Below the pieces are notes generated by a model. It was not told the DNA's origin, ran no database searches, and was given only the letters and a program-made list of their open reading frames with translations. 64,000 nt of DNA from assembly GCA_009377375.1 (NCBI GenBank), contig WHUE01000007.1, forward strand, positions 2,816-66,815, given 5' to 3'. Positions 1 to 64,000 of this stretch are shown here, piece by piece (position 1 is the stretch's first letter; every line of letters begins with the position of its first letter). The stretch is from Alphaproteobacteria bacterium (lineage in GTDB: Bacteria; Pseudomonadota; Alphaproteobacteria; MPNO01; UBA2964). Both the position numbers and the translations under genes were made by a program.

Positions 1-143
1 GCGCAGAGCAGCAAGGCAGCGACGAAGGCGCCCGCGCACCACAAGCCCCGCATTCCCTCCCCGTTACCCGAGGCGCGCCGCGCCGGAGGCGACATCGACG
101 CGATCCGGATCGATGATCCGGGGCCGGGCAGGTCCGTGGCCAT
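1..143 (-). CDS. 5' fragment of a possible exported protein running off the window start
   Basis: ATG at 143 (minus) with GGAG upstream; frame is open to base 1 and ends in a signal-peptide-like stretch MRGLWCAGAFVAALLLC. Confidence 0.3.
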   Translation of the reverse strand, partial: MATDLPGPGSSIRIASMSPPARRASGNGEGMRGLWCAGAFVAALLLC

Positions 144-369
144 GACTTGTCTCCGACGGGGTCGATTGCTCGTATCGAGCGAAGGGCGGCAGAATGCGCG
201 CCGCCGCGCGCGCGCGCAACCGTCGCCGCCCTTCGCACGCATCCGCCGCTCTTGCCGATTTTAAACCGTGCTGCCTCCGTTACCGGAATTGTGACCGGAT
301 CGCATGCCTCGCGTTGCACGGAGCCGCTTCCTGACTAAGATCATGACGATCCGGATGTGGAGCCGATAA

Positions 370-1737
370 ATGGTCTCACCCTCCATCACCCATAAGGCAG
401 ACAGGCGAAAGGGCGGAACCCCGCCGGACCCCGTGTCCGTCCGCCGGGCCGTCATCCGCTACGGGCCCGCCAGATGGGTCGCGCTGACGGCATTGATTGT
501 CGTTTTGGTGGGCGCCGCCGTCGCCCTTCTCGACGCTTTCAACTCGGAACGGCGGATGCGCGAGCAAATCTTCCGCACCAACGAAGTCATGTTCGTGCTG
601 AACGAGGTGGTTCGGAGCGTCCTTGACGCCGAATCCGGCCGCCGCGGCTATCTGCTCACCGGCGACGAAAGCTATCTCGTTCCGTTCGAGACCAACCGGA
701 CGCGCATGCCGCTGCTGCTGGACCGCCTGGCGGCAGCGATGGCGAGCGCCGAGCAGATGGAACGGCAGCACCGGCTCGCCGTCCTGCATGAGAAGAAGCT
801 GGCGGCGCTGGAAAAGGCTGTGGCGCTCGCGAAGGCCAGCCGCGCCGAAGAAGCCCGCGAGAGTTTCGACACGGACGAGACCAAGCGGTACTTCGACGCG
901 CTTCGCGCCGTGATCGACGATCTGCGGCATGAGGAAGCCTCCGCCCTGAGGGCACGTGCCGCGCATGCCGCGGCGATCGAGCGCCGGACGATCTATATCC
1001 TCGCCGTGCTGGGCCTGATCGGCCTGGCGCTCGTCCTGGCGGTAATGTCGCTGGCATGGCGGGCCGCACATCTGGAGGCGGAGGCGGCGGACATGGAAGC
1101 CCTGCGCGAGGCCCGGGCCCGCTCCGATCTGCTGGCGAAAGAACTGAATCACCGGGTGAAGAACCTGTTTTCGGTCATTCTGTCGATCATCTCGATGTCG
1201 GCGCGCCACGAAACCGACGTGCGCAACCTGACCAGAAAGATACGCGACCGCGTCCATGCGCTCGCCAGCGCCCACGCGGTCAGCCAGGGCCAGGCGGACA
1301 GGTCGCTGGTCAGCCTCGCCGACCTGATCGAAGCGACGCTGGCGCCCTATGCGCGCGAAGGTCCGTATCTTCAGGTCAGCGGTCCGGACGTGAATTTGCA
1401 GGTCGCGGCGATTACGCCGCTCGGCCTCATTCTCCACGAACTCGCGACCAACGCCGCCAAGTACGGGGCGTGGTCCAGGGAACACGGCGTCGTCGAACTC
1501 GCCTGGCACGTCCACCGCGCCTCGATCGGCGGTTTAACTGATGAAGAAGAAACAGTAGATATAGTCTGGAAGGAAAGGGGAGGACCGCCCGTATCCGAAC
1601 CGTCCGACATGGGGTTTGGCACACGGATGGTAAAGAACGCCATTGGTCAGCTGAAAGGCCAGACGATTATGAAATGGGCCGAATCAGGACTTTCGGTTAG
1701 TATTAGAATTCCGCTGCCGAAGTGGAAAATCCAGTGA
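370..1737 (+). CDS. CHASE3-domain HWE-family sensor histidine kinase
   Basis: Two TM segments flank a CHASE3-like region (LDAESGRRGYLLTG); H-box ELNHRVKNLF; ELATNAAKYGA; W-x-E-x-GGP; GFG motif; GGAG RBS. Confidence 0.9.
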   Translation: MVSPSITHKADRRKGGTPPDPVSVRRAVIRYGPARWVALTALIVVLVGAAVALLDAFNSERRMREQIFRTNEVMFVLNEVVRSVLDAESGRRGYLLTGDESYLVPFETNRTRMPLLLDRLAAAMASAEQMERQHRLAVLHEKKLAALEKAVALAKASRAEEARESFDTDETKRYFDALRAVIDDLRHEEASALRARAAHAAAIERRTIYILAVLGLIGLALVLAVMSLAWRAAHLEAEAADMEALREARARSDLLAKELNHRVKNLFSVILSIISMSARHETDVRNLTRKIRDRVHALASAHAVSQGQADRSLVSLADLIEATLAPYAREGPYLQVSGPDVNLQVAAITPLGLILHELATNAAKYGAWSREHGVVELAWHVHRASIGGLTDEEETVDIVWKERGGPPVSEPSDMGFGTRMVKNAIGQLKGQTIMKWAESGLSVSIRIPLPKWKIQ

Positions 1738-1753
1738 GCAAGGCTGACGGCCA

Positions 1754-2185
1754 ATGCTTCTAAACACACACGATCCCTCTCATCGGCGCGTGCCGCCGCA
1801 GTCGGATATTGCCCAATGGCCGTATGCCAAGCTTGAAGGCGCGCGAATACTCGTGGTCGAGGACGAAGCGATGCTGGTGCTGGAGATCGAAAGCGCGCTG
1901 GAGGATGCCGGCGCCGAGGTTGTCGGGCCGTGCATGAACCTTCGTCAGGCGCTGCAGGAAGTTCAGGACCGCGAAATCGACGCCGCGATCCTCGACGTCA
2001 ATCTCCACGGCGAAGACGTTTTCCCGGTGGCGGAACGGTTGTTCACGCGGGGCATTCCGTTCCTGTTCCACACCGCCCATGGCGAACGCATGGAACTGCG
2101 CGCCCGGTTCGAGAATGCGCCGGTCTGCCGCAAGCCGATCCTCGTCGAGGATCTGCTCACCGAGCTCGCCGGTATCGTCCCCTGA
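1754..2185 (+). CDS. Single-domain response regulator receiver
   Basis: ILVVEDE, AILDVNL, PFLFHTAHG, CRKP. Confidence 0.88.
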   Translation: MLLNTHDPSHRRVPPQSDIAQWPYAKLEGARILVVEDEAMLVLEIESALEDAGAEVVGPCMNLRQALQEVQDREIDAAILDVNLHGEDVFPVAERLFTRGIPFLFHTAHGERMELRARFENAPVCRKPILVEDLLTELAGIVP

Positions 2186-2192
2186 TCCGGCG

Positions 2193-2561
2193 CTACGCCG
2201 GGACGTCGCTGTCCAGGCCCAGCAACGTCAGCAATTCACGTTCCGATACGGGTTTGCCGAGGACCACGCAGTCCTTCAGGTCTTCCGGCAGGCTTTCGCT
2301 TCCATTGCCGTAACCGGTGCAGAAGGCAACCCGCACGCCGCGGCACGCCAGGGCCTGAGCGATCGGCACCGAGGAGGCGCCGTTCAGGTTCATATCCAGC
2401 AGGGCGAAATCTGGCGGATTCCGCTCCATGACGTCGACAACGGCATCATAGGCGGACATCACCCCCACGACCTCGCAACCGAGGTCGCCGAACATATCTT
2501 CCATTGCCATACCAAGAAGTGCGTCATCCTCGATCAACAGCACCTTCATAGCCATCCCCAT
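2193..2561 (-). CDS. Single-domain response regulator receiver (FATGUY-like)
   Basis: VLLIEDD, ALLDMNL, AFCTGYG, LGKP. Confidence 0.88.
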   Translation of the reverse strand: MGMAMKVLLIEDDALLGMAMEDMFGDLGCEVVGVMSAYDAVVDVMERNPPDFALLDMNLNGASSVPIAQALACRGVRVAFCTGYGNGSESLPEDLKDCVVLGKPVSERELLTLLGLDSDVPA

Positions 2562-2811
2562 CCCTTGTTAACGCGACACACAGCCCAGACTGAACCACAC
2601 GAACCAGTTTTTATTACACTGCACCCAACGGGCGCGCATCGTATCGATCAGGGAAACTTATCCACACCGCCGGCAAAAGACCAGCGAGTCAATCTTTCCA
2701 CAACCGACATATGACAGCGTTCACTGTAATCAAACGTTACGACGGAAGCGTTACAGCAAGCAACGGGCGGCATACGGCCGACCCGTCCGGAGCGAGGATC
2801 GGAAGCACGGG

Positions 2812-3360
2812 CTACGCCGCGTTGCGGGCCTCGGGCAGCGCCGCTTCGCCGTCGACGACGCAGGCGGCGGCATGGATCACGGCAGCGACGCGCAGCGCTT
2901 CCTGCACCGCCTCACGTGAGACGCCGGCCCTGGTCAGCTCCTGCGCATGGGCGTCCAGGCACATGCCGCACCCGTTGATCGCGGATACGGCGAGGGAGAA
3001 CAGCTCGAAATCGGCCTTCTCGATCCCGGGACTGGCGATCGCATTCATGCGAAGCCGGGCAGGCATGGCGCCGTACTCCTTGTCGGACAGCAGGTGGACG
3101 GAACGGTAGTAGACGTTGTTCATCGCCATCACCGCGGCGGCGGCGCGGGCTGCGTTCCCGGCCTCGGGCGAAAGGTGGACGGCGGCGTCCGCCGCCACCG
3201 ACGCGATGACGGTGTCGTTGCGGGCGGCGATGGCGCTGGCCAGCATCGTGCCCCAGAGCTGCTGAGCGGTCAGCACGGTGCTCGAAGCGATATTGGACAG
3301 GTTCAGCTTTATGTCCTTGGCGTAGGACGGCATGCGCTCCTTGAGCGTTTCGATCGACAT
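2812..3360 (-). CDS. ahpD: Alkyl hydroperoxide reductase AhpD
   Basis: YAKDIKLNL N-terminus, MAMNNVYYR, SAINGCGMCLDAH (CxxC-x3-H); directly downstream of ahpC; start re-picked at 3360. Confidence 0.92.
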   Translation of the reverse strand: MSIETLKERMPSYAKDIKLNLSNIASSTVLTAQQLWGTMLASAIAARNDTVIASVAADAAVHLSPEAGNAARAAAAVMAMNNVYYRSVHLLSDKEYGAMPARLRMNAIASPGIEKADFELFSLAVSAINGCGMCLDAHAQELTRAGVSREAVQEALRVAAVIHAAACVVDGEAALPEARNAA

Positions 3361-3454
3361 GGCTGTTTCCTCTGCTGGTGGGAACATTTAGCCGGCGGGC
3401 GCTGCGCATCGGGAGGGAGGGAGAACCCGCGCAACGCCCGCCGGCAAGCCGCCC

Positions 3455-4003
3455 TCAGGCGACCTTGAGAACGTCCTCGCCCTTCTGCCAGTTGCAGGGG
3501 CAGAGCTCGTCGGTCTGCAGCGCGTCGAGCACCCGCAGGACCTCATGCGGATTGCGGCCGACGCTGAGGTCGTTGACCGAGACGTGACGCACGATGCCCT
3601 CCGGGTCGACGACGAAGGTTGCGCGCAGGGCCACACCCTCTTCCGCCGCCAGGATGCCGAGCGCCTGCGAGAGCTCGCGCTTCGTGTCGGCGAGCATCGG
3701 GAACGGCAGGTCTTTCAGGTCGGCGTGATCGCGCTTCCAGGCAAGGTGCACGAACTCGCTGTCCGTCGACATGCCGAGAAGCTGGGCGTCCCGGTCGGCA
3801 AACTCACCTTCAAGCCTGCCGAAGGCGGCAATCTCCGTCGGACAGACGAAGGTGAAATCCATCGGCCAGGCGAAAAGCACCAGCCATTTGCCGGGATAGC
3901 TCCTGTCCGTCACCTCGGCAAAGGCCTCGGACGGGCTTTTCGGCACGCCCGGCGTCACCGCCTTGACGGAAAATTCGGGAAGTTTCTGGCCCACGGTAAG
4001 CAT
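3455..4003 (-). CDS. ahpC: Peroxiredoxin AhpC (AhpD-dependent type)
   Basis: WPMDFTFVCPTEI peroxidatic motif, GRNPHEVLR, C-terminal LCPCNW. Confidence 0.95.
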   Translation of the reverse strand: MLTVGQKLPEFSVKAVTPGVPKSPSEAFAEVTDRSYPGKWLVLFAWPMDFTFVCPTEIAAFGRLEGEFADRDAQLLGMSTDSEFVHLAWKRDHADLKDLPFPMLADTKRELSQALGILAAEEGVALRATFVVDPEGIVRHVSVNDLSVGRNPHEVLRVLDALQTDELCPCNWQKGEDVLKVA

Positions 4004-4036
4004 TTATCTCAACTCCTGTTCGGTCGCGTCGCTAAA

Positions 4037-4114
4037 ACTGGAACGCTTCTAATTCGCGTTCGCACCCTATATGGCGGCGCCCGTCGCCGATGTCAAGAAT
4101 TAGAATTATTAAAA
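4037..4114. promoter_or_regulatory. Two AT-rich Fur-family (Irr/PerR-like) operator candidates upstream of ahpC
   Basis: ACTGGAACGCTTCTAAT (4037-4053) resembles the Irr ICE box TTTRGAA-N3-TTCYAAA; TTAGAATTATTAAAA (4100-4114) resembles the PerR box TTATAATnATTATAA. Confidence 0.4.
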
Positions 4115-4236
4115 AATATTGCCCGTGCGGCGCGGAAGACTGCGCTCCCGGACACTCCTGCATCCGAAACGCGAGGGGGCCGCCCCGAAGGGCGGCCCCG
4201 GCTTCAGGACAAAGCTGCGGACGTGTCGGACGCGTC

Positions 4237-6201
4237 TCAGCCGGCGGCGACGTTTTCTCCCTGAACCCTGATCGCCTCGTCCACCGCGGCCATTGTCGCC
4301 GCGGCCTGGTGGCGCTCGGCGGCCGAATCGAGCAGGCGCAGGAGGAAATCCGCATAGCTCCACCCGGCCAGCTCGGCCATCAGGTTCATCTTGCCGTCCC
4401 AGCACCAGCCCGGGTTGGGATTGACCTCGAGCAGCTTGACGACGCCGTTCGCGTCCGCCCGGAAATCGAACCGGGCGTAATCGCGGCATCCCAGCCGCTC
4501 GAACAGCCGCGAGGAATGGTCCACCAGCCGACGCTGGTCAAGCTCGGGCAGGTTCGCCTTGCGGTAACGGATATTGGTCCAGTAGGGCGAATCGGGTTCC
4601 CACTTCGATTCGTAGCCGAGAATGCGCGGCAGATCGTCCGGCAGGCCGGAGAAATCGACCTCCAGCAACGGCAGAGGCTCCAGCCCGCCCGCCGGATTCC
4701 CCATCAGCCCCACCGTGTATTCGGCGCCCGTCAGGTACTCCTGGACCAGGACGGGCCGGTCGCCCCACTGCGTCCGCAGGCGCTCCAGGTACTCGATCAG
4801 CCCGATCTTGTCGTTCACCACCGCGTCCTTGGTGATGCCGATCGAGCTGTCGCCGAAATTGGGCTTCAGGATGGCGGGGAAGGTCGCGGGCAGGGTCGCC
4901 GACCTGTCGCCGCTGGCTACATAGGTCTCCATCGGCACCGGGACATCCAGCCCGAGCGCGACCGCACGCACCAGCGCCTTGTCGTAGCAGATGCCGAGGC
5001 AGGCGGGCCCGGCCCCGGTGTAAGGCAGGTTCAGCGCCTCCAGCAACGCCGGGACGTGCAGCTCCTGGAAGGCATCGTTGTTGAACCCCTCGTCGCACAG
5101 GTTCAGCACGAGGTCGGTCTTCTCCGCCTGGAGGTCGCGCACCAACGTCGCGTGGTTGTCGTGAAAGCGAAAGCGGTACTGCGGCAGTTCCGCCAGTGCT
5201 TCCTTCAGCCTGCGGACGGTGTCGAAATCCTCGTCGTTGAACTCCCCGCCCCGCTTCACCGCGTCGGGCAGGCGCGGGTCGCCGAGCAAAACGGCAACAT
5301 CCATCGGGCCGCGGCGCGCGGGCCGCGCAAGCCGCGCGGTCTTTTCCGGCGCGCGGGCCGTCAGCAGCATGCGCCGGGCCATCATACCCAGATCCTGGCC
5401 GCGGTCCGACTGCGCCTCGAGACTGCCATGCAGCCGCACCTCGCGAAAATCCGCGCCGCGCAGAAGCCGGGTGATGGAATCCCGCGAGTACAGACGTTCG
5501 GCGTAGAACTGGTCGGCGATCACGCCGCGCTCGTCATGCACGATCACCTCGCGCGAGATCAGGCGGTCGCCGTCGGCAGACAACGTGCGTTCGCGGCAGA
5601 CGAACTGATGCTCGTCGATCCACTCCCACGAACGCGGATCGAAGTGTTCGCGCATCCACTGGCCGTCGGTCAGGTCGAGCACGATCTGGCCGTGCGACTT
5701 CAGCACCCGGGCGATGGCGGCCAGCACCTGCGCGTCGTCCTTCTCGCTGGCGAAGTAGCCGAACGAATTGCCGAGGACCATCACATAGTCCTGGCTCGCC
5801 TCCGGCAGCCGCACGCTGCGCGCGTCGCCTTCCTTGAAGGCGACATTGACCCCTCCCGCCCGCGCCCGCCTGCGGGCGAGCCGGATCAGGTAGCGCGACC
5901 GGTCCACGCCGGTCAGGTGCCGAAAGCCGCGCCGGGCCAGGTCCAGGACGTGCCGGCCCTGACCGCAGCACAGATCCAGGATGTGGGCATCCGGCTCCAT
6001 GCCGGTCGCCTGGATCACCTGGTCGATCTCGTGCGCGGTATTGCGGTCGTCCTCGACCACGTCGCTGTCGGTTTTGAGGTAGAGGGAATCGAAAATCTCG
6101 CGCCACCACTCGGCGGGGAGATGTGACTCGAGGTCGGAGATAGGTCCCAGGCTCTGGCGTGCGGCGCCGGCGCGCGCGCGCCGGGCGTGCGGGGATTTCA
6201 T
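4237..6201 (-). CDS. Fusion of a class I SAM-dependent methyltransferase and a D-Ala-D-Ala-ligase-like ATP-grasp domain
   Basis: N-half ILDLCCGQGRH and LGNSFGYF; C-half NLCDEG, KPNFGDSSIGI, VQEYLTG, YESKW, DYARFDFR, LEVNPNPG. Confidence 0.85.
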   Translation of the reverse strand: MKSPHARRARAGAARQSLGPISDLESHLPAEWWREIFDSLYLKTDSDVVEDDRNTAHEIDQVIQATGMEPDAHILDLCCGQGRHVLDLARRGFRHLTGVDRSRYLIRLARRRARAGGVNVAFKEGDARSVRLPEASQDYVMVLGNSFGYFASEKDDAQVLAAIARVLKSHGQIVLDLTDGQWMREHFDPRSWEWIDEHQFVCRERTLSADGDRLISREVIVHDERGVIADQFYAERLYSRDSITRLLRGADFREVRLHGSLEAQSDRGQDLGMMARRMLLTARAPEKTARLARPARRGPMDVAVLLGDPRLPDAVKRGGEFNDEDFDTVRRLKEALAELPQYRFRFHDNHATLVRDLQAEKTDLVLNLCDEGFNNDAFQELHVPALLEALNLPYTGAGPACLGICYDKALVRAVALGLDVPVPMETYVASGDRSATLPATFPAILKPNFGDSSIGITKDAVVNDKIGLIEYLERLRTQWGDRPVLVQEYLTGAEYTVGLMGNPAGGLEPLPLLEVDFSGLPDDLPRILGYESKWEPDSPYWTNIRYRKANLPELDQRRLVDHSSRLFERLGCRDYARFDFRADANGVVKLLEVNPNPGWCWDGKMNLMAELAGWSYADFLLRLLDSAAERHQAAATMAAVDEAIRVQGENVAAG

Positions 6202-6450
6202 GATCGCTTCACCCTTCCGGATGCGTCGCGCCCGGCGTCCCTGCGCCTGGCGCTTCTCTGCAAAAGCGCCAGCAGCGGAGCAGGGCTGCCGCCGGCGCGG
6301 TTCGTTCAGGGTGGAAGCCTACGGGCGTGCGGACGCCCCGCCTCCCTCGACCGGCATTCCTCCCCGTCCCGGAACGGTCGGCCGATCAACTGGCGAAGAT
6401 TGGTGGGCCGCCGCAAATATCAAGTGGCAACCGCACCAGAAATTCACGGG

Positions 6451-8778
6451 CTACTTTATCACATCCCTGAGCTTGGCCGCGAGATCGTCGGGCGTGAAGG
6501 GCTTGCTCAGGAATCTGTCCTTCCTCTCCCCCGCGGCACTGTCCATCACGCCGCCGCCAAAATAGCCCGAGGTATAGAGAACCTTCAGATCCGGAGCCCG
6601 CTCAACCGCCCGAGCGGCAAGCTCGCGGCCGTCCATGCCGCCATAGAGCACGAAGTCGGTGAACAGCAGATCCGGCCGATAACCGCCATCGAGCGCGTCC
6701 AGCGCCGCCGAGCCGCCGGCCACGTCGAGGACGGTGCAGCCGAGATCCAGCAGCATCGTCCGCACCACGGTGCGGACATCCGGATCGTCCTCGACCAGCA
6801 GCACACGTGTGCCGGCCAACCTGTCGGACAGACCGGCGGCCGCCCGGACCGTCTCATCCGACGCTTCGTCCTGCACCTTGCAGGATGGAAAATAAAGCGA
6901 GATCGTGGTGCCCCTGCCCTCGCCGCTGTCGATAACGACGGCGCCGCCCGACTGCTGGACGAAGCCGTAGACCATGCTCAGCCCCAGCCCGCTGCCCTTG
7001 CCCGTGTCCTTGGTCGTATAGAAGGGCTCGCAGCACTGACGCAGCGTCTCCGGCGACATGCCGGTGCCCGAATCCACCACGCGAAACACCGCGTAATCGC
7101 CGGCCGGCACATCGTCGGGCACGGCGCGCAGCGTCTTCGCGACCATCTCGCGTTCGACCTCCAGCACCATCGAGCCGCCCTCCGGCATGGCGTCGCGGGC
7201 ATTGAGCGCCAGGTTGAGCGCCGCGTTCTGGAATTGCGCGGGGTCGAGCCTCAGCATCAGCGGCGCGCCCGGCACGGACACGCCCACCGAATAGGTTTCG
7301 CCGATGGTGCGGTCGATCATCTGGTGAACATCGCGGGCCATCGCGCCGAGGTCGACCACACTCGCGTTCAGCGGCTGTTTGCGCGCGAAGGCCAGCAGAT
7401 GGTGGGTCAGCCCCGCGCCGCGCTCCGCCGCCCGGACGGCCACCGCAGCGAACCGGTCCAGATCGGGCCTCGTTTTCAGCCCATCCCGCAACAGGTTGAT
7501 ATTGCCCATGATGACGGTGAGAAGATTGTTGAAGTCGTGCGCCACCCCGCCGGTAAGTTGGCCGATCGCCTCCATCTTCTGGGCCTGACGAAGCTGCTCG
7601 CGTGCGCCGCGTTCCGCGGTGACGTCCGCGATGACCTCGACCACACCGCCCTCCGGGGTCGGATGCATGGAAAACCGAAGCCAGTTGCCGCCCGCCAGGC
7701 GGCGTTCGATGGGCACCTCGCTCGGCGTGCGGTAGCGTGCAAGCTGCTCCCTTAGCCAGGCCTCCGGATTCTCGTCGACCTCCTCGCTGCCGAAGAATTT
7801 CGCCTTGAGACCGTCCTTCAGCAAGGCCTCGATGCTGAGCCCGAGCACGTCGTCACGTCCCGCGAGGAAGTCGAAGACGTCCAGCATGCGGCGGTTGTGA
7901 AGCACGATGCGGCCGTCGCTGTCGTACAGGATAAACGCATCGTTCAGGCTTTCGACCGCCGTCCGCAGCCGGTCTTCCGCCATGCGGAAGCGCGACTCGG
8001 CGGCGTGAAGCTCGGTGACGTCGCGGGCGATGCCGCGGTGTCCCGCGAACCCCTTGCGGCCGGAAAACGGCCTGCCGGACAGGGCGACGATCCAGTCGGG
8101 GGCGCCCTTGCCCGCGCGATAGACGCACATGAAATCGCGCACCGGGCTGCGCTGCCGGAGGATGCGACGGAACCCCGCCCAGCCTTCGGGCGCCGCCAGA
8201 CCCTCGATCTCCCACGGCGTCTTGCCGAGACAGTCCTCGGGGGCGAGCCCATGCCCCTCGAAGGCGGTCCCGCCGAGATAGGAGAACCGGAACTCCGCAT
8301 CCAGCTCCCAGAACCAGACCGACGCCGATTCGGAAATCTCGGTCAGCCGGCGCGTCGTCTCCTCGTTCGTCTGCTGGGCGACGTGACGGTCCTGTTCGGC
8401 CCGCGCCCGGGCGACGATGTGGGTGACGAGCTGCTCGAGCTGCGAGAAGGTTTCCGGGGACTTGGTGATATAGTCGGCGAAGCCGCGCTTGAGCGCCGTG
8501 ACGGCGACGCTCTCGTTGCCGACTCCGGTCATCAGCACCACCGGCCCGGCATACGCACCCTTGCGCAGCTGGTCGAACACCTCCACGCCCGACTCTTCGC
8601 CCAGACCGTAATCGGTAATCACGATGTCGGGGCCGTCGGGATCGCCGCAGATGCTGGCGACCGCCTCACGGCCCGCCGCGTACTCCCTGATGTCCACGGT
8701 TCCGTTATGGCGGAACGCGCGTTTCAGCAGCGCACGGTCGGCGGCATCGTCTTCGATTACAGCGATCTTCATGGACAC
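6451..8778 (-). CDS. Hybrid sensor kinase, REC-PAS-PAS-HisKA-HATPase-REC
   Basis: N-terminal VIEDD...ITDY; QAQKMEAIGQLTGGVAHDFNNLL; PFYTTKDTGKGSGLGL; C-terminal LLVEDD...LSKPF. Confidence 0.92.
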   Translation of the reverse strand: MSMKIAVIEDDAADRALLKRAFRHNGTVDIREYAAGREAVASICGDPDGPDIVITDYGLGEESGVEVFDQLRKGAYAGPVVLMTGVGNESVAVTALKRGFADYITKSPETFSQLEQLVTHIVARARAEQDRHVAQQTNEETTRRLTEISESASVWFWELDAEFRFSYLGGTAFEGHGLAPEDCLGKTPWEIEGLAAPEGWAGFRRILRQRSPVRDFMCVYRAGKGAPDWIVALSGRPFSGRKGFAGHRGIARDVTELHAAESRFRMAEDRLRTAVESLNDAFILYDSDGRIVLHNRRMLDVFDFLAGRDDVLGLSIEALLKDGLKAKFFGSEEVDENPEAWLREQLARYRTPSEVPIERRLAGGNWLRFSMHPTPEGGVVEVIADVTAERGAREQLRQAQKMEAIGQLTGGVAHDFNNLLTVIMGNINLLRDGLKTRPDLDRFAAVAVRAAERGAGLTHHLLAFARKQPLNASVVDLGAMARDVHQMIDRTIGETYSVGVSVPGAPLMLRLDPAQFQNAALNLALNARDAMPEGGSMVLEVEREMVAKTLRAVPDDVPAGDYAVFRVVDSGTGMSPETLRQCCEPFYTTKDTGKGSGLGLSMVYGFVQQSGGAVVIDSGEGRGTTISLYFPSCKVQDEASDETVRAAAGLSDRLAGTRVLLVEDDPDVRTVVRTMLLDLGCTVLDVAGGSAALDALDGGYRPDLLFTDFVLYGGMDGRELAARAVERAPDLKVLYTSGYFGGGVMDSAAGERKDRFLSKPFTPDDLAAKLRDVIK

Positions 8779-8799
8779 GGCGAGTTGGTCCCCGCGTAT

Positions 8800-9237
8800 T
8801 CAGGCCACCAGGTTTATTTGCAGCCAGTACGAGATCAATTCCGTTATTTTTTTGTTAAACTGGGCGGCATCGACGGGTTTCACCACATAGCTGTTCGCAC
8901 CTCTAGAATAGGCGGTGCGGATATCGCCCGGATCCGACGACGATGTCAGGATAACCACCGGTAAACTACGCAGAAATTCGTTCTCGTCGATGGTTTTCAA
9001 TGCGTCGAGCCCGCTGACCTTGGGAAGCTTGAGGTCGAGCACGACGAGCCGGGGCGGCTTGCGGCCGCCGCTTCCCAAGTTTTCGGAGTCCAGCCCGAGC
9101 CGGTTCAGCAGCGCCTGGCCGTCGCTCAGGAACTCCGCCTCGTCGGCCATACCGTTGCGCCGCAGCACACGGCCGATCAGGGCCGCGTCCGTGGGATTGT
9201 CCTCGACAACGATAAGGCTGGCATCGACCTGGGGCAT
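8800..9237 (-). CDS. Single-domain response regulator (Rcp1-like)
   Basis: VVEDNPTD, VLDLKLPKVSGLDAL, PVVILTSS, GANSYVVKPV. Confidence 0.92.
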   Translation of the reverse strand: MPQVDASLIVVEDNPTDAALIGRVLRRNGMADEAEFLSDGQALLNRLGLDSENLGSGGRKPPRLVVLDLKLPKVSGLDALKTIDENEFLRSLPVVILTSSSDPGDIRTAYSRGANSYVVKPVDAAQFNKKITELISYWLQINLVA

Positions 9238-9248
9238 GGCGAACTCCG

Positions 9249-10748
9249 CTATTCCTCGTCCTCGCGCGGCTGCCGCGCAGGGAAGCTCAACTTGAATGTC
9301 GTTCCGTCGCCGGGGGCGGAAACCACATCGATTGTGCCGTGATGGATCTGCACGCCCTTCTTGACGATGGCGAGCCCGATCCCCGTCCCCGGATAGTCCT
9401 CGACGAGATGCAGCCTCTGAAAAATCTCGAATATCCTGGATAAGTACTCCGGCTTCATGCCGATGCCGTTATCGGTGACTTCGATCGTGCAGTGCCCGTC
9501 CCGCTCGCCGCCGCGGATCGTAACTCTGGGTGTCGTGCCCTGGGCGACGAACTTGAGCGCGTTGCCGATGAGATTCTGCATGATCTGCATCATGATTTCC
9601 TGCTGGGCCTCCACCTTCGGCAGATCGCCCTCCACCAGGATTTCCGCACCGCTGGCCGCAATCTCGGCCGCCAGGTTTTCCCGGACGAGATTGACAACGC
9701 CAGCCAGGGAGAGCACGCGGAAGGCGATGCCGCCGCGGCCGAGGCGGCTGTACCCCAGCAGGTCGTCGATCAACTGGCCCATGCGGACCGCACCGGTCGA
9801 GATATGCCCCAGGAATTCCCGCCCGGCGTCGTCCAGCACGCTTTCGTAGTCTTCCGCCAGCGCATCGGAGAACCCGCTGATCGCGCGCAGCGGGGCCTTC
9901 AGGTCGTGGGCGACGGAATAGGCGAAGGCTTCCAGCTCATGCGCGCTTTCCGCAAGCTCCCGCTCCGCCTTCTTGCGCTCGGTGATGTCACGGATGATGC
10001 CGACGAAAATCTGCTCGTCGCCCTCCCGCGCCTCAGCGACCGACAGCTCCATCGGAAACTCGGTGCCGTTCTTGCGCCGGGCAGTGACCTCGCGGCCGAT
10101 GCCGATGATCTTGGCCTCGCCCGTGCGGCGGTACGCCTCGAGGTAGCCGTCGTGCTCCGACCTGTACGGGTCGGGCATCAGCATCTTCACGTTGCGTCCG
10201 ATCACCTCTTCCGGCTGGTAGCCGAACAGCCGCCTGCAGGCGGGATTGAACATCTCGATGTCGCCGACCGCGTCGATGATGATCACGCCGTCTACGGCGG
10301 TGTCGATCACCGCCCGCAGCTTGCCCTCGCTGTCGCGCAGGGCCTGCTCCGCGTTCTTGCGCGCCGTGATGTCGCGGATGATGCCGACGAAGACGCGCTC
10401 ATCGCCCTCGCCGGCCTCGCCCACCGAAAGCTCCATGGGGAACTCGGTCCCGTCCTTGCGTCGCCCCGTCACCTCGCGGCCGATGCCGATGATCTTGGCC
10501 TCGCCCGTGCGGCGGTACGCCTCGAGGTAGCCGTCGTGCTCGCCCCGGTAAGGCTCGGGCATCAGCATCCGGACGTTTTCGCCCATCACCTCCTCGCGCG
10601 CATAGCCGAAGAGCTTTTCGCAGGCAGGGTTGTACATCCGGATGCGGCCTTCGCCGTCGATCAGGATGACGCCGTCGACCGCCGTATCGATCACCGCCTC
10701 GAGGCGGGATCGCGTGGTCGCGAACAGGGCTGGCGGCGGGTCGGACAT
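9249..10748 (-). CDS. Cytoplasmic histidine kinase with two tandem FixL-type PAS domains
   Basis: Two copies of NV(R/K)MLMP(E/D)PYRxEHDGYLEAYRRTGEAKIIGIGREV; H-box AYSVAHDLKAPLRAI; FQRLH...YPGTGIGLAI; start re-picked at 10748. Confidence 0.9.
   Translation of the reverse strand: MSDPPPALFATTRSRLEAVIDTAVDGVILIDGEGRIRMYNPACEKLFGYAREEVMGENVRMLMPEPYRGEHDGYLEAYRRTGEAKIIGIGREVTGRRKDGTEFPMELSVGEAGEGDERVFVGIIRDITARKNAEQALRDSEGKLRAVIDTAVDGVIIIDAVGDIEMFNPACRRLFGYQPEEVIGRNVKMLMPDPYRSEHDGYLEAYRRTGEAKIIGIGREVTARRKNGTEFPMELSVAEAREGDEQIFVGIIRDITERKKAERELAESAHELEAFAYSVAHDLKAPLRAISGFSDALAEDYESVLDDAGREFLGHISTGAVRMGQLIDDLLGYSRLGRGGIAFRVLSLAGVVNLVRENLAAEIAASGAEILVEGDLPKVEAQQEIMMQIMQNLIGNALKFVAQGTTPRVTIRGGERDGHCTIEVTDNGIGMKPEYLSRIFEIFQRLHLVEDYPGTGIGLAIVKKGVQIHHGTIDVVSAPGDGTTFKLSFPARQPREDEE
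10087..10541. repeat. Intragenic direct repeat (PAS duplication, 384-nt offset) with a 71-nt identical core
   Basis: 10087-10157 is identical to 10471-10541; similarity extends on both sides. Confidence 0.9.
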
Positions 10749-11050
10749 GGCGGGAGGGCGCTGCCTTGTCTTTGGGTCGCTGGAACGAGCGGAACTCAGC
10801 GACACTTATACCCGACACGCACGCGTGGGGAACGTAAAAATCCGTTTCAGTCCATACCGATATGTACGGCGGCTCGCGGAATCGGAGCCCCGGGGGATAC
10901 CTGCCGGTTGCGCCGGCCCCTGCCCCACGGCGGCAACCGCAGGACTGGGGTTCACCGACTCGACCGGCTGCGCCGGCCGGTCATGAGTCTCAGCGCCGGT
11001 TCGGGCGCTCGAAAGCTGTCCCGCAGGGACGCACTATCGAGCGATCGCTC

Positions 11051-11686
11051 CTAGCCGACGGCGCGCAGCTTCTCTTCGACGTCGCCGCTGACGAGGTTCT
11101 GCTCGACGAACTCCCAGTTGACGAGATGCTCCAGGAACGCCTTGACGAAATCCGGCCGGCGGTTCTGGTAGTCGAGATAGTAGGCGTGCTCCCACACGTC
11201 GAGCGTCAGCAGCGGCGTCTTGCCGTGAACCAGCGGCGTGTCCGCATTCGAGGTGCTCACGATGTCCAGCTTGCCGCCATCCTCGACGAGCCAGGCCCAG
11301 CCGCTGCCGAACTGGCCGACCGCCGCTTCCTCGAACTTCTCGCAGAACGCGTCGAACGAGCCGAAATCGCCGGAAATCCGCTTCCCCAGCTCGCCGGACG
11401 GCTCATGGCCGCCCTTCGGAGTCATGCAATGCCAGAAGAAGGTGTGGTTCCAGGCCTGGGCGGCATTGTTGAACAGCCCGGCCTGTTCCTTGTCCTGCGC
11501 GGCGGCGCGCACGATGTTCACCAGCGGCTGCTTCTCCAGCGGCGTGCCTTCCACCGCGTCGCTCGTCTTCTTCACATAAGTCGCATGGTGCTTCCCGTAA
11601 TGAAACTCCAGCGTGCGCTCCGAGATATGCGGCTCAAGCGCCTTCATCTCATAGGGGAGGTCGGGAAGCTTCAGACGATCTGCCAT
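11051..11686 (-). CDS. sodB: Fe/Mn superoxide dismutase (Fe-type residues)
   Basis: LPDLPY, HYGKHHATY, FNNAAQAWNHTFFW, FGSGWAWL, DVWEHAYYLDYQNRR; start re-picked at 11686. Confidence 0.95.
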   Translation of the reverse strand: MADRLKLPDLPYEMKALEPHISERTLEFHYGKHHATYVKKTSDAVEGTPLEKQPLVNIVRAAAQDKEQAGLFNNAAQAWNHTFFWHCMTPKGGHEPSGELGKRISGDFGSFDAFCEKFEEAAVGQFGSGWAWLVEDGGKLDIVSTSNADTPLVHGKTPLLTLDVWEHAYYLDYQNRRPDFVKAFLEHLVNWEFVEQNLVSGDVEEKLRAVG

Positions 11687-11846
11687 TTTTGTCCTCGCGT
11701 CGGTCAGGATGCTAATGCGCAGCCCGCCCGCGCCGCGGACAGACGTCGGCAAGCCGCGCCTTTCCTCTGGCACCTAGTCAGTTTCGCCCTGGGTTCAACC
11801 GTTCCCCGGGCAACTGTCACAAGGGTGTCACCCCGCATCGCGCGGA

Positions 11847-12650
11847 TCACCCTTCGGCGAGGTCGATATAGGTGCCTTCGATGTCGGTCAGGTGGTAGTG
11901 CCCCAGCGGACACCGCTTGAACAGTTCCAGCCGCGCCTTGCCCTCGTCGCCGTAGCCCAACGGCCTGCTGTGCAGATGCGGGTTCTGCCCCGTCAGGTCC
12001 TCGAGGTCCTCCTTCACCTTTTCGATGCTCTCGACGGTGAATCCGATATGGTCGGGGCCGGTGCGCTGGGGATCCATGCCGGCATAGTCGTCAATGTTCC
12101 ATTGCAGGATCGCCAGCGTCATGTTGCCGTCCGACAAATAGTGGTTCGGATCGCCGGCCTTCCGGTTGAGCGGGCTGAGCTCGAATACCTCGTGATAGAA
12201 TTCGGCGCAGCGCTCGGCGTTGCGGGTGCGCAGCGCGAAATGGCTGAACTTGCGTTCCGTCCGGTCCAGATCGTCGGCATAAACGTCCTTCTGCATCTTC
12301 AGGTTCCTGGCCGAAAGGTCAAAAATGTTGATATCTGGGTCGTGCGCGCTGAACGCGGCGAAGGGGCGGACCGGCGGACGCTTCAGCAGCCGGATCGAGG
12401 GATCGAACCGCGATATGCGCTCGCGCGCCAGCTCCACGTCCTCGACCTCCAGCCCGAAATGGTCGAGCCCGCTGGTGCGGCCTTCGCGGCGCGGGATGAT
12501 ATTCATGCCCACCGCCCCGTCGCTGACGACGCAGGCGCGCGCCGGTCGCGGCTTGCTGGCGGTGCGCAGCCCGAACAGCGCCTCGTAGAACTTGGCGTTG
12601 ATCGCGTAGTGGTCGGTGGTGATGGCGATATGGTTCAGTCGCGCGAACAT
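11847..12650 (-). CDS. Two-domain VOC (glyoxalase/extradiol dioxygenase fold) protein
   Basis: RLNHIAI, GLDHFGLEV, KFSHFAL, GPDHIGFTV repeated pattern; start re-picked at 12650. Confidence 0.75.
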   Translation of the reverse strand: MFARLNHIAITTDHYAINAKFYEALFGLRTASKPRPARACVVSDGAVGMNIIPRREGRTSGLDHFGLEVEDVELARERISRFDPSIRLLKRPPVRPFAAFSAHDPDINIFDLSARNLKMQKDVYADDLDRTERKFSHFALRTRNAERCAEFYHEVFELSPLNRKAGDPNHYLSDGNMTLAILQWNIDDYAGMDPQRTGPDHIGFTVESIEKVKEDLEDLTGQNPHLHSRPLGYGDEGKARLELFKRCPLGHYHLTDIEGTYIDLAEG

Positions 12651-12795
12651 GACCCGCTGTCTCCCTGCTGTTGCGGCCGTGTCGTTTCTGGTTTGCGTCA
12701 TTCTGGTCTTTCGCGACGCGCCGCACAATGGGCCGGCGTTGCGCCGCTCCGCGAAAGCTGAGACGCTGGCCGACCAATAACCGGGGAGCCGCGCG

Positions 12796-13560
12796 ATGGC
12801 TGACGAGAGGACGCGAGGCGCCGGAACCGCGCTGGTGTCGGGCGCGGCCAGCGGCATCGGGCTGGCCTGCGCGAAACTGCTGCTGGAGGACGGCTGGTCG
12901 GTCGGCGCGGCCGACATCCAGCCCCTGCCGCCGTCGCTGGGGGACGACGCCCCGGCGGACCGCCTGCGGGAACTCGCCTGCGATGTCTCCAACGAGGACT
13001 CCTGCCGCGCCGCGGTGGCGGAGACCGTCTCGGCGTTCGGGGGGCTACACGCCCTGCTGCACTTCGCCGCGTTTCATTCGACGAATACCTGGCAGGAGCT
13101 CAGCGCGGTGGAATTCACCCGCACGCAGGAGGTGAATGTCACCGGCTCGTTCCTGATGGCGCGCGAAGCGGCACGGCACATGGCGGCGCATGGCGGCGGC
13201 GCCATCGTCCTGACCGGGTCGGGCTCGATGAATTCCGGCGGGGTCGGCGGGCACGGGCGCGGCGGGCCGGCCTATATCGCCTCAAAGGCCGCGATCGTCG
13301 GGCTGACGCGGTCCCTCGCCCGCTCGTTCGGCCCCCACGGCATCCGCGTCAACGCGGTCTTTCCGGGCGCCACCGACACTGCGATGACGGCGGAGTATGA
13401 CGAGGACGCGCGAAACCGGGTCGCCGAGCGCACGATCCTCGGCCGTATCGGCGCGGCAGCCGAAATCGCCGCCGTCGCCCGCTTCCTTGTTTCCGACGAC
13501 GCCCGCTACATGACCGGCGAGACCGTCAACGTCAACGGCGGCGGCAGTTTCGGGCTCTGA
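12796..13560 (+). CDS. SDR family oxidoreductase
   Basis: LVSGAASGIG, YIASK (YxxxK), IRVNAVFPG, GETVNVNGG. Confidence 0.93.
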   Translation: MADERTRGAGTALVSGAASGIGLACAKLLLEDGWSVGAADIQPLPPSLGDDAPADRLRELACDVSNEDSCRAAVAETVSAFGGLHALLHFAAFHSTNTWQELSAVEFTRTQEVNVTGSFLMAREAARHMAAHGGGAIVLTGSGSMNSGGVGGHGRGGPAYIASKAAIVGLTRSLARSFGPHGIRVNAVFPGATDTAMTAEYDEDARNRVAERTILGRIGAAAEIAAVARFLVSDDARYMTGETVNVNGGGSFGL

Positions 13561-13667
13561 TCCCCGCCGCACGGTGTGGTATGGTGAACGTACCCCGCGG
13601 GATGAAGCCGGAGCCACGCAGCGGAGGTGCATCCTCCGGGACACAGGGAATGAACAGGGAGGTTTCG

Positions 13668-14678
13668 ATGAAGCGACTTGGCACTCTTGTTGCCGCGACC
13701 GCCGGGCTCGTGCTCGCGACCGCACCGGCGGCGGCGCAGCAGACCGGCAAGCAGATGACCATCATTGTCGGCTTCGGCGCGGGCGGCGGTTATCACAACC
13801 TGGCGACGATCCTGTCGCGCCATATGGGTCAGCATCTGCCCGGCAATCCGACGATCATCGTACAGGTCAAGACCGGCGCCGGCAGCCTGGTCGCCATGAA
13901 CCACGTCGCCAATGTGGCGCCCAGGGACGGCAGCGTGCTGGGGACGGTCAGCGGCGCCACCATCCTCGAGCCCCTGTTCGGCAACAAGAAGGCGAAGTAC
14001 GACCCGCGCAAGATCAACTGGATCGGCAGCGCGGCCAGCGGCCACAACACCTGCTTCGCGCTGACCCGGACCGGCATCACCTCGCTGGACGCGGCGAAGG
14101 AAAAGGAGCTCGCGATCGGCTCCACCGGGCGCGGCTCGCGCACCTTCACCTACCCGACGGCGCTGAACACCCTGCTCGGCACGAAGTTCAAGATCATCAG
14201 CGGCTATCGCGGGATGAAGGACGTCATGCAGGCCATGGAGACCGGCGAGATCAGCGGCGTCTGCGGCTACGGCTGGGAATCGGTCCGCAACCAGCATGCC
14301 CGTCTGCTGGAGGAGAAGGCGATCACCCTGTTCGCCCAGTTCGCCTACGCCAAGCACGGCGAGTTGCAGGATGTGCCGCTGGTGCTCGATGTCGTCAAGC
14401 CGGGCAGGGAGCGCCAGGCCATCAAGCTCCTGTCGATCGACGCCTATGTCGCATGGCCGGTTCTCGCCCCGCCCGGCACGCCGAAGGCGGAGGTCGAGAC
14501 GATCCGGCGCGCCTATGAAAAGGCCCTGGCCGATCCCGCGCTGATCGCGGACGCGAAGAAAATCGGCGTCGGCATCGATCCGATCAAGGGCGAGGAAATC
14601 CGGGCCGTCGTCGCGCAGGCCTATGCGACGCCGGACGAGGTGGTCGAGTTCACGCGCGAGATCACCGGCCTCAAGTAA
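13668..14678 (+). CDS. Tripartite tricarboxylate transporter (Bug/TctC-like) substrate-binding protein
   Basis: Signal peptide; IIVGFGAGGGY; HLPGNPTIIV; GAGSLVA; DVPL; PPGTP; GGAGG RBS before 13668. Confidence 0.85.
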   Translation: MKRLGTLVAATAGLVLATAPAAAQQTGKQMTIIVGFGAGGGYHNLATILSRHMGQHLPGNPTIIVQVKTGAGSLVAMNHVANVAPRDGSVLGTVSGATILEPLFGNKKAKYDPRKINWIGSAASGHNTCFALTRTGITSLDAAKEKELAIGSTGRGSRTFTYPTALNTLLGTKFKIISGYRGMKDVMQAMETGEISGVCGYGWESVRNQHARLLEEKAITLFAQFAYAKHGELQDVPLVLDVVKPGRERQAIKLLSIDAYVAWPVLAPPGTPKAEVETIRRAYEKALADPALIADAKKIGVGIDPIKGEEIRAVVAQAYATPDEVVEFTREITGLK

Positions 14679-14770
14679 CGACCTCCGTTTCCCGGAAAGC
14701 CGCCCCGCGCCCTTCTCCGGGATCGAAAAGATCGAGTGGTAGATGAGGACCGCGTGATGCGCGCGATTAC

Positions 14771-14802
14771 GAAAGGGCCGCCCCCGCCGGGGCGGCCCTT
14801 TC
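14771..14802. terminator. Inverted repeat, likely intrinsic terminator
   Basis: 14-bp perfect stem GAAAGGGCCGCCCC / GGGGCGGCCCTTTC with a 4-nt loop, downstream of the TTT binding-protein gene. Confidence 0.65.
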
Positions 14803-14899
14803 CGCGTCCGGAAGCGCACGACGAAGCGCTTGTTGTGCCGGGCCGCGGAGTAATTGCATAATCGCGCCAGGATCGGGAAACCCAACCAGGGAGGACTTC

Positions 14900-15937
14900 A
14901 TGGGACTCAGGTCGATTTCGCTCGCCGCCGGCGCCTCGGCGATCGCGCTGGCGGGCGCGCTTCTGGCCGGCCCGGCCGCAGCGGCGGACCAGGTGACGCT
15001 GCGCATGCATACCCACGTTCCGCCGGTGGCGCAGTCGTTCAAGAATCTGGTGACATGGACCAAGATGGTCGAAAAGTCGTCCGGTGGGGCGCTGAAAATC
15101 CAGCTTTTCGGCTCGAACCAGCTGGGCGGCAAGGCTGAGGACGTGTTCGATCAGGTGAAGAACGGCGTGGTCGACATCGGATGGACCCTGCCGGGCTATA
15201 AGGCGGGGCTGTTCCCGGGCGTAACCGTGTTCGAGCTGCCGTTCATCGGCGCCACCGCCGACATCGCCTCGCCTGCCGTGGACGCCTTCGTGCGCAAGTA
15301 CGGCAAGGATTTTCAGGACGTGCACGTGATCGTCGTTCACTCGGCGGGCGAATCCGTCATCCACATGAAGGGCGGTCCCATTCGCCGGATAGAGGACTTC
15401 AAGGGCAAGAAGATCCGCACCCCCTCGCGCATCTCCAGCGCCGCGCTGACGGCGCTGGGCGCCACCCCCGTGCCGATTCCGGGGCTGAAGATGACCGAGG
15501 CGCTGATGCGCAACGTGGTCGACGGCGCCGTCACCCCGTGGTCGATCGCCCGCGCCATCCGCACTGTCGACGTGGTCGAGTCGCACACGCTGACGCTGCT
15601 GCACGGCCCGGTGCTGGCGATGCTGATGAACAAGCAGAGCTACGCGAAGCTGCCGGCGGCGGCGAAGAAGGCGATCGACAGCAATTCGGGCGAGGGCGTC
15701 GCCAAGATGTTCGGCAAGATGTGGGTCCGCGACGACATCCCCGGCCGCAAGAAGGCGGAAGAGCTGAAGCACACTATCGTCGAGGTTTCGGCCGAGGAGG
15801 AGGCGCGCTGGCGCAAGGCGACGCAGCCGGTCTATGACGACTGGGTCAAGACCATGAACGCCAAGGGCTTCCCCGCCGCGCAGATGGTCAAGGACGCCGA
15901 GGCGCTGATCGCGAAGTACAAGGCGGAAGCCAAGTAA
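14900..15937 (+). CDS. dctP: TRAP transporter substrate-binding protein
   Basis: Signal peptide; QLGG...GVVDI; ELPF; DFKGKKIR; ALGATPV. Confidence 0.9.
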   Translation: MGLRSISLAAGASAIALAGALLAGPAAAADQVTLRMHTHVPPVAQSFKNLVTWTKMVEKSSGGALKIQLFGSNQLGGKAEDVFDQVKNGVVDIGWTLPGYKAGLFPGVTVFELPFIGATADIASPAVDAFVRKYGKDFQDVHVIVVHSAGESVIHMKGGPIRRIEDFKGKKIRTPSRISSAALTALGATPVPIPGLKMTEALMRNVVDGAVTPWSIARAIRTVDVVESHTLTLLHGPVLAMLMNKQSYAKLPAAAKKAIDSNSGEGVAKMFGKMWVRDDIPGRKKAEELKHTIVEVSAEEEARWRKATQPVYDDWVKTMNAKGFPAAQMVKDAEALIAKYKAEAK

Positions 15938-15940
15938 AGC

Positions 15941-16510
15941 ATGCAACCGGAACCCGGCCCGGCGGGCGGCGCGGAACCGCGCGTCGCCCACGGCCAGGCG
16001 GCACAGGAAGCGCTCGACCTCGCCACCGTGCCGGGCGGTCGCGCGCTGCAGCGCCTGACCCGCGCGCTGGCGCTCGTCGGCGGCGTGCTGCTGCTGGCGG
16101 CGGTGGCGGTCACGCTCGTCAGCGTGACCGGGCGCTATGCGCTGAACACGCCGGTCCCCGGCGATTACGAGCTGGTGGAGATCATCTGCGCGGTCGCGGT
16201 CTTCCTGTTCTTTCCCTTCACCCATTCGGTCGGCGGCAACATCACCGCAGAATTCTTTACCTCCGGCCTGCCGCTGCGCTGGCGTCGCATGACGGACATC
16301 GTCCATGACCTGATCTTCGCGCTGCTGGCCGCGCTGCTCACCTGGCGGCTCGGGCACGGCCTGGCCGACAAGTTCGCCAACGGCGACAGCACCATCCTGA
16401 TCCAGATTCCGTTCTGGTGGGCCTACAGCTTCGCCGTCGCCTGCCTGGCGCTGCTGACCGTGGTCTGCGCGCTGCGCGTCGTCGCCGGCATTACGGCGCT
16501 GCGCGGATGA
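15941..16510 (+). CDS. dctQ: TRAP transporter small permease
   Basis: Four TM segments; SVTGRY, YELVE, GNITAEF; lies between dctP and dctM. Confidence 0.88.
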   Translation: MQPEPGPAGGAEPRVAHGQAAQEALDLATVPGGRALQRLTRALALVGGVLLLAAVAVTLVSVTGRYALNTPVPGDYELVEIICAVAVFLFFPFTHSVGGNITAEFFTSGLPLRWRRMTDIVHDLIFALLAALLTWRLGHGLADKFANGDSTILIQIPFWWAYSFAVACLALLTVVCALRVVAGITALRG

Positions 16511-17823
16511 GCAATATCGAGCTCGGCGTGCTTCTATTCGGGGCGATGATGCTGCTTATCGTCCTGCGCATGCCGATCGCGATCTCGATGATGCTCTGCG
16601 GCATGTTCGGCTTCGCCATGATCGCCGGATGGCAGCCCATGATCGGGCTGCTGTCGGAAGCGCCGTTTTCGCGCGTCGCCAGCAACGAGCTGACGGTGAT
16701 CCCGCTTTTCGTGCTGATGGGGCAGTTCGCGACCGAGGGCGGCATCAGCCAGGCGCTCTACCGCGCGGCGCGGGCGTGGCTCGGCCATTTTCGGGGCGGC
16801 ATCGCCATGGCGACCATCGGCGGCTGCGCCGCGTTCGGCGCGATCTGCGGCTCTTCCGTGGCGACCGGCGCCACCATGGCCGCCGTCGCCATGCCGGAAA
16901 TGCGGCGCTACGGCTATTCCGGCGCGCTGGCGACCGGGGTGCTGGCGGCGGGCGGCACGCTGGGCATCCTGATCCCGCCGTCGATCATCCTGGTGATCTA
17001 CGCCATCCTGACGGAGCAGTCGCTGGCGCATCTGTTTCTGGCCGCGTTCATCCCCGGGATGATCGCGACGCTGGGTTACGCCCTCGCCGTGTTCTTCTAT
17101 GTGCGGGTCCGCCCCGATGCCGGCCCGGCCGGCGAACGCTCCGGCTGGGGCGAGCGCATCCGCAGCCTCGGCACCGTGTGGCCGGTAATCACCATCTTCC
17201 TGGTGGTGGTCGGTGGCATCTATCTCGGCGTGTTCACTCCCACCGAGGGCGCGGCGGTGGGCGCGGCCTCAACCGGGTTGCTGTCCTGGTTCGCGGGCAC
17301 CATGCGGCTGCGCGGCATCGGCAACGCGATGCTGGAAACGGCGAAGATCAGCGGAATGATCTACCTGATCCTGATCGGGGCGGAGTTCTACTCGTCCTTC
17401 CTGGCGCTGTCCCTGCTGCCGCAGGCGCTGTCGGAATGGATCGGCGGTCTGGGCTGGTCGCCCTATTCGATCCTGATCGGGATCGTCCTGCTCTACCTGG
17501 TGCTGGGCTGCGTGATGGACGGGCTGGCGATGATCCTGCTCACCGTCCCGGTCTTCCTGCCGGTGGTGGTCGCGCTGGATTTCGGCATCCCGGCGGAGGC
17601 GGTGCCGATCTGGTTCGGCATCCTGATCCTGATTGTCGTCGAGGTCGGGCTGATCACGCCGCCCATCGGCATCAACGTCTACGTCATCAACTCCATCGCG
17701 CCCGACGTGCCGATGACGGACTCGTTCAAGGGCATCGTGCCCTTCTTCCTCTCCGACCTCGTCCGCATCGCCATCATCATCGCCTTCCCGGCGACGACGA
17801 CGTGGCTTGCGGGGGTCGGGTAG
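16507..17823 (+). CDS. dctM: TRAP transporter large permease
   Basis: IPLFVLMG, FGAICGSSVAT, GGTLGILIPPS, FTPTEG, GLITPPIG; ATGA overlap with dctQ. Confidence 0.93.
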   Translation: MSNIELGVLLFGAMMLLIVLRMPIAISMMLCGMFGFAMIAGWQPMIGLLSEAPFSRVASNELTVIPLFVLMGQFATEGGISQALYRAARAWLGHFRGGIAMATIGGCAAFGAICGSSVATGATMAAVAMPEMRRYGYSGALATGVLAAGGTLGILIPPSIILVIYAILTEQSLAHLFLAAFIPGMIATLGYALAVFFYVRVRPDAGPAGERSGWGERIRSLGTVWPVITIFLVVVGGIYLGVFTPTEGAAVGAASTGLLSWFAGTMRLRGIGNAMLETAKISGMIYLILIGAEFYSSFLALSLLPQALSEWIGGLGWSPYSILIGIVLLYLVLGCVMDGLAMILLTVPVFLPVVVALDFGIPAEAVPIWFGILILIVVEVGLITPPIGINVYVINSIAPDVPMTDSFKGIVPFFLSDLVRIAIIIAFPATTTWLAGVG

Positions 17824-17838
17824 CGGCCTTCGCGGCCT

Positions 17839-18807
17839 TTACGCCTCGCCTTCCACCCGCAGCCAGCCGAGCGTGCGCATCAGCGGCTCGTCGGTCATCC
17901 AGAACAGGGTGGAATCGGCCTCGGCCCGGTGCTCGACCGGGCGCCAGGCGGGGGCGGCGATGACGTCGCCGCGGCTCCAGGCGAAGGTTTCACCGTCGAC
18001 GACGGTCTCTCCCCTCCCCTCGGCGCAGCAGTAGATCCGGTTGGCGGTGGTACGGAAGGGCTGCGTCGCCTGCCCGCCCTCCAGCCGTTCCATGTAGAGC
18101 GCGATGGAGGACATGGCCGGGCGGCCGAGCTGCACCCGGCGGCCGAAACGGCCATCGGCATCCGGCTTCTCCCTGTCCAGCGCGGCCTGCACCTTTTCCC
18201 ACGGGAAGATGAACGGGGATTCGTTCGGCACGCTGGTCACCGGCTCGAACCCGTCCGGGTGGCCCTCGAAGAACATCGGCTCCAGCATGTGGACCAGCGG
18301 CGCGTCGAGGCAGTCCAGCCAGCAGCACATCCCCTCCGCCTCGCTGCCATGGCCGTGCCACGACCAGTTGGGCGTCAGCAGCACATCGTTGGGTCGCATC
18401 TCCAGCCGCTGGCCGTCGACCACGGTGTACGATCCCTCGCCCTCGAGGATGAAGCGCAGCGCATTGGGGGTGTGGCGGTGCGACCGTGCGGTCTCTCCCG
18501 GCAGGATCGCCTGATAGGCGCAGATCAGCGTGCGCACCGTGCCGTAGGTGTTGCCTTCCAGCGGATTGAACAGGATCAGGTTGCGGCGCTCCGCCAGCTC
18601 GGTGTCGACCAGCCGCCCGGCGGCGTTCAGCGCGGCGCGGCCGTCCTCCCAGCGCCACTGGGCGGGCAGGAAGTTCTTGCGCGGCTCGGCCCACAGCGAC
18701 GGCGTCGGCTTGGCCCAGCCGGCGTTGATGCTGCGCGCGTCCAGCTCCCCGTAGAGCGTCTCGAGGTCGGGGACGGCGGCGAGCTCTTCGGTGGTTCTCA
18801 TCGTCAT
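17839..18807 (-). CDS. Gentisate 1,2-dioxygenase-like bicupin
   Basis: AERRNLILFNP, GTVRTLICAYQAILPGE, HRHTPNALRFILEG, TPNWSWHGH, DAPLV. Confidence 0.82.
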   Translation of the reverse strand: MTMRTTEELAAVPDLETLYGELDARSINAGWAKPTPSLWAEPRKNFLPAQWRWEDGRAALNAAGRLVDTELAERRNLILFNPLEGNTYGTVRTLICAYQAILPGETARSHRHTPNALRFILEGEGSYTVVDGQRLEMRPNDVLLTPNWSWHGHGSEAEGMCCWLDCLDAPLVHMLEPMFFEGHPDGFEPVTSVPNESPFIFPWEKVQAALDREKPDADGRFGRRVQLGRPAMSSIALYMERLEGGQATQPFRTTANRIYCCAEGRGETVVDGETFAWSRGDVIAAPAWRPVEHRAEADSTLFWMTDEPLMRTLGWLRVEGEA

Positions 18808-18820
18808 CTCCTCAATATAG

Positions 18821-20443
18821 TCACTTCGCCGCGCCGCGCACGCGGTCGAGTATCGCGCCGGGATCGTCCGGCAGCGCATCCCCGCGCCACGCCACGTGGC
18901 CGTCGGGACGGACCAGCACCAGCGCCGCCCGGTACACCGCCGTCACCTCCGGCTCGTCCAGCCTCGCGGTGGCCAGCGGAACGCCGCGCGAAGCGGCCGC
19001 ATCCTCCATCGCCGCGGTGTCGGGCACATCCTGCCCCAGCGCCAGCAGCACGAAGCCCCGCCCGAACAGGTCCAGCGTGGACCGCCCGTCGGCAAGCCGG
19101 ACATGCGGCGCGCGCGAGCCCGGCCGCGCGGTCTGCACATAGGTCGCATGATCCATCGGCGGCGGCGGCGTGCCGTCCGGCACGCAGACGGGCGAATCCT
19201 CGTAGACATAGCCCAGATGGATGCCAAGCGTGTTCCATTCGCGCGACATCGCATCGGCGAATTCCGCCCCGAGTCGCGCCCGACGTTCGGCGCCGTCCGG
19301 CGTGTCCGCGAGGAAATCCGGCGGCGGCTGGGGCGACAGCATGCGGGCGAGATTGCCGCTGGCCTCACGGACGTTGCGCATCGCCACGGGCCGGCGCTCG
19401 ACCGTATAGGAGTCCAGCAGCGCGCCGCCGCCCCACCCCGCCATCACGGCGTCCAGCTTCCACGAGAGATCGACCACGTCGCCGACGCCCGTGTTCATGC
19501 CGAATCCGCCGGTCGGCGAGGTGACATGCGCGGCGTCGCCGGCGATGAACACCCGGCCGTCCTGGTAGCGCTCCGCCACCAGCTCGCGCCGCACCCAGGG
19601 CACCACCGAAAGTATCTCGTAGTCGAAATCGCGCCCGACAGCGCGGCGGATCGCGGCGCGGATCTGCGATTCCGGCGGGGCCTCGCGCCGGGCGCCGCTG
19701 CGGATGATGGAAAAGCGCCACTGGTCGCGCCCGTCGATCGCCACCAGCGTCGCCCAGGTGCCCTCGTCCCCGATGAAGATGAAGCGGTAACCGGGCGCGA
19801 GCGGATGCAATGACTCCAGCCCCGCGCAGCGGAAGATAACATTGGTCGTGTAGGTCAGGGCGGGATCGCCCTCCATGCCGATGCCGAGTCGTTCGCGGAC
19901 CAGGCTCCCCGCGCCGTCGCAGCCGACCAGACAGGCGGCGCGCATCGTCGTCTCTCCGCCCGCCGCCTCGTCCGCCACGGTCGCAGCGACCCCGTCGGCG
20001 TCCTGCTCGAACGCCACCAGGCGGCGGCGATAGAGGAGATCGACACAGTCATGCGAGGCCGCGAAATCGCGCAGGACCGGATCGAACATGTTCTGCGGGC
20101 AGCGCTCGCGCTTCTGCGGGCTCTGCGGCGGCGGGCGGGCGTCGTCCATCGCGGGAACGGGGTGACGGCCGATCTCCCACCCACCGGACAGCGAGCCGGC
20201 GATATAGACGTTGTCCTGCGGGTAGTCGCGCGGATACGGGCTGGCCTCCACCGCGCCGACGATGCCCCAGCGGCGGCAGAACTCCATGGTGCGGATGCCG
20301 ACCAGGTCCTGCCTCGGCTGGAAGATGGCGCCGTCCGACTGCTCGATCACCGTGCAGGCGACGCCGCGCCAGCCGAGATCGCCGGCCAGCGCCAGCCCGA
20401 CCGGCCCCGCGCCAACGATGAGGACCGGCGTTTCCTGCGGCAT
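18821..20443 (-). CDS. FAD-dependent aromatic monooxygenase (group A)
   Basis: VLIVGAGPVG, LVGCDGAGS, FIAGDAAH...PTGGFGMNTG, RPGSRAPH, LVRPDGHVAWR. Confidence 0.9.
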   Translation of the reverse strand: MPQETPVLIVGAGPVGLALAGDLGWRGVACTVIEQSDGAIFQPRQDLVGIRTMEFCRRWGIVGAVEASPYPRDYPQDNVYIAGSLSGGWEIGRHPVPAMDDARPPPQSPQKRERCPQNMFDPVLRDFAASHDCVDLLYRRRLVAFEQDADGVAATVADEAAGGETTMRAACLVGCDGAGSLVRERLGIGMEGDPALTYTTNVIFRCAGLESLHPLAPGYRFIFIGDEGTWATLVAIDGRDQWRFSIIRSGARREAPPESQIRAAIRRAVGRDFDYEILSVVPWVRRELVAERYQDGRVFIAGDAAHVTSPTGGFGMNTGVGDVVDLSWKLDAVMAGWGGGALLDSYTVERRPVAMRNVREASGNLARMLSPQPPPDFLADTPDGAERRARLGAEFADAMSREWNTLGIHLGYVYEDSPVCVPDGTPPPPMDHATYVQTARPGSRAPHVRLADGRSTLDLFGRGFVLLALGQDVPDTAAMEDAAASRGVPLATARLDEPEVTAVYRAALVLVRPDGHVAWRGDALPDDPGAILDRVRGAAK

Positions 20444-20447
20444 CCTT

Positions 20448-21680
20448 CTAGCGGACGAAGTCCGCGCTGACGCTGTCCTGGGTCGCGAACTCGCGCTGCG
20501 GGATGGCTTTCGACTTCTCCCACGCTTCGGCGGGGGTCGTGCTCGCCTCCAGCGCCTTCAGCCGGGGCAAAACCTCCTCGGCGTAGAGCTTCATCGAGCG
20601 CAAGGTGTCCTTCTCGCCCAGGAACCCGGCCTGGCCCATCATCAGCATGTTGCCGAACCCGCCGGAATACTCCCAGAACTCCCTGATCTGCTCGTAAACC
20701 TGGTCCGGCGTGCCGAAGAAGACGTTGCCCCGCTCCCTCTGGTCGTCCAGCGTCACCTCCAGGGGGATGCCGCTGCCGATGCGCCGGCCCGACAGCACCC
20801 GGGCCGCGATGGAGGGCGGGAAATAGCCCGGCGGGCTGGCCCAGTGCGGCGGCACCTTGTTGGCGGTCATGTACCACAGCAGCTTCTGGGCGCCCTCGCG
20901 CGCCGTCGCCTCGGTGTCGCCGACATAGATCAGCGCCAGATAGCCGAGCCGGTCGAACGGCGCATGCTCGCCGTGCATCTCCAGATAGGCCTCGCGATAA
21001 CCGTCGAACAGTTCGCGGATGCGCGAATAGCCGGCGAGGAACACCGCGCCGACATGGCGGTGCTTCGCTACCATGTGCCCGCTGCCGCGGCTGCCCATCG
21101 TGACCCAGACGGGCGGGTGCGGCTGCTGGTAGGGGCGCGGCCACACGTTGACCTGGCGGCCGTGGAACCAGCGCCCCTCGAAGTTGAACGGCCCGTCATG
21201 GGTGGTCCAGCACTTCATGATCAGGTCATGCGCTTCCCAGACGCGCTCGGTGCCGCGATAGGGAATCATGTTCGCCGGCGCGGCCTCGTAGGGCACGCCG
21301 CGGACGAAGCCGCATTCGAGCCGTCCCTTGGAGATGACGTCGATCATCGCCATCTCCTCCGCCACGCGGATCGGCTGGCGGCGGTTGCCGATCGGGTTGC
21401 CGAGGATCAGAAGGCGCGCCTTCTTGGTCTCGCGCGCGAGGATCGCCAGCATCAGCGGCGCGGCCGGCACCATGCAGGTCGCCGTCTGATGGTGCTCGTT
21501 GTTCATGATGTCGAGCCCCATCTCGTCCGCGTGTCCCCACAGGTCGAGATACCAGTTATAGAGCTCGTGCCCGCGTACCGGATCGAAATGGGAGCTGGGC
21601 AGGTCGACGCGGATGGACTCGTAGCTGTCCGCGTTCGGCAGGTCGGGATAGCAGTCCTCTGTAAACCAGAACGTTCTCAT
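20448..21680 (-). CDS. Luciferase-like (LLM) flavin-dependent oxidoreductase
   Basis: NEHHQT, RVAEEMAMIDVISKGRL..GFVRG, PRPYQQPHPPVW. Confidence 0.88.
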   Translation of the reverse strand: MRTFWFTEDCYPDLPNADSYESIRVDLPSSHFDPVRGHELYNWYLDLWGHADEMGLDIMNNEHHQTATCMVPAAPLMLAILARETKKARLLILGNPIGNRRQPIRVAEEMAMIDVISKGRLECGFVRGVPYEAAPANMIPYRGTERVWEAHDLIMKCWTTHDGPFNFEGRWFHGRQVNVWPRPYQQPHPPVWVTMGSRGSGHMVAKHRHVGAVFLAGYSRIRELFDGYREAYLEMHGEHAPFDRLGYLALIYVGDTEATAREGAQKLLWYMTANKVPPHWASPPGYFPPSIAARVLSGRRIGSGIPLEVTLDDQRERGNVFFGTPDQVYEQIREFWEYSGGFGNMLMMGQAGFLGEKDTLRSMKLYAEEVLPRLKALEASTTPAEAWEKSKAIPQREFATQDSVSADFVR

Positions 21681-21689
21681 GGCGGTCCT

Positions 21690-22469
21690 CTACGCGGCGA
21701 AGTCGAGCACGGCCTTGACGAAGGCCTCCGGCTGTTCGGCCTGGGGGGAATGCCCGGCTTCGGGAATGGCGACGAATTTCGCGCCCGGGATGAGCGCGGC
21801 GTATTTGCGGCCGTAATCGGGCGTCACCACCCGGTCGCTCTCGCCCCAGAGCACCAGCGTCGGCGCCGTGATCCGGTGCAGCCGGTGCGGCAGCTTCGGG
21901 TTGTGCAGATACGGCTCCCAGCCGTAGAGCGCGAGCGCGATGCGGTTGCCGGCCATCGTCTCCAGCGCCTTTTCGTCCTGGGCGGTCGGGTCCGGCGCCT
22001 TCGCGAGGTCGTGCCACATCAGCCGGGCCAGCGCGGGGCCGGGCATGCCGAAGATGTCGGCAATGTCGCGGTCGGTCGGCCCGCCATGCTTGACGCCGAC
22101 GGCGTCGACCAGCACCAGCTTCGAGAACGGCGCCCCCGGCAGCACGGCGAGCTCCGCCGCCAGCCAGCCGCCGAGCGAGACGCCGACCGCCAACGCATCC
22201 CGCAGTCCCAGCGCGTCCAGCAGGTCCAGATAGGTGAACACCAGGTCCGGCATGCCGTCGTAATGCTTCGGAATGGGCGTGCCGGCGAATCCGGGATGGA
22301 CCGGCGCGACGATTTCGAACCGTTCCGCCAGCGCGTCGGCGAAGGGCAGAGCCTCCATCGGCCCGCCTCCGCCGTGGAGCAGCAGCAGCGGCGGCCCCTC
22401 CCCCTTGCGCGTTATCTTCAGCTCGACGCCGTGGAGATCGACGGTTTCCGTCCTGTCCTTGTTTGCCAT
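21690..22469 (-). CDS. Alpha/beta-fold hydrolase
   Basis: LLLLHGGGG, GVSLGG nucleophile elbow, LWGESD, AGHSP. Confidence 0.88.
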   Translation of the reverse strand: MANKDRTETVDLHGVELKITRKGEGPPLLLLHGGGGPMEALPFADALAERFEIVAPVHPGFAGTPIPKHYDGMPDLVFTYLDLLDALGLRDALAVGVSLGGWLAAELAVLPGAPFSKLVLVDAVGVKHGGPTDRDIADIFGMPGPALARLMWHDLAKAPDPTAQDEKALETMAGNRIALALYGWEPYLHNPKLPHRLHRITAPTLVLWGESDRVVTPDYGRKYAALIPGAKFVAIPEAGHSPQAEQPEAFVKAVLDFAA

Positions 22470-22624
22470 TGTCCCTGTCTGCCGGTCCGGTCTGTTGCGG
22501 TATCCGGCAGACTATACCCGCACAGTCTGTGCGTAAAACCGCCGGAGGGGTTTTTTCAAGAGCACGCCCCGCCCGGCGCGTCGCGCCCCCTCGACGACCC
22601 GGCGCGAATTTGTTAGACCGTGCC

Positions 22625-22822
22625 TGCCGACGGTCCCCGCAGGGGGCTAACAGGGAATTCCGGTGCGTCGGCGGACCATGCTCGTCCGCCTGCAAGTCCG
22701 GAGCTGTTCCCGCAACTGTAAGCGGTAAAAAGGGGCTCATGCAGCCACTGGTTCCACGAGCGCGTCGTGGTCCGGGAAGGCGAGCCAACCACCTTCCGCA
22801 AGCCAGGAGACCTGCCGTCGGA
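22625..22822 (+). ncRNA. Cobalamin (AdoCbl) riboswitch upstream of metE
   Basis: Conserved blocks in order: ACAGGGAA, CCGGTG, AAGTCCGG, CCCGCAACTGTAA, GCCACTG, GGGAAGG, AAGCCAGGAGACCTGCC. Confidence 0.93.
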
Positions 22823-22866
22823 TTGTTGATCCCAGAGAGCCGACCGGGATGTGTCGGCGGAGGTAT

Positions 22867-22956
22867 ATGATGACGACCCTACCACCCACCGGGCATCCGT
22901 CCCGGCCCCTCTCCCGACACATGACGGCACAACGGGAGCAGCGACCGGACCGCTGA
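22867..22956 (+). CDS. Putative 29-aa leader peptide
   Basis: GGAGG RBS then ATG; MMTTLPPTGHPSRPLSRHMTAQREQRPDR*; stop lies 1 nt before the next ATG. Confidence 0.3.
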   Translation: MMTTLPPTGHPSRPLSRHMTAQREQRPDR

Positions 22957-22957
22957 C

Positions 22958-23281
22958 ATGGCCCGACCGCGCCGGTGGCGGCGGTCGGACAGCCAGTCAT
23001 GTCCCGAGACGTCCCCGCAGGGGCCGCTGCGCCTGCGCCTCTCGCCTCGTGACGATCCCGGCCGGCTCCTGGAGATCACGTTCCTCGACGGAGCCGGGAC
23101 GGACGACCCGGAAACGGTCGTCCTCGCATGGCTCGCCATCCTTCCGAACGGCCTCGACCCACCGGACGCCGCGCGCCGGCTCCATCGCCGGCTGACGACG
23201 CTCGCACCCGAGCGACTCACGCCGCAACAGATGCGGCTGCTCTCGCTCCTCGACCTGATCGCGGCGCATCGCCGGGCATGA
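22958..23281 (+). CDS. Small hypothetical protein between the B12 riboswitch and metE
   Basis: 107-aa ORF that fills the gap; C-terminal two-thirds look protein-like (LLEITFLDG...VVLAWLAILP...LLSLLDLIAA). Confidence 0.55.
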   Translation: MARPRRWRRSDSQSCPETSPQGPLRLRLSPRDDPGRLLEITFLDGAGTDDPETVVLAWLAILPNGLDPPDAARRLHRRLTTLAPERLTPQQMRLLSLLDLIAAHRRA

Positions 23282-23328
23282 TCCGGCGCATCGCCATCTG
23301 AACTGAACTGAAAAGGAGGACTGAACGA

Positions 23329-25602
23329 ATGACCCAATCAGCCAATCTCGGATATCCGAGGATCGGCCGACGCCGCGAACTGAAGAAGGTGACCGAGGCC
23401 TACTGGAAGGGCGACGTCGACGCCATTTCGCTGCTCGACGCCGCCGCCGGGCTCCGCGCCCGCCACTGGCGGACGCAGAAGGATGCCGGGATCGGCATCG
23501 TCCCGTCCAACGACTTCTCGTTCTACGACCAGGTCCTGGATATGACCGCCATTCTCGGCGCCGTGCCGACGCGGTTCGGGCACGAGGGCGGCAGGGTCGC
23601 GCTCGATACCTATTTCGGGATGGCGCGCGGCACGCCGGACGCGTCGGCGATGGAAATGACCAAGTGGTTCGACACGAACTACCACTACATCGTGCCGGAG
23701 ATCGGGCCGGACCAGCGCTTTTCGCTGTCGTCGCTGAAGCCGGTGGAGGAATTCCGCGAAGCGCAGGCGCTCGGCATCCATACGCGTCCGGTTCTCATCG
23801 GTCCGGTAACCTACCTGCTGCTTGCCAAGCCGACGGAGGCCGGGTTCGAGCCGCTCGCGCTGCTCGACCGGGTCCTCCCGCTCTACGCGGAGCTCCTCGC
23901 GCGGCTCTCCGTGGCCGGGGCCGACTGGGTGCAGATGGACGAGCCGGCGCTCGCGCTCGACCTCACCGACGACCGGTGCGCCGCCTTCGACGCCGCATAC
24001 CGGTCGCTGTCGACGGCCACGCCCAGGATCATGCTGACCACCTATTTCGGCGCGCTCGGCGACAACCTGGAGACCGCTGCGGGGCTGCCGGTGGACGGGC
24101 TGCATGTGGACCTTGTCCGCGCGCCGGGTCAGCTCGAGGCGGCGCTCCACGCCCTTCCGGCCGACCGGGTCCTTTCGCTGGGCGTCGTCGACGGGCGGAA
24201 CGTGTGGCGATGCAATCTTTCCGGAGCGTTCGAACGCATCGAACAGGCGATCGCCGCGCGCGGTCCCGAAAGGCTCCAGATCGCGCCATCCTGCTCGCTC
24301 CTTCACGTCCCGCAGGACCTCGGAAGCGAGACCGGACTCGACGACGAGCTTAGATCCTGGCTCGCCTTCGCCGATCAGAAGCTGGCGGAGGTGGCCGCGC
24401 TCGCGACGGCCGCGACCGCGGGCAAGGACACGGTCGCCGATGCATTCGAGGCGAGCGACGCGGCGGTCGGCTCACGCGCGCAGTCCCCCCGCATCCATAA
24501 CCCGGCGGTCAAGGCGCGTACCGCCCGCGTTTCGGACGAGGCCATGAACAGGGCGAGCCCATTCCGGCTCCGCCGCGCGCGGCAGCAGGCAGCGACCCCC
24601 CTTCCCGCCTTTCCGACCACGACGATCGGCTCGTTTCCCCAGACGGCGGAGGTCCGCAAGGCGAGGGCGGCGCACCGGCGGGGCAGGCTGGACGCGGCGG
24701 CGTACGAGGCTTTTCTCAGAACAGAGACGGAAAAGGCGGTCAGGCTTCAGGAGAAGCTCGAAATAGACGTGCTCGTCCATGGCGAGTTCGAACGTAACGA
24801 TATGGTGGAGTATTTCGGCGAACAGCTCGATGGCTTCGCCTTCACCGAACACGGCTGGGTGCAGTCGTTCGGGTCGCGCTACGTGAAGCCGCCGATCATC
24901 TTCGGCGACGTATCGAGGCCGAAGCCGATGACGACCGCCTGGTCCGCCTACGCCCAGTCCCTCACCGAACGACCAATGAAAGGTATGCTGACCGGGCCGG
25001 TGACAATCCTGCAATGGTCGTTCGTCCGCGACGATCAGGCGCGGTCGGAAACCTGCAGGCAGATCGCGCTCGCCATACGCGACGAGGTCGTCGACCTGGA
25101 GCGCTGCGGCATCCGCTTCATCCAGATCGACGAGCCCGCCCTCCGCGAGGGCCTGCCGTTGCGACGCGACGAACGGGACGACTACCTCGGCTGGGCCGTC
25201 GGATGCTTCCGCCTCGCCGCCGCCGGGGCCGCCGACGAGACGCAGATTCACACGCATATGTGCTACTGCGAGTTCAACGACATCATGCCGTCCATAGCCG
25301 CGCTCGATGCCGACGTGATCTCGATCGAGACTTCCCGATCGCACATGGAACTGCTCGACGCCTTTATCGGCTTCAGCTATCCGAACGACATCGGACCGGG
25401 GGTTTACGACATTCATTCGCCCCGATGTCCAGACGCAGACGAGATGGCGGCACTGATCGACAAGGCGACCGAACGGCTCCAGCCCGACCAGATCTGGGTG
25501 AACCCGGATTGCGGCCTCAAGACCCGAAGTTGGGCGGAGGTCGTTCCGGCCCTTGAGAACATGGTGGAGGCGGCCAGGCGGCAACGGGCCCGCCGCTCCT
25601 GA
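23329..25602 (+). CDS. metE: Cobalamin-independent methionine synthase
   Basis: LGYPRIG, KWFDTNYHY, TTTIGSFPQT, HGEFERNDMVEYF, HTHMC, NPDCGLKTR. Confidence 0.97.
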   Translation: MTQSANLGYPRIGRRRELKKVTEAYWKGDVDAISLLDAAAGLRARHWRTQKDAGIGIVPSNDFSFYDQVLDMTAILGAVPTRFGHEGGRVALDTYFGMARGTPDASAMEMTKWFDTNYHYIVPEIGPDQRFSLSSLKPVEEFREAQALGIHTRPVLIGPVTYLLLAKPTEAGFEPLALLDRVLPLYAELLARLSVAGADWVQMDEPALALDLTDDRCAAFDAAYRSLSTATPRIMLTTYFGALGDNLETAAGLPVDGLHVDLVRAPGQLEAALHALPADRVLSLGVVDGRNVWRCNLSGAFERIEQAIAARGPERLQIAPSCSLLHVPQDLGSETGLDDELRSWLAFADQKLAEVAALATAATAGKDTVADAFEASDAAVGSRAQSPRIHNPAVKARTARVSDEAMNRASPFRLRRARQQAATPLPAFPTTTIGSFPQTAEVRKARAAHRRGRLDAAAYEAFLRTETEKAVRLQEKLEIDVLVHGEFERNDMVEYFGEQLDGFAFTEHGWVQSFGSRYVKPPIIFGDVSRPKPMTTAWSAYAQSLTERPMKGMLTGPVTILQWSFVRDDQARSETCRQIALAIRDEVVDLERCGIRFIQIDEPALREGLPLRRDERDDYLGWAVGCFRLAAAGAADETQIHTHMCYCEFNDIMPSIAALDADVISIETSRSHMELLDAFIGFSYPNDIGPGVYDIHSPRCPDADEMAALIDKATERLQPDQIWVNPDCGLKTRSWAEVVPALENMVEAARRQRARRS

Positions 25603-25656
25603 CCACGCCCGGCAGGTGCGCAAAGACGGTGGCGGAAACGGAGCCGGAGCGCGGCT

Positions 25657-26061
25657 TCAGCCCTCCTCCGCCACCGTCTCGTACTCGGCCGGCATGGTAA
25701 GTTCCAGCAGCTCGTAATCGTCGGAGTAGTACATCACGTTGTGCTTGATGCAGGGCGGCTGGATCCAGCAGTCTCCAGCCTCGAACTCCACCTCGCCATG
25801 GCCCTCGAACCAGACCCGCGAGCGGCCCTTGAGCACGAATACCATCTGGAACTCCAGGTCGTGATAGTGCGGACCGCTGCCCCCCTCCGGGCACGGCCGG
25901 GTGGTGCGGATGATCTGGGCATGGACCGCCCCCTTGGTCGCTTCGGCGATGCCGAGATCGCGATAGGCGCGGTATACCCGCAACCCGCCGTCCACGAACG
26001 GGTTTTCGCTGATCCTGTTGACCATGAATGTAGACGGAATTTTCGTGGTCGTGGTATCCAT
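25657..26061 (-). CDS. Cupin-domain protein
   Basis: PHYHDLEFQMVFVLKG...QPPCIKHNV metal-binding cupin pattern; start re-picked at 26061. Confidence 0.82.
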   Translation of the reverse strand: MDTTTTKIPSTFMVNRISENPFVDGGLRVYRAYRDLGIAEATKGAVHAQIIRTTRPCPEGGSGPHYHDLEFQMVFVLKGRSRVWFEGHGEVEFEAGDCWIQPPCIKHNVMYYSDDYELLELTMPAEYETVAEEG

Positions 26062-26233
26062 GTCCCTGCTCCTCCCTGAGTATTGGACGCCCTTTCGGAC
26101 TATGGCGCAGCACGGACGGCGCGAAAACGACTTTCGCCCGGCCGGGCCGCTTGAATTCGACATGCCGGCGCGCCAAATCGGTATGAGTCCGGCCGCCCCA
26201 TGGTTGCCGTTTCGACGTTCAAACCGGATTATT

Positions 26234-27766
26234 GTGATCGAGAAAGACTTCCTGGCCGAGCGCCGAGACTTGCTCCTTTGGCCGCTCGCCGCCGCATTGC
26301 TCTCCGCGGCGGCGCCTTTGCGCGCCGCGGAGCCGGTGGAAGGCACCCCTTTTTCCCGGCGCACGGTGCCGGACCTCGCCCGGACGCTGGCGGCGAGGGC
26401 ATTCCGCCCGCCTGCAGCGGTGCCGGACGAACTGAAGAAGCTGACCCGCGAACAGTACCGCAGCATTCAGTACCGCAAGGACCTCGCCGTCTGGGGCCGC
26501 GCGCCGACCCGCTTTTCCATCGAGATGCTGGCGCCGGGATTTCTTTACCGCGACCTGGTCGAAGTCGACGTGGTGGAGAACGGCCGCGCACGGCCGCTGA
26601 GCGGCGACCAGTCCTCGTTCAAGGCGCCGTCGGAGGCGATTGCAAAGCTGCTGGCCCAGGCGGGTAGGTTCGCGGGGTTCCGCCTGAACTATCCGCTGAA
26701 ACGGAAGGACACCGCCGACGAGTTCCTGACATTCCAGGGCGCCAGCTATTTCCGCGGTCACTCCCGCGGGCAGCGATACGGCCTTTCGGCGCGCGGGCTG
26801 GCCGTCGATGTCGCGGAGCCGGGCGGCGAGGAAAAGCCGCTGTTCCGGCATTTCTGGATAGAGCGGCCGCCCGCGGGAGCGGACAACATCGTCGTCCATG
26901 CGCTGCTGGACAGCCGGCGTGTGGCCGGCGCCTTCCGTTTCGGCATCTATCCCGGAAAACCGCTGACCATGGACGTCGAGACCGAGCTGTATCCGCGCAC
27001 GGCGCTGCGTCATGTCGGGCTGGCGCCGCTGACATCCATGTTCCTGTTCGGACCGATGGACCGGGACGGCATCCAGGATTACCGCCCCGCGGTTCATAAC
27101 TCGCACGGGCTGGCCATGATCAACGGCCAGGGCGAACGGATCTGGCGGCCGGTCAGCAATCCGACGACGCTGCAGATCAGCCAGTTCATGGACAAAAGCC
27201 CCAAGGGCTTCGGCCTCGTGCAGCGCGACCGCAATTTCAGCCGCTATCAGGACCTGGAGGCCCGCTTCGACCGGCGCCCGTCCGCCTGGATCGAGCCGCG
27301 CGGAGACTGGGGGCCCGGCCATATCCAGCTGGTCGAGATTCCGTCCCGGTCGCAGGGAAACGACAACATCGTCGCCTACTGGCGGCCGCGCGACGGGTTG
27401 AAGACCGGACAGCCCTTCACCTATGCCTACAGGCTCACATGGCCGGACGACGCGCCGGCGGCGGGGCCGCTCGCGCGCGTCGTCTACTCCGCCTATTCAC
27501 GCGCAGCGGAGACGGAGAACAGGCGGGTCGTCATCGACTACGCCGGCGACGCGATGCGGCCCGGAACGAAGCCGGAGATCGAGGCATCGGTCAGTCCCGG
27601 CCAGCTCGTCCGCAAGACGGTCCGCGACAACCCCCAGACCGGCGGCGTGCGGATATTCATCACATTTAACACCGGCGATGCGAAATCGGCGGAGTTGCGC
27701 GTGCAACCAAAAATGAACGGAGAGGCGCTTGGCGAAACCTGGCTCTATCGTTGGACGGCTGAATAA
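26234..27766 (+). CDS. opgG: Periplasmic glucan biosynthesis protein, OpgG/OpgD (MdoG/D) family
   Basis: FQGASYFR, YGLSARGLAVD, APLTSMFLFG, AVHNSHGL, GFGLVQR, NDNIVAYW; Tat-like ERRDLL signal; GTG start inferred; OpgG versus OpgD not resolved. Confidence 0.88.
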   Translation: MIEKDFLAERRDLLLWPLAAALLSAAAPLRAAEPVEGTPFSRRTVPDLARTLAARAFRPPAAVPDELKKLTREQYRSIQYRKDLAVWGRAPTRFSIEMLAPGFLYRDLVEVDVVENGRARPLSGDQSSFKAPSEAIAKLLAQAGRFAGFRLNYPLKRKDTADEFLTFQGASYFRGHSRGQRYGLSARGLAVDVAEPGGEEKPLFRHFWIERPPAGADNIVVHALLDSRRVAGAFRFGIYPGKPLTMDVETELYPRTALRHVGLAPLTSMFLFGPMDRDGIQDYRPAVHNSHGLAMINGQGERIWRPVSNPTTLQISQFMDKSPKGFGLVQRDRNFSRYQDLEARFDRRPSAWIEPRGDWGPGHIQLVEIPSRSQGNDNIVAYWRPRDGLKTGQPFTYAYRLTWPDDAPAAGPLARVVYSAYSRAAETENRRVVIDYAGDAMRPGTKPEIEASVSPGQLVRKTVRDNPQTGGVRIFITFNTGDAKSAELRVQPKMNGEALGETWLYRWTAE

Positions 27767-29897
27767 CGCCGAGGCGAACACGCCCATCCCGCTGGGCACG
27801 CGGGCGCTGCCACCGGAGGCTCCGCGCGACATGCCGCGCGCGCGGCTGCACGACCGGGCAAAGGCACTGCGCGCCGCGCCATCCGCGTGGTTCGCGACCC
27901 GGGTTCTCCTCGCGCGGCTCTATGTCGGCGCCGGCACCGGCGCGCTCACGGCCTACGGCGTGTCCGAGATGTACGGCGTGCTGGGCACAGTCGGGCTTAC
28001 CCCGCTGCAATGGGCCTTCCTCGTCGTGTTCGCCGTCAATTTCACCTGGGTGTCGTTTGCGCTGGTGCAGGCAAGCCTCGGCTTCCTTCGGCATCTCTCG
28101 CAGTCCTGGCGGCGGCGCAGCCGCATACCCATGGCGCCGTCCATCCGCACCGCGATCCTGGTGCCCGTCTACAACGAGGATCCGGCGCCGGTGGCCAACG
28201 CGATCCGGGCCATGACCGGGCCGCTGGCCGACGTGGCCCCGGACCGCTTCGCCGTCTTCATCCTGAGCGACACGAACCGCGCCGGCGCCTGGGTGACGGA
28301 AGAGGAATGCTTCCGTCACCTGTGCCTTTCCGCACCGGAAGGGTGTCCGATCTACTACCGCCGCCGCAAGGACAACGTGGAGCGCAAGGCGGGCAACATC
28401 GCGGAATGGGTCGGCCGCTGGGGCGGGGCGTTCGAAGCCATGCTGATCCTCGATGCCGACAGCGTGATCGCCCCCGAAACGATCCTGAGCCTGGCGGGGC
28501 GGCTGGAAGCCGATCCGGGGCTGGGGCTGCTCCAGACCCTGCCGTCAATCTTCGGGGCGCGGACGCTCTATGCGAGGCTGCAGCAGTTCGCCAACCGGTG
28601 CTACGGCCCGATCTTCGCCAACGGGCTCGCCGCGTGGCACGGGCTGAGCGGCAATTACTGGGGCCACAACGCGATAATCCGCACCCGCGCCTTCGCCGAG
28701 TCCTGCCGGCTGCCGGAGCTGCCCGGCGCACCGCCGCTGGGCGGCCACATACTCAGCCACGATTTCGTGGAGGCCGCGTTGCTGCGCCGGGCCGGCTGGG
28801 GCGTGCGCTTCGACACCGACCTCGAGGGCAGCTACGAGCAGGCGCCGCCGTCGCTGGTCGACACCATGATCCGCGACCGCCGCTGGTGCCAGGGCAACAT
28901 GCAGCACGCGCGCATTCTGTTCGCCCGCGGGCTGCGATGGACGAGCCGGCTGCATCTGCTGTCCGGCGTCATGTCCTACCTGACGGCGCTGCTCTGGCTG
29001 ATGCTGATCCTGCTCGGCCTGGCGCTGGCGACGCAGGCGGCGCTCATCCGGCCGGAATACTTCACCGAGCCTTCCCTGTTTCCCACCTGGCCGGTCTTCG
29101 ATTCCGAACGCGCGATCAGCCTGTTCGCGGTCTCCATGGCGGTGGTGCTGGCGCCGAAGCTGCTCGGCTGCCTGGCGGCGGTGCTCGACCTCCGCCGCTT
29201 CGCCGCCTTCGGCGGCCCGATCGTGCTGACCTGGAGCGTGTTCATCGAGATGATCCTGTCCGCGCTCTACGCGCCGGTTCTGATGATCACCCAGGCGCGC
29301 GACATCTGCGCCACGCTGATCGGGCGCGACAGCGGCTGGACGCCGCAGCGGCGCGGCGGCGGCGGCATGAAGCTGGCCGAGCACATCCGGCGCAACCGCG
29401 CCGCCACCGTCGCCGGCGCCGCGATGGCGGGTATCGCCTGGACGCTCAATACCGACCTTTTCCTCTGGCTGCTGCCCGTGACGGCGGGGCTGATTCTGTC
29501 CGTGCCGCTGTCCTGGATCAGCGAGAGACGCGGGCCGGCGCGGGCGCTCGGGGTCTTTGGCATCCTGTCGACGCCGGAGGAGCGGCATCCGCCCCCGGTG
29601 TTGAGGGGGCTCGCCTCCGGTGACGGTCCCGCCACCGCCCATCAGGCCCATCCACTGCGCCGGCTGCGCGACGACCCCGCGCTGTGTCGCTGGCACGCGG
29701 CACAGCTGGCAAGCCCCGTGGAAGAAGGACGCAACGGGTTCGACCCCGAGATGATCACCGGGCTGGCGAAGGTGGACCGGGCCCCGGATTTCGAAACGCT
29801 GATCGAGTGGCTGTCGCCGGCGGAGACGCTGGCCCTGCTCCGTTACCGGCCGTTCATCGAAGGCCTCTCCCGGACGGAGCGCGCGACCGTCGCTTGA
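27729..29897 (+). CDS. opgH: Glucans biosynthesis glucosyltransferase H
   Basis: PVYNED, RKAGNI, LDADS, NYWGHNAIIR, LSHDFVEA, RDRRWCQGN; exact start uncertain. Confidence 0.93.
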   Translation: MAKPGSIVGRLNNAEANTPIPLGTRALPPEAPRDMPRARLHDRAKALRAAPSAWFATRVLLARLYVGAGTGALTAYGVSEMYGVLGTVGLTPLQWAFLVVFAVNFTWVSFALVQASLGFLRHLSQSWRRRSRIPMAPSIRTAILVPVYNEDPAPVANAIRAMTGPLADVAPDRFAVFILSDTNRAGAWVTEEECFRHLCLSAPEGCPIYYRRRKDNVERKAGNIAEWVGRWGGAFEAMLILDADSVIAPETILSLAGRLEADPGLGLLQTLPSIFGARTLYARLQQFANRCYGPIFANGLAAWHGLSGNYWGHNAIIRTRAFAESCRLPELPGAPPLGGHILSHDFVEAALLRRAGWGVRFDTDLEGSYEQAPPSLVDTMIRDRRWCQGNMQHARILFARGLRWTSRLHLLSGVMSYLTALLWLMLILLGLALATQAALIRPEYFTEPSLFPTWPVFDSERAISLFAVSMAVVLAPKLLGCLAAVLDLRRFAAFGGPIVLTWSVFIEMILSALYAPVLMITQARDICATLIGRDSGWTPQRRGGGGMKLAEHIRRNRAATVAGAAMAGIAWTLNTDLFLWLLPVTAGLILSVPLSWISERRGPARALGVFGILSTPEERHPPPVLRGLASGDGPATAHQAHPLRRLRDDPALCRWHAAQLASPVEEGRNGFDPEMITGLAKVDRAPDFETLIEWLSPAETLALLRYRPFIEGLSRTERATVA

Positions 29898-29904
29898 CCG
29901 GCCG

Positions 29905-30861
29905 TCATGCCCTGAGCCGCGGGAACAGGGCCTCGGCGTTGCCGCGCTCGGCCATGCGGCGGGCCTCGCCTGCCAGCCCGGCATAGGCATCGAACCCGGC
30001 CGTTTCCGCCGCCACGACCTCTTCCGAGACATACGGGTAATCGGTGCCGAACAGGATGCGGGCGGGGTCGGCGATCCCCTGCAGCGCCGCCAGCGGCACC
30101 GCGTCGCCCGACAGCGCGATGTCGAACCAGAACCGCTTCATATAGGCCAGCGCGCCCTGCGGGTAACGGTCGGTGAAGCGGGTCTTCCGGTCGAAGATGG
30201 AAATCCGGTGCGCCAGCATCGGCAGCGTGCCGCCGGCATGGGACAGAATGAAGCGGATGTCGGGCAGGCGCTCCATCACGCCGCTGAATATCAGGTTGGC
30301 GGCGACCCGCGTGGTCTCGAACGGGTAGTCGACGATCATGCGCGGCACGTCCCACCCCACGGCCTCTGTCCCCGGCGGGTAGCAGGGGTGGATGAACACC
30401 GCCGCGCGCCGCGCGTTCAGCGCCGCGTAGACCGGTTCGAAATCGGAATGGCCGATATAGCGCTCGTCCACGCTGGTCAGCAGGGTAATCCCGTCCAGCT
30501 TCAGGTCGTCAAAAACCCGGTCGATCTCCGCAAGCGAGGCATCGACGTCGGGCAGCGGCAGGAAGGCGAAACCGCCGAACCGCGACGGGTTCGAATCGCG
30601 CAGCGCCGCCAGGTAGTCGTTGAATTGCCGCGCCAGTCCGATCGTCTGCGCCCGGTCGCCGAACCAGATGCCGGGCGAGGTGAAGGACAGGATCGCGGTG
30701 TCGATGCGGTGCGCGTCCATCAGCGCCAGCGTCTTCTCGGGCGACCAGTCGGGAAACCCCTGATAGGCCGTGCCGGTGATCCCCGCTGCCCGCTGCACCG
30801 CCTTGTACATCTCCGGCAGCACGTGGTGATGCACGTCGATCCGGCCCGTTCCCTGCGTCAT
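29905..30861 (-). CDS. Amidohydrolase-2 family protein (decarboxylase/hydratase-like)
   Basis: IDVHHH, FIHP, YPFETTR, ILSHAGGTLP, ILFGTDYPY; start re-picked. Confidence 0.87.
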   Translation of the reverse strand: MTQGTGRIDVHHHVLPEMYKAVQRAAGITGTAYQGFPDWSPEKTLALMDAHRIDTAILSFTSPGIWFGDRAQTIGLARQFNDYLAALRDSNPSRFGGFAFLPLPDVDASLAEIDRVFDDLKLDGITLLTSVDERYIGHSDFEPVYAALNARRAAVFIHPCYPPGTEAVGWDVPRMIVDYPFETTRVAANLIFSGVMERLPDIRFILSHAGGTLPMLAHRISIFDRKTRFTDRYPQGALAYMKRFWFDIALSGDAVPLAALQGIADPARILFGTDYPYVSEEVVAAETAGFDAYAGLAGEARRMAERGNAEALFPRLRA

Positions 30862-31022
30862 GCCCGTCCCTTCCCGTCCCGGTTCTGCGGGGCGCGAGCT
30901 TAGAACATGGCTGTCCCGAATAGAACCGCCTGCCCGGTCGAACCGGGCCCGGGTTGCGCGCGGCTGCAAAAAGACAGAGGCTGGCGGCACAGGGAGAAAC
31001 CCACAGAGCGGGGCAGGCATCT

Positions 31023-32069
31023 ATGAAAATCGGCCTTTTCGACCATCTGGAACAGTCGTTCGACCGGCCGCTCTCCACCCAGTTCGACGAGAGGCTGGAG
31101 TTCGCCGCGACCTGCGACGAGGCGGGGCTCTACTGCCTGCATGTCGCGGAGCATCACTCCTCGCCGCTGAATTCGGTCCCCGCCCCCGGCGTCTGGCTGG
31201 CGGCGGTGGCGCGGGCAACAAAGCGCATGCGGATGGGCCCGCTGGTCTATCTGCTGCCGCTCTATTCTCCGCTCCGGCTGGCGGAGGAGATATGCATTCT
31301 CGACCATCTGTCGAAGGGGCGGCTGGAGGTGGGCGTGGGCCGCGGCGTCTCGCCCTACGAGGTCGGCTTCCACAACATCGACCACGACAAGTCGCGCGAG
31401 ATATTCATGGACGCCTATGCCTGCCTGACGACGGCGCTGACCCATGACGAATTCTCGTACCAGGGGCCGAACTACACCTACAGGAACGTGCCGATGCCGC
31501 TGCGCCCGCTGCAGCAGCCGCACCCGCCGGTCTGGTACGGCTCCTCCAACACGGTCGGCGCGGCCTGGGCCGGGGAGCAGGGAATGCACTTCTCCTCCAA
31601 CGGCCCGGTGGAGCGCGCGAAGGAGAATATCGCGGCCTATCGCGCGGCGCTGGAGGCGCGCGGCGGCGCCGCCCAGCCGAAGGCGGAGTTTCCCGGCGGG
31701 GCGGCCATCGGGCTGCTGCGCCACGTGGTGGTGGCCGAAACCGACGAGGAGGCGGAGCGCATCGCCCGCCCGGCGCTCGACCATCACTCCAACAGCCTCA
31801 ACTGGCTGCGCAACCGGCACGGCGACACCGAATACACCAAGCGGCTCAACGTCCACCGCCACGTGGGCTACGACGACTGGAAAAAGCAGGGCATGATCGT
31901 CGCCGGCAGCCCGGCGACGGTGACCGCCGAGATCGTCCGCCAGGCGAAGGAGACGGGCATCAACTACCTGATTTCCTACCTGTTCTTCGGCACCATGACG
32001 CTGGACGACGCCAGGCGTTCGCTGGCGCTGTTCCGCGACGAGGTGATGCCGAATCTGGCGGACGTCTGA
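31023..32069 (+). CDS. Luciferase-like (LLM) flavin-dependent oxidoreductase
   Basis: MKIGLFDH, VAEHH, PLRLAEEICILDHLSKGRL, PLQQPHPPVW. Confidence 0.88.
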   Translation: MKIGLFDHLEQSFDRPLSTQFDERLEFAATCDEAGLYCLHVAEHHSSPLNSVPAPGVWLAAVARATKRMRMGPLVYLLPLYSPLRLAEEICILDHLSKGRLEVGVGRGVSPYEVGFHNIDHDKSREIFMDAYACLTTALTHDEFSYQGPNYTYRNVPMPLRPLQQPHPPVWYGSSNTVGAAWAGEQGMHFSSNGPVERAKENIAAYRAALEARGGAAQPKAEFPGGAAIGLLRHVVVAETDEEAERIARPALDHHSNSLNWLRNRHGDTEYTKRLNVHRHVGYDDWKKQGMIVAGSPATVTAEIVRQAKETGINYLISYLFFGTMTLDDARRSLALFRDEVMPNLADV

Positions 32070-32116
32070 GACCCGCGTCCGGAGGATGCAACGGGACCCA
32101 ACCGGAGGGCGCGGCC

Positions 32117-33667
32117 ATGGCGGATTACGGCGCGATCGTTGTCGGCGGCGGCCATAACGGGCTGATCTGCGCCGCCTATCTGGCCAAAGCCGGCGTAAGG
32201 ACGCTTGTGCTGGAGCGCCGCGCCATCGTCGGCGGCGCCTGCGTCACCGAGGAGATCCCCGGGGCGCCGGGCTACCGCGTCTCGACCGGCGCGGCGCAGC
32301 TCGGCAACTTGCCGCCCGACATGGCGGCGGAGCTGAAACTCACCGATTTCGGCTATGCGCTGGTTGTCCCAGACCCGCTGACCGTGTTCCCCTTCCCCGA
32401 CGGCCGCTACCTCGCGCTGTGGCAGGACCCGGCGCGCACGAAGGCGGAGTTCGCAAAATTCTCCCCCGGCGACGCCGAGGCGCTGCCCGGCTGGTTCGCT
32501 GACTGCAACGCCTTCTGCGACGTGATCGAGCCGATCCTCGACGCCGACGCCGTGCCGTCGCTGGACGAGGTCGAGTCCACGTTCGCCGCCGCCGGGCGCG
32601 CCGGGCTGTTCCGGACCTTCATGCTCGGCAGCATGAGCGCGGCGCTCGACGGCCGGTTCGAGAGCGACGAGGCGCGCGCCGTGCTCGGCTACACCGGCGC
32701 GTTCGGCACCAATGCCGGCCCCGAAACGCCGGGCACGGCCTATGTCATGGCGCACCACATGTTCGGCGCCACCGCCGGCATGCGCGGGCGCGCGGTCTAC
32801 GTGAAGGGCGGGATGGGCGCGCTGGCCGAGGCGCTGTCCCGCGCGGCGGCGCATTTCGGCGCCGAGCTGCGCACCGGCGCCGAGGTCGCCCGCATCCGCG
32901 TACGCGACGGGACGGCCCATGCGGTGGAACTTGCCGGCGGCGAGATAATCGTGGCGGACGCCATAATCTCGAACGCCGATCCGCAGCGCACCTTCCTGCG
33001 GATGATCGACGGCAGCGCCCTGTCGACCGGCTTCAGGAACTCGCTGTCGCGCATCGAGATGCAGGGCGTGGCGATGAAGGTGAACTGCGCGCTGGACGCC
33101 CTGCCCCGCTTCACCGCCGCGCCGGAGGGCGAAACCTGGGCGCGGGTGAGCCTGTGCCCGTCGCCCGGCTACGTGGAGGCGGCCTGGGCCGATGCGCGGG
33201 CGGGCCGTCCCTCGCGGCATCCGATGATGACCGTGCACATGCAGTCCGCCGTGGACGGCAGCCTGGCGCCGGAGGGGCGGCACAGCCTGACCTGCTATGC
33301 CCAGTATTTTCCCTATTTTCTCGACCCGTCCCTCGGCGGCTGGGACGCGCAGCGCCAGGCGGCCGGCGACGTTATCCTCGACACCGTGGCGGCATATGCG
33401 CCGGACCTGCGGGACTGCATCGTCGCCACCGAGGCGATGACGCCGCTGGACATCGAGCGCCGCTTCGCCATGACCGGAGGCCACCAGTTCCACGGCGACC
33501 TGATGCCGGGCCAGATTCTCGACGCCCGTCCCGTCCCCGGCTGTTCCGGTGCGCGCACGCCGCTCGACCGGCTCTATCTCTGCGGCGCGGGCGCGCATCC
33601 CGGCGGCTGCGTCTGGGGCGTGCCCGGAAGGCGCGCGGCCCGCGCGGTGATCGCGGACCGGGGTTGA
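32117..33667 (+). CDS. Phytoene-dehydrogenase-like (COG1233/PYROXD2-type) FAD oxidoreductase
   Basis: IVVGGGHNGL, LERRAIVGGA, GGMGALAEAL, TPLDIE, GGHQFHG, LYLCGAGAHPGG. Confidence 0.85.
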   Translation: MADYGAIVVGGGHNGLICAAYLAKAGVRTLVLERRAIVGGACVTEEIPGAPGYRVSTGAAQLGNLPPDMAAELKLTDFGYALVVPDPLTVFPFPDGRYLALWQDPARTKAEFAKFSPGDAEALPGWFADCNAFCDVIEPILDADAVPSLDEVESTFAAAGRAGLFRTFMLGSMSAALDGRFESDEARAVLGYTGAFGTNAGPETPGTAYVMAHHMFGATAGMRGRAVYVKGGMGALAEALSRAAAHFGAELRTGAEVARIRVRDGTAHAVELAGGEIIVADAIISNADPQRTFLRMIDGSALSTGFRNSLSRIEMQGVAMKVNCALDALPRFTAAPEGETWARVSLCPSPGYVEAAWADARAGRPSRHPMMTVHMQSAVDGSLAPEGRHSLTCYAQYFPYFLDPSLGGWDAQRQAAGDVILDTVAAYAPDLRDCIVATEAMTPLDIERRFAMTGGHQFHGDLMPGQILDARPVPGCSGARTPLDRLYLCGAGAHPGGCVWGVPGRRAARAVIADRG

Positions 33668-33681
33668 GCCGGATCGCGTCT

Positions 33682-34002
33682 TCAGGGCGCCGGCGTGTTC
33701 CCGGCGTGGCGATCGGGATCGAGCGCGTCGGCGAGCTTCTCCTTGTCGCGCCGCGGCAGGATTTTCATGACCAGGATGAATCCGGAAAGCGACAGGCAGG
33801 TCGCGTTGGTCACGATCAGCGGCCACTGGCCCAACAGCGTGCCGTAGGCCATCCACAGCGCGAACCCGCTAACGGTCACGATATACATCCAGACCGAGAT
33901 ATCCTCCGTCCGGCGGGTCTTGATGATCTTCCACGCCTGGGGTGTGAAGCTGACTGTGGAGCAGAGGGTGGCCAGCCACCCGACCAGCACGGGAATGTCC
34001 AT
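33682..34002 (-). CDS. SemiSWEET / PQ-loop transporter
   Basis: Three TM segments; SFTPQAWKIIKTRRTEDIS; LWMAYG; PLIVTN. Confidence 0.85.
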   Translation of the reverse strand: MDIPVLVGWLATLCSTVSFTPQAWKIIKTRRTEDISVWMYIVTVSGFALWMAYGTLLGQWPLIVTNATCLSLSGFILVMKILPRRDKEKLADALDPDRHAGNTPAP

Positions 34003-34166
34003 GACCCAATAGATGCGCCGCCGCCGTTTGCGGCGCAAGATACTGGCCGGCCGCTCTTCTCCACCCCGTCCGACGAAACATTCGAACGGTTCCAATCTTC
34101 GCTGGAATGGGGCATAAACCGGGGGAGAGCGTCCGCGCGCAGGGTAGATAATTTCGGGAGAATCCG

Positions 34167-35315
34167 ATGGCAGAGGTTACCACCTACCTGTCCCCCAACG
34201 GCCAGCAGCACACCCGCGGTACAGGCCCCGCGACGCGGATCGCGATCGCCACGCTGCACGGCGTCGCCACCCTGACGCGCGAAGCCGCGGGCGCGCCCTG
34301 GCGCCTGGCCGGGCGCAGCCTCGCCGACCGCCATGTCGGGCAGCTCGTCTGCGAGCCGCGCTCCGGCAAGCTGTTCGCGGGTTGCCACGCCGATGGCGGG
34401 GTGTGGGTCAGCGACGACGGCGCCGGCGCGGACTGGCGGCCCCTGACGAAGGGGCTGGACCGGCCGCACTGCTATGCCATGGCGGCGCGGGACAACGGCG
34501 GGAAGGCGACGCTGTTCCTCGGCACCTCGCCCGCGGGGCTGTACCGCAGCGACGATCTGGGCGAAAGCTGGACGGAGCTGGCCAACATCCACGACGTACC
34601 CGACCGCGACAAGTGGACCTTCCCGCCGCCGCCGCATATCCCGCATGTCAAGCAGATCGCCTTCCAACCGGCGGAGCCGGACACGCTGTTCGTGCTGGTC
34701 GAGCAGGGTGCGTTCCTGAAATCCACCGACGACGGCGCGACCTGGAACGATCTGACCGGCTATTCCGACCCGGGGGACGAGGCCTATCGCGACCTGCACC
34801 GGCTGCTGATCGTGCCGAGCGATCCCGACACGTTCTTCCTCGCCACCGGGATGGGGCTCTACCGCAGCGACGACGCGGGGGCGACATACGAGCACCTGAC
34901 GGTGCGCGGCATCGACCGGATGGGCTATCCGGACTTCCTGTTCCTCGATTCCGACGACGACGGCATGATCTACATGGGCGGGTCGCACCTGAACCCGAGC
35001 GACTGGTACAAGACCGGCGCCGCCAAGTCCTGCGTCATGCGCAGCACCGACCGGGGCCGCACCTGGCTGGAGCTCGACAACGGCATGCCCGACCCGACGG
35101 TCGGCGCGTTCGAGGCGATGACGCGGCATGTCTGGGACGGCGGCATGATGCTGCTGGCCGGCACCGCCACCGGCGAGATCTACGCCACCGAGGATCGCGG
35201 CGCGTCGTGGCAGCGCATCTCCGCCGAGGTCGCCCCCGTCTCCAAGGACGACCACCACTTCCCCTTCATGTCCGAGGCGGAACGCAAGGAAGCGATGGCG
35301 CATCGGGGGCTTTAG
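34167..35315 (+). CDS. BNR/Asp-box repeat beta-propeller protein
   Basis: Repeated S-x-D-x-G-x-(T/S)-W motifs: SDDGAGADW, SDDLGESW, STDDGATW, SDDAGATY, STDRGRTW, TEDRGASW. Confidence 0.8.
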   Translation: MAEVTTYLSPNGQQHTRGTGPATRIAIATLHGVATLTREAAGAPWRLAGRSLADRHVGQLVCEPRSGKLFAGCHADGGVWVSDDGAGADWRPLTKGLDRPHCYAMAARDNGGKATLFLGTSPAGLYRSDDLGESWTELANIHDVPDRDKWTFPPPPHIPHVKQIAFQPAEPDTLFVLVEQGAFLKSTDDGATWNDLTGYSDPGDEAYRDLHRLLIVPSDPDTFFLATGMGLYRSDDAGATYEHLTVRGIDRMGYPDFLFLDSDDDGMIYMGGSHLNPSDWYKTGAAKSCVMRSTDRGRTWLELDNGMPDPTVGAFEAMTRHVWDGGMMLLAGTATGEIYATEDRGASWQRISAEVAPVSKDDHHFPFMSEAERKEAMAHRGL

Positions 35316-35379
35316 CCGGCCCGCGACCCGCTGTCCAGCGGGGACGTTACGGAGATCGTCTTAATGTTCTGGATGAAGA

Positions 35380-35404
35380 AAGGGCCCGCACCCTGCGGGC
35401 CCTT
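35380..35404. terminator. Bidirectional intrinsic terminator candidate
   Basis: 11-bp stem AAGGGCCCGCA / TGCGGGCCCTT between convergent genes. Confidence 0.65.
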
Positions 35405-35427
35405 CGTGTTTCTGCGCGCGCCACGGA

Positions 35428-35919
35428 TCAGCCCCCCTGGGCTGCCTTGCGCGCGCGTTCCTCGTAGAAGTTGAGCAGCTTGATCACGTCCGCCGCATCC
35501 ACGCGGCCGATGGGGCCGGCGCTGTAGCTGGAGGCGATCACCTTGCCGTCCGCGCCGACCACGAATTCCGACGGCTGTATGATGCCGCCGCGCTGCTCGC
35601 CCCAGAACGCGCCGGCGGCGTCACCCTGCTCGCGGGTCGCGCCGAAGGCCACGGGAAACGAGACCTCGTCCTGGACTTCCTTCGCCTTGTCTTCCGGATC
35701 GACGCTGATCGCGAACACCTTCGCGGCCAGCGCCTCGAACCCGGCCCTTTCCTTCTCGAAGCCGACCAACTGCCGGCGGCAGTAAGGTCACCAGTGGCCG
35801 CGGTAGAACAGGATGACGTTGTACTTGGCGCCCGCCTCCGGCACCACGAAGGTGCCGCCGCCGACCTTGTTGAAGGTCAGGCTGGGGAACGCGTCGCCCA
35901 AGTTCAGCTTGTCTGTCAT
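35428..35919 (-). CDS. Selenocysteine-containing peroxiredoxin-like (AhpC/TSA, thioredoxin fold) protein, Sec at codon 44
   Basis: Reading through TGA at 35790-35788 gives 163 aa [16 protein letters not shown]...[17 protein letters not shown]...; the TGA occupies the first Cys of the FYRGxWCPxC motif; divergent from selA; hairpin immediately 3'. Confidence 0.9.
35761..35777 (-). promoter_or_regulatory. Candidate bacterial SECIS element
   Basis: GCCGGC-AGTTG-GTCGGC 17-nt stem-loop (one G-U pair) beginning after a 10-nt spacer following the UGA. Confidence 0.6.
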
Positions 35920-36035
35920 GCCGCTCGCTTTCGGTTGCAACCGCCGCCATTCTCAGCGCCGGACCGCGCCGGCGCAAGGACCGAATTCCGCAAATTCCCG
36001 TTGTCGGCGGCAGGCCCTGCCCCTACTCTCCCGCC

Positions 36036-37460
36036 GTGCCACAGGAAACCCGGACCAGCCCGGCGCAGGCCGCCATCCCGTCGGTCGACCGCATTCTCCG
36101 CGATCCGGCGTGCGACGTCCTTGTCGTCCGCTTCGGCCGCCGGCCCGTGACCGAGGCCGTGCGCGGCGACGTGGCGGCGCTGCGCGGGCGGCTGGCGGAG
36201 GGCGGTCGCGAAGCCGCGGAGGTCGGCGCCATCGTCGCGCGGGTTGCCGCGGCGCTGGAGCGCGCGGCGCAGCCCAGCCTGCGCCCGGTGTGGAACCTGA
36301 CCGGCACGGTCCTGCATACCAATCTGGGCCGCGCGCCGCTGCCGCCGGAGGCCATCGAGGCGGTGGTGGCCGTCGCCGGCGGGGCCAGCAACCTGGAATA
36401 CGACCTCGCCACCGGAAAGCGCGGCGACCGCGACGTGCATCTCGACGACCTCGTCTGCCGGCTGACCGGGGCGGAGGCGGCGACGGTGGTGAACAACAAC
36501 GCCGCCGCCGTGCTGCTGACGCTGAACACACTGGCGCAGCGCAAGGAGGTGCTGGTTTCGCGCGGCGAGCTGATCGAGATCGGCGGCGCCTTCCGCATCC
36601 CCGACATCATGGCCCGCGCGGGTGCGAAACTGCACGAAGTCGGCACCACAAACCGTACTCATGAAAAGGATTTTTTAGATTCCATCACCCCCCGCACTGC
36701 CCTGGTGATGAAGGTGCATGCCAGCAACTACGAGATAAGCGGCTTCACCAAATCCGTGCCCGAGCGCGAGCTGGCCGCGATCGCGCATGGCGCCGGCCTG
36801 CCCTTCGCCGTCGATCTCGGCAGCGGCACGCTGGTCGACCTCGCGCAGTACGGGCTGCCGCACGAACCGACGGCCGCGGAGACCATTGCCAGCGGCGCCG
36901 ACATCGTCACCTTCAGCGGCGACAAGCTGCTGGGCGGACCGCAGGCCGGGCTGATCGCCGGGCGCGCGGACCTGATCGCCCGCATCAGGAAGAACCCTAT
37001 GAAGCGCGCCATGCGCTGCGACAAGATGACCATCGCCGCGCTGGCTGCCGTGCTGCGGCTCTACGACGATCCCGACCGGCTGGCCGAACGCGTGCCGACG
37101 CTCCGGCTGCTCGCGCGACCGCGCGCCGAGATCGAGGCCGCTGCGCAGCGCCTGCTGCCCGCCATGCGGGCGGCCGCCGGCGAGGGTTTCGCGGTCGGGG
37201 TCGCGCCCTGCCGCAGCCAGATCGGCAGCGGCTCTCTGCCGGCGGAGCGGCTCGACAGCGCGGCGCTGGTGCTGCGCCCGGCGGCGGCGCGCGGCGCGGG
37301 CACGGCGCTGGTGCGGCTCGCGGCGGCCTTCCGGGCACTGCCCGTGCCGGTCATCGGCCGGGTGCAGGACGATGCGTTCCGGCTCGACCTGCGCTGCCTG
37401 GAGCCCGAAGGCGAGGCGGCGTTCGCCGCGCAGCTCCCGGCGCTCGCCCTGCGGCCATGA
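36036..37460 (+). CDS. selA: L-seryl-tRNA(Sec) selenium transferase
   Basis: [64 protein letters not shown] (PLP Lys). Confidence 0.97.
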
Positions 37461-39400
37461 TTGTCGCCACAGCGGGTCATATCGACCACGGCAAGACGGT
37501 GCTGGTGAAGGCGCTGACCGGGGTGGATACCGACCGGCTGCCGGAGGAGAAGAGCCGCGGCATCTCCATCGATCTCGGCTACGCCTACCAGCCGCTGGAG
37601 TCCGGCGAGGTGCTGGGCTTCATCGACGTGCCCGGCCACGAACGCTTCGTGCGCAACATGCTCGCCGGCGTCACCGGCATCGACTACGCCATCCTCGTCG
37701 TCGCCGCCGATGACGGACCGATGCCGCAGACCGAGGAGCACCTGGCCATCCTCGACCTGCTCGGCGTGGCGCAAGGCTGCGTCGTCATCACCAAGACCGA
37801 CCGGGTGGACGCCGCGCGCGCCGCCGAGGTCGCCGGGCTGGTGGAGATACTGACCGACGGCACGGTGCTGGCGGGCGCGCCGGTCTTTCCGGTCTCGGCG
37901 CTGGCGGGCGATGGGATGGCGGCGCTGCGCGATCACCTCGCCGCAGTCGCGGCGGAAACGGGCCGCCGGGCCACCGCCGGGCCGTTCCGGCTCGCCATCG
38001 ACCGCCGCTTCATCGTGCCGGGCGCCGGGCTGGTGGTGACCGGAACCGTGTTCTCCGGCACGGTGGCGCGGGACGATCAGCTCGTGCTCTCGCCCGCCGG
38101 AACACGGGTGCGGGTGCGCGGGCTGCACGCCCAGAACCGCGAGGCGGCGACGGGCGCGGTCGGCCAGCGCTGCGCGCTCAACATCGCCGCCGCCGGGCTG
38201 GCGCTGGACGGCGTGCGGCGCGGCGACTGGGTCCTGGCCGAATCCGCCGACGCCCCGACCGCGCGCTTCGACGCCCGCATCCGGGTGCTGAAGAGCGAGG
38301 CGCGCGCCCTGCGCCACTGGACGCCGGTGCACCTGCATATCGGCGCGGCGGATATACCGGCACGCGTCGCCGTGCTCGGCGCGCGCGAGATTCGTCCGGG
38401 AGAAAGCGCGGCGGTGCAGCTCGTGCTGAATGCGCCGACATCGGCGCTGCGCGACGACCGGCTGATCCTGCGCGACCAGTCGGCGCGGCGGACCGTCGCC
38501 GGCGGGCGAGTGATCGACCCGTTCGCCCCGGCGCGGGGCCGCGGCCGGCCGGAGCGGCTCGAGGAGCTCTCGATCCTGGAAGAGGACGATCCCGCGACCG
38601 CGCTGCGCGCGCTGCTGGCGGGGCGGGCACAGGGGGTGGAACTCGACCGGTTCGCCCTGGCCCGCAACCTGCCCGACGCGGCGGCCGAGGCGCTTTGGCA
38701 GTCCGTGCCGATGGTCCGCATCCGGACCGGCAGGGCGGAGATCGGGATGGACCCCGCACTGTGGCAGGGCTGGTCGGAGCAGACGATGGCGGCGCTCGCC
38801 GCATGGCACGACACCCGACCGGACGAGCCCGGCCCGCCGGAAAGCGCGGTCCGCGACCGGCTCGCTCCGCGCCCCGCCGCGCCCGTCTTCTCCGCCGTGG
38901 TCGCGAAACTCGCCGGCAGCGGCAGGCTGGTCGCCGCCAACCGGCTTCTGAGCGCGCCGGACCACCGGCCGGGGATGAACGCCGCCGACCGCAAGCTGTG
39001 GGCGATGCTGGCGCCGCTGCTGACGGAGGCCCCGCTGCGCCCGCCCTCGGTCCACGACCTCGCCGCCGCGACCGGGCTGGCGGAACGGGCGGTGACCGGC
39101 TTCCTGCGCCGTGCCGGGGCGATGGGGCTGGTGGCGCAGCTCGCCCCCAACCGCTTCATCCTCGCCGGCACGCTGCGGCAGCTCGCCGAGGCCGCCGCAG
39201 CGCTGTCGGCCGAAAAGCCCGACGGCGCGTTCACCGCCGCCGAGTTCCGCACCGCCGGCGGCATCGGCCGCAACCTGGCCATCGAGGTGCTGGAGCATTT
39301 CGACTCCCGCGGGCTGACCCGCCGGCGTGGCGACCTGCGCGAGGCCGCGCGCAGCCCCGACGCCGTGTTCGGTGCGCGCCCCGACGCGCCCGCCGGTTGA
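37457..39400 (+). CDS. selB: Selenocysteine-specific elongation factor
   Basis: [39 protein letters not shown]; C-terminal winged-helix [13 protein letters not shown]; ATGA overlap with selA. Confidence 0.97.
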
Positions 39401-39426
39401 TCGCAGGGGCGCCGCCCCCCTATAGT
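39397..39426 (+). promoter_or_regulatory. Sigma70-like promoter for selC
   Basis: TTGATC-N18-TATAGT ending 12 nt before the tRNA 5' end. Confidence 0.45.
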
Positions 39427-39438
39427 CGCGCCCGCCGC

Positions 39439-39534
39439 GGAAGGGATTCGCAAGCCGGTGCTGCGCCCGGGCTTCAAACCCGGTGAGGGACGTTCAACGT
39501 GTCTGGTGGGTTCGACTCCCACTCTCTTCCGCCA
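39439..39534 (+). tRNA. selC: tRNA-Sec (UCA)
   Basis: 8-bp acceptor GGAAGGGA/TCTCTTCC plus GCCA; anticodon arm CCGGG-CT-TCA-AA-CCCGG; long variable arm; T arm GTGGG-TTCGACT-CCCAC (8+5 fold). Confidence 0.97.
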
Positions 39535-39676
39535 CGCTTTCCCGCAGCGGCCGCCCTTATCGCAATTCCAGGACTGTCGCCCCGGCTCGAAGACCGGGGC
39601 GACAGTCCTGTATGAGGCATACGACCGGGCAATATGCGCTATACTGCCTGCGGCTGCGCTGCAGGGAGGCACGAGC

Positions 39677-40522
39677 ATGCTCAACAAATTCCATTACGAC
39701 GGCACGTTCCGCTGGCCGGAGGACCGCCGGCTCGCCGTGACGCTGACCTTCGACTTCCAGGGCGGCGAGGACGTCCGCCCGGGACGCGACGGCAGGATCG
39801 ACCACGAGAAATACACCCAGGCGGAGTACGGTCCGAACACCGCCATCTGGCGCATCCTGCGCATCCTCGAGGAGGAAGACGTCGCCGCCACCTTCATGAC
39901 CTGCGGCGCCATCGCCGAGCGCTACCCGGAGGCGGTGGAGGCGATCCGGGCGGCGGGACACGAGGTCGCCGGGCACGGCTATCACCACGAGGTCGCCCGC
40001 GAACTTTCCCGCGAGGACGAGTCCGAGGTGATGCGCAAAACCATCGCCATGATCGAGGACCGCGCCGGCGCGCGGCCGATGGGCTGGCGGTCCTGCACCC
40101 AGAGCCCGAACAGTATCGCGCTGCTGATGGATCACGGATTTCTGTGGAACAGCAATACCTTCTCGCACGATCTTCCCTTTCTGTGGGAAGAATCGGGCCG
40201 CGTACTGGTGGAGTTGCCGCGCCAGCCCTTCGGCGACGGGCGCACCTATTTCGCCGACCACGGCAACCCGGCCGACACGCTGGCGGTCTGGCAGACGATG
40301 TTCGACGAACTGCATGAAGAGGCGCAGGAAAGCCCGGGCTACTGCCCGTTCCAGTTTCATCCCTACATCTCGGGCCGGCCGGGCCGGGCCACGACGCTGC
40401 GCCGTATCATCCGTCACATGAAGCAGGACGGCGTCTGGTTCGCGACCGGCTCGGAAGCCGCGCGCTGGTGCCTCGACGAGCTGTTCAGGGACGCGACGGA
40501 CCGGATCGCCGCGGCATCCTGA
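39677..40522 (+). CDS. Polysaccharide deacetylase family (PuuE/PgdA-like) hydrolase
   Basis: LTFDF, AEYG, ATFMTCG, HEVAGHGYHH, FHPYISGRPGR. Confidence 0.82.
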   Translation: MLNKFHYDGTFRWPEDRRLAVTLTFDFQGGEDVRPGRDGRIDHEKYTQAEYGPNTAIWRILRILEEEDVAATFMTCGAIAERYPEAVEAIRAAGHEVAGHGYHHEVARELSREDESEVMRKTIAMIEDRAGARPMGWRSCTQSPNSIALLMDHGFLWNSNTFSHDLPFLWEESGRVLVELPRQPFGDGRTYFADHGNPADTLAVWQTMFDELHEEAQESPGYCPFQFHPYISGRPGRATTLRRIIRHMKQDGVWFATGSEAARWCLDELFRDATDRIAAAS

Positions 40523-40534
40523 GCCATGAACAGA

Positions 40535-40566
40535 AACACCCCCGGCCTTCCAGCCGGGGGCGTTTT
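40535..40566. terminator. Bidirectional terminator candidate
   Basis: AAC-A-CCCCCGGC / GCCGGGGG-C-GTT hairpin between convergent genes. Confidence 0.6.
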
Positions 40567-40587
40567 CCATGCGGTCTCCGCGCGCGG

Positions 40588-41211
40588 CTACTTCACCGGC
40601 GAGAACGGCGCGGCGAGGACGATCTTGTTGGACTGGAGCTGCAGCGTCTCGGTACGGCCCTTCGGCGGCCACAGACCCTTGGCGGCGGCTTCCTTGCGGA
40701 TTTCGGCGCGATGGTTGAGGCTCTCATACGACCAGATATGGACGAACTTGTTGAGCGCCCCCGCATCCGTGTGCATCGCCATCACCAACGGCGAGAGCGC
40801 CACCCGCTTCGGCACGGCCTTGGACCAGTTCTTGTAGAGCTCTCCCAGCATGCCCGGCTTGATCATGTATTCGCGCCACTCGAAGATCGGGCCGAGCTTG
40901 CCGGTCTTGAATTCCGGCGTGAACGGCGCGGGGTGGAAAATCTCCGACTGCATGTGCTCCTGCAGATGCGCGACCTTGGGCGGCCAGGCGTATTTCTTGT
41001 CGGCCACCGACTTGGCGCGGATCTTCTCGCGGTCGCCCGCGTCCTTGTAGGGCCAGACGTGGATGACTTCGTTCAGCGGGCCGATCTCGGTGTGGAAGAA
41101 CGCCGCCATCTGTGACAGGGCTTTGCGCTTCGCATATGCCTTGCCGAAGATGTCGATGAACTCCGGCACGCCGCGCGGCGCGAGGCGGTAGGTTCTGACT
41201 TCGTAGATCAT
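40588..41211 (-). CDS. Two-domain NIPSNAP family protein
   Basis: MIYEVRTY...TEIGPLNEVIHVWPY and IFEWREY...GALNKFVHIWSYESL. Confidence 0.88.
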   Translation of the reverse strand: MIYEVRTYRLAPRGVPEFIDIFGKAYAKRKALSQMAAFFHTEIGPLNEVIHVWPYKDAGDREKIRAKSVADKKYAWPPKVAHLQEHMQSEIFHPAPFTPEFKTGKLGPIFEWREYMIKPGMLGELYKNWSKAVPKRVALSPLVMAMHTDAGALNKFVHIWSYESLNHRAEIRKEAAAKGLWPPKGRTETLQLQSNKIVLAAPFSPVK

Positions 41212-41271
41212 TTCTGGCTGTCCTCTCTGATTTCCCATCGCGGCGCCGGGATGCGGCGCCGCCCCGATCCC

Positions 41272-42969
41272 CTATTTGCTCACCACCACGTCGATGATGG
41301 CGGGCTGGCCTTCCCGGGTCGCCTTCAGCCCGTTGCGCAGCGCGTCCTGCAGCTTCTCCGGATCGGTGACCCGCTCGCCGTAGCCGCCGACGGATTCGGC
41401 GACCTTCACCAGGTCCGGCGCGTTGATGTGGGTGCCGTGGAACACGTCCGTCTCGACCGCCGTGCCCTTCGGGTACATCTTCAGGTGCATGCCCTGCATA
41501 GCGGCGTATTTCTGGTTGTTGAACACCACCACCATGACCGGAATCTTGTAGTCGCGCGAGGCGCCGAGGCTGCCGAGCACCGGGTTGTAGAGCAACGCGC
41601 CGTCGCCGATGAGCGTGACCACCGGGTCCGCCGGCCGCGCCAGCTTGACGCCGAGCGACAGCCCGATCCCCTGTCCCAGCCCGCCCTGGCGGGTGAACAG
41701 CGCGCCCGGCCGGTTCCACTTCAGATGCTGGCGCAGCAGCCCGGTATGGGTCGTCACCTCGTCGATATAGGCGGTATTGTCCGGCATCACCTCGTTGAGG
41801 CAGGCGCAGAGCCAGACGGGGTCGATCGGCGTCTTCTTGCGCGCGTCCTGCTGCGCCTTGGCGGTGGAGTCGACCAGCGCCTTGTGGGACTTCGCCAGCG
41901 CCTCGCGCCGCGCCTTCACCGCCGCATCGTCGATGCCGAGCCCGCGCACCACCTCTGCCAGCGCCTTCAGGGTCAGCGTCAGGTCGCCTTCCAGATACAT
42001 GTCGGCCTGGAGGCTCTGGTAAACCATGTTCTCGCGATGGGGCGACTCGTCCAGGATCGCCACCACCGCCTTCGGCGGCTTGGCGGAGGGCGGATACCAC
42101 GGCGCGCGGCAGCGGACGACCACGGCAAGGTCGGTGTCGTTCCAGTACTTCTGGAAGTCGACGCCCTGGTAGAGGTCGTGATCCTTCGGGAAGTTGGCGA
42201 ACAGCGCGCCCGACTTCTCCACCACCGGCAGGGCCAGTAGCTCGCACAGCGCGACCAGCGCGTCCCAGGTCGCCGCCTCGCGCCCTGCGGCCTCGACCAG
42301 AATCACCGGGTTCTTCGCCTTGACCAACTGGGCGGCCAGCTTCTTCACGTCGTCCGGCGCGGTCAGCATGCGGGGCGCGGCCGGCACGGCGCGGCCGTTC
42401 GCCGGCTTCTCCCACTTCTCCATCAGCGTCTCGGTGGAGACGCTGAGATAGGTCGGCCCCTGCGGCACGCGCTGCGCGATCTCGCCCGCGCGCACCACGC
42501 TCTCGTAGATCGTATGGGCGCTGTTCGACAGCGAGGCGAACTTGGTGACGGAATCGACCAGATGGGTGGTGCCGCCGACGATGCTGAGATTGTCGATCCA
42601 CTGGCGGCCGGGATCGAAGTCCGGCTGCTCGCCATAGGTCATCGACTCGCCGGAGATCACGACCATCGGCGCCTGAGCCAGCCAGGCGCCGTGGATGCCC
42701 ATCGCGCCCTGCAGCAGCCCGGAGCCCGCGTGCAGCAGCACGCCCTGCATCTTGCCGGACGCCAGCGTGTATCCCGCGGCCACGTCCACCGCCAGCGTTT
42801 CATGCCAGAAGTCCAGCAGCGTCGGGCCGTTCTTGCCGTCCCGGATCTGGTTGGCCATCGCTTCCCAGACCGGCGCCCATTCGGTGCCGGGCGAGGACAG
42901 GATGTAGTCCACCCCCAGGTTGCGGAATGCCTCGACGATCGCCTCGCCGCCATCAGCCGTATGCGCCAT
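41272..42969 (-). CDS. Thiamine-diphosphate-dependent enzyme (AHAS/decarboxylase superfamily)
   Basis: GVDYILSSPGTE, HETLAVDVAAGY, GGLGQGIG, IGDGALLYN...VVFNN ThDP-binding motif. Confidence 0.88.
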   Translation of the reverse strand: MAHTADGGEAIVEAFRNLGVDYILSSPGTEWAPVWEAMANQIRDGKNGPTLLDFWHETLAVDVAAGYTLASGKMQGVLLHAGSGLLQGAMGIHGAWLAQAPMVVISGESMTYGEQPDFDPGRQWIDNLSIVGGTTHLVDSVTKFASLSNSAHTIYESVVRAGEIAQRVPQGPTYLSVSTETLMEKWEKPANGRAVPAAPRMLTAPDDVKKLAAQLVKAKNPVILVEAAGREAATWDALVALCELLALPVVEKSGALFANFPKDHDLYQGVDFQKYWNDTDLAVVVRCRAPWYPPSAKPPKAVVAILDESPHRENMVYQSLQADMYLEGDLTLTLKALAEVVRGLGIDDAAVKARREALAKSHKALVDSTAKAQQDARKKTPIDPVWLCACLNEVMPDNTAYIDEVTTHTGLLRQHLKWNRPGALFTRQGGLGQGIGLSLGVKLARPADPVVTLIGDGALLYNPVLGSLGASRDYKIPVMVVVFNNQKYAAMQGMHLKMYPKGTAVETDVFHGTHINAPDLVKVAESVGGYGERVTDPEKLQDALRNGLKATREGQPAIIDVVVSK

Positions 42970-43086
42970 GGTTCGTCTCCCTGTATGCGTTTCGTTGTTG
43001 GAGCAGAGCCTAGTGTATGAGGCCCCGCGCGGCAATCCGGGGGACGGCGTTTTTGTACCGTGGCGAGGCGCCGGGCGGCAGCCGGC

Positions 43087-43953
43087 CTATTTGAGGAAGA
43101 ACTGGACGGGCACGACGATTTCCAGCCTGTCGCGGTTCATCGCGTCCGGGATCGGCGGCAGCGGATTGGCCCGCTTGATCATGGCTTCCGCCTCGTCGTC
43201 GAGCAGGCGGTGGCCGGAGGTCTTCTCGATGCGGTCGGCGCGCACCTCGCCGCCCCTGTCGACGACGAAATAAAGCAGCACCGTGCCCTCGACGCGCCTC
43301 TGCCGCGCCGCGCGGGGATATTCCTTGTGCTTTTCCAGCCAGGCCTGCAGCAGCGACATGTAATCCGCGGCCGCGCCCGCCGCACCGCCGCCGGCCGAGT
43401 TGTCGCCGCTGCCCGTCAGGTTCGCGGTCGTGGTTCCCGCCTTGCCCTGCGTGCCGGCGAGCGCCGCTTCCGTGGAGGAGGTCTCCGCCTGCTCCACCGG
43501 TTCCGTCGCCGTCTCGACCGGCTTCGCCTCTTCCGGCTCCGGCAGCGTCACAGGCTCCGGCTCGACCGCCGGCTTCGGCGGGGGCGGCTTCACGCGCGGC
43601 GGCGGCGGCTTCACCTCCTTGACCGGCTTGACCTCCTGCACCGGCGGCGGCGCCTCCGCCATCTGCACCGGAACGACCTCAGCCGGCGGCGGCTCGACCG
43701 CGCTTTCCGGCGGCGGCGTCTCCTCCGGCTCGGGTTCGACCGGCTTCGCCTCGGCCGGCGCGGGCGCGTCCGCCGCGGCCACCCCGGATACGCCCCCCGC
43801 CGGGCCGAGCGAGATTTCCACCCCGCCGACGCCGACCGCCTTCGCGCCGGGCGGCGTCGGCTCCCACAGCACGGCGACGGCCGCGGCCGCATGCAGCGCC
43901 ACGGCGAGGCCGAGCGCCCAGACCCAGTGGCGGGGACGGATGGCCGTCGTCAT
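43087..43953 (-). CDS. tonB: Energy transducer TonB
   Basis: N-terminal TM with SHLS-like AVALHAA; Pro/Glu/Lys-rich spacer; YPRAARQRRVEG; SG...LD..A. Confidence 0.93.
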   Translation of the reverse strand: MTTAIRPRHWVWALGLAVALHAAAAVAVLWEPTPPGAKAVGVGGVEISLGPAGGVSGVAAADAPAPAEAKPVEPEPEETPPPESAVEPPPAEVVPVQMAEAPPPVQEVKPVKEVKPPPPRVKPPPPKPAVEPEPVTLPEPEEAKPVETATEPVEQAETSSTEAALAGTQGKAGTTTANLTGSGDNSAGGGAAGAAADYMSLLQAWLEKHKEYPRAARQRRVEGTVLLYFVVDRGGEVRADRIEKTSGHRLLDDEAEAMIKRANPLPPIPDAMNRDRLEIVVPVQFFLK

Positions 43954-44366
43954 TCGGCCGGCACCGTCAGCAGGCGGAGTTTCCTGACCCCGGCTTCGCG
44001 CAGAAGCTCCATCACCTCGACCACGCGCGTCGCGGGCGTCCGGCCGTCCGCCTTCACCCGGACCTCCGGCACCCGGGAGCCGTCGCCCGCGCGCGCGGCC
44101 AGCACCGCCCTCAGCCCGGCCCCGTCCAGGATCGCGCCCTCGAGCCCGATCCGGCCGTCCGCGCCGATCAGCACCACGATATCGGCCGCGCCCGGCTCGC
44201 TCTCGCTGGCCGAGGACGGCGGCTCGATGTCGAACGGATCGGTGGCGGCGAGCTGACCTGCCAGCATGAAGAAAATCAGCAGCAGGAAGACGACGTTGAT
44301 CAGCGGCAAAATGCGCTCGTCGTCGCTCTTCGGCCGGGGCGGATCGAAGCGCATGGTTCGGCTCAC
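43950..44366 (-). CDS. exbD: ExbD/TolR biopolymer transporter
   Basis: ILPLINVVFLLLIFFM, VKADG. Confidence 0.88.
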   Translation of the reverse strand: MSRTMRFDPPRPKSDDERILPLINVVFLLLIFFMLAGQLAATDPFDIEPPSSASESEPGAADIVVLIGADGRIGLEGAILDGAGLRAVLAARAGDGSRVPEVRVKADGRTPATRVVEVMELLREAGVRKLRLLTVPAE

Positions 44367-44794
44367 CGTGCGTCGCGGATCAGGGACATGTTGCCGACCC
44401 CCGCCGCGGCGAGCCGGTCGAGCACGACGACGACGTCCTGCACCGGCACGCCCTTCGCCGGCCGCACCAGCACACGCCGATCAGGCTTCTTCGCGAGCGA
44501 GTCGGCGGCGCGCCGCACCAGCCGGTCGAGCGAGACCGTCTCGCCACCGAGGCGCAGCCCGTCGTCGCGGATCTCCACCAGCAGCGCGCCTTCCATCGAG
44601 GGGCTGGCCGCCGCGCGGCCCGGCGCATCGAGCGCGATCGCCCGCCAGTTCAGGAAGGACGAGGCCAGCATGAAGAAGATGAGCAGGATGAACACCACGT
44701 CGATCAGCGGTGTCAGGCTGATGAGCCCCCGGCGGCGGCCGCTACTCGGCGGCGCCAGCGACAGCCGGTCTGTAAGCTGCTTGGGCATGGCCAT
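44363..44794 (-). CDS. exbD: ExbD/TolR biopolymer transporter
   Basis: LTPLIDVVFILLIFFM; start uncertain (overlaps the exbB 3' end). Confidence 0.87.
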   Translation of the reverse strand: MAMPKQLTDRLSLAPPSSGRRRGLISLTPLIDVVFILLIFFMLASSFLNWRAIALDAPGRAAASPSMEGALLVEIRDDGLRLGGETVSLDRLVRRAADSLAKKPDRRVLVRPAKGVPVQDVVVVLDRLAAAGVGNMSLIRDAR

Positions 44795-45512
44795 CCTGTC
44801 CTCGATGCGGGATTGAAAGGTCCTCGGTGAAGACCTGGGTGACGACGCTGTCCATCTCGTGCGCCAGCCGGTCGACGATGCGTTCCAGCCAGTTGACCGC
44901 GGCCACCGTCGGAATGGCGACGGCAAGCCCGACCGCGGTGGTGAGCAGCGCCTCCCAGATGCCGCCGGACAGGATCGCCGGGTTGATCCGGTTGCCCGCG
45001 GCCTCGAGCTGCTGGAACGCGGAGATCATGCCCAGCACGGTGCCGAACAGCCCCAGCAGCGGCGCCAGCGTCGCGATCACTTCCAGCGGCCGGAAGAAGG
45101 TTCGCAGCGATTCCAGCATTTCGCTGCCGGCGCGGACCACCTCCTCGCGGACCAGGGAGTCCGGCAGGTCGCGCCGTTCGCGGCCGCGGATCGCCAGCGC
45201 CAGCGCCCGGGCGACCGGATTTGCGCTGCCTGCGGCGACTACCAGCGCCTCCGCCGCGTTGCCGCCGCGATAGAGCGCCAGGGCCCGGCGGGCCGGGGCG
45301 CGGCCCCAGAGCCGGGCCTTGCGGAACTGCCAGAGCTTGAGCACCAGGATCGCGACCGCGACGACGGACATCGCCAGCAGGATCGCCACGACCGGCCCGC
45401 CGGCCAGCAGCAGCTCCGCCCCGCGTTCGGCCAGGGCCTGCGCCGTCCCGACCGCCGGCGGGGCGGCCTCGACTGCCTCGGCGGGCGCCGCGGTCATTCC
45501 CTCGTTTTCCAT
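44742..45512 (-). CDS. exbB: ExbB/TolQ/MotA proton channel
   Basis: APLLGLFGTVLGMI..F, GGIWEALLTTAVGLAVAIP. Confidence 0.93.
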   Translation of the reverse strand: MENEGMTAAPAEAVEAAPPAVGTAQALAERGAELLLAGGPVVAILLAMSVVAVAILVLKLWQFRKARLWGRAPARRALALYRGGNAAEALVVAAGSANPVARALALAIRGRERRDLPDSLVREEVVRAGSEMLESLRTFFRPLEVIATLAPLLGLFGTVLGMISAFQQLEAAGNRINPAILSGGIWEALLTTAVGLAVAIPTVAAVNWLERIVDRLAHEMDSVVTQVFTEDLSIPHRGQDGHAQAAYRPAVAGAAE

Positions 45513-45606
45513 TACGCCTTCCTCTGCAACCTTGCTGCGTGCCACCGATCCGCCCTTCCCCTGTCTCCATGACGGATGATGGCGGCCGGTTTCCACATGA
45601 ATTCCA

Positions 45607-46041
45607 TCACTTGATCAGCGGCGCGGCGGCGCGGGAGCTGGTCGTGACCAGCCCGGTGCAGTCGTCGCGCCGGCCCGACGCATCGCGGCAGGCCATGACG
45701 TCGTTGAGCAGGATGCGGCCGATCCCGGGGCACGGGATGCCGTCGATGTCGAACACCTTGAGGCTGGTCTTGCCGGCGCCCAGCGGCGCGCCCTGCACCG
45801 CCACGCGGCGGCCCACCACCCCGTCGGCGTCGAACATCACCAGATCCAGCTTGAGCTCCTGAAACGCGCTGCCGGTCCCGTTCTTCAGCACCAGATAGGC
45901 CCGGCACGCGTCCTTGCGCGGCTCCAGCTTGTTCAGCTCCACCGCGATCCCCGGCTCGGCGGCGGCGGGCACAGTATGGGCAAGCACGGCGGCCAGCGCG
46001 GCAGCGAGGGCGGTCGGCTTTCGGCATGAATCCCAGTCCAT
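45607..46041 (-). CDS. Exported hypothetical protein with four Cys, first gene of the exbB-exbD-exbD-tonB unit
   Basis: Signal peptide (AALAAVLAHTVPAAA); ELNKLE, DLVMFD, KTSLKVFD; four Cys in the mature part. Confidence 0.75.
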   Translation of the reverse strand: MDWDSCRKPTALAAALAAVLAHTVPAAAEPGIAVELNKLEPRKDACRAYLVLKNGTGSAFQELKLDLVMFDADGVVGRRVAVQGAPLGAGKTSLKVFDIDGIPCPGIGRILLNDVMACRDASGRRDDCTGLVTTSSRAAAPLIK

Positions 46042-46106
46042 CGGCTCCTGTCTTCGCGAAAAAGGCGCGGCATGCGAACGCCACCGCCGGGCGACCGCGT
46101 ACTCAT

Positions 46107-46125
46107 AATGCGAATAACTCGCAAT
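46107..46125. promoter_or_regulatory. Fur-alpha-like box
   Basis: AATGCGAATAACTCGCAAT near-palindrome upstream of the exb/tonB unit. Confidence 0.7.
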
Positions 46126-46141
46126 CGCAAGGAAAACGACG

Positions 46142-46351
46142 CTATTTTCGTTTCCACAGCGGTTTCCGCGGGCGCGCGGACCACGCCACCGTCAGCAGGA
46201 GCGCGCCAAGGGCCAGCCACGAGACGACGTCCCAAGGGCCGTCGCCGACCAGCGCGGAGACCAGCCCGGCCATTCCCATGGCCGCGAGTGCCGCCGGGAC
46301 CGCGAACACCCGCGCGGCGGACCGCCCCGAGGCGGGCTCCTGCCCCGTCAT
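46142..46351 (-). CDS. 69-aa two-TM membrane protein coupled to the PepSY-TM gene
   Basis: ATGA overlap with the PepSY stop; VFAVPAALAAMGMAGLVSALVGDGPWDVVSWLALG. Confidence 0.7.
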   Translation of the reverse strand: MTGQEPASGRSAARVFAVPAALAAMGMAGLVSALVGDGPWDVVSWLALGALLLTVAWSARPRKPLWKRK

Positions 46352-47502
46352 TCCGCCGCCGCGCCGCGCGCGTCCCGCTCGAGCGCGGCGATCCGCGCCT
46401 CGACCGGTACGCGCCGCCGCACCGCCCAGAGATAGAGCCCGCTGCCCAGCACCACGATGGTGATGATGTCGAGCAGCGCCCAGAGAATCTTCAGCGGCAG
46501 CCCGCCGTAATCGCCGAAATGCAGCGGCTGGGACACCAGAAGCGCGGTCACGTACCAGGGCAGATCGCGCGTCGCGGTCAGCCGACCGGTCTTGGCATCG
46601 ACGAGAACCGGCTTCACCAGCCGCGCGGTCAGCGGCGTTTCGCCGCGCATGAACACCGCGTAATGATGCGGGCTGGTAAAGGGCGTTCCCGGAAAGGCGA
46701 CGAAGGACGGGACCGTGTCGGGCGCCGCCTCGCGCGCGACCTCGATGGCGGGCCCGACCGGACCCGGCCGGCGCAGCGGGGGCGCGTCCCGGTAGGCCGC
46801 GACCATCTCGGCGAGCTGGTCGTTCTTCCACACGGCGAGGACGAGATCGGCCCAGGTGTTGATCACGCCGGTGGCGCCCACGACCAGCGCCCAGGACAGG
46901 GTGACGACGCCCAGCAAGTTGTGCAGATCGAGCCATTTCAGCCGCCGCGAGCCGCCCCTCCGCACGGTCCCGAAATCGAGGCGGCGCATGAACGGCCCGT
47001 AGACGACGACGCCGGACACGATGGCGACCACGAACAGCAGGCCCATCGCGCCGAGAAAAAGCTTGCCCGCCAGTCCCGCGAACATGTCGACATGCAGCGA
47101 CAGCAGGAAGTCCATCACGCCGTCCTGCCCGTTCCGTTCGGCGAGAACGGCAGCCGTGCGAGCATCGATCGCGACGGGGTCGTTTTCCACCGCATCGAGC
47201 GCGTCGGCGACCAGGAGCCAGATCACGTCCGGCGCATCGGCGTCCCAGACGAGGTACTGGGCGACCTTGCCGTCGCGCCCCGCCATTCCCGCGGTCACGA
47301 TCTCGTCCAGCGCAGCTTTCGGCGTCCCTGCCGGCATTTCCGGCGCGGAGACAGCATCGCCGAGCATCTCGTCGAGCTCATGATGGAAGATGAGCGGCAA
47401 TCCCGTCAGGCAGAGCATCAGAAGAAACGCCGTGCAGACCAGGCTCGTCCATTTGTGGACCCGGCACCAGATACCGATCGTGTTCGCCCGGAGCATCGTC
47501 AA
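46348..47502 (-). CDS. PepSY-associated TM-helix protein (ferrisiderophore reductase-like)
   Basis: VHKWTSL, LHVDMF, DLHNLLG, QPLHFGDYGG conserved His pattern. Confidence 0.88.
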   Translation of the reverse strand: MTMLRANTIGIWCRVHKWTSLVCTAFLLMLCLTGLPLIFHHELDEMLGDAVSAPEMPAGTPKAALDEIVTAGMAGRDGKVAQYLVWDADAPDVIWLLVADALDAVENDPVAIDARTAAVLAERNGQDGVMDFLLSLHVDMFAGLAGKLFLGAMGLLFVVAIVSGVVVYGPFMRRLDFGTVRRGGSRRLKWLDLHNLLGVVTLSWALVVGATGVINTWADLVLAVWKNDQLAEMVAAYRDAPPLRRPGPVGPAIEVAREAAPDTVPSFVAFPGTPFTSPHHYAVFMRGETPLTARLVKPVLVDAKTGRLTATRDLPWYVTALLVSQPLHFGDYGGLPLKILWALLDIITIVVLGSGLYLWAVRRRVPVEARIAALERDARGAAAE

Positions 47503-49832
47503 AAGGTCATCTCCAGCCCTATGCCATAGGTGCGCGGCTGCAGGATGTTCGCCACGTCGTCGCCCGCGGTCGTGCCGGGCTCGATGTAGATGGGCTCATC
47601 CGAATCGAGGAGGTTGTTGATGAAGGCGAAAATGCGGATGTTGACCGATCCTTCGGACAACCTGTAGCCCGCCTGCGTGTTGAGCACGAAATGCGGCTCG
47701 GTCTTTCCCCGGGCGTTGTTGTTGATGCTGGAAAAATAGGCATCCGAAAAGCGTGCGTCGGCGCTCACGTCGAGACCGCTTTCATGGCGGTAACTCGCGC
47801 CGAAGCTGGTGGTGAAAGCGGGGGACTGAGCCAGCTCGTTGCCTTCGATCCCGGAGCCCGGATATTCGGTGACCTCGGTCTTCAGAAGCCCTACTTCCGC
47901 AAACAGCTCGAGACCTGGCGCCGCCAGCCATCTCGCCCCCACCTCGGCGCCGTAGGTGACGGCCTTGTCCGCATTGCGGATGACGACCGACCACACCGCG
48001 GGATCCGGGTTGAGGTCGAACGGAAGCTGCATGTTCTCGTATTCGGAGTAGAACAGATTGCCGGTCAGGCCGAGCTTGCCGCCAAACAGATCCGCTCGCG
48101 TGTAGGCCTCGTATGTCCACACGTATTCGGGATCGAAGGTATAGCTCTGGAACGGAGCATTGTAGGTGAACCCGGCGCCGCCGCCGTTGTAGCCCCGCGA
48201 GGCGAGGGCGCCGATCGTGAGCGCGTCGGTCGCGTGCCAGGCAATTCCGAGTTTGGGCAGGAAGGCCGAGTACGTCTCGTCGAGATCGATACCGAACACG
48301 CCAGCGCCGCCGCTGCGCCGCCGATGCTCCTGCTCGACCCGCGCGCCCATGGTCAGGTCGATGCGCTTGAATATCTCGTACGTCCCTTCGCCGAAGGCGG
48401 CGACGGTCTTGGTATGATCGTCGAAATTGCCGGGAGTCGGAAAGTCGATGAACTCATCCTGGCTCGCCTGAAAATAGTAAAGTCCGCCCACCCCGTTCAG
48501 GCGCCCGCCCAGACCCGAGAACCGCACGCGCGGCTCCAGAACCACCTCGCGGCTCTCGATCTCGGCGTTGCCTTCGCCCGGGAGGGCATGGCGCTTGATG
48601 TTCACGTCCGTCAGCGAGGCCGTGCCTTCCAGGGCGAGGTTGTCGGACAGCTCCCATGTCGTGTCCAGTGTCCCGCTGGTCGATTTCGGATTGAAGACGG
48701 GCATGGCCTGGGTCGATCCGACATGATCGCGGAACGGGCGCCGGATGAACTCCGACTGCGGTCCGGTATGATCGGAATGGCTTATGGTGGCGAGGGCGGA
48801 GAAGCCGTCCAGCGATTTCGGCTCGAACAGCAACTTCCCGCGCAGCATGGTCGTCTCAAACTCTTCCGGATCGATGCCGTTATAGTCCTGAAAATGAACG
48901 TGGCTCTCGCTCGTCTTGCGGTCGAAGGCGAGCCGAAAGGCCACCTGATCCTCCAGTAGGGGCCCGGACACGAAGGCCGATCCCTGGCGCGTGTCCAGGT
49001 TGCCGACAAGCCCGCGGCCACCGGCTTCGTAGTGGTAGGTCGGGTCCTTGGTCTTGACGACGACGGCGCCGGCGATCGCGTTGCGCCCCTGCAGCGTGCT
49101 CTTGTGCCCGCGGAGAACCTCCACCTGATCGACGTCCCAAAGCGAGACGTCGCCGAAGACGACCTCGTTGTAGCTCAACGGGCGTCCGTCGACCTGCATG
49201 CTCAGGCGCGGCCTGGTGCCGGCGAAGAATGCGTCGGCTCCTTGCGCGGGGCCGGTCCCGTCCACCCCGCGTACGGTCGGCGCGAAATTTCCCGTCCCGC
49301 TTGTCGTCACGTTCGGAATCCGTTCGAGAATCTCGTTCGTCGAATCGAGCCCGGGCCGCGCCGCGATGCCTTGCCCGTCGAACACGGCGACGCTCGAGGC
49401 TGTTTCCCTGAGCGACCGTACCGTCCGTTCGGCGGTCACGGCGATGGGCCCCAGCCGCATCGGACCGCCGGGCTGGGCTCGTTCGATAGTGGCCGTGGCC
49501 GGCTCGGTGAAGCGCCAGCCCAGCCCGCTGCCCGCAAGCAGGATGCCGAGGGCCTCTGCCGGCGTGTGGCGGCCCGAAACCTGCGCGCCGCGCTTGCCGG
49601 CGACCAGCCCTGACGCGAACAGGATGCGTATGCCGGCGCGGTCGGCGAGCCGGACCAGCGCCTGGCCCAGCGGCTGGGGCGGGATGTCGAACGCCACCTC
49701 CGCGGCGGCGTCCACCTGCGCCAGCGCCCGCCCCGGCTCTTCCGCCGCCGCGCCGCCGGCCTGCGGCGCCCCAGCCAGAAGCAGCGCCGCCGCCGTGCAA
49801 AGTGTCCTGACCGTCAGGTCGTGACCCGCCAT
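47499..49832 (-). CDS. TonB-dependent transducer/receptor with N-terminal STN domain (FyuA-like barrel by eye)
   Basis: Signal peptide; FDIPPQPLGQAL STN; TonB box IAVTAER; plug LQGRNAIAGAV; C-terminal PRTYGIGLEMTF. Confidence 0.92.
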   Translation of the reverse strand: MAGHDLTVRTLCTAAALLLAGAPQAGGAAAEEPGRALAQVDAAAEVAFDIPPQPLGQALVRLADRAGIRILFASGLVAGKRGAQVSGRHTPAEALGILLAGSGLGWRFTEPATATIERAQPGGPMRLGPIAVTAERTVRSLRETASSVAVFDGQGIAARPGLDSTNEILERIPNVTTSGTGNFAPTVRGVDGTGPAQGADAFFAGTRPRLSMQVDGRPLSYNEVVFGDVSLWDVDQVEVLRGHKSTLQGRNAIAGAVVVKTKDPTYHYEAGGRGLVGNLDTRQGSAFVSGPLLEDQVAFRLAFDRKTSESHVHFQDYNGIDPEEFETTMLRGKLLFEPKSLDGFSALATISHSDHTGPQSEFIRRPFRDHVGSTQAMPVFNPKSTSGTLDTTWELSDNLALEGTASLTDVNIKRHALPGEGNAEIESREVVLEPRVRFSGLGGRLNGVGGLYYFQASQDEFIDFPTPGNFDDHTKTVAAFGEGTYEIFKRIDLTMGARVEQEHRRRSGGAGVFGIDLDETYSAFLPKLGIAWHATDALTIGALASRGYNGGGAGFTYNAPFQSYTFDPEYVWTYEAYTRADLFGGKLGLTGNLFYSEYENMQLPFDLNPDPAVWSVVIRNADKAVTYGAEVGARWLAAPGLELFAEVGLLKTEVTEYPGSGIEGNELAQSPAFTTSFGASYRHESGLDVSADARFSDAYFSSINNNARGKTEPHFVLNTQAGYRLSEGSVNIRIFAFINNLLDSDEPIYIEPGTTAGDDVANILQPRTYGIGLEMTF

Positions 49833-49968
49833 GTTATCGCCCCTCCTTCGCGCGCCGGTCCCGGACGCGGCAATTGTTAAGATTGCGAATTAATCGCACC
49901 CATGCCTTAACGACGTTTCGCGGGAGGCGACCTTGCAGCACCCGGCGAAAAAAAATCGCCGGGGCGTC
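49482..49968. repeat. Copy 1 of a ~490-nt duplicated upstream region + signal peptide + STN block
   Basis: Aligns by eye with 53617-54104. Confidence 0.85.
49882..49900. promoter_or_regulatory. Fur-alpha-like box
   Basis: ATTGCGAATTAATCGCACC upstream of receptor 1. Confidence 0.7.
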
Positions 49969-50083
49969 ACCGCGGCGTCGAAGGCCCGGACCATATCGGA
50001 GGGACAGAGCAGCGGCAGGCGGGACTGATGCCTGCCGCAGCACGTACGCACCGCGCGAGCCGCCACTTGAATGCTACTGAATG

Positions 50084-51613
50084 CTACCCGCTGCTTTTTT
50101 CTAGCCAACGGACGACGGCGCGCCGGCCCGACCATTCCGTCGTCCGGAGGGTCACCGATCGGACATCGTCTGCAGATCGGCCGTCCGGCAGAAGAACCGT
50201 CAAACGGTTCGGATCGTCGCCCAGCCGTCGCGTGACGGTTTCGCCGCCGTTCAGGAGGATCGTGGCCTCCGCCTGCCGGATGGCATCGAAGCAACCGGCA
50301 CAGAAGCGGACGAGCAGCGCGGGCCGGCCGAAATCGCGCACCAGGACCGCCGATACCGCCTCCGCGCGGGGAGCCCCCTGCCCCAGATCCCGTTCCACCT
50401 GCGGCCCTTCGCCGTAGTTCCGCACAAACGCCGGCAAAGCTGCCAGCGGCAGCGCCAGCAGCGCGGCGTTGACCGCCCAGAAAGGACGCATTGCGGGGCG
50501 CCGGACGCCGGGCGTGACGCCGGCGCGGGAAGTCCGCCGGATCCACACGACCAGGCCGCTCGCGGCCACCGCCGTCAGCACCGCGCCGAACGCAGCCCAT
50601 ACCAGCTTGGAGGCGAGACCGGCGAAATCGCCGAAATGCAGCGGATCGGCCATATGCGCCCAGCGCTCGGCAAGGCCCATCATGCCGGGATGGCGCACAC
50701 CGAGCACCGCGCCGGTCACGGGGTGGACGACGACCCGCGCCGCCCGGTCCCGCACGAGGGCGGCGCCCGTCTGCCCGAAGACGACGTAGGGGCGGAGCGC
50801 CGAGCGGGGCAGCTCGACCGTGCGGACTTCCAGCGCGGGCAACGCCCGCCGGGCGGCCGCGACGGCGGCGGCGATGCCGACCACAGGCGGCGGTGCGGAA
50901 GCCTCCTGCGGCGGCGCGAGCACGGCCGGACCCGCCTGGAGCTCCACCGAATAGCCGGACGCCTCCTGCATGGCGCGCTCGGCCAGATACCAGAGGCCGG
51001 TCGCCGCCATGGCCAGTGCGAACCAGATGGACCACACCCCGCAGAACCGGTGCAGGTCGCCCCAGAACACGCGCCAGCCGCGGCCGGCCCGCAAGCGGAA
51101 GAAGCCGCGCCAGAACCGCTTCGACAGCGTCAGACCGGAGGCCAGCGAGCCGGCGAGGAGGAAGGACAGGGCGCAGACCGCATAAAGCGCCAGACTCGTA
51201 GAGGTCAGGAGCTGATAGTGAAGCTGGCGCATCACCATCGGAAAGCGGAGCAGACCCGCCTCGCCCGTCACCCGCATCGTGGCGGGATCGACGAACACGT
51301 CACGCCATGCGCCGTCCTCGCGGGTGCCCGACACGCGCCAGGCGAAGGCCGGGCCGGGACCGGCGCTCACATAACCGAACGCGCGATCCGGGTAGGTGCG
51401 ACGCGCGGCCGCGAGCACGCCCTCCCAGCTCTCCGGCCCGCCGGCGGCCTCGGCGCGTACACGATCGGAATACAGCCATTCGATCTCGTGGCTCAGCGTG
51501 GCCACTGTCCCCGTCGCCAGAACCAGCAGCATGAACAGGGTGAGCGCCAGCCCGAGCCACCCGTGGACGGTCAGCCAGCCCCGCCCGCGCCCGCCGCGGG
51601 CGGCAGCTACCAT
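50084..51613 (-). CDS. PepSY-associated TM-helix protein with a C-terminal extension
   Basis: VHGWLGL, LHYQL, DLHRFCG, DPLHFGDF; extra TM plus ~100-aa tail containing CAGC. Confidence 0.85.
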   Translation of the reverse strand: MVAAARGGRGRGWLTVHGWLGLALTLFMLLVLATGTVATLSHEIEWLYSDRVRAEAAGGPESWEGVLAAARRTYPDRAFGYVSAGPGPAFAWRVSGTREDGAWRDVFVDPATMRVTGEAGLLRFPMVMRQLHYQLLTSTSLALYAVCALSFLLAGSLASGLTLSKRFWRGFFRLRAGRGWRVFWGDLHRFCGVWSIWFALAMAATGLWYLAERAMQEASGYSVELQAGPAVLAPPQEASAPPPVVGIAAAVAAARRALPALEVRTVELPRSALRPYVVFGQTGAALVRDRAARVVVHPVTGAVLGVRHPGMMGLAERWAHMADPLHFGDFAGLASKLVWAAFGAVLTAVAASGLVVWIRRTSRAGVTPGVRRPAMRPFWAVNAALLALPLAALPAFVRNYGEGPQVERDLGQGAPRAEAVSAVLVRDFGRPALLVRFCAGCFDAIRQAEATILLNGGETVTRRLGDDPNRLTVLLPDGRSADDVRSVTLRTTEWSGRRAVVRWLEKSSG

Positions 51614-53967
51614 TTGAGCGCATAGGACACCGAGACCCGCGTTCCCTCCTCGGGCACCCAGGTGAATCCGTTGTTGCCGGATTCCGAGGCGATGGAGAAA
51701 TACTTTTCATTCAGCAGGTTGCGCACGCCGAGACGGAGCACGCCGCGCCCGACGTCGAACTCCGCCGAGAGATGCACCAGGAACACGCTGTCGATCTCGC
51801 CTTCGTCGAACGCCGTGCTATCGCCGAACTCGTCGCGCGAATGCCGGTAGTCGAACCGGATAGCATTTCGCCACCACGCGTACGGGCTGTAGCGCACGAA
51901 CGCGCCGACCGTCAGCGGCGGGTTATCGCGCGTGCCGATCCGCCGGGCGTCGGCGCCCTCCGGATAGCGGACGCCGTCCTGCCAGCCCAAAATGCCGCCG
52001 AGGGACCACTGGCGGTCGATCTTCCAGTCGGCGGTCGCTTCCAGCCCCCAGATCTTGCGGGGCTCGCGCAGCGGCGTGCACGGGTTCACGCCGTCGCATA
52101 CCAGTGAGCTGATGAGATCGGATTCCGTGTAGAACGCCGCGACGGTGGCGGAAAGCGACCGCCAGTCGCCCCGAAGCCCGACCTCGTACTGGTCCGACTT
52201 CGCGGGTTGCGGGTCTATTTCCTCCGCCGTGGAAGCGCTGCGCGCCGCGCGGCCGATCTGCGTGATCTCCGCCCCCTGGGTATAGGTTGCGAACAGGTCG
52301 AGCGCCGGCCGCAGCGCATAGACCGCGCCGGCGTTGAACAGGGTGAGGTTGAACGACTGGATATCGCCGCCCTGGATGCCGCCATTGCCGGATACCGTCT
52401 CGGCCGAGCCGCTATACCGCTCGTGGCGCACACCGCCGCTGAGCCGCAACGGGCCGAACGGCGCCTCGAGCTGCACATAGGGCGCGAGCGTGTCGAGCGT
52501 CACGTCGGGCGAGAAATACGTGCGCAACTCTCCCGTATCGGTGAAGAACGTGGGACGGTAGTAGCGATTGCGGATTGCATCCACGCCATAGGAAACCGTC
52601 ATGCCGTCGCGCACCGAGTCGAGCGGCGTGGTCAGGCCGGACCGGACCCCGTAATACTGGTTGTACTGCTCGTCCCGCGAGATCCGGCCGCCCACCACAG
52701 AGAACGATTCGGTATAGGTGTCGCTGTTGAACAGCTCCAGCTTCAGCGCGCTGCCGAACAGGTCGGGCTGCTCGTAGCTGAGGTTGACGGTCCGCCCCTC
52801 GCGATAGTTGTCGTCCCCCGGCCGGTTTCTCTGCACCGAGCTCTGCGTGACGCGATAGGTGCCCAGGCCGTCGAGGTCGTATCCCTCGATCGCATCGACG
52901 TAGCTGTACGTTGCCGCCAGCCGCAGCCGGCCCGCCTCGCCGAGATCGTAGCCGAACGACCCGTCGAAGGCGGACAGGAATTCTTTGTTGTTGGCGAGCC
53001 CGTTGGGGCTGTTGAAGCCGAGCGCGCGGTCTCCGCGGGGGTCGAACTCGTTGCCGTCGAAGCCGAGCGCGCCGCCGAGATGGAAGTCGAACTTGTCTAT
53101 GATACGGGAGGCGCTCTGGTAGACGGTGGTCTGGAGGCTGCCGCCCGGGTGATGCGGATTAACGCTTACGCTGGCGCGCGACTGCAGGGCGAGATCGGTC
53201 GATTCGGCGCGCGGGGTGGACAGCGCGATGATCCCGCCCGGCGAACCGAAGCCGTAGGCGGAGTTGGCGCCGCGGCTGACCTCGACCGCATCGAGCTGAT
53301 CCGGCGTGACGAGGTTCAGGTCCGAGCCGCTGCTGGCGCGGAGCTGCTCGTTTACGGGCACACCGTTGATGAAGACCTGCGCCGTGCGGCCCCTGATCTG
53401 GCGTACGCCGTTGTTCGTCGGGTTGAAGCCCGGCACCTCGCGCGACAGAATGTCCTCGATCCGCGGCGCCGTCGCCTGCTGGCTGCGGATCGTCTCCCGG
53501 TCGACGACCGTTATCGAGGCCGGCACGTTCGACAGCGGGGCGGGATCGACGTTGCGGGACCCGAGCACGGTCACCGGATTCAGCCGCATCCGGCCGTTCT
53601 CCGCCGCCTCGGACGGCTCGACGGTCACCGTTCCCGGCTCGATGAAGCGCCAGCCCAGCCCGCTGCCGGCGAGCAGGATACCGAGGGCCTCTGCCGGCGT
53701 GTGACGACCGGCGACGGCAGCGCCGCGCTTGCCGGCGACGAGTTCCGAGGCGAACAGGATGCGTATCCCGGCGCGATCGGCGAGCCGGACCAGTGCCTGC
53801 CCAAGAGGCTGGGCCGGGATATCGAACGCGATCTCGGCCGCCGCGCCAGCCTGCGCCAGCGCCCACCGCGGCTCTTCCGCCGCCGCGCCGCCGGCCTGCG
53901 GCGCCACGGCCAGAAGCAATGCCGCCGCCGCGCAAAGTGTCCTGAACGTCATGTCATGATCCGCCAT
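51607..53967 (-). CDS. TonB-dependent transducer/receptor with N-terminal STN domain (IutA-like barrel by eye)
   Basis: STN FDIPAQPLGQAL; TonB box VTVLGSR; plug VEVSRGANSAYGFGSPGGII; C-terminal EGTRVSVSYALKW; start re-picked at 53967. Confidence 0.92.
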   Translation of the reverse strand: MADHDMTFRTLCAAAALLLAVAPQAGGAAAEEPRWALAQAGAAAEIAFDIPAQPLGQALVRLADRAGIRILFASELVAGKRGAAVAGRHTPAEALGILLAGSGLGWRFIEPGTVTVEPSEAAENGRMRLNPVTVLGSRNVDPAPLSNVPASITVVDRETIRSQQATAPRIEDILSREVPGFNPTNNGVRQIRGRTAQVFINGVPVNEQLRASSGSDLNLVTPDQLDAVEVSRGANSAYGFGSPGGIIALSTPRAESTDLALQSRASVSVNPHHPGGSLQTTVYQSASRIIDKFDFHLGGALGFDGNEFDPRGDRALGFNSPNGLANNKEFLSAFDGSFGYDLGEAGRLRLAATYSYVDAIEGYDLDGLGTYRVTQSSVQRNRPGDDNYREGRTVNLSYEQPDLFGSALKLELFNSDTYTESFSVVGGRISRDEQYNQYYGVRSGLTTPLDSVRDGMTVSYGVDAIRNRYYRPTFFTDTGELRTYFSPDVTLDTLAPYVQLEAPFGPLRLSGGVRHERYSGSAETVSGNGGIQGGDIQSFNLTLFNAGAVYALRPALDLFATYTQGAEITQIGRAARSASTAEEIDPQPAKSDQYEVGLRGDWRSLSATVAAFYTESDLISSLVCDGVNPCTPLREPRKIWGLEATADWKIDRQWSLGGILGWQDGVRYPEGADARRIGTRDNPPLTVGAFVRYSPYAWWRNAIRFDYRHSRDEFGDSTAFDEGEIDSVFLVHLSAEFDVGRGVLRLGVRNLLNEKYFSIASESGNNGFTWVPEEGTRVSVSYALKW

Positions 53968-54104
53968 CTTTAGTGCCCCTCGTTCGCACGCCCGCCACGG
54001 ACGCGGCAATTATTGAGATTGCGAATTATTCGCACCCATGCCTTTACGACGCTGCGGGAGGGGCGACCTTGCAGCGCCCGGCGAAAAAAAATCGCCGGGG
54101 CGTC
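53617..54104. repeat. Copy 2 of the duplicated upstream region + signal peptide + STN block
   Basis: Aligns by eye with 49482-49968. Confidence 0.85.
54018..54036. promoter_or_regulatory. Fur-alpha-like box
   Basis: ATTGCGAATTATTCGCACC upstream of receptor 2. Confidence 0.7.
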
Positions 54105-54107
54105 CGC

Positions 54108-55067
54108 TCAGCGGATGGCGGTCAGAAGCGGCAGGCGGGTCACGGTGACGGGAAGCGACCGTTCGACGGCGCGCAGCAGGGCGTCCACATCGGCGAGATC
54201 GAACACGCCGGTCACTTCCAGGGCCGCCGCCCGGTCGGTGAGGATGACGACGCGCCCGGCATGGTACGGCGCCACGGCCGCGATCACCTCGCGCAGCGGG
54301 CGCCGGTCGAACATCGCCCTGCCCCGCAGCCAGGCGGTCTCTGCGGCGGCGACCGCGCGCGATTCCGACAGCCGGCCGTCGCCGTCATAGCCGGCCCCGT
54401 CGCCCGCGGCCAGGCGAGTGCGGCCGCTCCCCGCCGCCAACTCGACCTCGCCTTTTACGACAACCACCCGGGCGCCGTCGCCGGCACGGGCGACCTGGAA
54501 CACCGTGCCGAGAACCCGCGCCTCGCCCCTTCCGGCGACCACGACGAAGGGCCGGGAGGGATCCCGCGCAACGTCGAAATGCGCGCGCCCGCCATGCAGG
54601 AGGATGCGCCGCACCCCCTCCGCGAACGCGACCGACGCCGCGCTGCCGGCGTCGAGCGTCAGCTTCGAGCCGTCCGGCAGCCCCACGACGCGGCGTTCGC
54701 CCAACCCGGTCGCGTAATCGGCGAAAAGCCCCGGCCAGTTCACCTGCTTTTCCAGCCCGACCGCGAGTAGCACAGCCCCGGCCGCCGCCGCCATCCCCAG
54801 CAGGGTCCGCCGCCGCAGGGCCCGAGACGCCGGCGCGGCGATGTCGGGCGGCCGCCGGACCGCGCCGAGATCGGTCCAGAGCGCTTCGGCTTCGCGCGCC
54901 GCGGCGTCGTTCTCCGGATGCGCCCGCCGCCACGCCTCGAACCGCGCGCGCTCCTCCGCCCCGGCGCGACCCGAGCGAAGCCGGACGAGCCAGCCGATCG
55001 CCTGGTCCGATGCGGAGCTGCCGCCTTCGCGCTCAGGTTGGTCGCGTCGAGTCATACCGGTTCCCAT
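54108..55067 (-). CDS. fecR: FecR-family transmembrane anti-sigma/signal transducer
   Basis: AIGWLVRL, FEAWR, TGLGERRVVGLPDGS, VLGTVF, AWLRG, GVFDL; start approximate. Confidence 0.92.
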   Translation of the reverse strand: MGTGMTRRDQPEREGGSSASDQAIGWLVRLRSGRAGAEERARFEAWRRAHPENDAAAREAEALWTDLGAVRRPPDIAAPASRALRRRTLLGMAAAAGAVLLAVGLEKQVNWPGLFADYATGLGERRVVGLPDGSKLTLDAGSAASVAFAEGVRRILLHGGRAHFDVARDPSRPFVVVAGRGEARVLGTVFQVARAGDGARVVVVKGEVELAAGSGRTRLAAGDGAGYDGDGRLSESRAVAAAETAWLRGRAMFDRRPLREVIAAVAPYHAGRVVILTDRAAALEVTGVFDLADVDALLRAVERSLPVTVTRLPLLTAIR

Positions 55068-55129
55068 GGTTCCGCCCTGCGGCCCTGTCTGTAAAGACGA
55101 CTCAGCCGCGCCCGGCAACACCGGCCACG

Positions 55130-55651
55130 TCATTCTTCCGGGTCAAGAGAGCGGAGCCGGTCGCGGCAATGGCGCAGCGCCTGGGCGATGTATTTCGCCA
55201 CCATGCTTTCGGAAACGCGGAGCCGCACGGCGATGGCCGCATGGGTCATCCCGTCCAGCCGGTGGAGGATCAGCGCGGCGCGAGAGTTGGGCGGCAGCTC
55301 GGCCAGCGCCCGTTCCAGCAGGGCAAGGCGCTCCCGCGCGCCGACCGCCCGTTCGGCACCGGGCACCGGATCGGCCAGCGCCTCAAGCGGCGCGTCGGGA
55401 GCCATCCGGGCGGCCCGCCGCACGTCGCGCCGCGCGCTGTCGATGACGAGATTGGCCGCGATTCGGAACAGGTAGGCGCGGGCGTCCAGAATCTCCGCCC
55501 CCGCCGGCACCGCCGCCAGGCGAAGATAGGTATCCTGCGCCAGCTCGCGCGCGCGGTCGGTCGTGCCGACGCGGCGGCCGATGAAGCGCAGCAGGTCGTC
55601 GTAATGGGCCTGAAAACAGGCGATCAGGTCGGGCCGGCCGGTGCGTGTCAT
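55130..55651 (-). CDS. fecI: FecI-like ECF sigma factor
   Basis: ARELAQDTYLRL, AYLFRIAANL, LHRLDGMTHAAIA, SESMVAKY. Confidence 0.92.
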   Translation of the reverse strand: MTRTGRPDLIACFQAHYDDLLRFIGRRVGTTDRARELAQDTYLRLAAVPAGAEILDARAYLFRIAANLVIDSARRDVRRAARMAPDAPLEALADPVPGAERAVGARERLALLERALAELPPNSRAALILHRLDGMTHAAIAVRLRVSESMVAKYIAQALRHCRDRLRSLDPEE

Positions 55652-55687
55652 GGTCCGCTGCGGGAGTTGCCGACCCTGTGTATCTCA

Positions 55688-55706
55688 AATGCGAATGACT
55701 ATCAAT
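55688..55706. promoter_or_regulatory. Fur-alpha-like box
   Basis: AATGCGAATGACTATCAAT upstream of fecI. Confidence 0.65.
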
Positions 55707-55727
55707 TTCGTTGGAAAAAGACGCGGC

Positions 55728-56735
55728 TCAGCCGCCCGACGGCCGGTCCTGCAGCAGCACGATGCGGCCGCGCGCGCGGCGGTCCCGGATCGCGCCCAGC
55801 GCCTCCCGGACGGCATCCAGCGGCATCGTCGCTGTCGGCGGGGGCCCGATCTTTCCGGCTTCGTACAGGGCGAAGAGCTGTTCGAAACAGGCCGCCGTCC
55901 GTTCCGGCGCGCGCTTGCGGTAGTCGCCGATCTGAAGCCCGCAGACATCGATGTTGCGGACCAGCAGGTAGTTGGTCTTCACCGTCGGGATCGCCCCCGC
56001 CGCAAAGCCGACGACCACCATCCGCCCGCACCAGGCGAGGGCGCGGATCGCCGCCTCGAAATAGCGGTCGCCGAGCGGATCGATCACGATATCGGCCCCC
56101 GCTCCGCCCGTGACCGCATGGACCTGGTCGCGCAGGGAATCGCGGAGATCGTCGCGGTCCAGCTCGATGATCGCATCGGCCCCGGCCTCGCGCGCCATAT
56201 CGGCCTTGGCGGGGTCCGACACGCCGGCCAGCGCGGTCCCGCCCAGCGCCTTGACCAGCCGGATCGCGGCCAGCCCCACCCCGCCGGTCCCGCCGAGCAC
56301 CAGCACGGTCTCCCCGGCGGCGTAGCGGCCGCGCTCGCACAGCGAGAACCACGCGGTGTCATAGATCAGCGCCATCGACGCCGCGTCGGCGAACGGCATG
56401 GAATCGGGGATACGATAGACCTGCGTCTCCGGCACGGCGATCAGCTCCGCATAGCCGCCGCCGGGCTCGCACATCGCCAGCACCCGGTCGCTCGGCGAAA
56501 ATTCCGTGACCGCGGCGCCGACGGCCCGGACCACGCCGGCGGGGCCCTTGCCCGGGATGTAGGGCAGCGGCGGGCGGGACTGGTGCTTGCCGCCGATCAG
56601 CAGGATGTCGACATAGTTCGCGGCGGTCGCATGCACCTCGACCAGCACGTCGCGCGGACCGGGCACAGGGTCCGGCGCTTCGTCCAGCACCGCGTTCTGC
56701 AGCCCGCCGAATTCGTGGACGACGACGGCGCGCAT
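55728..56735 (-). CDS. NADPH:quinone oxidoreductase family (MDR) protein
   Basis: MRAVVV, NYVD, YIPG, VLVLGGTGGVG, GRMVVVGFAAG. Confidence 0.9.
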   Translation of the reverse strand: MRAVVVHEFGGLQNAVLDEAPDPVPGPRDVLVEVHATAANYVDILLIGGKHQSRPPLPYIPGKGPAGVVRAVGAAVTEFSPSDRVLAMCEPGGGYAELIAVPETQVYRIPDSMPFADAASMALIYDTAWFSLCERGRYAAGETVLVLGGTGGVGLAAIRLVKALGGTALAGVSDPAKADMAREAGADAIIELDRDDLRDSLRDQVHAVTGGAGADIVIDPLGDRYFEAAIRALAWCGRMVVVGFAAGAIPTVKTNYLLVRNIDVCGLQIGDYRKRAPERTAACFEQLFALYEAGKIGPPPTATMPLDAVREALGAIRDRRARGRIVLLQDRPSGG

Positions 56736-58417
56736 CAGCCGGCGTTCGCCGCGTCCGGGCGGGCGGCGCGCACCGGCGCGGGCGTCACCTTTCCGTCGCG
56801 GATCCAGTCCAGGATGTCGCGTTTCCGGATCTTGCCGTTGCTCATCAGCGGAATGTCGTCCAGCGCCAGCGCGTATTCCGGCATGTCGTAGCGCGACAGG
56901 CCCTGCGCCGCCAGATGCGCCAGCACTGCGTCGAAATCGGCTTCGCGCCCGGCGCGGAACATGACGGCGAGGCATAGCCGCTCGCCCAGCCGCTCGTCGG
57001 CGACGGGCAGCGCGGCGGCGCGTTCGACCGCGGCATGGCGCATGGCCAGTTCCTCTATCCGTTCGGGGTTGATGTTGTGGCCGCCGCGGATGATGACCTC
57101 CTTCCGGCGCCCGGTCAGGCGCAGATAGCCGGCCGCATCCACCCAGCCCAGATCGCCGGTCATGAACCAGCCGCGGCCGTTGAACGCGGACTCGGAGGCC
57201 GCCTGGTCGTCGTAATAGCCGAGCATCAGGCTCGCCCCCTTCCCGCCCACCAGCCCGGTCTCGCCGACCGGCAGTTCGCGGTCGGGATCGTCCGGGTCGA
57301 AGATACGAATCTCGTAGCCCGGGCAGGCGCGGCCGCAGCTCTCCATGATCAGCGCGGCATCGTCCTCGGGATAGGTGTACTGGTGCCCGTTGGTCTCCGT
57401 CATGCCGTAGCCGCTCTGCGGCGTCACCCCGGCCTCGATCAGCCCGGCAAAGACCGTCTTCGGCGCCGCCGCGCCGGAGATGCGGAACCCGGTGACATCG
57501 CCCAGCCGGTCCATTCCCCGCGCCCGCATCTCGCCCAGCAGGTCGATGGCGTGGGTCGGCACCCCCACCAGATAGGTCGCGCCGACAGCGATCAGGCGCT
57601 CGATCAGGCTTTCGGCGCGGGTGCGGTCGTGGATCGTGAACTCCGCTCCGCCATAGAGCGTGGTCAGCAGCGCGCCCATGCCGAGATTGTGGCTGAACGG
57701 GCTCAGCGAATAGACCACCGATCCCGGCCCGATGCGCCAGGCCGACGAGATGCCGCGCGCGGTCACGAGTTGCGTGTTGTCGGAGTGCATCACCCCCTTG
57801 GGCCGCCCGGTGGAGCCGGAGGTGAAGGCGAGATAGCTGACCCGGTCCGGATCGTCGACCGGCGGCGGGCACTCCCCCGGCGAATCGAGCAGCGCGCCGG
57901 CGAAGGGCGGGCCCGGATCGGCCTCTGCCCCCGCCGCGGCGATGCGGTAGACGTGGCGCAGCGAGGGCAGCGCAGCGAGCGCGGCATCGATATCGGCGGT
58001 TGCCGCATCGGCGCCGAACCCGGTCTGGTGGATGAAGGCGGCGGCGCGCATCCGCTCCAGCAACGCGGCGATCTCCGCCACGGTGTGATTGCGGTGCGGC
58101 GACGGGCAGACGACATAGCCGTTGCGCGAGCAGGCCAGCACGGCGACCGCGCTTTCGATCCGGTCCGGCATCCAGAAGGCGACGCGCTGCGACGGGCGCA
58201 CCCCGCGCGCGCGCAGATCGGCGGCCAGCGCGTCGGCCGCCGCCACAAGCTGCCGGTAGGACAGGCGGCGGAACCGGTCTCGGATCGCCGGCGCATCGGG
58301 CGTGCCCCGGGCACGGTCGTGCGCGACGCCGTAGATGGTGCGGTCGCCCCAGTGACCCCGGCGATGGAACTCTGCCGCCGCTTCCGGGTTCAGAAGCGAC
58401 AGGATGGTCGAATTCAT
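56735..58417 (-). CDS. Acyl/aryl-CoA ligase (class I adenylate-forming enzyme)
   Basis: FTSGSTGRPKGVMH, GYGMTE, WFMTGDLG, GRRKEVIIRGGHNI, GKIRK. Confidence 0.92.
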   Translation of the reverse strand: MNSTILSLLNPEAAAEFHRRGHWGDRTIYGVAHDRARGTPDAPAIRDRFRRLSYRQLVAAADALAADLRARGVRPSQRVAFWMPDRIESAVAVLACSRNGYVVCPSPHRNHTVAEIAALLERMRAAAFIHQTGFGADAATADIDAALAALPSLRHVYRIAAAGAEADPGPPFAGALLDSPGECPPPVDDPDRVSYLAFTSGSTGRPKGVMHSDNTQLVTARGISSAWRIGPGSVVYSLSPFSHNLGMGALLTTLYGGAEFTIHDRTRAESLIERLIAVGATYLVGVPTHAIDLLGEMRARGMDRLGDVTGFRISGAAAPKTVFAGLIEAGVTPQSGYGMTETNGHQYTYPEDDAALIMESCGRACPGYEIRIFDPDDPDRELPVGETGLVGGKGASLMLGYYDDQAASESAFNGRGWFMTGDLGWVDAAGYLRLTGRRKEVIIRGGHNINPERIEELAMRHAAVERAAALPVADERLGERLCLAVMFRAGREADFDAVLAHLAAQGLSRYDMPEYALALDDIPLMSNGKIRKRDILDWIRDGKVTPAPVRAARPDAANAG

Positions 58418-58530
58418 ATGGTCTGCCCCGGGATGCGCGGTCCGGCGCCGCCACGGGCGGGAGCCCGGTGGCATGGCGTTTCCGATGTGGGCTAGTATCC
58501 CCGGAACCGCAGAGGAGATCAACGGAACCA

Positions 58531-59502
58531 ATGGCGAAACCGCGCTTCACCAGGGGGCTGCACGACCTGGGCAACGGCTGCTGGGCGTATCTGCAGCCCG
58601 ACGGAAGCTGGGGATGGAGCAATGCGGGGCTGATCGTCGACGGCGAGGAGACGCTGCTGGTCGACACGCTGTTCGACCTGAAGCTCACCGCCGAGATGCT
58701 GGAGACGATGCGCGGCGCCGTCCCGGCGGCGGCGGAGATCGGCACGCTTGTCAACACCCATGCCAACGGCGATCACACCTACGGCAACCAGCTTGCGGCG
58801 GGCGCGCGCATCGTCGCCTCGAAAGCCTGCCGCGACGAGATGGAGCGCCGCCCGCCGGAAGCCTTCATCCGTTTCGTCAGGAACTGGCGCGATCACGGCG
58901 AATCCGGCGCCCTGATACACGAGCTGATGGGCCGCAAGTTCGACTTCGAGGGCATCGAGAACACGTTGCCGACCGAGACCTTCGAGCAGGATTTCACGCT
59001 GACCGTCGGCGACCGGCGCGTAGAGTTGCACAATGTGGGCCCGGCGCATACGCGCGGCGACGTGCTGGTGCATGTGCCGGCAGACCGGACCGTCTTCACC
59101 GGCGATGTGATCTTCGCCGAGGGCCACCCGATCATCTGGGCGGGGCCGGTGGAGAACTGGCTCGCCGCCTGCGACCGCATCCTGGGATGGGACGTGGAAA
59201 CGATCGTGCCCGGCCACGGCCCGGTCTGCGGCAAGGAGGGCGTGCGCGAGTTGCGGCTCTACCTGACCGCGCTGCGCGACGCGGCGAAGGCCCGGTTCGA
59301 GTCCGGCATGAGCTGGACCGACGCGGCGGAGGAAATCGTCGTCGACCATTTCACCCACTGGCTCGACCGCGAGCGGGTGTTCATCAACGTCGCCATGCTC
59401 TACCGCCAGTTCACCGGCGGCGCGCTGAAGCTCAGCGTCACCGAGATCTACGAGCCGATGGCCGCCTGGTTCTGGGCCCATAGCGGGCACGCGCACCCGT
59501 AA
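58531..59502 (+). CDS. Metallo-beta-lactamase-fold hydrolase (cyclase-like)
   Basis: WGWSNAGLI, NTHANGDHTYGN, AHTRGD, FTGDV, VPGHGP. Confidence 0.87.
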   Translation: MAKPRFTRGLHDLGNGCWAYLQPDGSWGWSNAGLIVDGEETLLVDTLFDLKLTAEMLETMRGAVPAAAEIGTLVNTHANGDHTYGNQLAAGARIVASKACRDEMERRPPEAFIRFVRNWRDHGESGALIHELMGRKFDFEGIENTLPTETFEQDFTLTVGDRRVELHNVGPAHTRGDVLVHVPADRTVFTGDVIFAEGHPIIWAGPVENWLAACDRILGWDVETIVPGHGPVCGKEGVRELRLYLTALRDAAKARFESGMSWTDAAEEIVVDHFTHWLDRERVFINVAMLYRQFTGGALKLSVTEIYEPMAAWFWAHSGHAHP

Positions 59503-59573
59503 GCCGCCCTTTCGCCCCGGCGGCAATCGCTGGTATCTTCCCGTCTCCGCGCAACGAACCCGAGAGGCCCCAG

Positions 59574-59990
59574 GTGCCGCAGAAGATCACGCGGTCCGCG
59601 AAACAGCTCGTCGCCGAAGCCGAGGCGGCGGTGCGCACGCTGACCATAGACGAAGCGCTGGCGATGCACGGGCGGGAAGACGTCGTCTTCATCGACCTCC
59701 GAGACGTGCGAGAGCTGGCGAAAACCGGGCGCGTGGCCGGCGCGCGCCACGTGCCCCGCGGCATGCTGGAATTCTGGATCGACCCGGAGACCAGCTATCA
59801 CAAGCCGTTCTTCGCGGAGGACAAGACCTTCGTCTTCTACTGCGCCGGCGGGCTCCGCTCCGCGCTGTCGGCGAAGACGGCGCAGGACATGGGGCTGTCG
59901 CCGGTCGCCCATATCGCCGGCGGCATGGCGGCGTGGCTGGAGGCGAAGGGCCCGATCGACCCGCCGAAGGACAGCGGGGAAAAATCGTGA
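59574..59990 (+). CDS. Single-domain rhodanese-like protein
   Basis: IDLRDVRE, RGMLEFW, FYCAGGLRS, IAGGMAAW; GTG start. Confidence 0.88.
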   Translation: MPQKITRSAKQLVAEAEAAVRTLTIDEALAMHGREDVVFIDLRDVRELAKTGRVAGARHVPRGMLEFWIDPETSYHKPFFAEDKTFVFYCAGGLRSALSAKTAQDMGLSPVAHIAGGMAAWLEAKGPIDPPKDSGEKS

Positions 59991-61402
59991 CCGGCGGCGC
60001 GCGCGGCAACGACTACACCCCCGACCTGCGCGGCTTCATCGCCTATCTGGAGGCGGAGCACCCGGAGGAGGTCGTGCGCATCTCGGCCGAGGTGGACCCG
60101 AAATTCGGGGTTTCCGGAATTCTGCACCGGCTGGAGAAGGACGAGAAGTTCCCGCTGGTGATCTTCGAGAACGTCAAGGGATCGAAGATCCCGCTGGTCG
60201 CCAACATGCATGCAGGGTTCGAGCGGCTGCGCTACGGCATCGGGCTGGAGGACGGGACCATCAAGGAGTTCCTCGCCGAGTGCGCGCAGCGCGAGGCGAA
60301 GCCGATCCCGCCGGTATCGGTGGAGTCCGGGCCGGTGCAGGAGGTGGTGGTCACCGGGGACGATGTCGACGTCACCGAACTGCCCGTCTGCACCTATCAC
60401 GAGAAGGACGCCGGGGCGTACATCACCGCCGGGCTCGCGCTGATGCGCGATCCGGATACCGGCATCAACAATATCGGCATCTACCGCCACCAGGTGCACG
60501 AGAAGAACCTGCTCGGCATCCAGGTGTCGGAAACCGCCGACGCCAACGTGATCTGGAAGAAGTTCGAGAGCCGGGGCGAGCCCTGCCCCATCGCCATCAT
60601 CATCGGTCACCACCCGGCCTTCTTCATCGGCTCGCTCGCCTTCTCGCCGATGGATTCGGACGAGCTGCACCTCGCCGGCGCGATGCTGCAACGCCCGGTG
60701 CCGCTGGTCCCCTGCAAGACCATTCCGCTCGACGTGCCGGCGGACGCCGAGATCGTGCTGGAATGCGTGACCCGGCCGGGCGAGCGGCGCAAGGAGGCGC
60801 CGTTCGGCGAGTATCCCGGCACCTACGGCCCGCAGCGCATGAACCCGGTGCTGGAGATCAAGGCGATCACGCGGCGCAGGGACGCGCTCTACCAGAACGC
60901 CTTCGTCGGCCATGCGGACAATCTGCTGCTGTCCGGCATCATCCGCACCACCTTCATCGAGAACACGGTGAAGATCGCCTGCCCCACCGTGCGCAAGGTC
61001 GCAGTGCCGCGTTCCGGCCGGTTCCGCTTCATGTGCTTCATCGCCATAAGGAAGATGATGGAGGGCGAGTCCAAGCAGGCGGCGATGGCCGCCTTCGTCG
61101 CCGACCCGTTCCTGAAATTCGTGGTCGTCGTGGACGAGGATGTCGACGTCTACAACGACACCGAGGTCTTTCACGCCATCGCCACGCGCGTGCGCGCCGA
61201 CCGCGACATCTTCATGGTGCCCTACGCCAAGGGCTCGCCACTGGACCCGGCGTCCTACGATCCCGCCGGCGGCTCGCATCTCGTGACCAAGACCGGCATC
61301 GACGCGACCCGCAAGGACAACTATCCCGACGAGATTTACGTGCCGGGCAACGAGAACATCGACATGGCGAAATACATTCCCGGCTACGACGCCGGGCGAT
61401 AA
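59987..61402 (+). CDS. UbiD-family (prFMN-dependent) decarboxylase
   Basis: DLRGFIAYLE, GIYRHQV, EAPFGEYPGTY, VVVVDEDVD, GSPLDP, KTGIDAT; GTGA overlap with the rhodanese gene. Confidence 0.92.
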   Translation: MTGGARGNDYTPDLRGFIAYLEAEHPEEVVRISAEVDPKFGVSGILHRLEKDEKFPLVIFENVKGSKIPLVANMHAGFERLRYGIGLEDGTIKEFLAECAQREAKPIPPVSVESGPVQEVVVTGDDVDVTELPVCTYHEKDAGAYITAGLALMRDPDTGINNIGIYRHQVHEKNLLGIQVSETADANVIWKKFESRGEPCPIAIIIGHHPAFFIGSLAFSPMDSDELHLAGAMLQRPVPLVPCKTIPLDVPADAEIVLECVTRPGERRKEAPFGEYPGTYGPQRMNPVLEIKAITRRRDALYQNAFVGHADNLLLSGIIRTTFIENTVKIACPTVRKVAVPRSGRFRFMCFIAIRKMMEGESKQAAMAAFVADPFLKFVVVVDEDVDVYNDTEVFHAIATRVRADRDIFMVPYAKGSPLDPASYDPAGGSHLVTKTGIDATRKDNYPDEIYVPGNENIDMAKYIPGYDAGR

Positions 61403-61437
61403 GAGCCGGGACTCCGGTTCAGGCAAAGGGAGGACTC

Positions 61438-62430
61438 ATGGGCCGGCTGAACCTGACCGTCGCGACCTGGGATTACGACCGCGTGCGCGCGCTGATGGAC
61501 GGGCGCGTGAAGATCGAGGGATGCGAGATCAACTACATCCCGATCCCGGTGGAGGAGGTCTTCCACCGCGCCTATTTCCACACCGAGTTCGACATCGCCG
61601 AGATCGGGTTCAGCCCGTTCCTGATCGCGCTGTCCCGCGGCATCGCGCCCTACACGGCGGTGCCCGCCTTCCTGTCCCGCACCTTCCGCCATTCGGCGGT
61701 CTATATCCGCACCGACCGCGGCATCGAGGGCCCGGCGGACCTGAAGGGCCGGCGAGTCGGCGTGCCCGAGTACCAGATGTCGGCGGTGCTGTGGTTCCGC
61801 GGCGTGCTGAAGGACGAGCACGGCATCGAGGCGGCCGACGTAAACTGGGTTCAGGCCGGGCTGGAGCAGGCCGGGCGCGCGGACAAGTTCCCGCTGAACC
61901 TGCCCGACGGCTTCCCGCTGGAAGCCGCGCCGGCGGGACGGTCGCTGTCCGCGATGCTGGCCGACGGCGAAGTGGACGCGCTGATGTCGGCGCGGGCGCC
62001 GAGCTGCTTCATCGAGGGCCACCCGAAGGTGCGCAGGCTGTTTCCCGATTTCCGCACCGAGGAGAAGGCGTATTTCCGCCGCACCGGGATATTCCCGATC
62101 ATGCATGCCGTCGGCATCCGCAACGAGCTGGTGGCCGAGCACCCGTGGCTGCCGGCGAGCGTGTTCAAGGCATTCAGCGCGGCCAAGAAGATCGCGGACG
62201 CGGAGTTCCGCGAGGTCGCCGCGCTGAAGATCGGATTGCCCTGGCTGGCGGCCGAGCTGGAATCGACCATAGAGACGATGGGCGCGGATTTCTGGCCCTA
62301 CGGCGTCGCGCCGAACCGCGTGACGCTGGAGGCGATGGCCCGCTATTCCTTCGAGCAGGGCCTCGCCATCCGCCGGCTCACCCCGGAGGAGATGTTCGCC
62401 CCGACCACGCTGGACGAAACCAGGGTCTGA
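61438..62430 (+). CDS. 4,5-dihydroxyphthalate decarboxylase-like (PhtD/OphC-like, SBP fold) protein
   Basis: YDRVRALMDGRV, FLSRTFRHS, DLKGRRVGVPEYQ, TGIFPIMH, WPYGV..NR. Confidence 0.82.
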   Translation: MGRLNLTVATWDYDRVRALMDGRVKIEGCEINYIPIPVEEVFHRAYFHTEFDIAEIGFSPFLIALSRGIAPYTAVPAFLSRTFRHSAVYIRTDRGIEGPADLKGRRVGVPEYQMSAVLWFRGVLKDEHGIEAADVNWVQAGLEQAGRADKFPLNLPDGFPLEAAPAGRSLSAMLADGEVDALMSARAPSCFIEGHPKVRRLFPDFRTEEKAYFRRTGIFPIMHAVGIRNELVAEHPWLPASVFKAFSAAKKIADAEFREVAALKIGLPWLAAELESTIETMGADFWPYGVAPNRVTLEAMARYSFEQGLAIRRLTPEEMFAPTTLDETRV

Positions 62431-62576
62431 GCTTCGAGACGACGCCGCCTCCCCCGCCGACCGTGATCATGCTGTGATCGCACTTCCGCGCACGCGCCAC
62501 GAGGCTCATTTCTGCTCAGGTTCAGGGCAGGCCGGACCGCCTGCCCTTTCGCGCGCTGTCACGGGCAGGTGCAGGA

Positions 62577-63122
62577 TTGCACGCAGCCATAACCCGACCG
62601 ATCTCTCCGCATCCGGCAGCCCCGTTGGCAGCAGCCGCCCTGTTTATGCTGGCCGGGTGCGCCAGCGAGCCGGTGCCCCAGGATATCCTTCAGGTGAACG
62701 AGAGCGTCAACGCCGAGATCGCGTTTCGGAACGATCCTGCCGGTTCCGTCGCCACGCTGGATCCGGTCTACGGCGACTGCGAGGATTACGCCATCACCAA
62801 GCTCGACAGGCTGCTGCGCCGTGGCTGGGCGATCGACCGGTTCAGGCTTGTCGTCTTCGAGACCGGGAACGGCGTGAACCATGCCGTTCTCCTCGCCAGA
62901 ACCGAAGGCGGAACCGTCTACAGCCTCGATAACAGGGTCCGGTCCGCCCGCGTCTGGAACGAACGGGAGCCTCTTCTGCTGGATATAGCGGGGGACCGGC
63001 TGACCGGTCTCCTCGCGGTCGTCCGTGGCCAGCGGCAGCTCGGGCGCCCCGCGGGCACCGGACTCGCCGATCTGCCGCACCTTCCGGCCGGGGCTCCGCC
63101 GCAGGCGTCTCCGCGGGAATGA
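62577..63122 (+). CDS. Transglutaminase-like cysteine peptidase (BTLCP), putative lipoprotein
   Basis: LAGC lipobox; GDCEDYAITK; HAVL; LDN (Cys-His-Asp triad). Confidence 0.75.
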   Translation: MHAAITRPISPHPAAPLAAAALFMLAGCASEPVPQDILQVNESVNAEIAFRNDPAGSVATLDPVYGDCEDYAITKLDRLLRRGWAIDRFRLVVFETGNGVNHAVLLARTEGGTVYSLDNRVRSARVWNEREPLLLDIAGDRLTGLLAVVRGQRQLGRPAGTGLADLPHLPAGAPPQASPRE

Positions 63123-63137
63123 TCCGGCGCCTGCTCC

Positions 63138-64000
63138 TCACCCGCCGGTGAACTCGCGGATCACCTCCAGCGCCAGGCGCTTCTCCTCGTCCGACCCGAA
63201 CACCTCGATCACCGGCTCCTCCACCCCGGCGTCGATATAGGCCTGGAGCCCGGCGCGGCATTCGGCGGGGGTGCCGGCGACGCTGAACCGCTGCACGGCC
63301 TCGGCCGGGATCAGCGCGGCGGCTTCCTCCAGCCGGCGCTGCTCCACGAGCTGCATGATCGCCGCGTGGTCGATGGGCATGCCCGCCGATGCGATGTTCT
63401 CCGCCTGCGCGGCGTTGCGGAACAGGAAGGCGAGCTTCAGCCGGTTGGACTGGATGGCGGTCGTGCCGTCCTCCGAACAGGCGAAATAGACGAAGCCGGC
63501 CTTGCGCACCTCCACCGTCCGCCGCCCGGCCGCGGCCACGCCTTCGTCGGCATGGGCGGCGCAGCGCTTCACATAGTCCACCGACAGCCCGCCGGAGAAC
63601 AGCACCCCGTCCGCGACCCGGCCCGCCAGGTGCAGCACCTGCGGCCCGGTGGAGGCGATGAAGATCGGAATATCCTCCGGCGGCGTGAACGCCATCCGCG
63701 CGCCGCGGAGCTGCCAGACAAGCCCTTCCTGGTGCACCGTCTCGCCCCGCCAGAGCGCGCGCAGCGCCTCGACATATTCGCGGATCACGCGGACCGGCTT
63801 CTCCGGCTTCGGCACGCCGGATTCGCGCAGGTTCAGGAAGTTGCCGACCGACACGCAGATGCCGACCCGGCCCGGCGCGGTCTCGGCCATGGTGGCGAAC
63901 TGCATCGCCGTCGGCATCGGGTGCCACAGATAGGGCATGACCGCGGTGGGGATCACCATCGCGCGCTCGGTCTTCATCAGGAAGGCCATGCAGGACACCG
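63138..64000 (-). CDS. Luciferase-like (LLM) flavin-dependent oxidoreductase, 5' end outside the window
   Basis: PGRV.I.VSVG, IREYVEALRALWRGE, IPIFIASTGPQVLHLAGRVADG. Confidence 0.85.
   Translation of the reverse strand, partial: VSCMAFLMKTERAMVIPTAVMPYLWHPMPTAMQFATMAETAPGRVGICVSVGNFLNLRESGVPKPEKPVRVIREYVEALRALWRGETVHQEGLVWQLRGARMAFTPPEDIPIFIASTGPQVLHLAGRVADGVLFSGGLSVDYVKRCAAHADEGVAAAGRRTVEVRKAGFVYFACSEDGTTAIQSNRLKLAFLFRNAAQAENIASAGMPIDHAAIMQLVEQRRLEEAAALIPAEAVQRFSVAGTPAECRAGLQAYIDAGVEEPVIEVFGSDEEKRLALEVIREFTGG

Follow-up and report, generated by a model that had tools for sequence, protein, structure and literature searches.

The 64,000 nucleotides of alphaproteobacterial DNA analysed here, referred to below as the window, carry at 35428..35919 what is almost certainly a genuine Sec-encoding gene: a Prx-like UxxC selenoprotein with its SECIS element. 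A sequence-only reading of this DNA had proposed a read-through selenoenzyme at this locus, and the proposal is borne out by homology on both flanks of an in-frame TGA, by the presence of TGA at the same codon in 81 of 81 homologous gene copies, by a covarying hairpin 3' of that codon and by linkage to the sel genes.

A TGA-interrupted gene beside selA, selB and selC

The prx-like gene runs on the minus strand from an ATG at 35919 to a TGA stop at 35430-35428 and contains one further in-frame TGA, at 35790-35788. This TGA is codon 44, in the context FYRGHW-TGA-PYC, and reading through it yields a product of 163 aa. The sequence-only reading had placed the start, the interrupting codon and the length of the product at exactly these values, and all of them match the sequence. 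It had also remarked that the ORF track shows a 113-aa fragment only; indeed, the sole entry for the prx-like locus in the ORF list is 35428..35769, with a TTG start. The gene, its proposed Sec codon and the neighbouring features are as follows.

35428..35919, minus strand: full CDS of the very probable prx-like UxxC selenoprotein (ORF, Pfam AhpC-TSA, N-terminus alignment)
35788..35790, minus strand: UGA codon for Sec, U44 in the redox motif U44-P-Y-C47 (TGA conserved in homologs)
35920..36035, no strand: intergenic stretch separating the divergent prx-like and selA genes (116 bp)
36036..37460, plus strand: selA, L-seryl-tRNA(Sec) selenium transferase (Pfam SelA, E = 7e-160; TIGR00474, 592 bits, cutoff 268)
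37457..39400, plus strand: selB, Sec-specific elongation factor (TIGR00475, 416 bits, cutoff 242)
39439..39534, plus strand: selC, tRNA-Sec with anticodon UCA (ARAGORN; Rfam RF01852, 69.2 bits, gathering score 47)
35380..35404, no strand: 11-bp hairpin rich in G+C and flanked by T-runs (consensus match only)

For the domain search of the read-through protein, Cys was put in place of the codon-44 stop. The product then matched Pfam AhpC-TSA (pfam00578) over residues 8-128, with E = 5e-19 and 68.9 bits against a cutoff of 26, and also matched Redoxin. The sequence-only reading had named beforehand, as a finding that would speak against it, homology confined to one side of the TGA; the AhpC-TSA homology extends over both sides. 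The alignment of homologs agrees with this. The N-terminus MTDKL aligns with MADKL or MNEKL of the homologs, the invariant residues upstream of codon 44 include K4, F11, P12, G21, P27 and Y33, and an invariant block, L37-W43/P45-R48, straddles the Sec codon. In NCBIfam no model reached its cutoff for this protein, the SelL-related model scoring 23 bits (cutoff 120) and PrxU 22.5 (cutoff 270). The hydrophilic N-terminus shows no signal peptide, membrane anchor or hydrophobic segment, and those of the homologs are similar; with no signal sequence, the product is predicted to be cytoplasmic rather than periplasmic. When sequencing runs were searched for evidence of expression, similar sequence was found in metagenomic DNA runs only, each with at most 12% of the sampled words.

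As the sequence-only reading had it, the prx-like gene stands head-to-head with selA: the two are divergent, with 116 bp between the ATG of the former and selA. The start of selB overlaps the stop of selA (ATGA), and selC begins 38 nt past the selB stop, so that all three sel genes lie within 3.6 kb of the prx-like gene. SelB carries the C-terminal winged-helix SECIS-binding domains (Pfam SelB-wing_2 and SelB-wing_3) and Beta-barrel_SelB. In G+C content both selA and selB exceed the genes of the window by about 2 SD, with ordinary GC3. The intergenic region 35920..36035 presumably holds the promoters of both the prx-like gene and selA; no match to the sigma-70 consensus was found in it. At the other end of the prx-like gene, a convergent BNR/sortilin-like gene ends at 35315, and the hairpin at 35380..35404 is likely, from its sequence, to be a bidirectional terminator shared by the two convergent genes.

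Among the approximately 45 Pfam-annotated ORFs of the window there is neither a selD nor an fdhA or other formate dehydrogenase gene; selD, on which the synthesis of selenophosphate depends, may lie elsewhere in the genome. A GC3-based scan of the window for further TGA-interrupted genes returned none with a redox-like context, and the prx-like gene has no conserved functional partner within the 64 kb. Several conserved-neighbour 'clusters' were set aside as shadow ORFs antisense to selA and selB. The base composition of the sel module does not clearly point to a recent transfer. The window also has a canonical AhpC of its own, at 3455-4003.

Codon 44 in related genes

A protein search returned 341 relatives, and at least 576 turned up when genomes were scanned, one for each species. 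We compared codon 44 in the best 80 loci of these at least 576 relatives. They hold 81 gene copies, one locus (L080) having two prx-like paralogs, one on each side of selAB, and are 56-71% identical in amino acid sequence to the window protein. The 80 loci come from MAGs of Alpha- and Betaproteobacteria, except for one labelled as Gemmatimonadaceae, two as Pseudomonadota only and one as 'uncultured bacterium'. Codon 44 is TGA in every one of the 81 copies. True Cys homologs do exist, with TGC in L081 and TGT in L082, and are rarer than the TGA forms. A pattern in which close relatives all carry TGC or TGT, which the sequence-only reading had held to count against Sec, is thus the reverse of what was found: the closest relatives have TGA, and TGC or TGT appears in more distant ones. 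One further entry, L084, has CGA at codon 44, an intact downstream hairpin and a divergent C-terminus; the C-terminus is probably frameshifted and the entry itself is probably a decaying copy or a sequencing error.

A conserved hairpin downstream of the UGA

The first 30 nt on the 3' side of the UGA are conserved far beyond what the protein needs, and 18 columns are invariant in the 45-nt alignment. Within this segment we assign the following features, numbering from the U of UGA as 1.

35761..35777, minus strand: SECIS upper stem-loop (RNAalifold, pair counts, bSECIS criteria)
35767..35769, minus strand: TTG codon of Leu51, which supplies loop nucleotides U22-U23-G24 and is also the false start of the 113-aa ORF

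The stem-loop, hairpin B, has a 6-bp stem pairing G14-C19 with G25-C30 and an apical loop A20-G21-U22-U23-G24 (35771-35767); a lower extension pairing 10-11 with 33-34 is possible (35757-35781). An RNAalifold consensus computed on 77 distinct sequences gave the same 14-19/25-30 stem. When pairs were counted over 82 sequences, 97.6% of the cells were paired, a share equalled by none of 500 shuffles and reaching at most 53% in slid controls. The pair 15-29 occurs as CG in 65 sequences, GC in 3, UA in 2 and UG in 1, and in the GC cases a change of Arg48 from CGC to AGG is coupled with the replacement of Gly53 by Ala. For the pair 18-26 the counts are GU 33, GC 20, AU 9 and UA 1, and 9 of 72 distinct sequences have a mismatch there, U-U or another. 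Codon choice is constrained as well. Leu51 is TTG or TTA in 83 of 83 TGA forms, as compared with a TTR share of 10.9% among the remaining 1029 Leu codons of those genes, and Arg49 is never CGC, while CGC is the commonest Arg codon elsewhere. In the two Cys homologs, L081 and L082, Leu51 is CTA and CTT, respectively, which destroys the GUU of the SECIS loop; the loop motif is gone where Sec is gone.

The published bSECIS criteria ask for an apical loop of 3-9 nt, an upper stem of 4-16 bp and a G in the first two loop positions (PMC13188914, Fig. 2 legend), together with a distance of 16-37 nt from the UGA and an MFE of at most -7.5 kcal/mol (PMC13188914). Hairpin B falls within all four of the published constraints, with a 5-nt AGUUG loop, a 6-bp stem, a G followed by U at loop position 2 and a spacing of 16 nt, the lower limit of the published range. 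Its dG is -10.2 kcal/mol, and 80 of 82 homologs reach -7.5 kcal/mol or below. An Rfam search of the gene region at E up to 10 gave no match to a SECIS family and only chance matches on the terminator hairpin. Like the SECIS elements of E. coli fdhF and fdnG and the bSECISearch consensus, hairpin B is a stem-loop just 3' of the UGA, within the coding sequence, with a small loop containing G then U. The G-U of the fdhF element, G23-U24, corresponds to +21/+22 in hairpin B. The window element differs from those of fdhF and fdnG in its minimum spacing of 16 nt and its lack of an obvious bulged U. It also overlaps a competing 5' hairpin, considered below, and no Rfam model covers it.

Active site, fold and proposed mechanism

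A structure model of a natural Cys homolog (P0009, 62% identical) had a pLDDT of 89.7 and a pTM of 0.87 and placed the CxxC at the N-terminus of a helix, 49-60. Its fold matches include Bcp4 (3hjp) and BcpB (5epf), at a TM of 0.81 and about 18% identity, and also ResA (3c73, TMt 0.81). By sequence the prx-like protein weakly matches ResA as well, and a thio-disulfide isomerase. In an alignment to BCP 2cx3, Sec44 falls on the Ser/Thr of the PxxxT/SxxC motif and Cys47 on the peroxidatic Cys, while the Prx Pro is replaced by Arg40 and the catalytic Prx Arg by Pro116 of an invariant QPSEF block. The protein has the Prx-type thioredoxin fold and does not have the canonical Prx motif, PxxxT/SxxC(U) with the catalytic Arg. 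With Sec44 at the Thr/Ser and Cys47 at the peroxidatic Cys, the site is therefore a thioredoxin-like UxxC. The sequence-only reading had called the protein peroxiredoxin-like with a UxxC site; the AhpC-TSA domain and the U44-P-Y-C47 motif agree with that description, although Sec is not at the peroxidatic position of a Prx.

Taken together, the sequence and the model suggest that the protein is most likely a thioredoxin-type UxxC oxidoreductase working through a Sec44-Cys47 selenenylsulfide cycle. In the mechanism that we propose, with UGA-44 at the ribosome, the mRNA 14-30 nt downstream would fold into the 6-bp stem with its A-G-U-U-G loop. SelB would bind this SECIS and bring in Sec-tRNA(Sec), the product of the neighbouring selC and selA, and Sec would be inserted at UGA-44 in place of termination. 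In the finished enzyme, the Sec44 selenolate, at the N-terminus of helix alpha-1, would attack an oxidised substrate, whether a disulfide, a sulfenate or a peroxide; Cys47 would resolve the intermediate to give a selenenylsulfide, which a cellular thiol reductant would then recycle. Peroxidase activity through this UxxC route is possible and is not implied by the assignment.

Two groups of known proteins are useful for comparison. With the canonical Sec- and Cys-peroxiredoxins (AhpC, BCP, Prx6) the prx-like protein shares the thioredoxin/Prx fold and a Cys, Cys47, at the position of the peroxidatic Cys; it differs from them in having Sec in place of the catalytic Thr/Ser, Arg for the Prx Pro and Pro for the Prx Arg, and in an identity of only about 18%. 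With TlpA, ResA and CcmG, which combine CxxC with the thioredoxin fold, it shares a motif of the xCxxC type where helix alpha-1 begins, and by alignment an invariant Pro of the prx-like family would occupy the place of the cis-Pro of thioredoxin-like proteins. Unlike these proteins, it has no signal peptide or anchor and carries Sec for the first Cys.

A published family and its database records

Selenoproteins named 'Prx-like' were described from the Sargasso Sea (Zhang, Fomenko & Gladyshev 2005, PMC1088965), and 'Prx-like 1' of the GOS data, with pfam00578, UxxC and 225 selenoprotein reads, was reported subsequently (Zhang & Gladyshev 2008, PMC2398784). The Sec site of the published family is defined as UxxC (or UxxU), and its published members are computational predictions only. 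In the supplementary sequences, the active-site peptide GHWUPYC occurs in at least 27 GOS 'Prx-like 1' and in 4 Sargasso 'Prx-like' entries. The window protein is 57% identical to JCVI_READ_286511 (E = 8e-52) and 51% identical to JCVI_READ_1161201 (E = 1e-46), identities comparable with those of its best genomic homologs. It has in common with the GOS and Sargasso entries the Pfam domain, the UxxC, an identical LFYRGHW-U-PYCRRQL and the blocks IQPSEF and SSYSxGPxGR. It differs in coming from a soil or sediment-type high-GC genome rather than from marine reads and, where those entries are short reads, it offers the full genomic context beside selA-selB-selC. Judged by its sequence, the window protein belongs to the published 'Prx-like thiol:disulfide oxidoreductase' or GOS 'Prx-like 1' family which, given the shared peptide and the 57% identity, has therefore been on record since 2005. 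The sequence-only reading had spoken of a 'hidden' selenoprotein. This is true of annotation pipelines and does not hold for the literature, where the family stands as a predicted selenoprotein.

We accordingly do not describe a new selenoprotein family. What is added here is modest: a covariation-supported SECIS, frequent sel linkage and systematic mis-annotation. The published accounts consulted for comparison make no mention of a covariation-supported SECIS or of frequent selABC linkage, nor do they remark on how Prx-like 1 contrasts with the claim that FdhA is the sole or primary selenoprotein of Alpha- and Betaproteobacteria.

The mis-annotation is extensive. Among the best 120 of the 341 database matches, 92 are fragments of about 105-114 aa, corresponding to the C-terminal two thirds of the protein, and 28 are full-length; the earlier expectation that standard pipelines would truncate this gene thus describes most of the best matches. 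The 92 fragments begin L/M-(V/A)-G-F, that is, at the TTG inside the SECIS loop. In the window as in these 92 records, the TTG of the SECIS loop is the false start taken by gene callers. In a cluster look-up the only source name was the 'peroxiredoxin' of JGI, attached to fragments. Of 26 full-length entries that were aligned, 23 read FYRGHW-W-PYC and 3 read FYRGHW-C-PYC. The W at codon 44 is an artefact of gene calling under code 4, because the DNA of one such 'W' entry has TGA and is untranslatable under code 11. The correct annotation of 35428..35919 would be a 163-aa selenoprotein, and not a 113-aa 'peroxiredoxin' fragment or a pseudogene. No NCBIfam model rescues the family, and a dedicated HMM together with a SECIS covariance model would mend hundreds of records.

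Alternative readings of the locus

A single in-frame stop formally looks like a nonsense mutation, and the gene could be a pseudogene in which a Cys (TGC/TGT) or Trp (TGG) codon has mutated to TGA, leaving it dead or giving fragments only. That decay does occur in the Prx-like family is shown by L084, with its CGA and divergent C-terminus. Such an origin is effectively refuted for the window gene, and its probability is negligible, given the 81 TGA codons in 81 copies from two proteobacterial classes, the purifying conservation on both sides of the codon, the conserved and covarying hairpin 3' of it, the constraint on synonymous codons and the linkage to selABC. A functional gene might instead have its TGA read as a standard residue, Trp or Gly, under an alternative code or through near-cognate read-through, and the W in 23 of the 26 full-length database entries seems at first sight to say so. 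The 'W' entry that was checked has TGA in its DNA, however, and fails to translate under code 11. Of the 40 genes that the window contains, 22, among them the prx-like gene and selA, end in TGA as an ordinary stop, and TGA is the commonest stop there; the genetic code is therefore not one in which TGA has been reassigned to Trp. The hosts, moreover, are high-GC proteobacteria with tRNA-Sec, selA and selB, and the natural alternative at codon 44 is Cys rather than Trp. We consider decoding as a standard residue extremely improbable.

Granting that Sec is inserted, the signal might not be hairpin B. The single-sequence minimum-energy structure of the isolated RNA is another hairpin, A (stem 8-13/17-22, loop G14-C15-C16, lower stem 1-5/24-28), at -15.1 as against -10.2 kcal/mol; its pair probabilities are about 1.0, those of the hairpin B pairs are almost zero in the ensemble, and across homologs 92.3% of its cells are paired. 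Hairpin A could then be the SECIS, or the two could act as a regulatory switch. The pairing of hairpin A is, however, no better than that of column shuffles (40 of 500 for the share of cells paired, 117 of 500 for the covariation score), and 5 of its 11 pairs depart by mismatches only, such as A3-C26 in 22 sequences. Its loop begins 10 nt past the UGA, outside the published 16-37 nt, and it leaves the invariant U22-U23 unexplained. When the UGA is in the A site of the ribosome, bases +1 to about +13 are inside the mRNA channel. The helix of hairpin A cannot exist at that moment and, from this known footprint, only hairpin B should be able to form at decoding. The same applies in E. coli to the minimal upper stem-loop of the fdhF SECIS. 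A role for hairpin A is thus quite improbable, and we retain hairpin B as the SECIS. As to the enzyme, the Pfam AhpC-TSA and Redoxin matches, the BCP and Prx structures among the best fold matches and the existence of Sec-containing peroxiredoxins (TxxU) would all suit a true peroxiredoxin, a peroxidase with Sec as the peroxidatic residue. This is unlikely in view of the alignment to BCP 2cx3, in which it is Cys47 that takes the peroxidatic position and Sec44 that of Ser/Thr, with Arg40 in place of the Prx Pro and the invariant Pro116 in place of the catalytic Arg; the literature, too, files UxxC forms apart from Prx (TxxU). A thioredoxin-type UxxC oxidoreductase remains the reading that we prefer.

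Linkage of the prx-like gene to selABC

In the best 80 of the at least 576 relatives, selB lies within 6 kb of the prx-like gene in 37 loci and selA in 30. The arrangements vary and include the divergent one of the window, a same-strand selA-selB-prx order and convergent genes. A linkage that recurs in rearranged form is what functional dependency would predict. Other TGA-containing genes accompany the pair in some loci. A deiodinase-like gene (FGSYT-TGA-PPF...EAHPSDGW) is found near the prx-like gene in 17 related loci; in the divergent loci that were inspected (L008, for example) it separates the prx-like gene from selA and is on the strand of the latter. A gene with FGSFT-TGA-PFC occurs in 2 related loci, and in 6 betaproteobacterial loci a DsbA/FrnE-like gene (FSDYV-TGA-PWCY) is directly 3' of the prx-like gene. 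The window itself is without a deiodinase-like, FGSFT-TGA-PFC or DsbA/FrnE-like TGA gene. Being linked to selABC so tightly and repeatedly, the prx-like gene would seem to be a main reason why these lineages retain the Sec machinery, at times jointly with the deiodinase- and DsbA-like genes.

In the textbook view, Sec decoding in Alpha- and Betaproteobacteria is maintained for formate dehydrogenase. Published statements likewise name FdhA as the only or primary selenoprotein of these two classes, and a selA-selB-selC operon with a neighbouring fdhA has been described from Alpha-, Beta- and some Gammaproteobacteria (Zhang et al. 2006, PMC1794560; PMC8124441). The window resembles that operon in having a compact sel cluster that adjoins a selenoprotein gene, and differs from it in that the neighbour is Prx-like instead of fdhA and that tRNA-Sec follows selB instead of being nested within selB. 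A wider reading, possible but doubtful, is that in a large group of Alpha- and Betaproteobacteria from soil and sea, uncultured and mostly aerobic, the Sec trait is kept not by formate dehydrogenase but by a compact 'selenoprotein island', probably horizontally transferable. Such an island would consist of selA-selB-selC and small thioredoxin-fold UxxC proteins, namely Prx-like 1 and, in some lineages, deiodinase-like and DsbA-like proteins; the window would represent its minimum, with Prx-like 1 as the sole linked selenoprotein and possibly the sole one in the genome. Whatever the reach of that idea, the linkage of the prx-like gene to selABC qualifies the view that centres selenium use by Alpha- and Betaproteobacteria on formate dehydrogenase.

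Additional interrupted redox genes at related loci

A motif scan of related loci revealed, close to the peroxiredoxin-like (prx-like) gene, a deiodinase-like selenoprotein gene (…FGSYT-TGA-PPFR…FLIYVxEAHPSDGW) whose own TGA breaks it into two ORFs. It was found at L001, L002, L003, L008-L011, L014, L015, L018, L020, L036, L039, L046-L048 and L083 (L001-L080 being the best 80 genomic loci with prx-like homologs, and L081-L084 further ones). In the divergent loci inspected, it separates the prx-like gene from selA, with which it shares a strand (for example L008:5198-5929, minus strand). Since the prx-selA gap in the window is only 116 bp and the same scan gave no match in the window, the deiodinase-like gene is absent there.

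In betaproteobacterial MAGs, the prx-like gene is directly followed by a different gene, DsbA/FrnE-like with the motif FSDYV-TGA-PWCY (L040, L041, L050, L055, L062 and L067). It lies on the same strand, some 80 nt past the stop codon of the prx-like gene, and the two apparently form one operon. It is a predicted second UxxC selenoprotein of these loci, which gene callers shorten, at VRIERL…. L006 (~3059) and L076 (~7074) have, on the minus strand and in the vicinity of the prx-like gene, a third type of interrupted gene, which is thioredoxin-fold-like (EFGSFT-TGA-PFC…YTREAHP).

One Burkholderiales MAG (L080) carries two prx-like UxxC paralogs, at 6133 and 11237, which flank selB and selA. Both have the TGA and the same SECIS hairpin; the second reads VFYRGHW-U-PYCGRQL. 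At L084:1187-1867, the homolog P0028 has CGA (Arg) in place of the TGA. Its SECIS hairpin is still intact despite this codon, but the protein ends in a divergent, extended C-terminus. P0028 is probably either a decaying copy or the product of a sequencing or assembly error.

Other genes in the window

Outside the selenocysteine locus, the window holds the following features:

17839-22511 (-), cluster of aromatic-ring hydroxylase, luciferase-like monooxygenase, hydrolase and cupin proteins
22614-22833 (+), cobalamin riboswitch (Rfam RF00174, 109 bits)
22925-23281, small ORF 3' of the riboswitch
23302-25602 (+), metE, cobalamin-independent methionine synthase, 3' of the riboswitch
25967-29897 (+), MdoG-like gene and family-2 (MdoH-like) glycosyltransferase
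39401-40522 (+), polysaccharide deacetylase, long ORF
44363-55684 (-), iron-uptake-like region: ExbB and ExbD (44363-45614), two tandem sets (46348-49889 and 50084-54009), FecR and ECF-sigma pair (54108-55684), all (-)

The riboswitch ahead of metE is the classic B12-repressed arrangement, and the MdoG-like and MdoH-like genes are an osmoregulated periplasmic glucan synthesis pair. In each iron-uptake-like set, a PepSY-TM protein accompanies an STN-domain TonB-dependent receptor. As listed (GTG at 39458), the deacetylase ORF overlaps tRNA-Sec (39439-39534); its Pfam domain runs from residue 124 of the listed ORF onward, and the true start codon has to be 3' of the tRNA.

The window also contains three further genes:

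2812-3387 (-), CMD/AhpD-like gene, following the peroxiredoxin gene
3455-4003 (-), canonical AhpC/TSA peroxiredoxin (Pfam E = 6e-36)
11051-11773 (-), Fe/Mn superoxide dismutase

Given the AhpC/TSA and CMD/AhpD-like genes, the selenoprotein exists in this genome alongside an ordinary Cys peroxiredoxin system.
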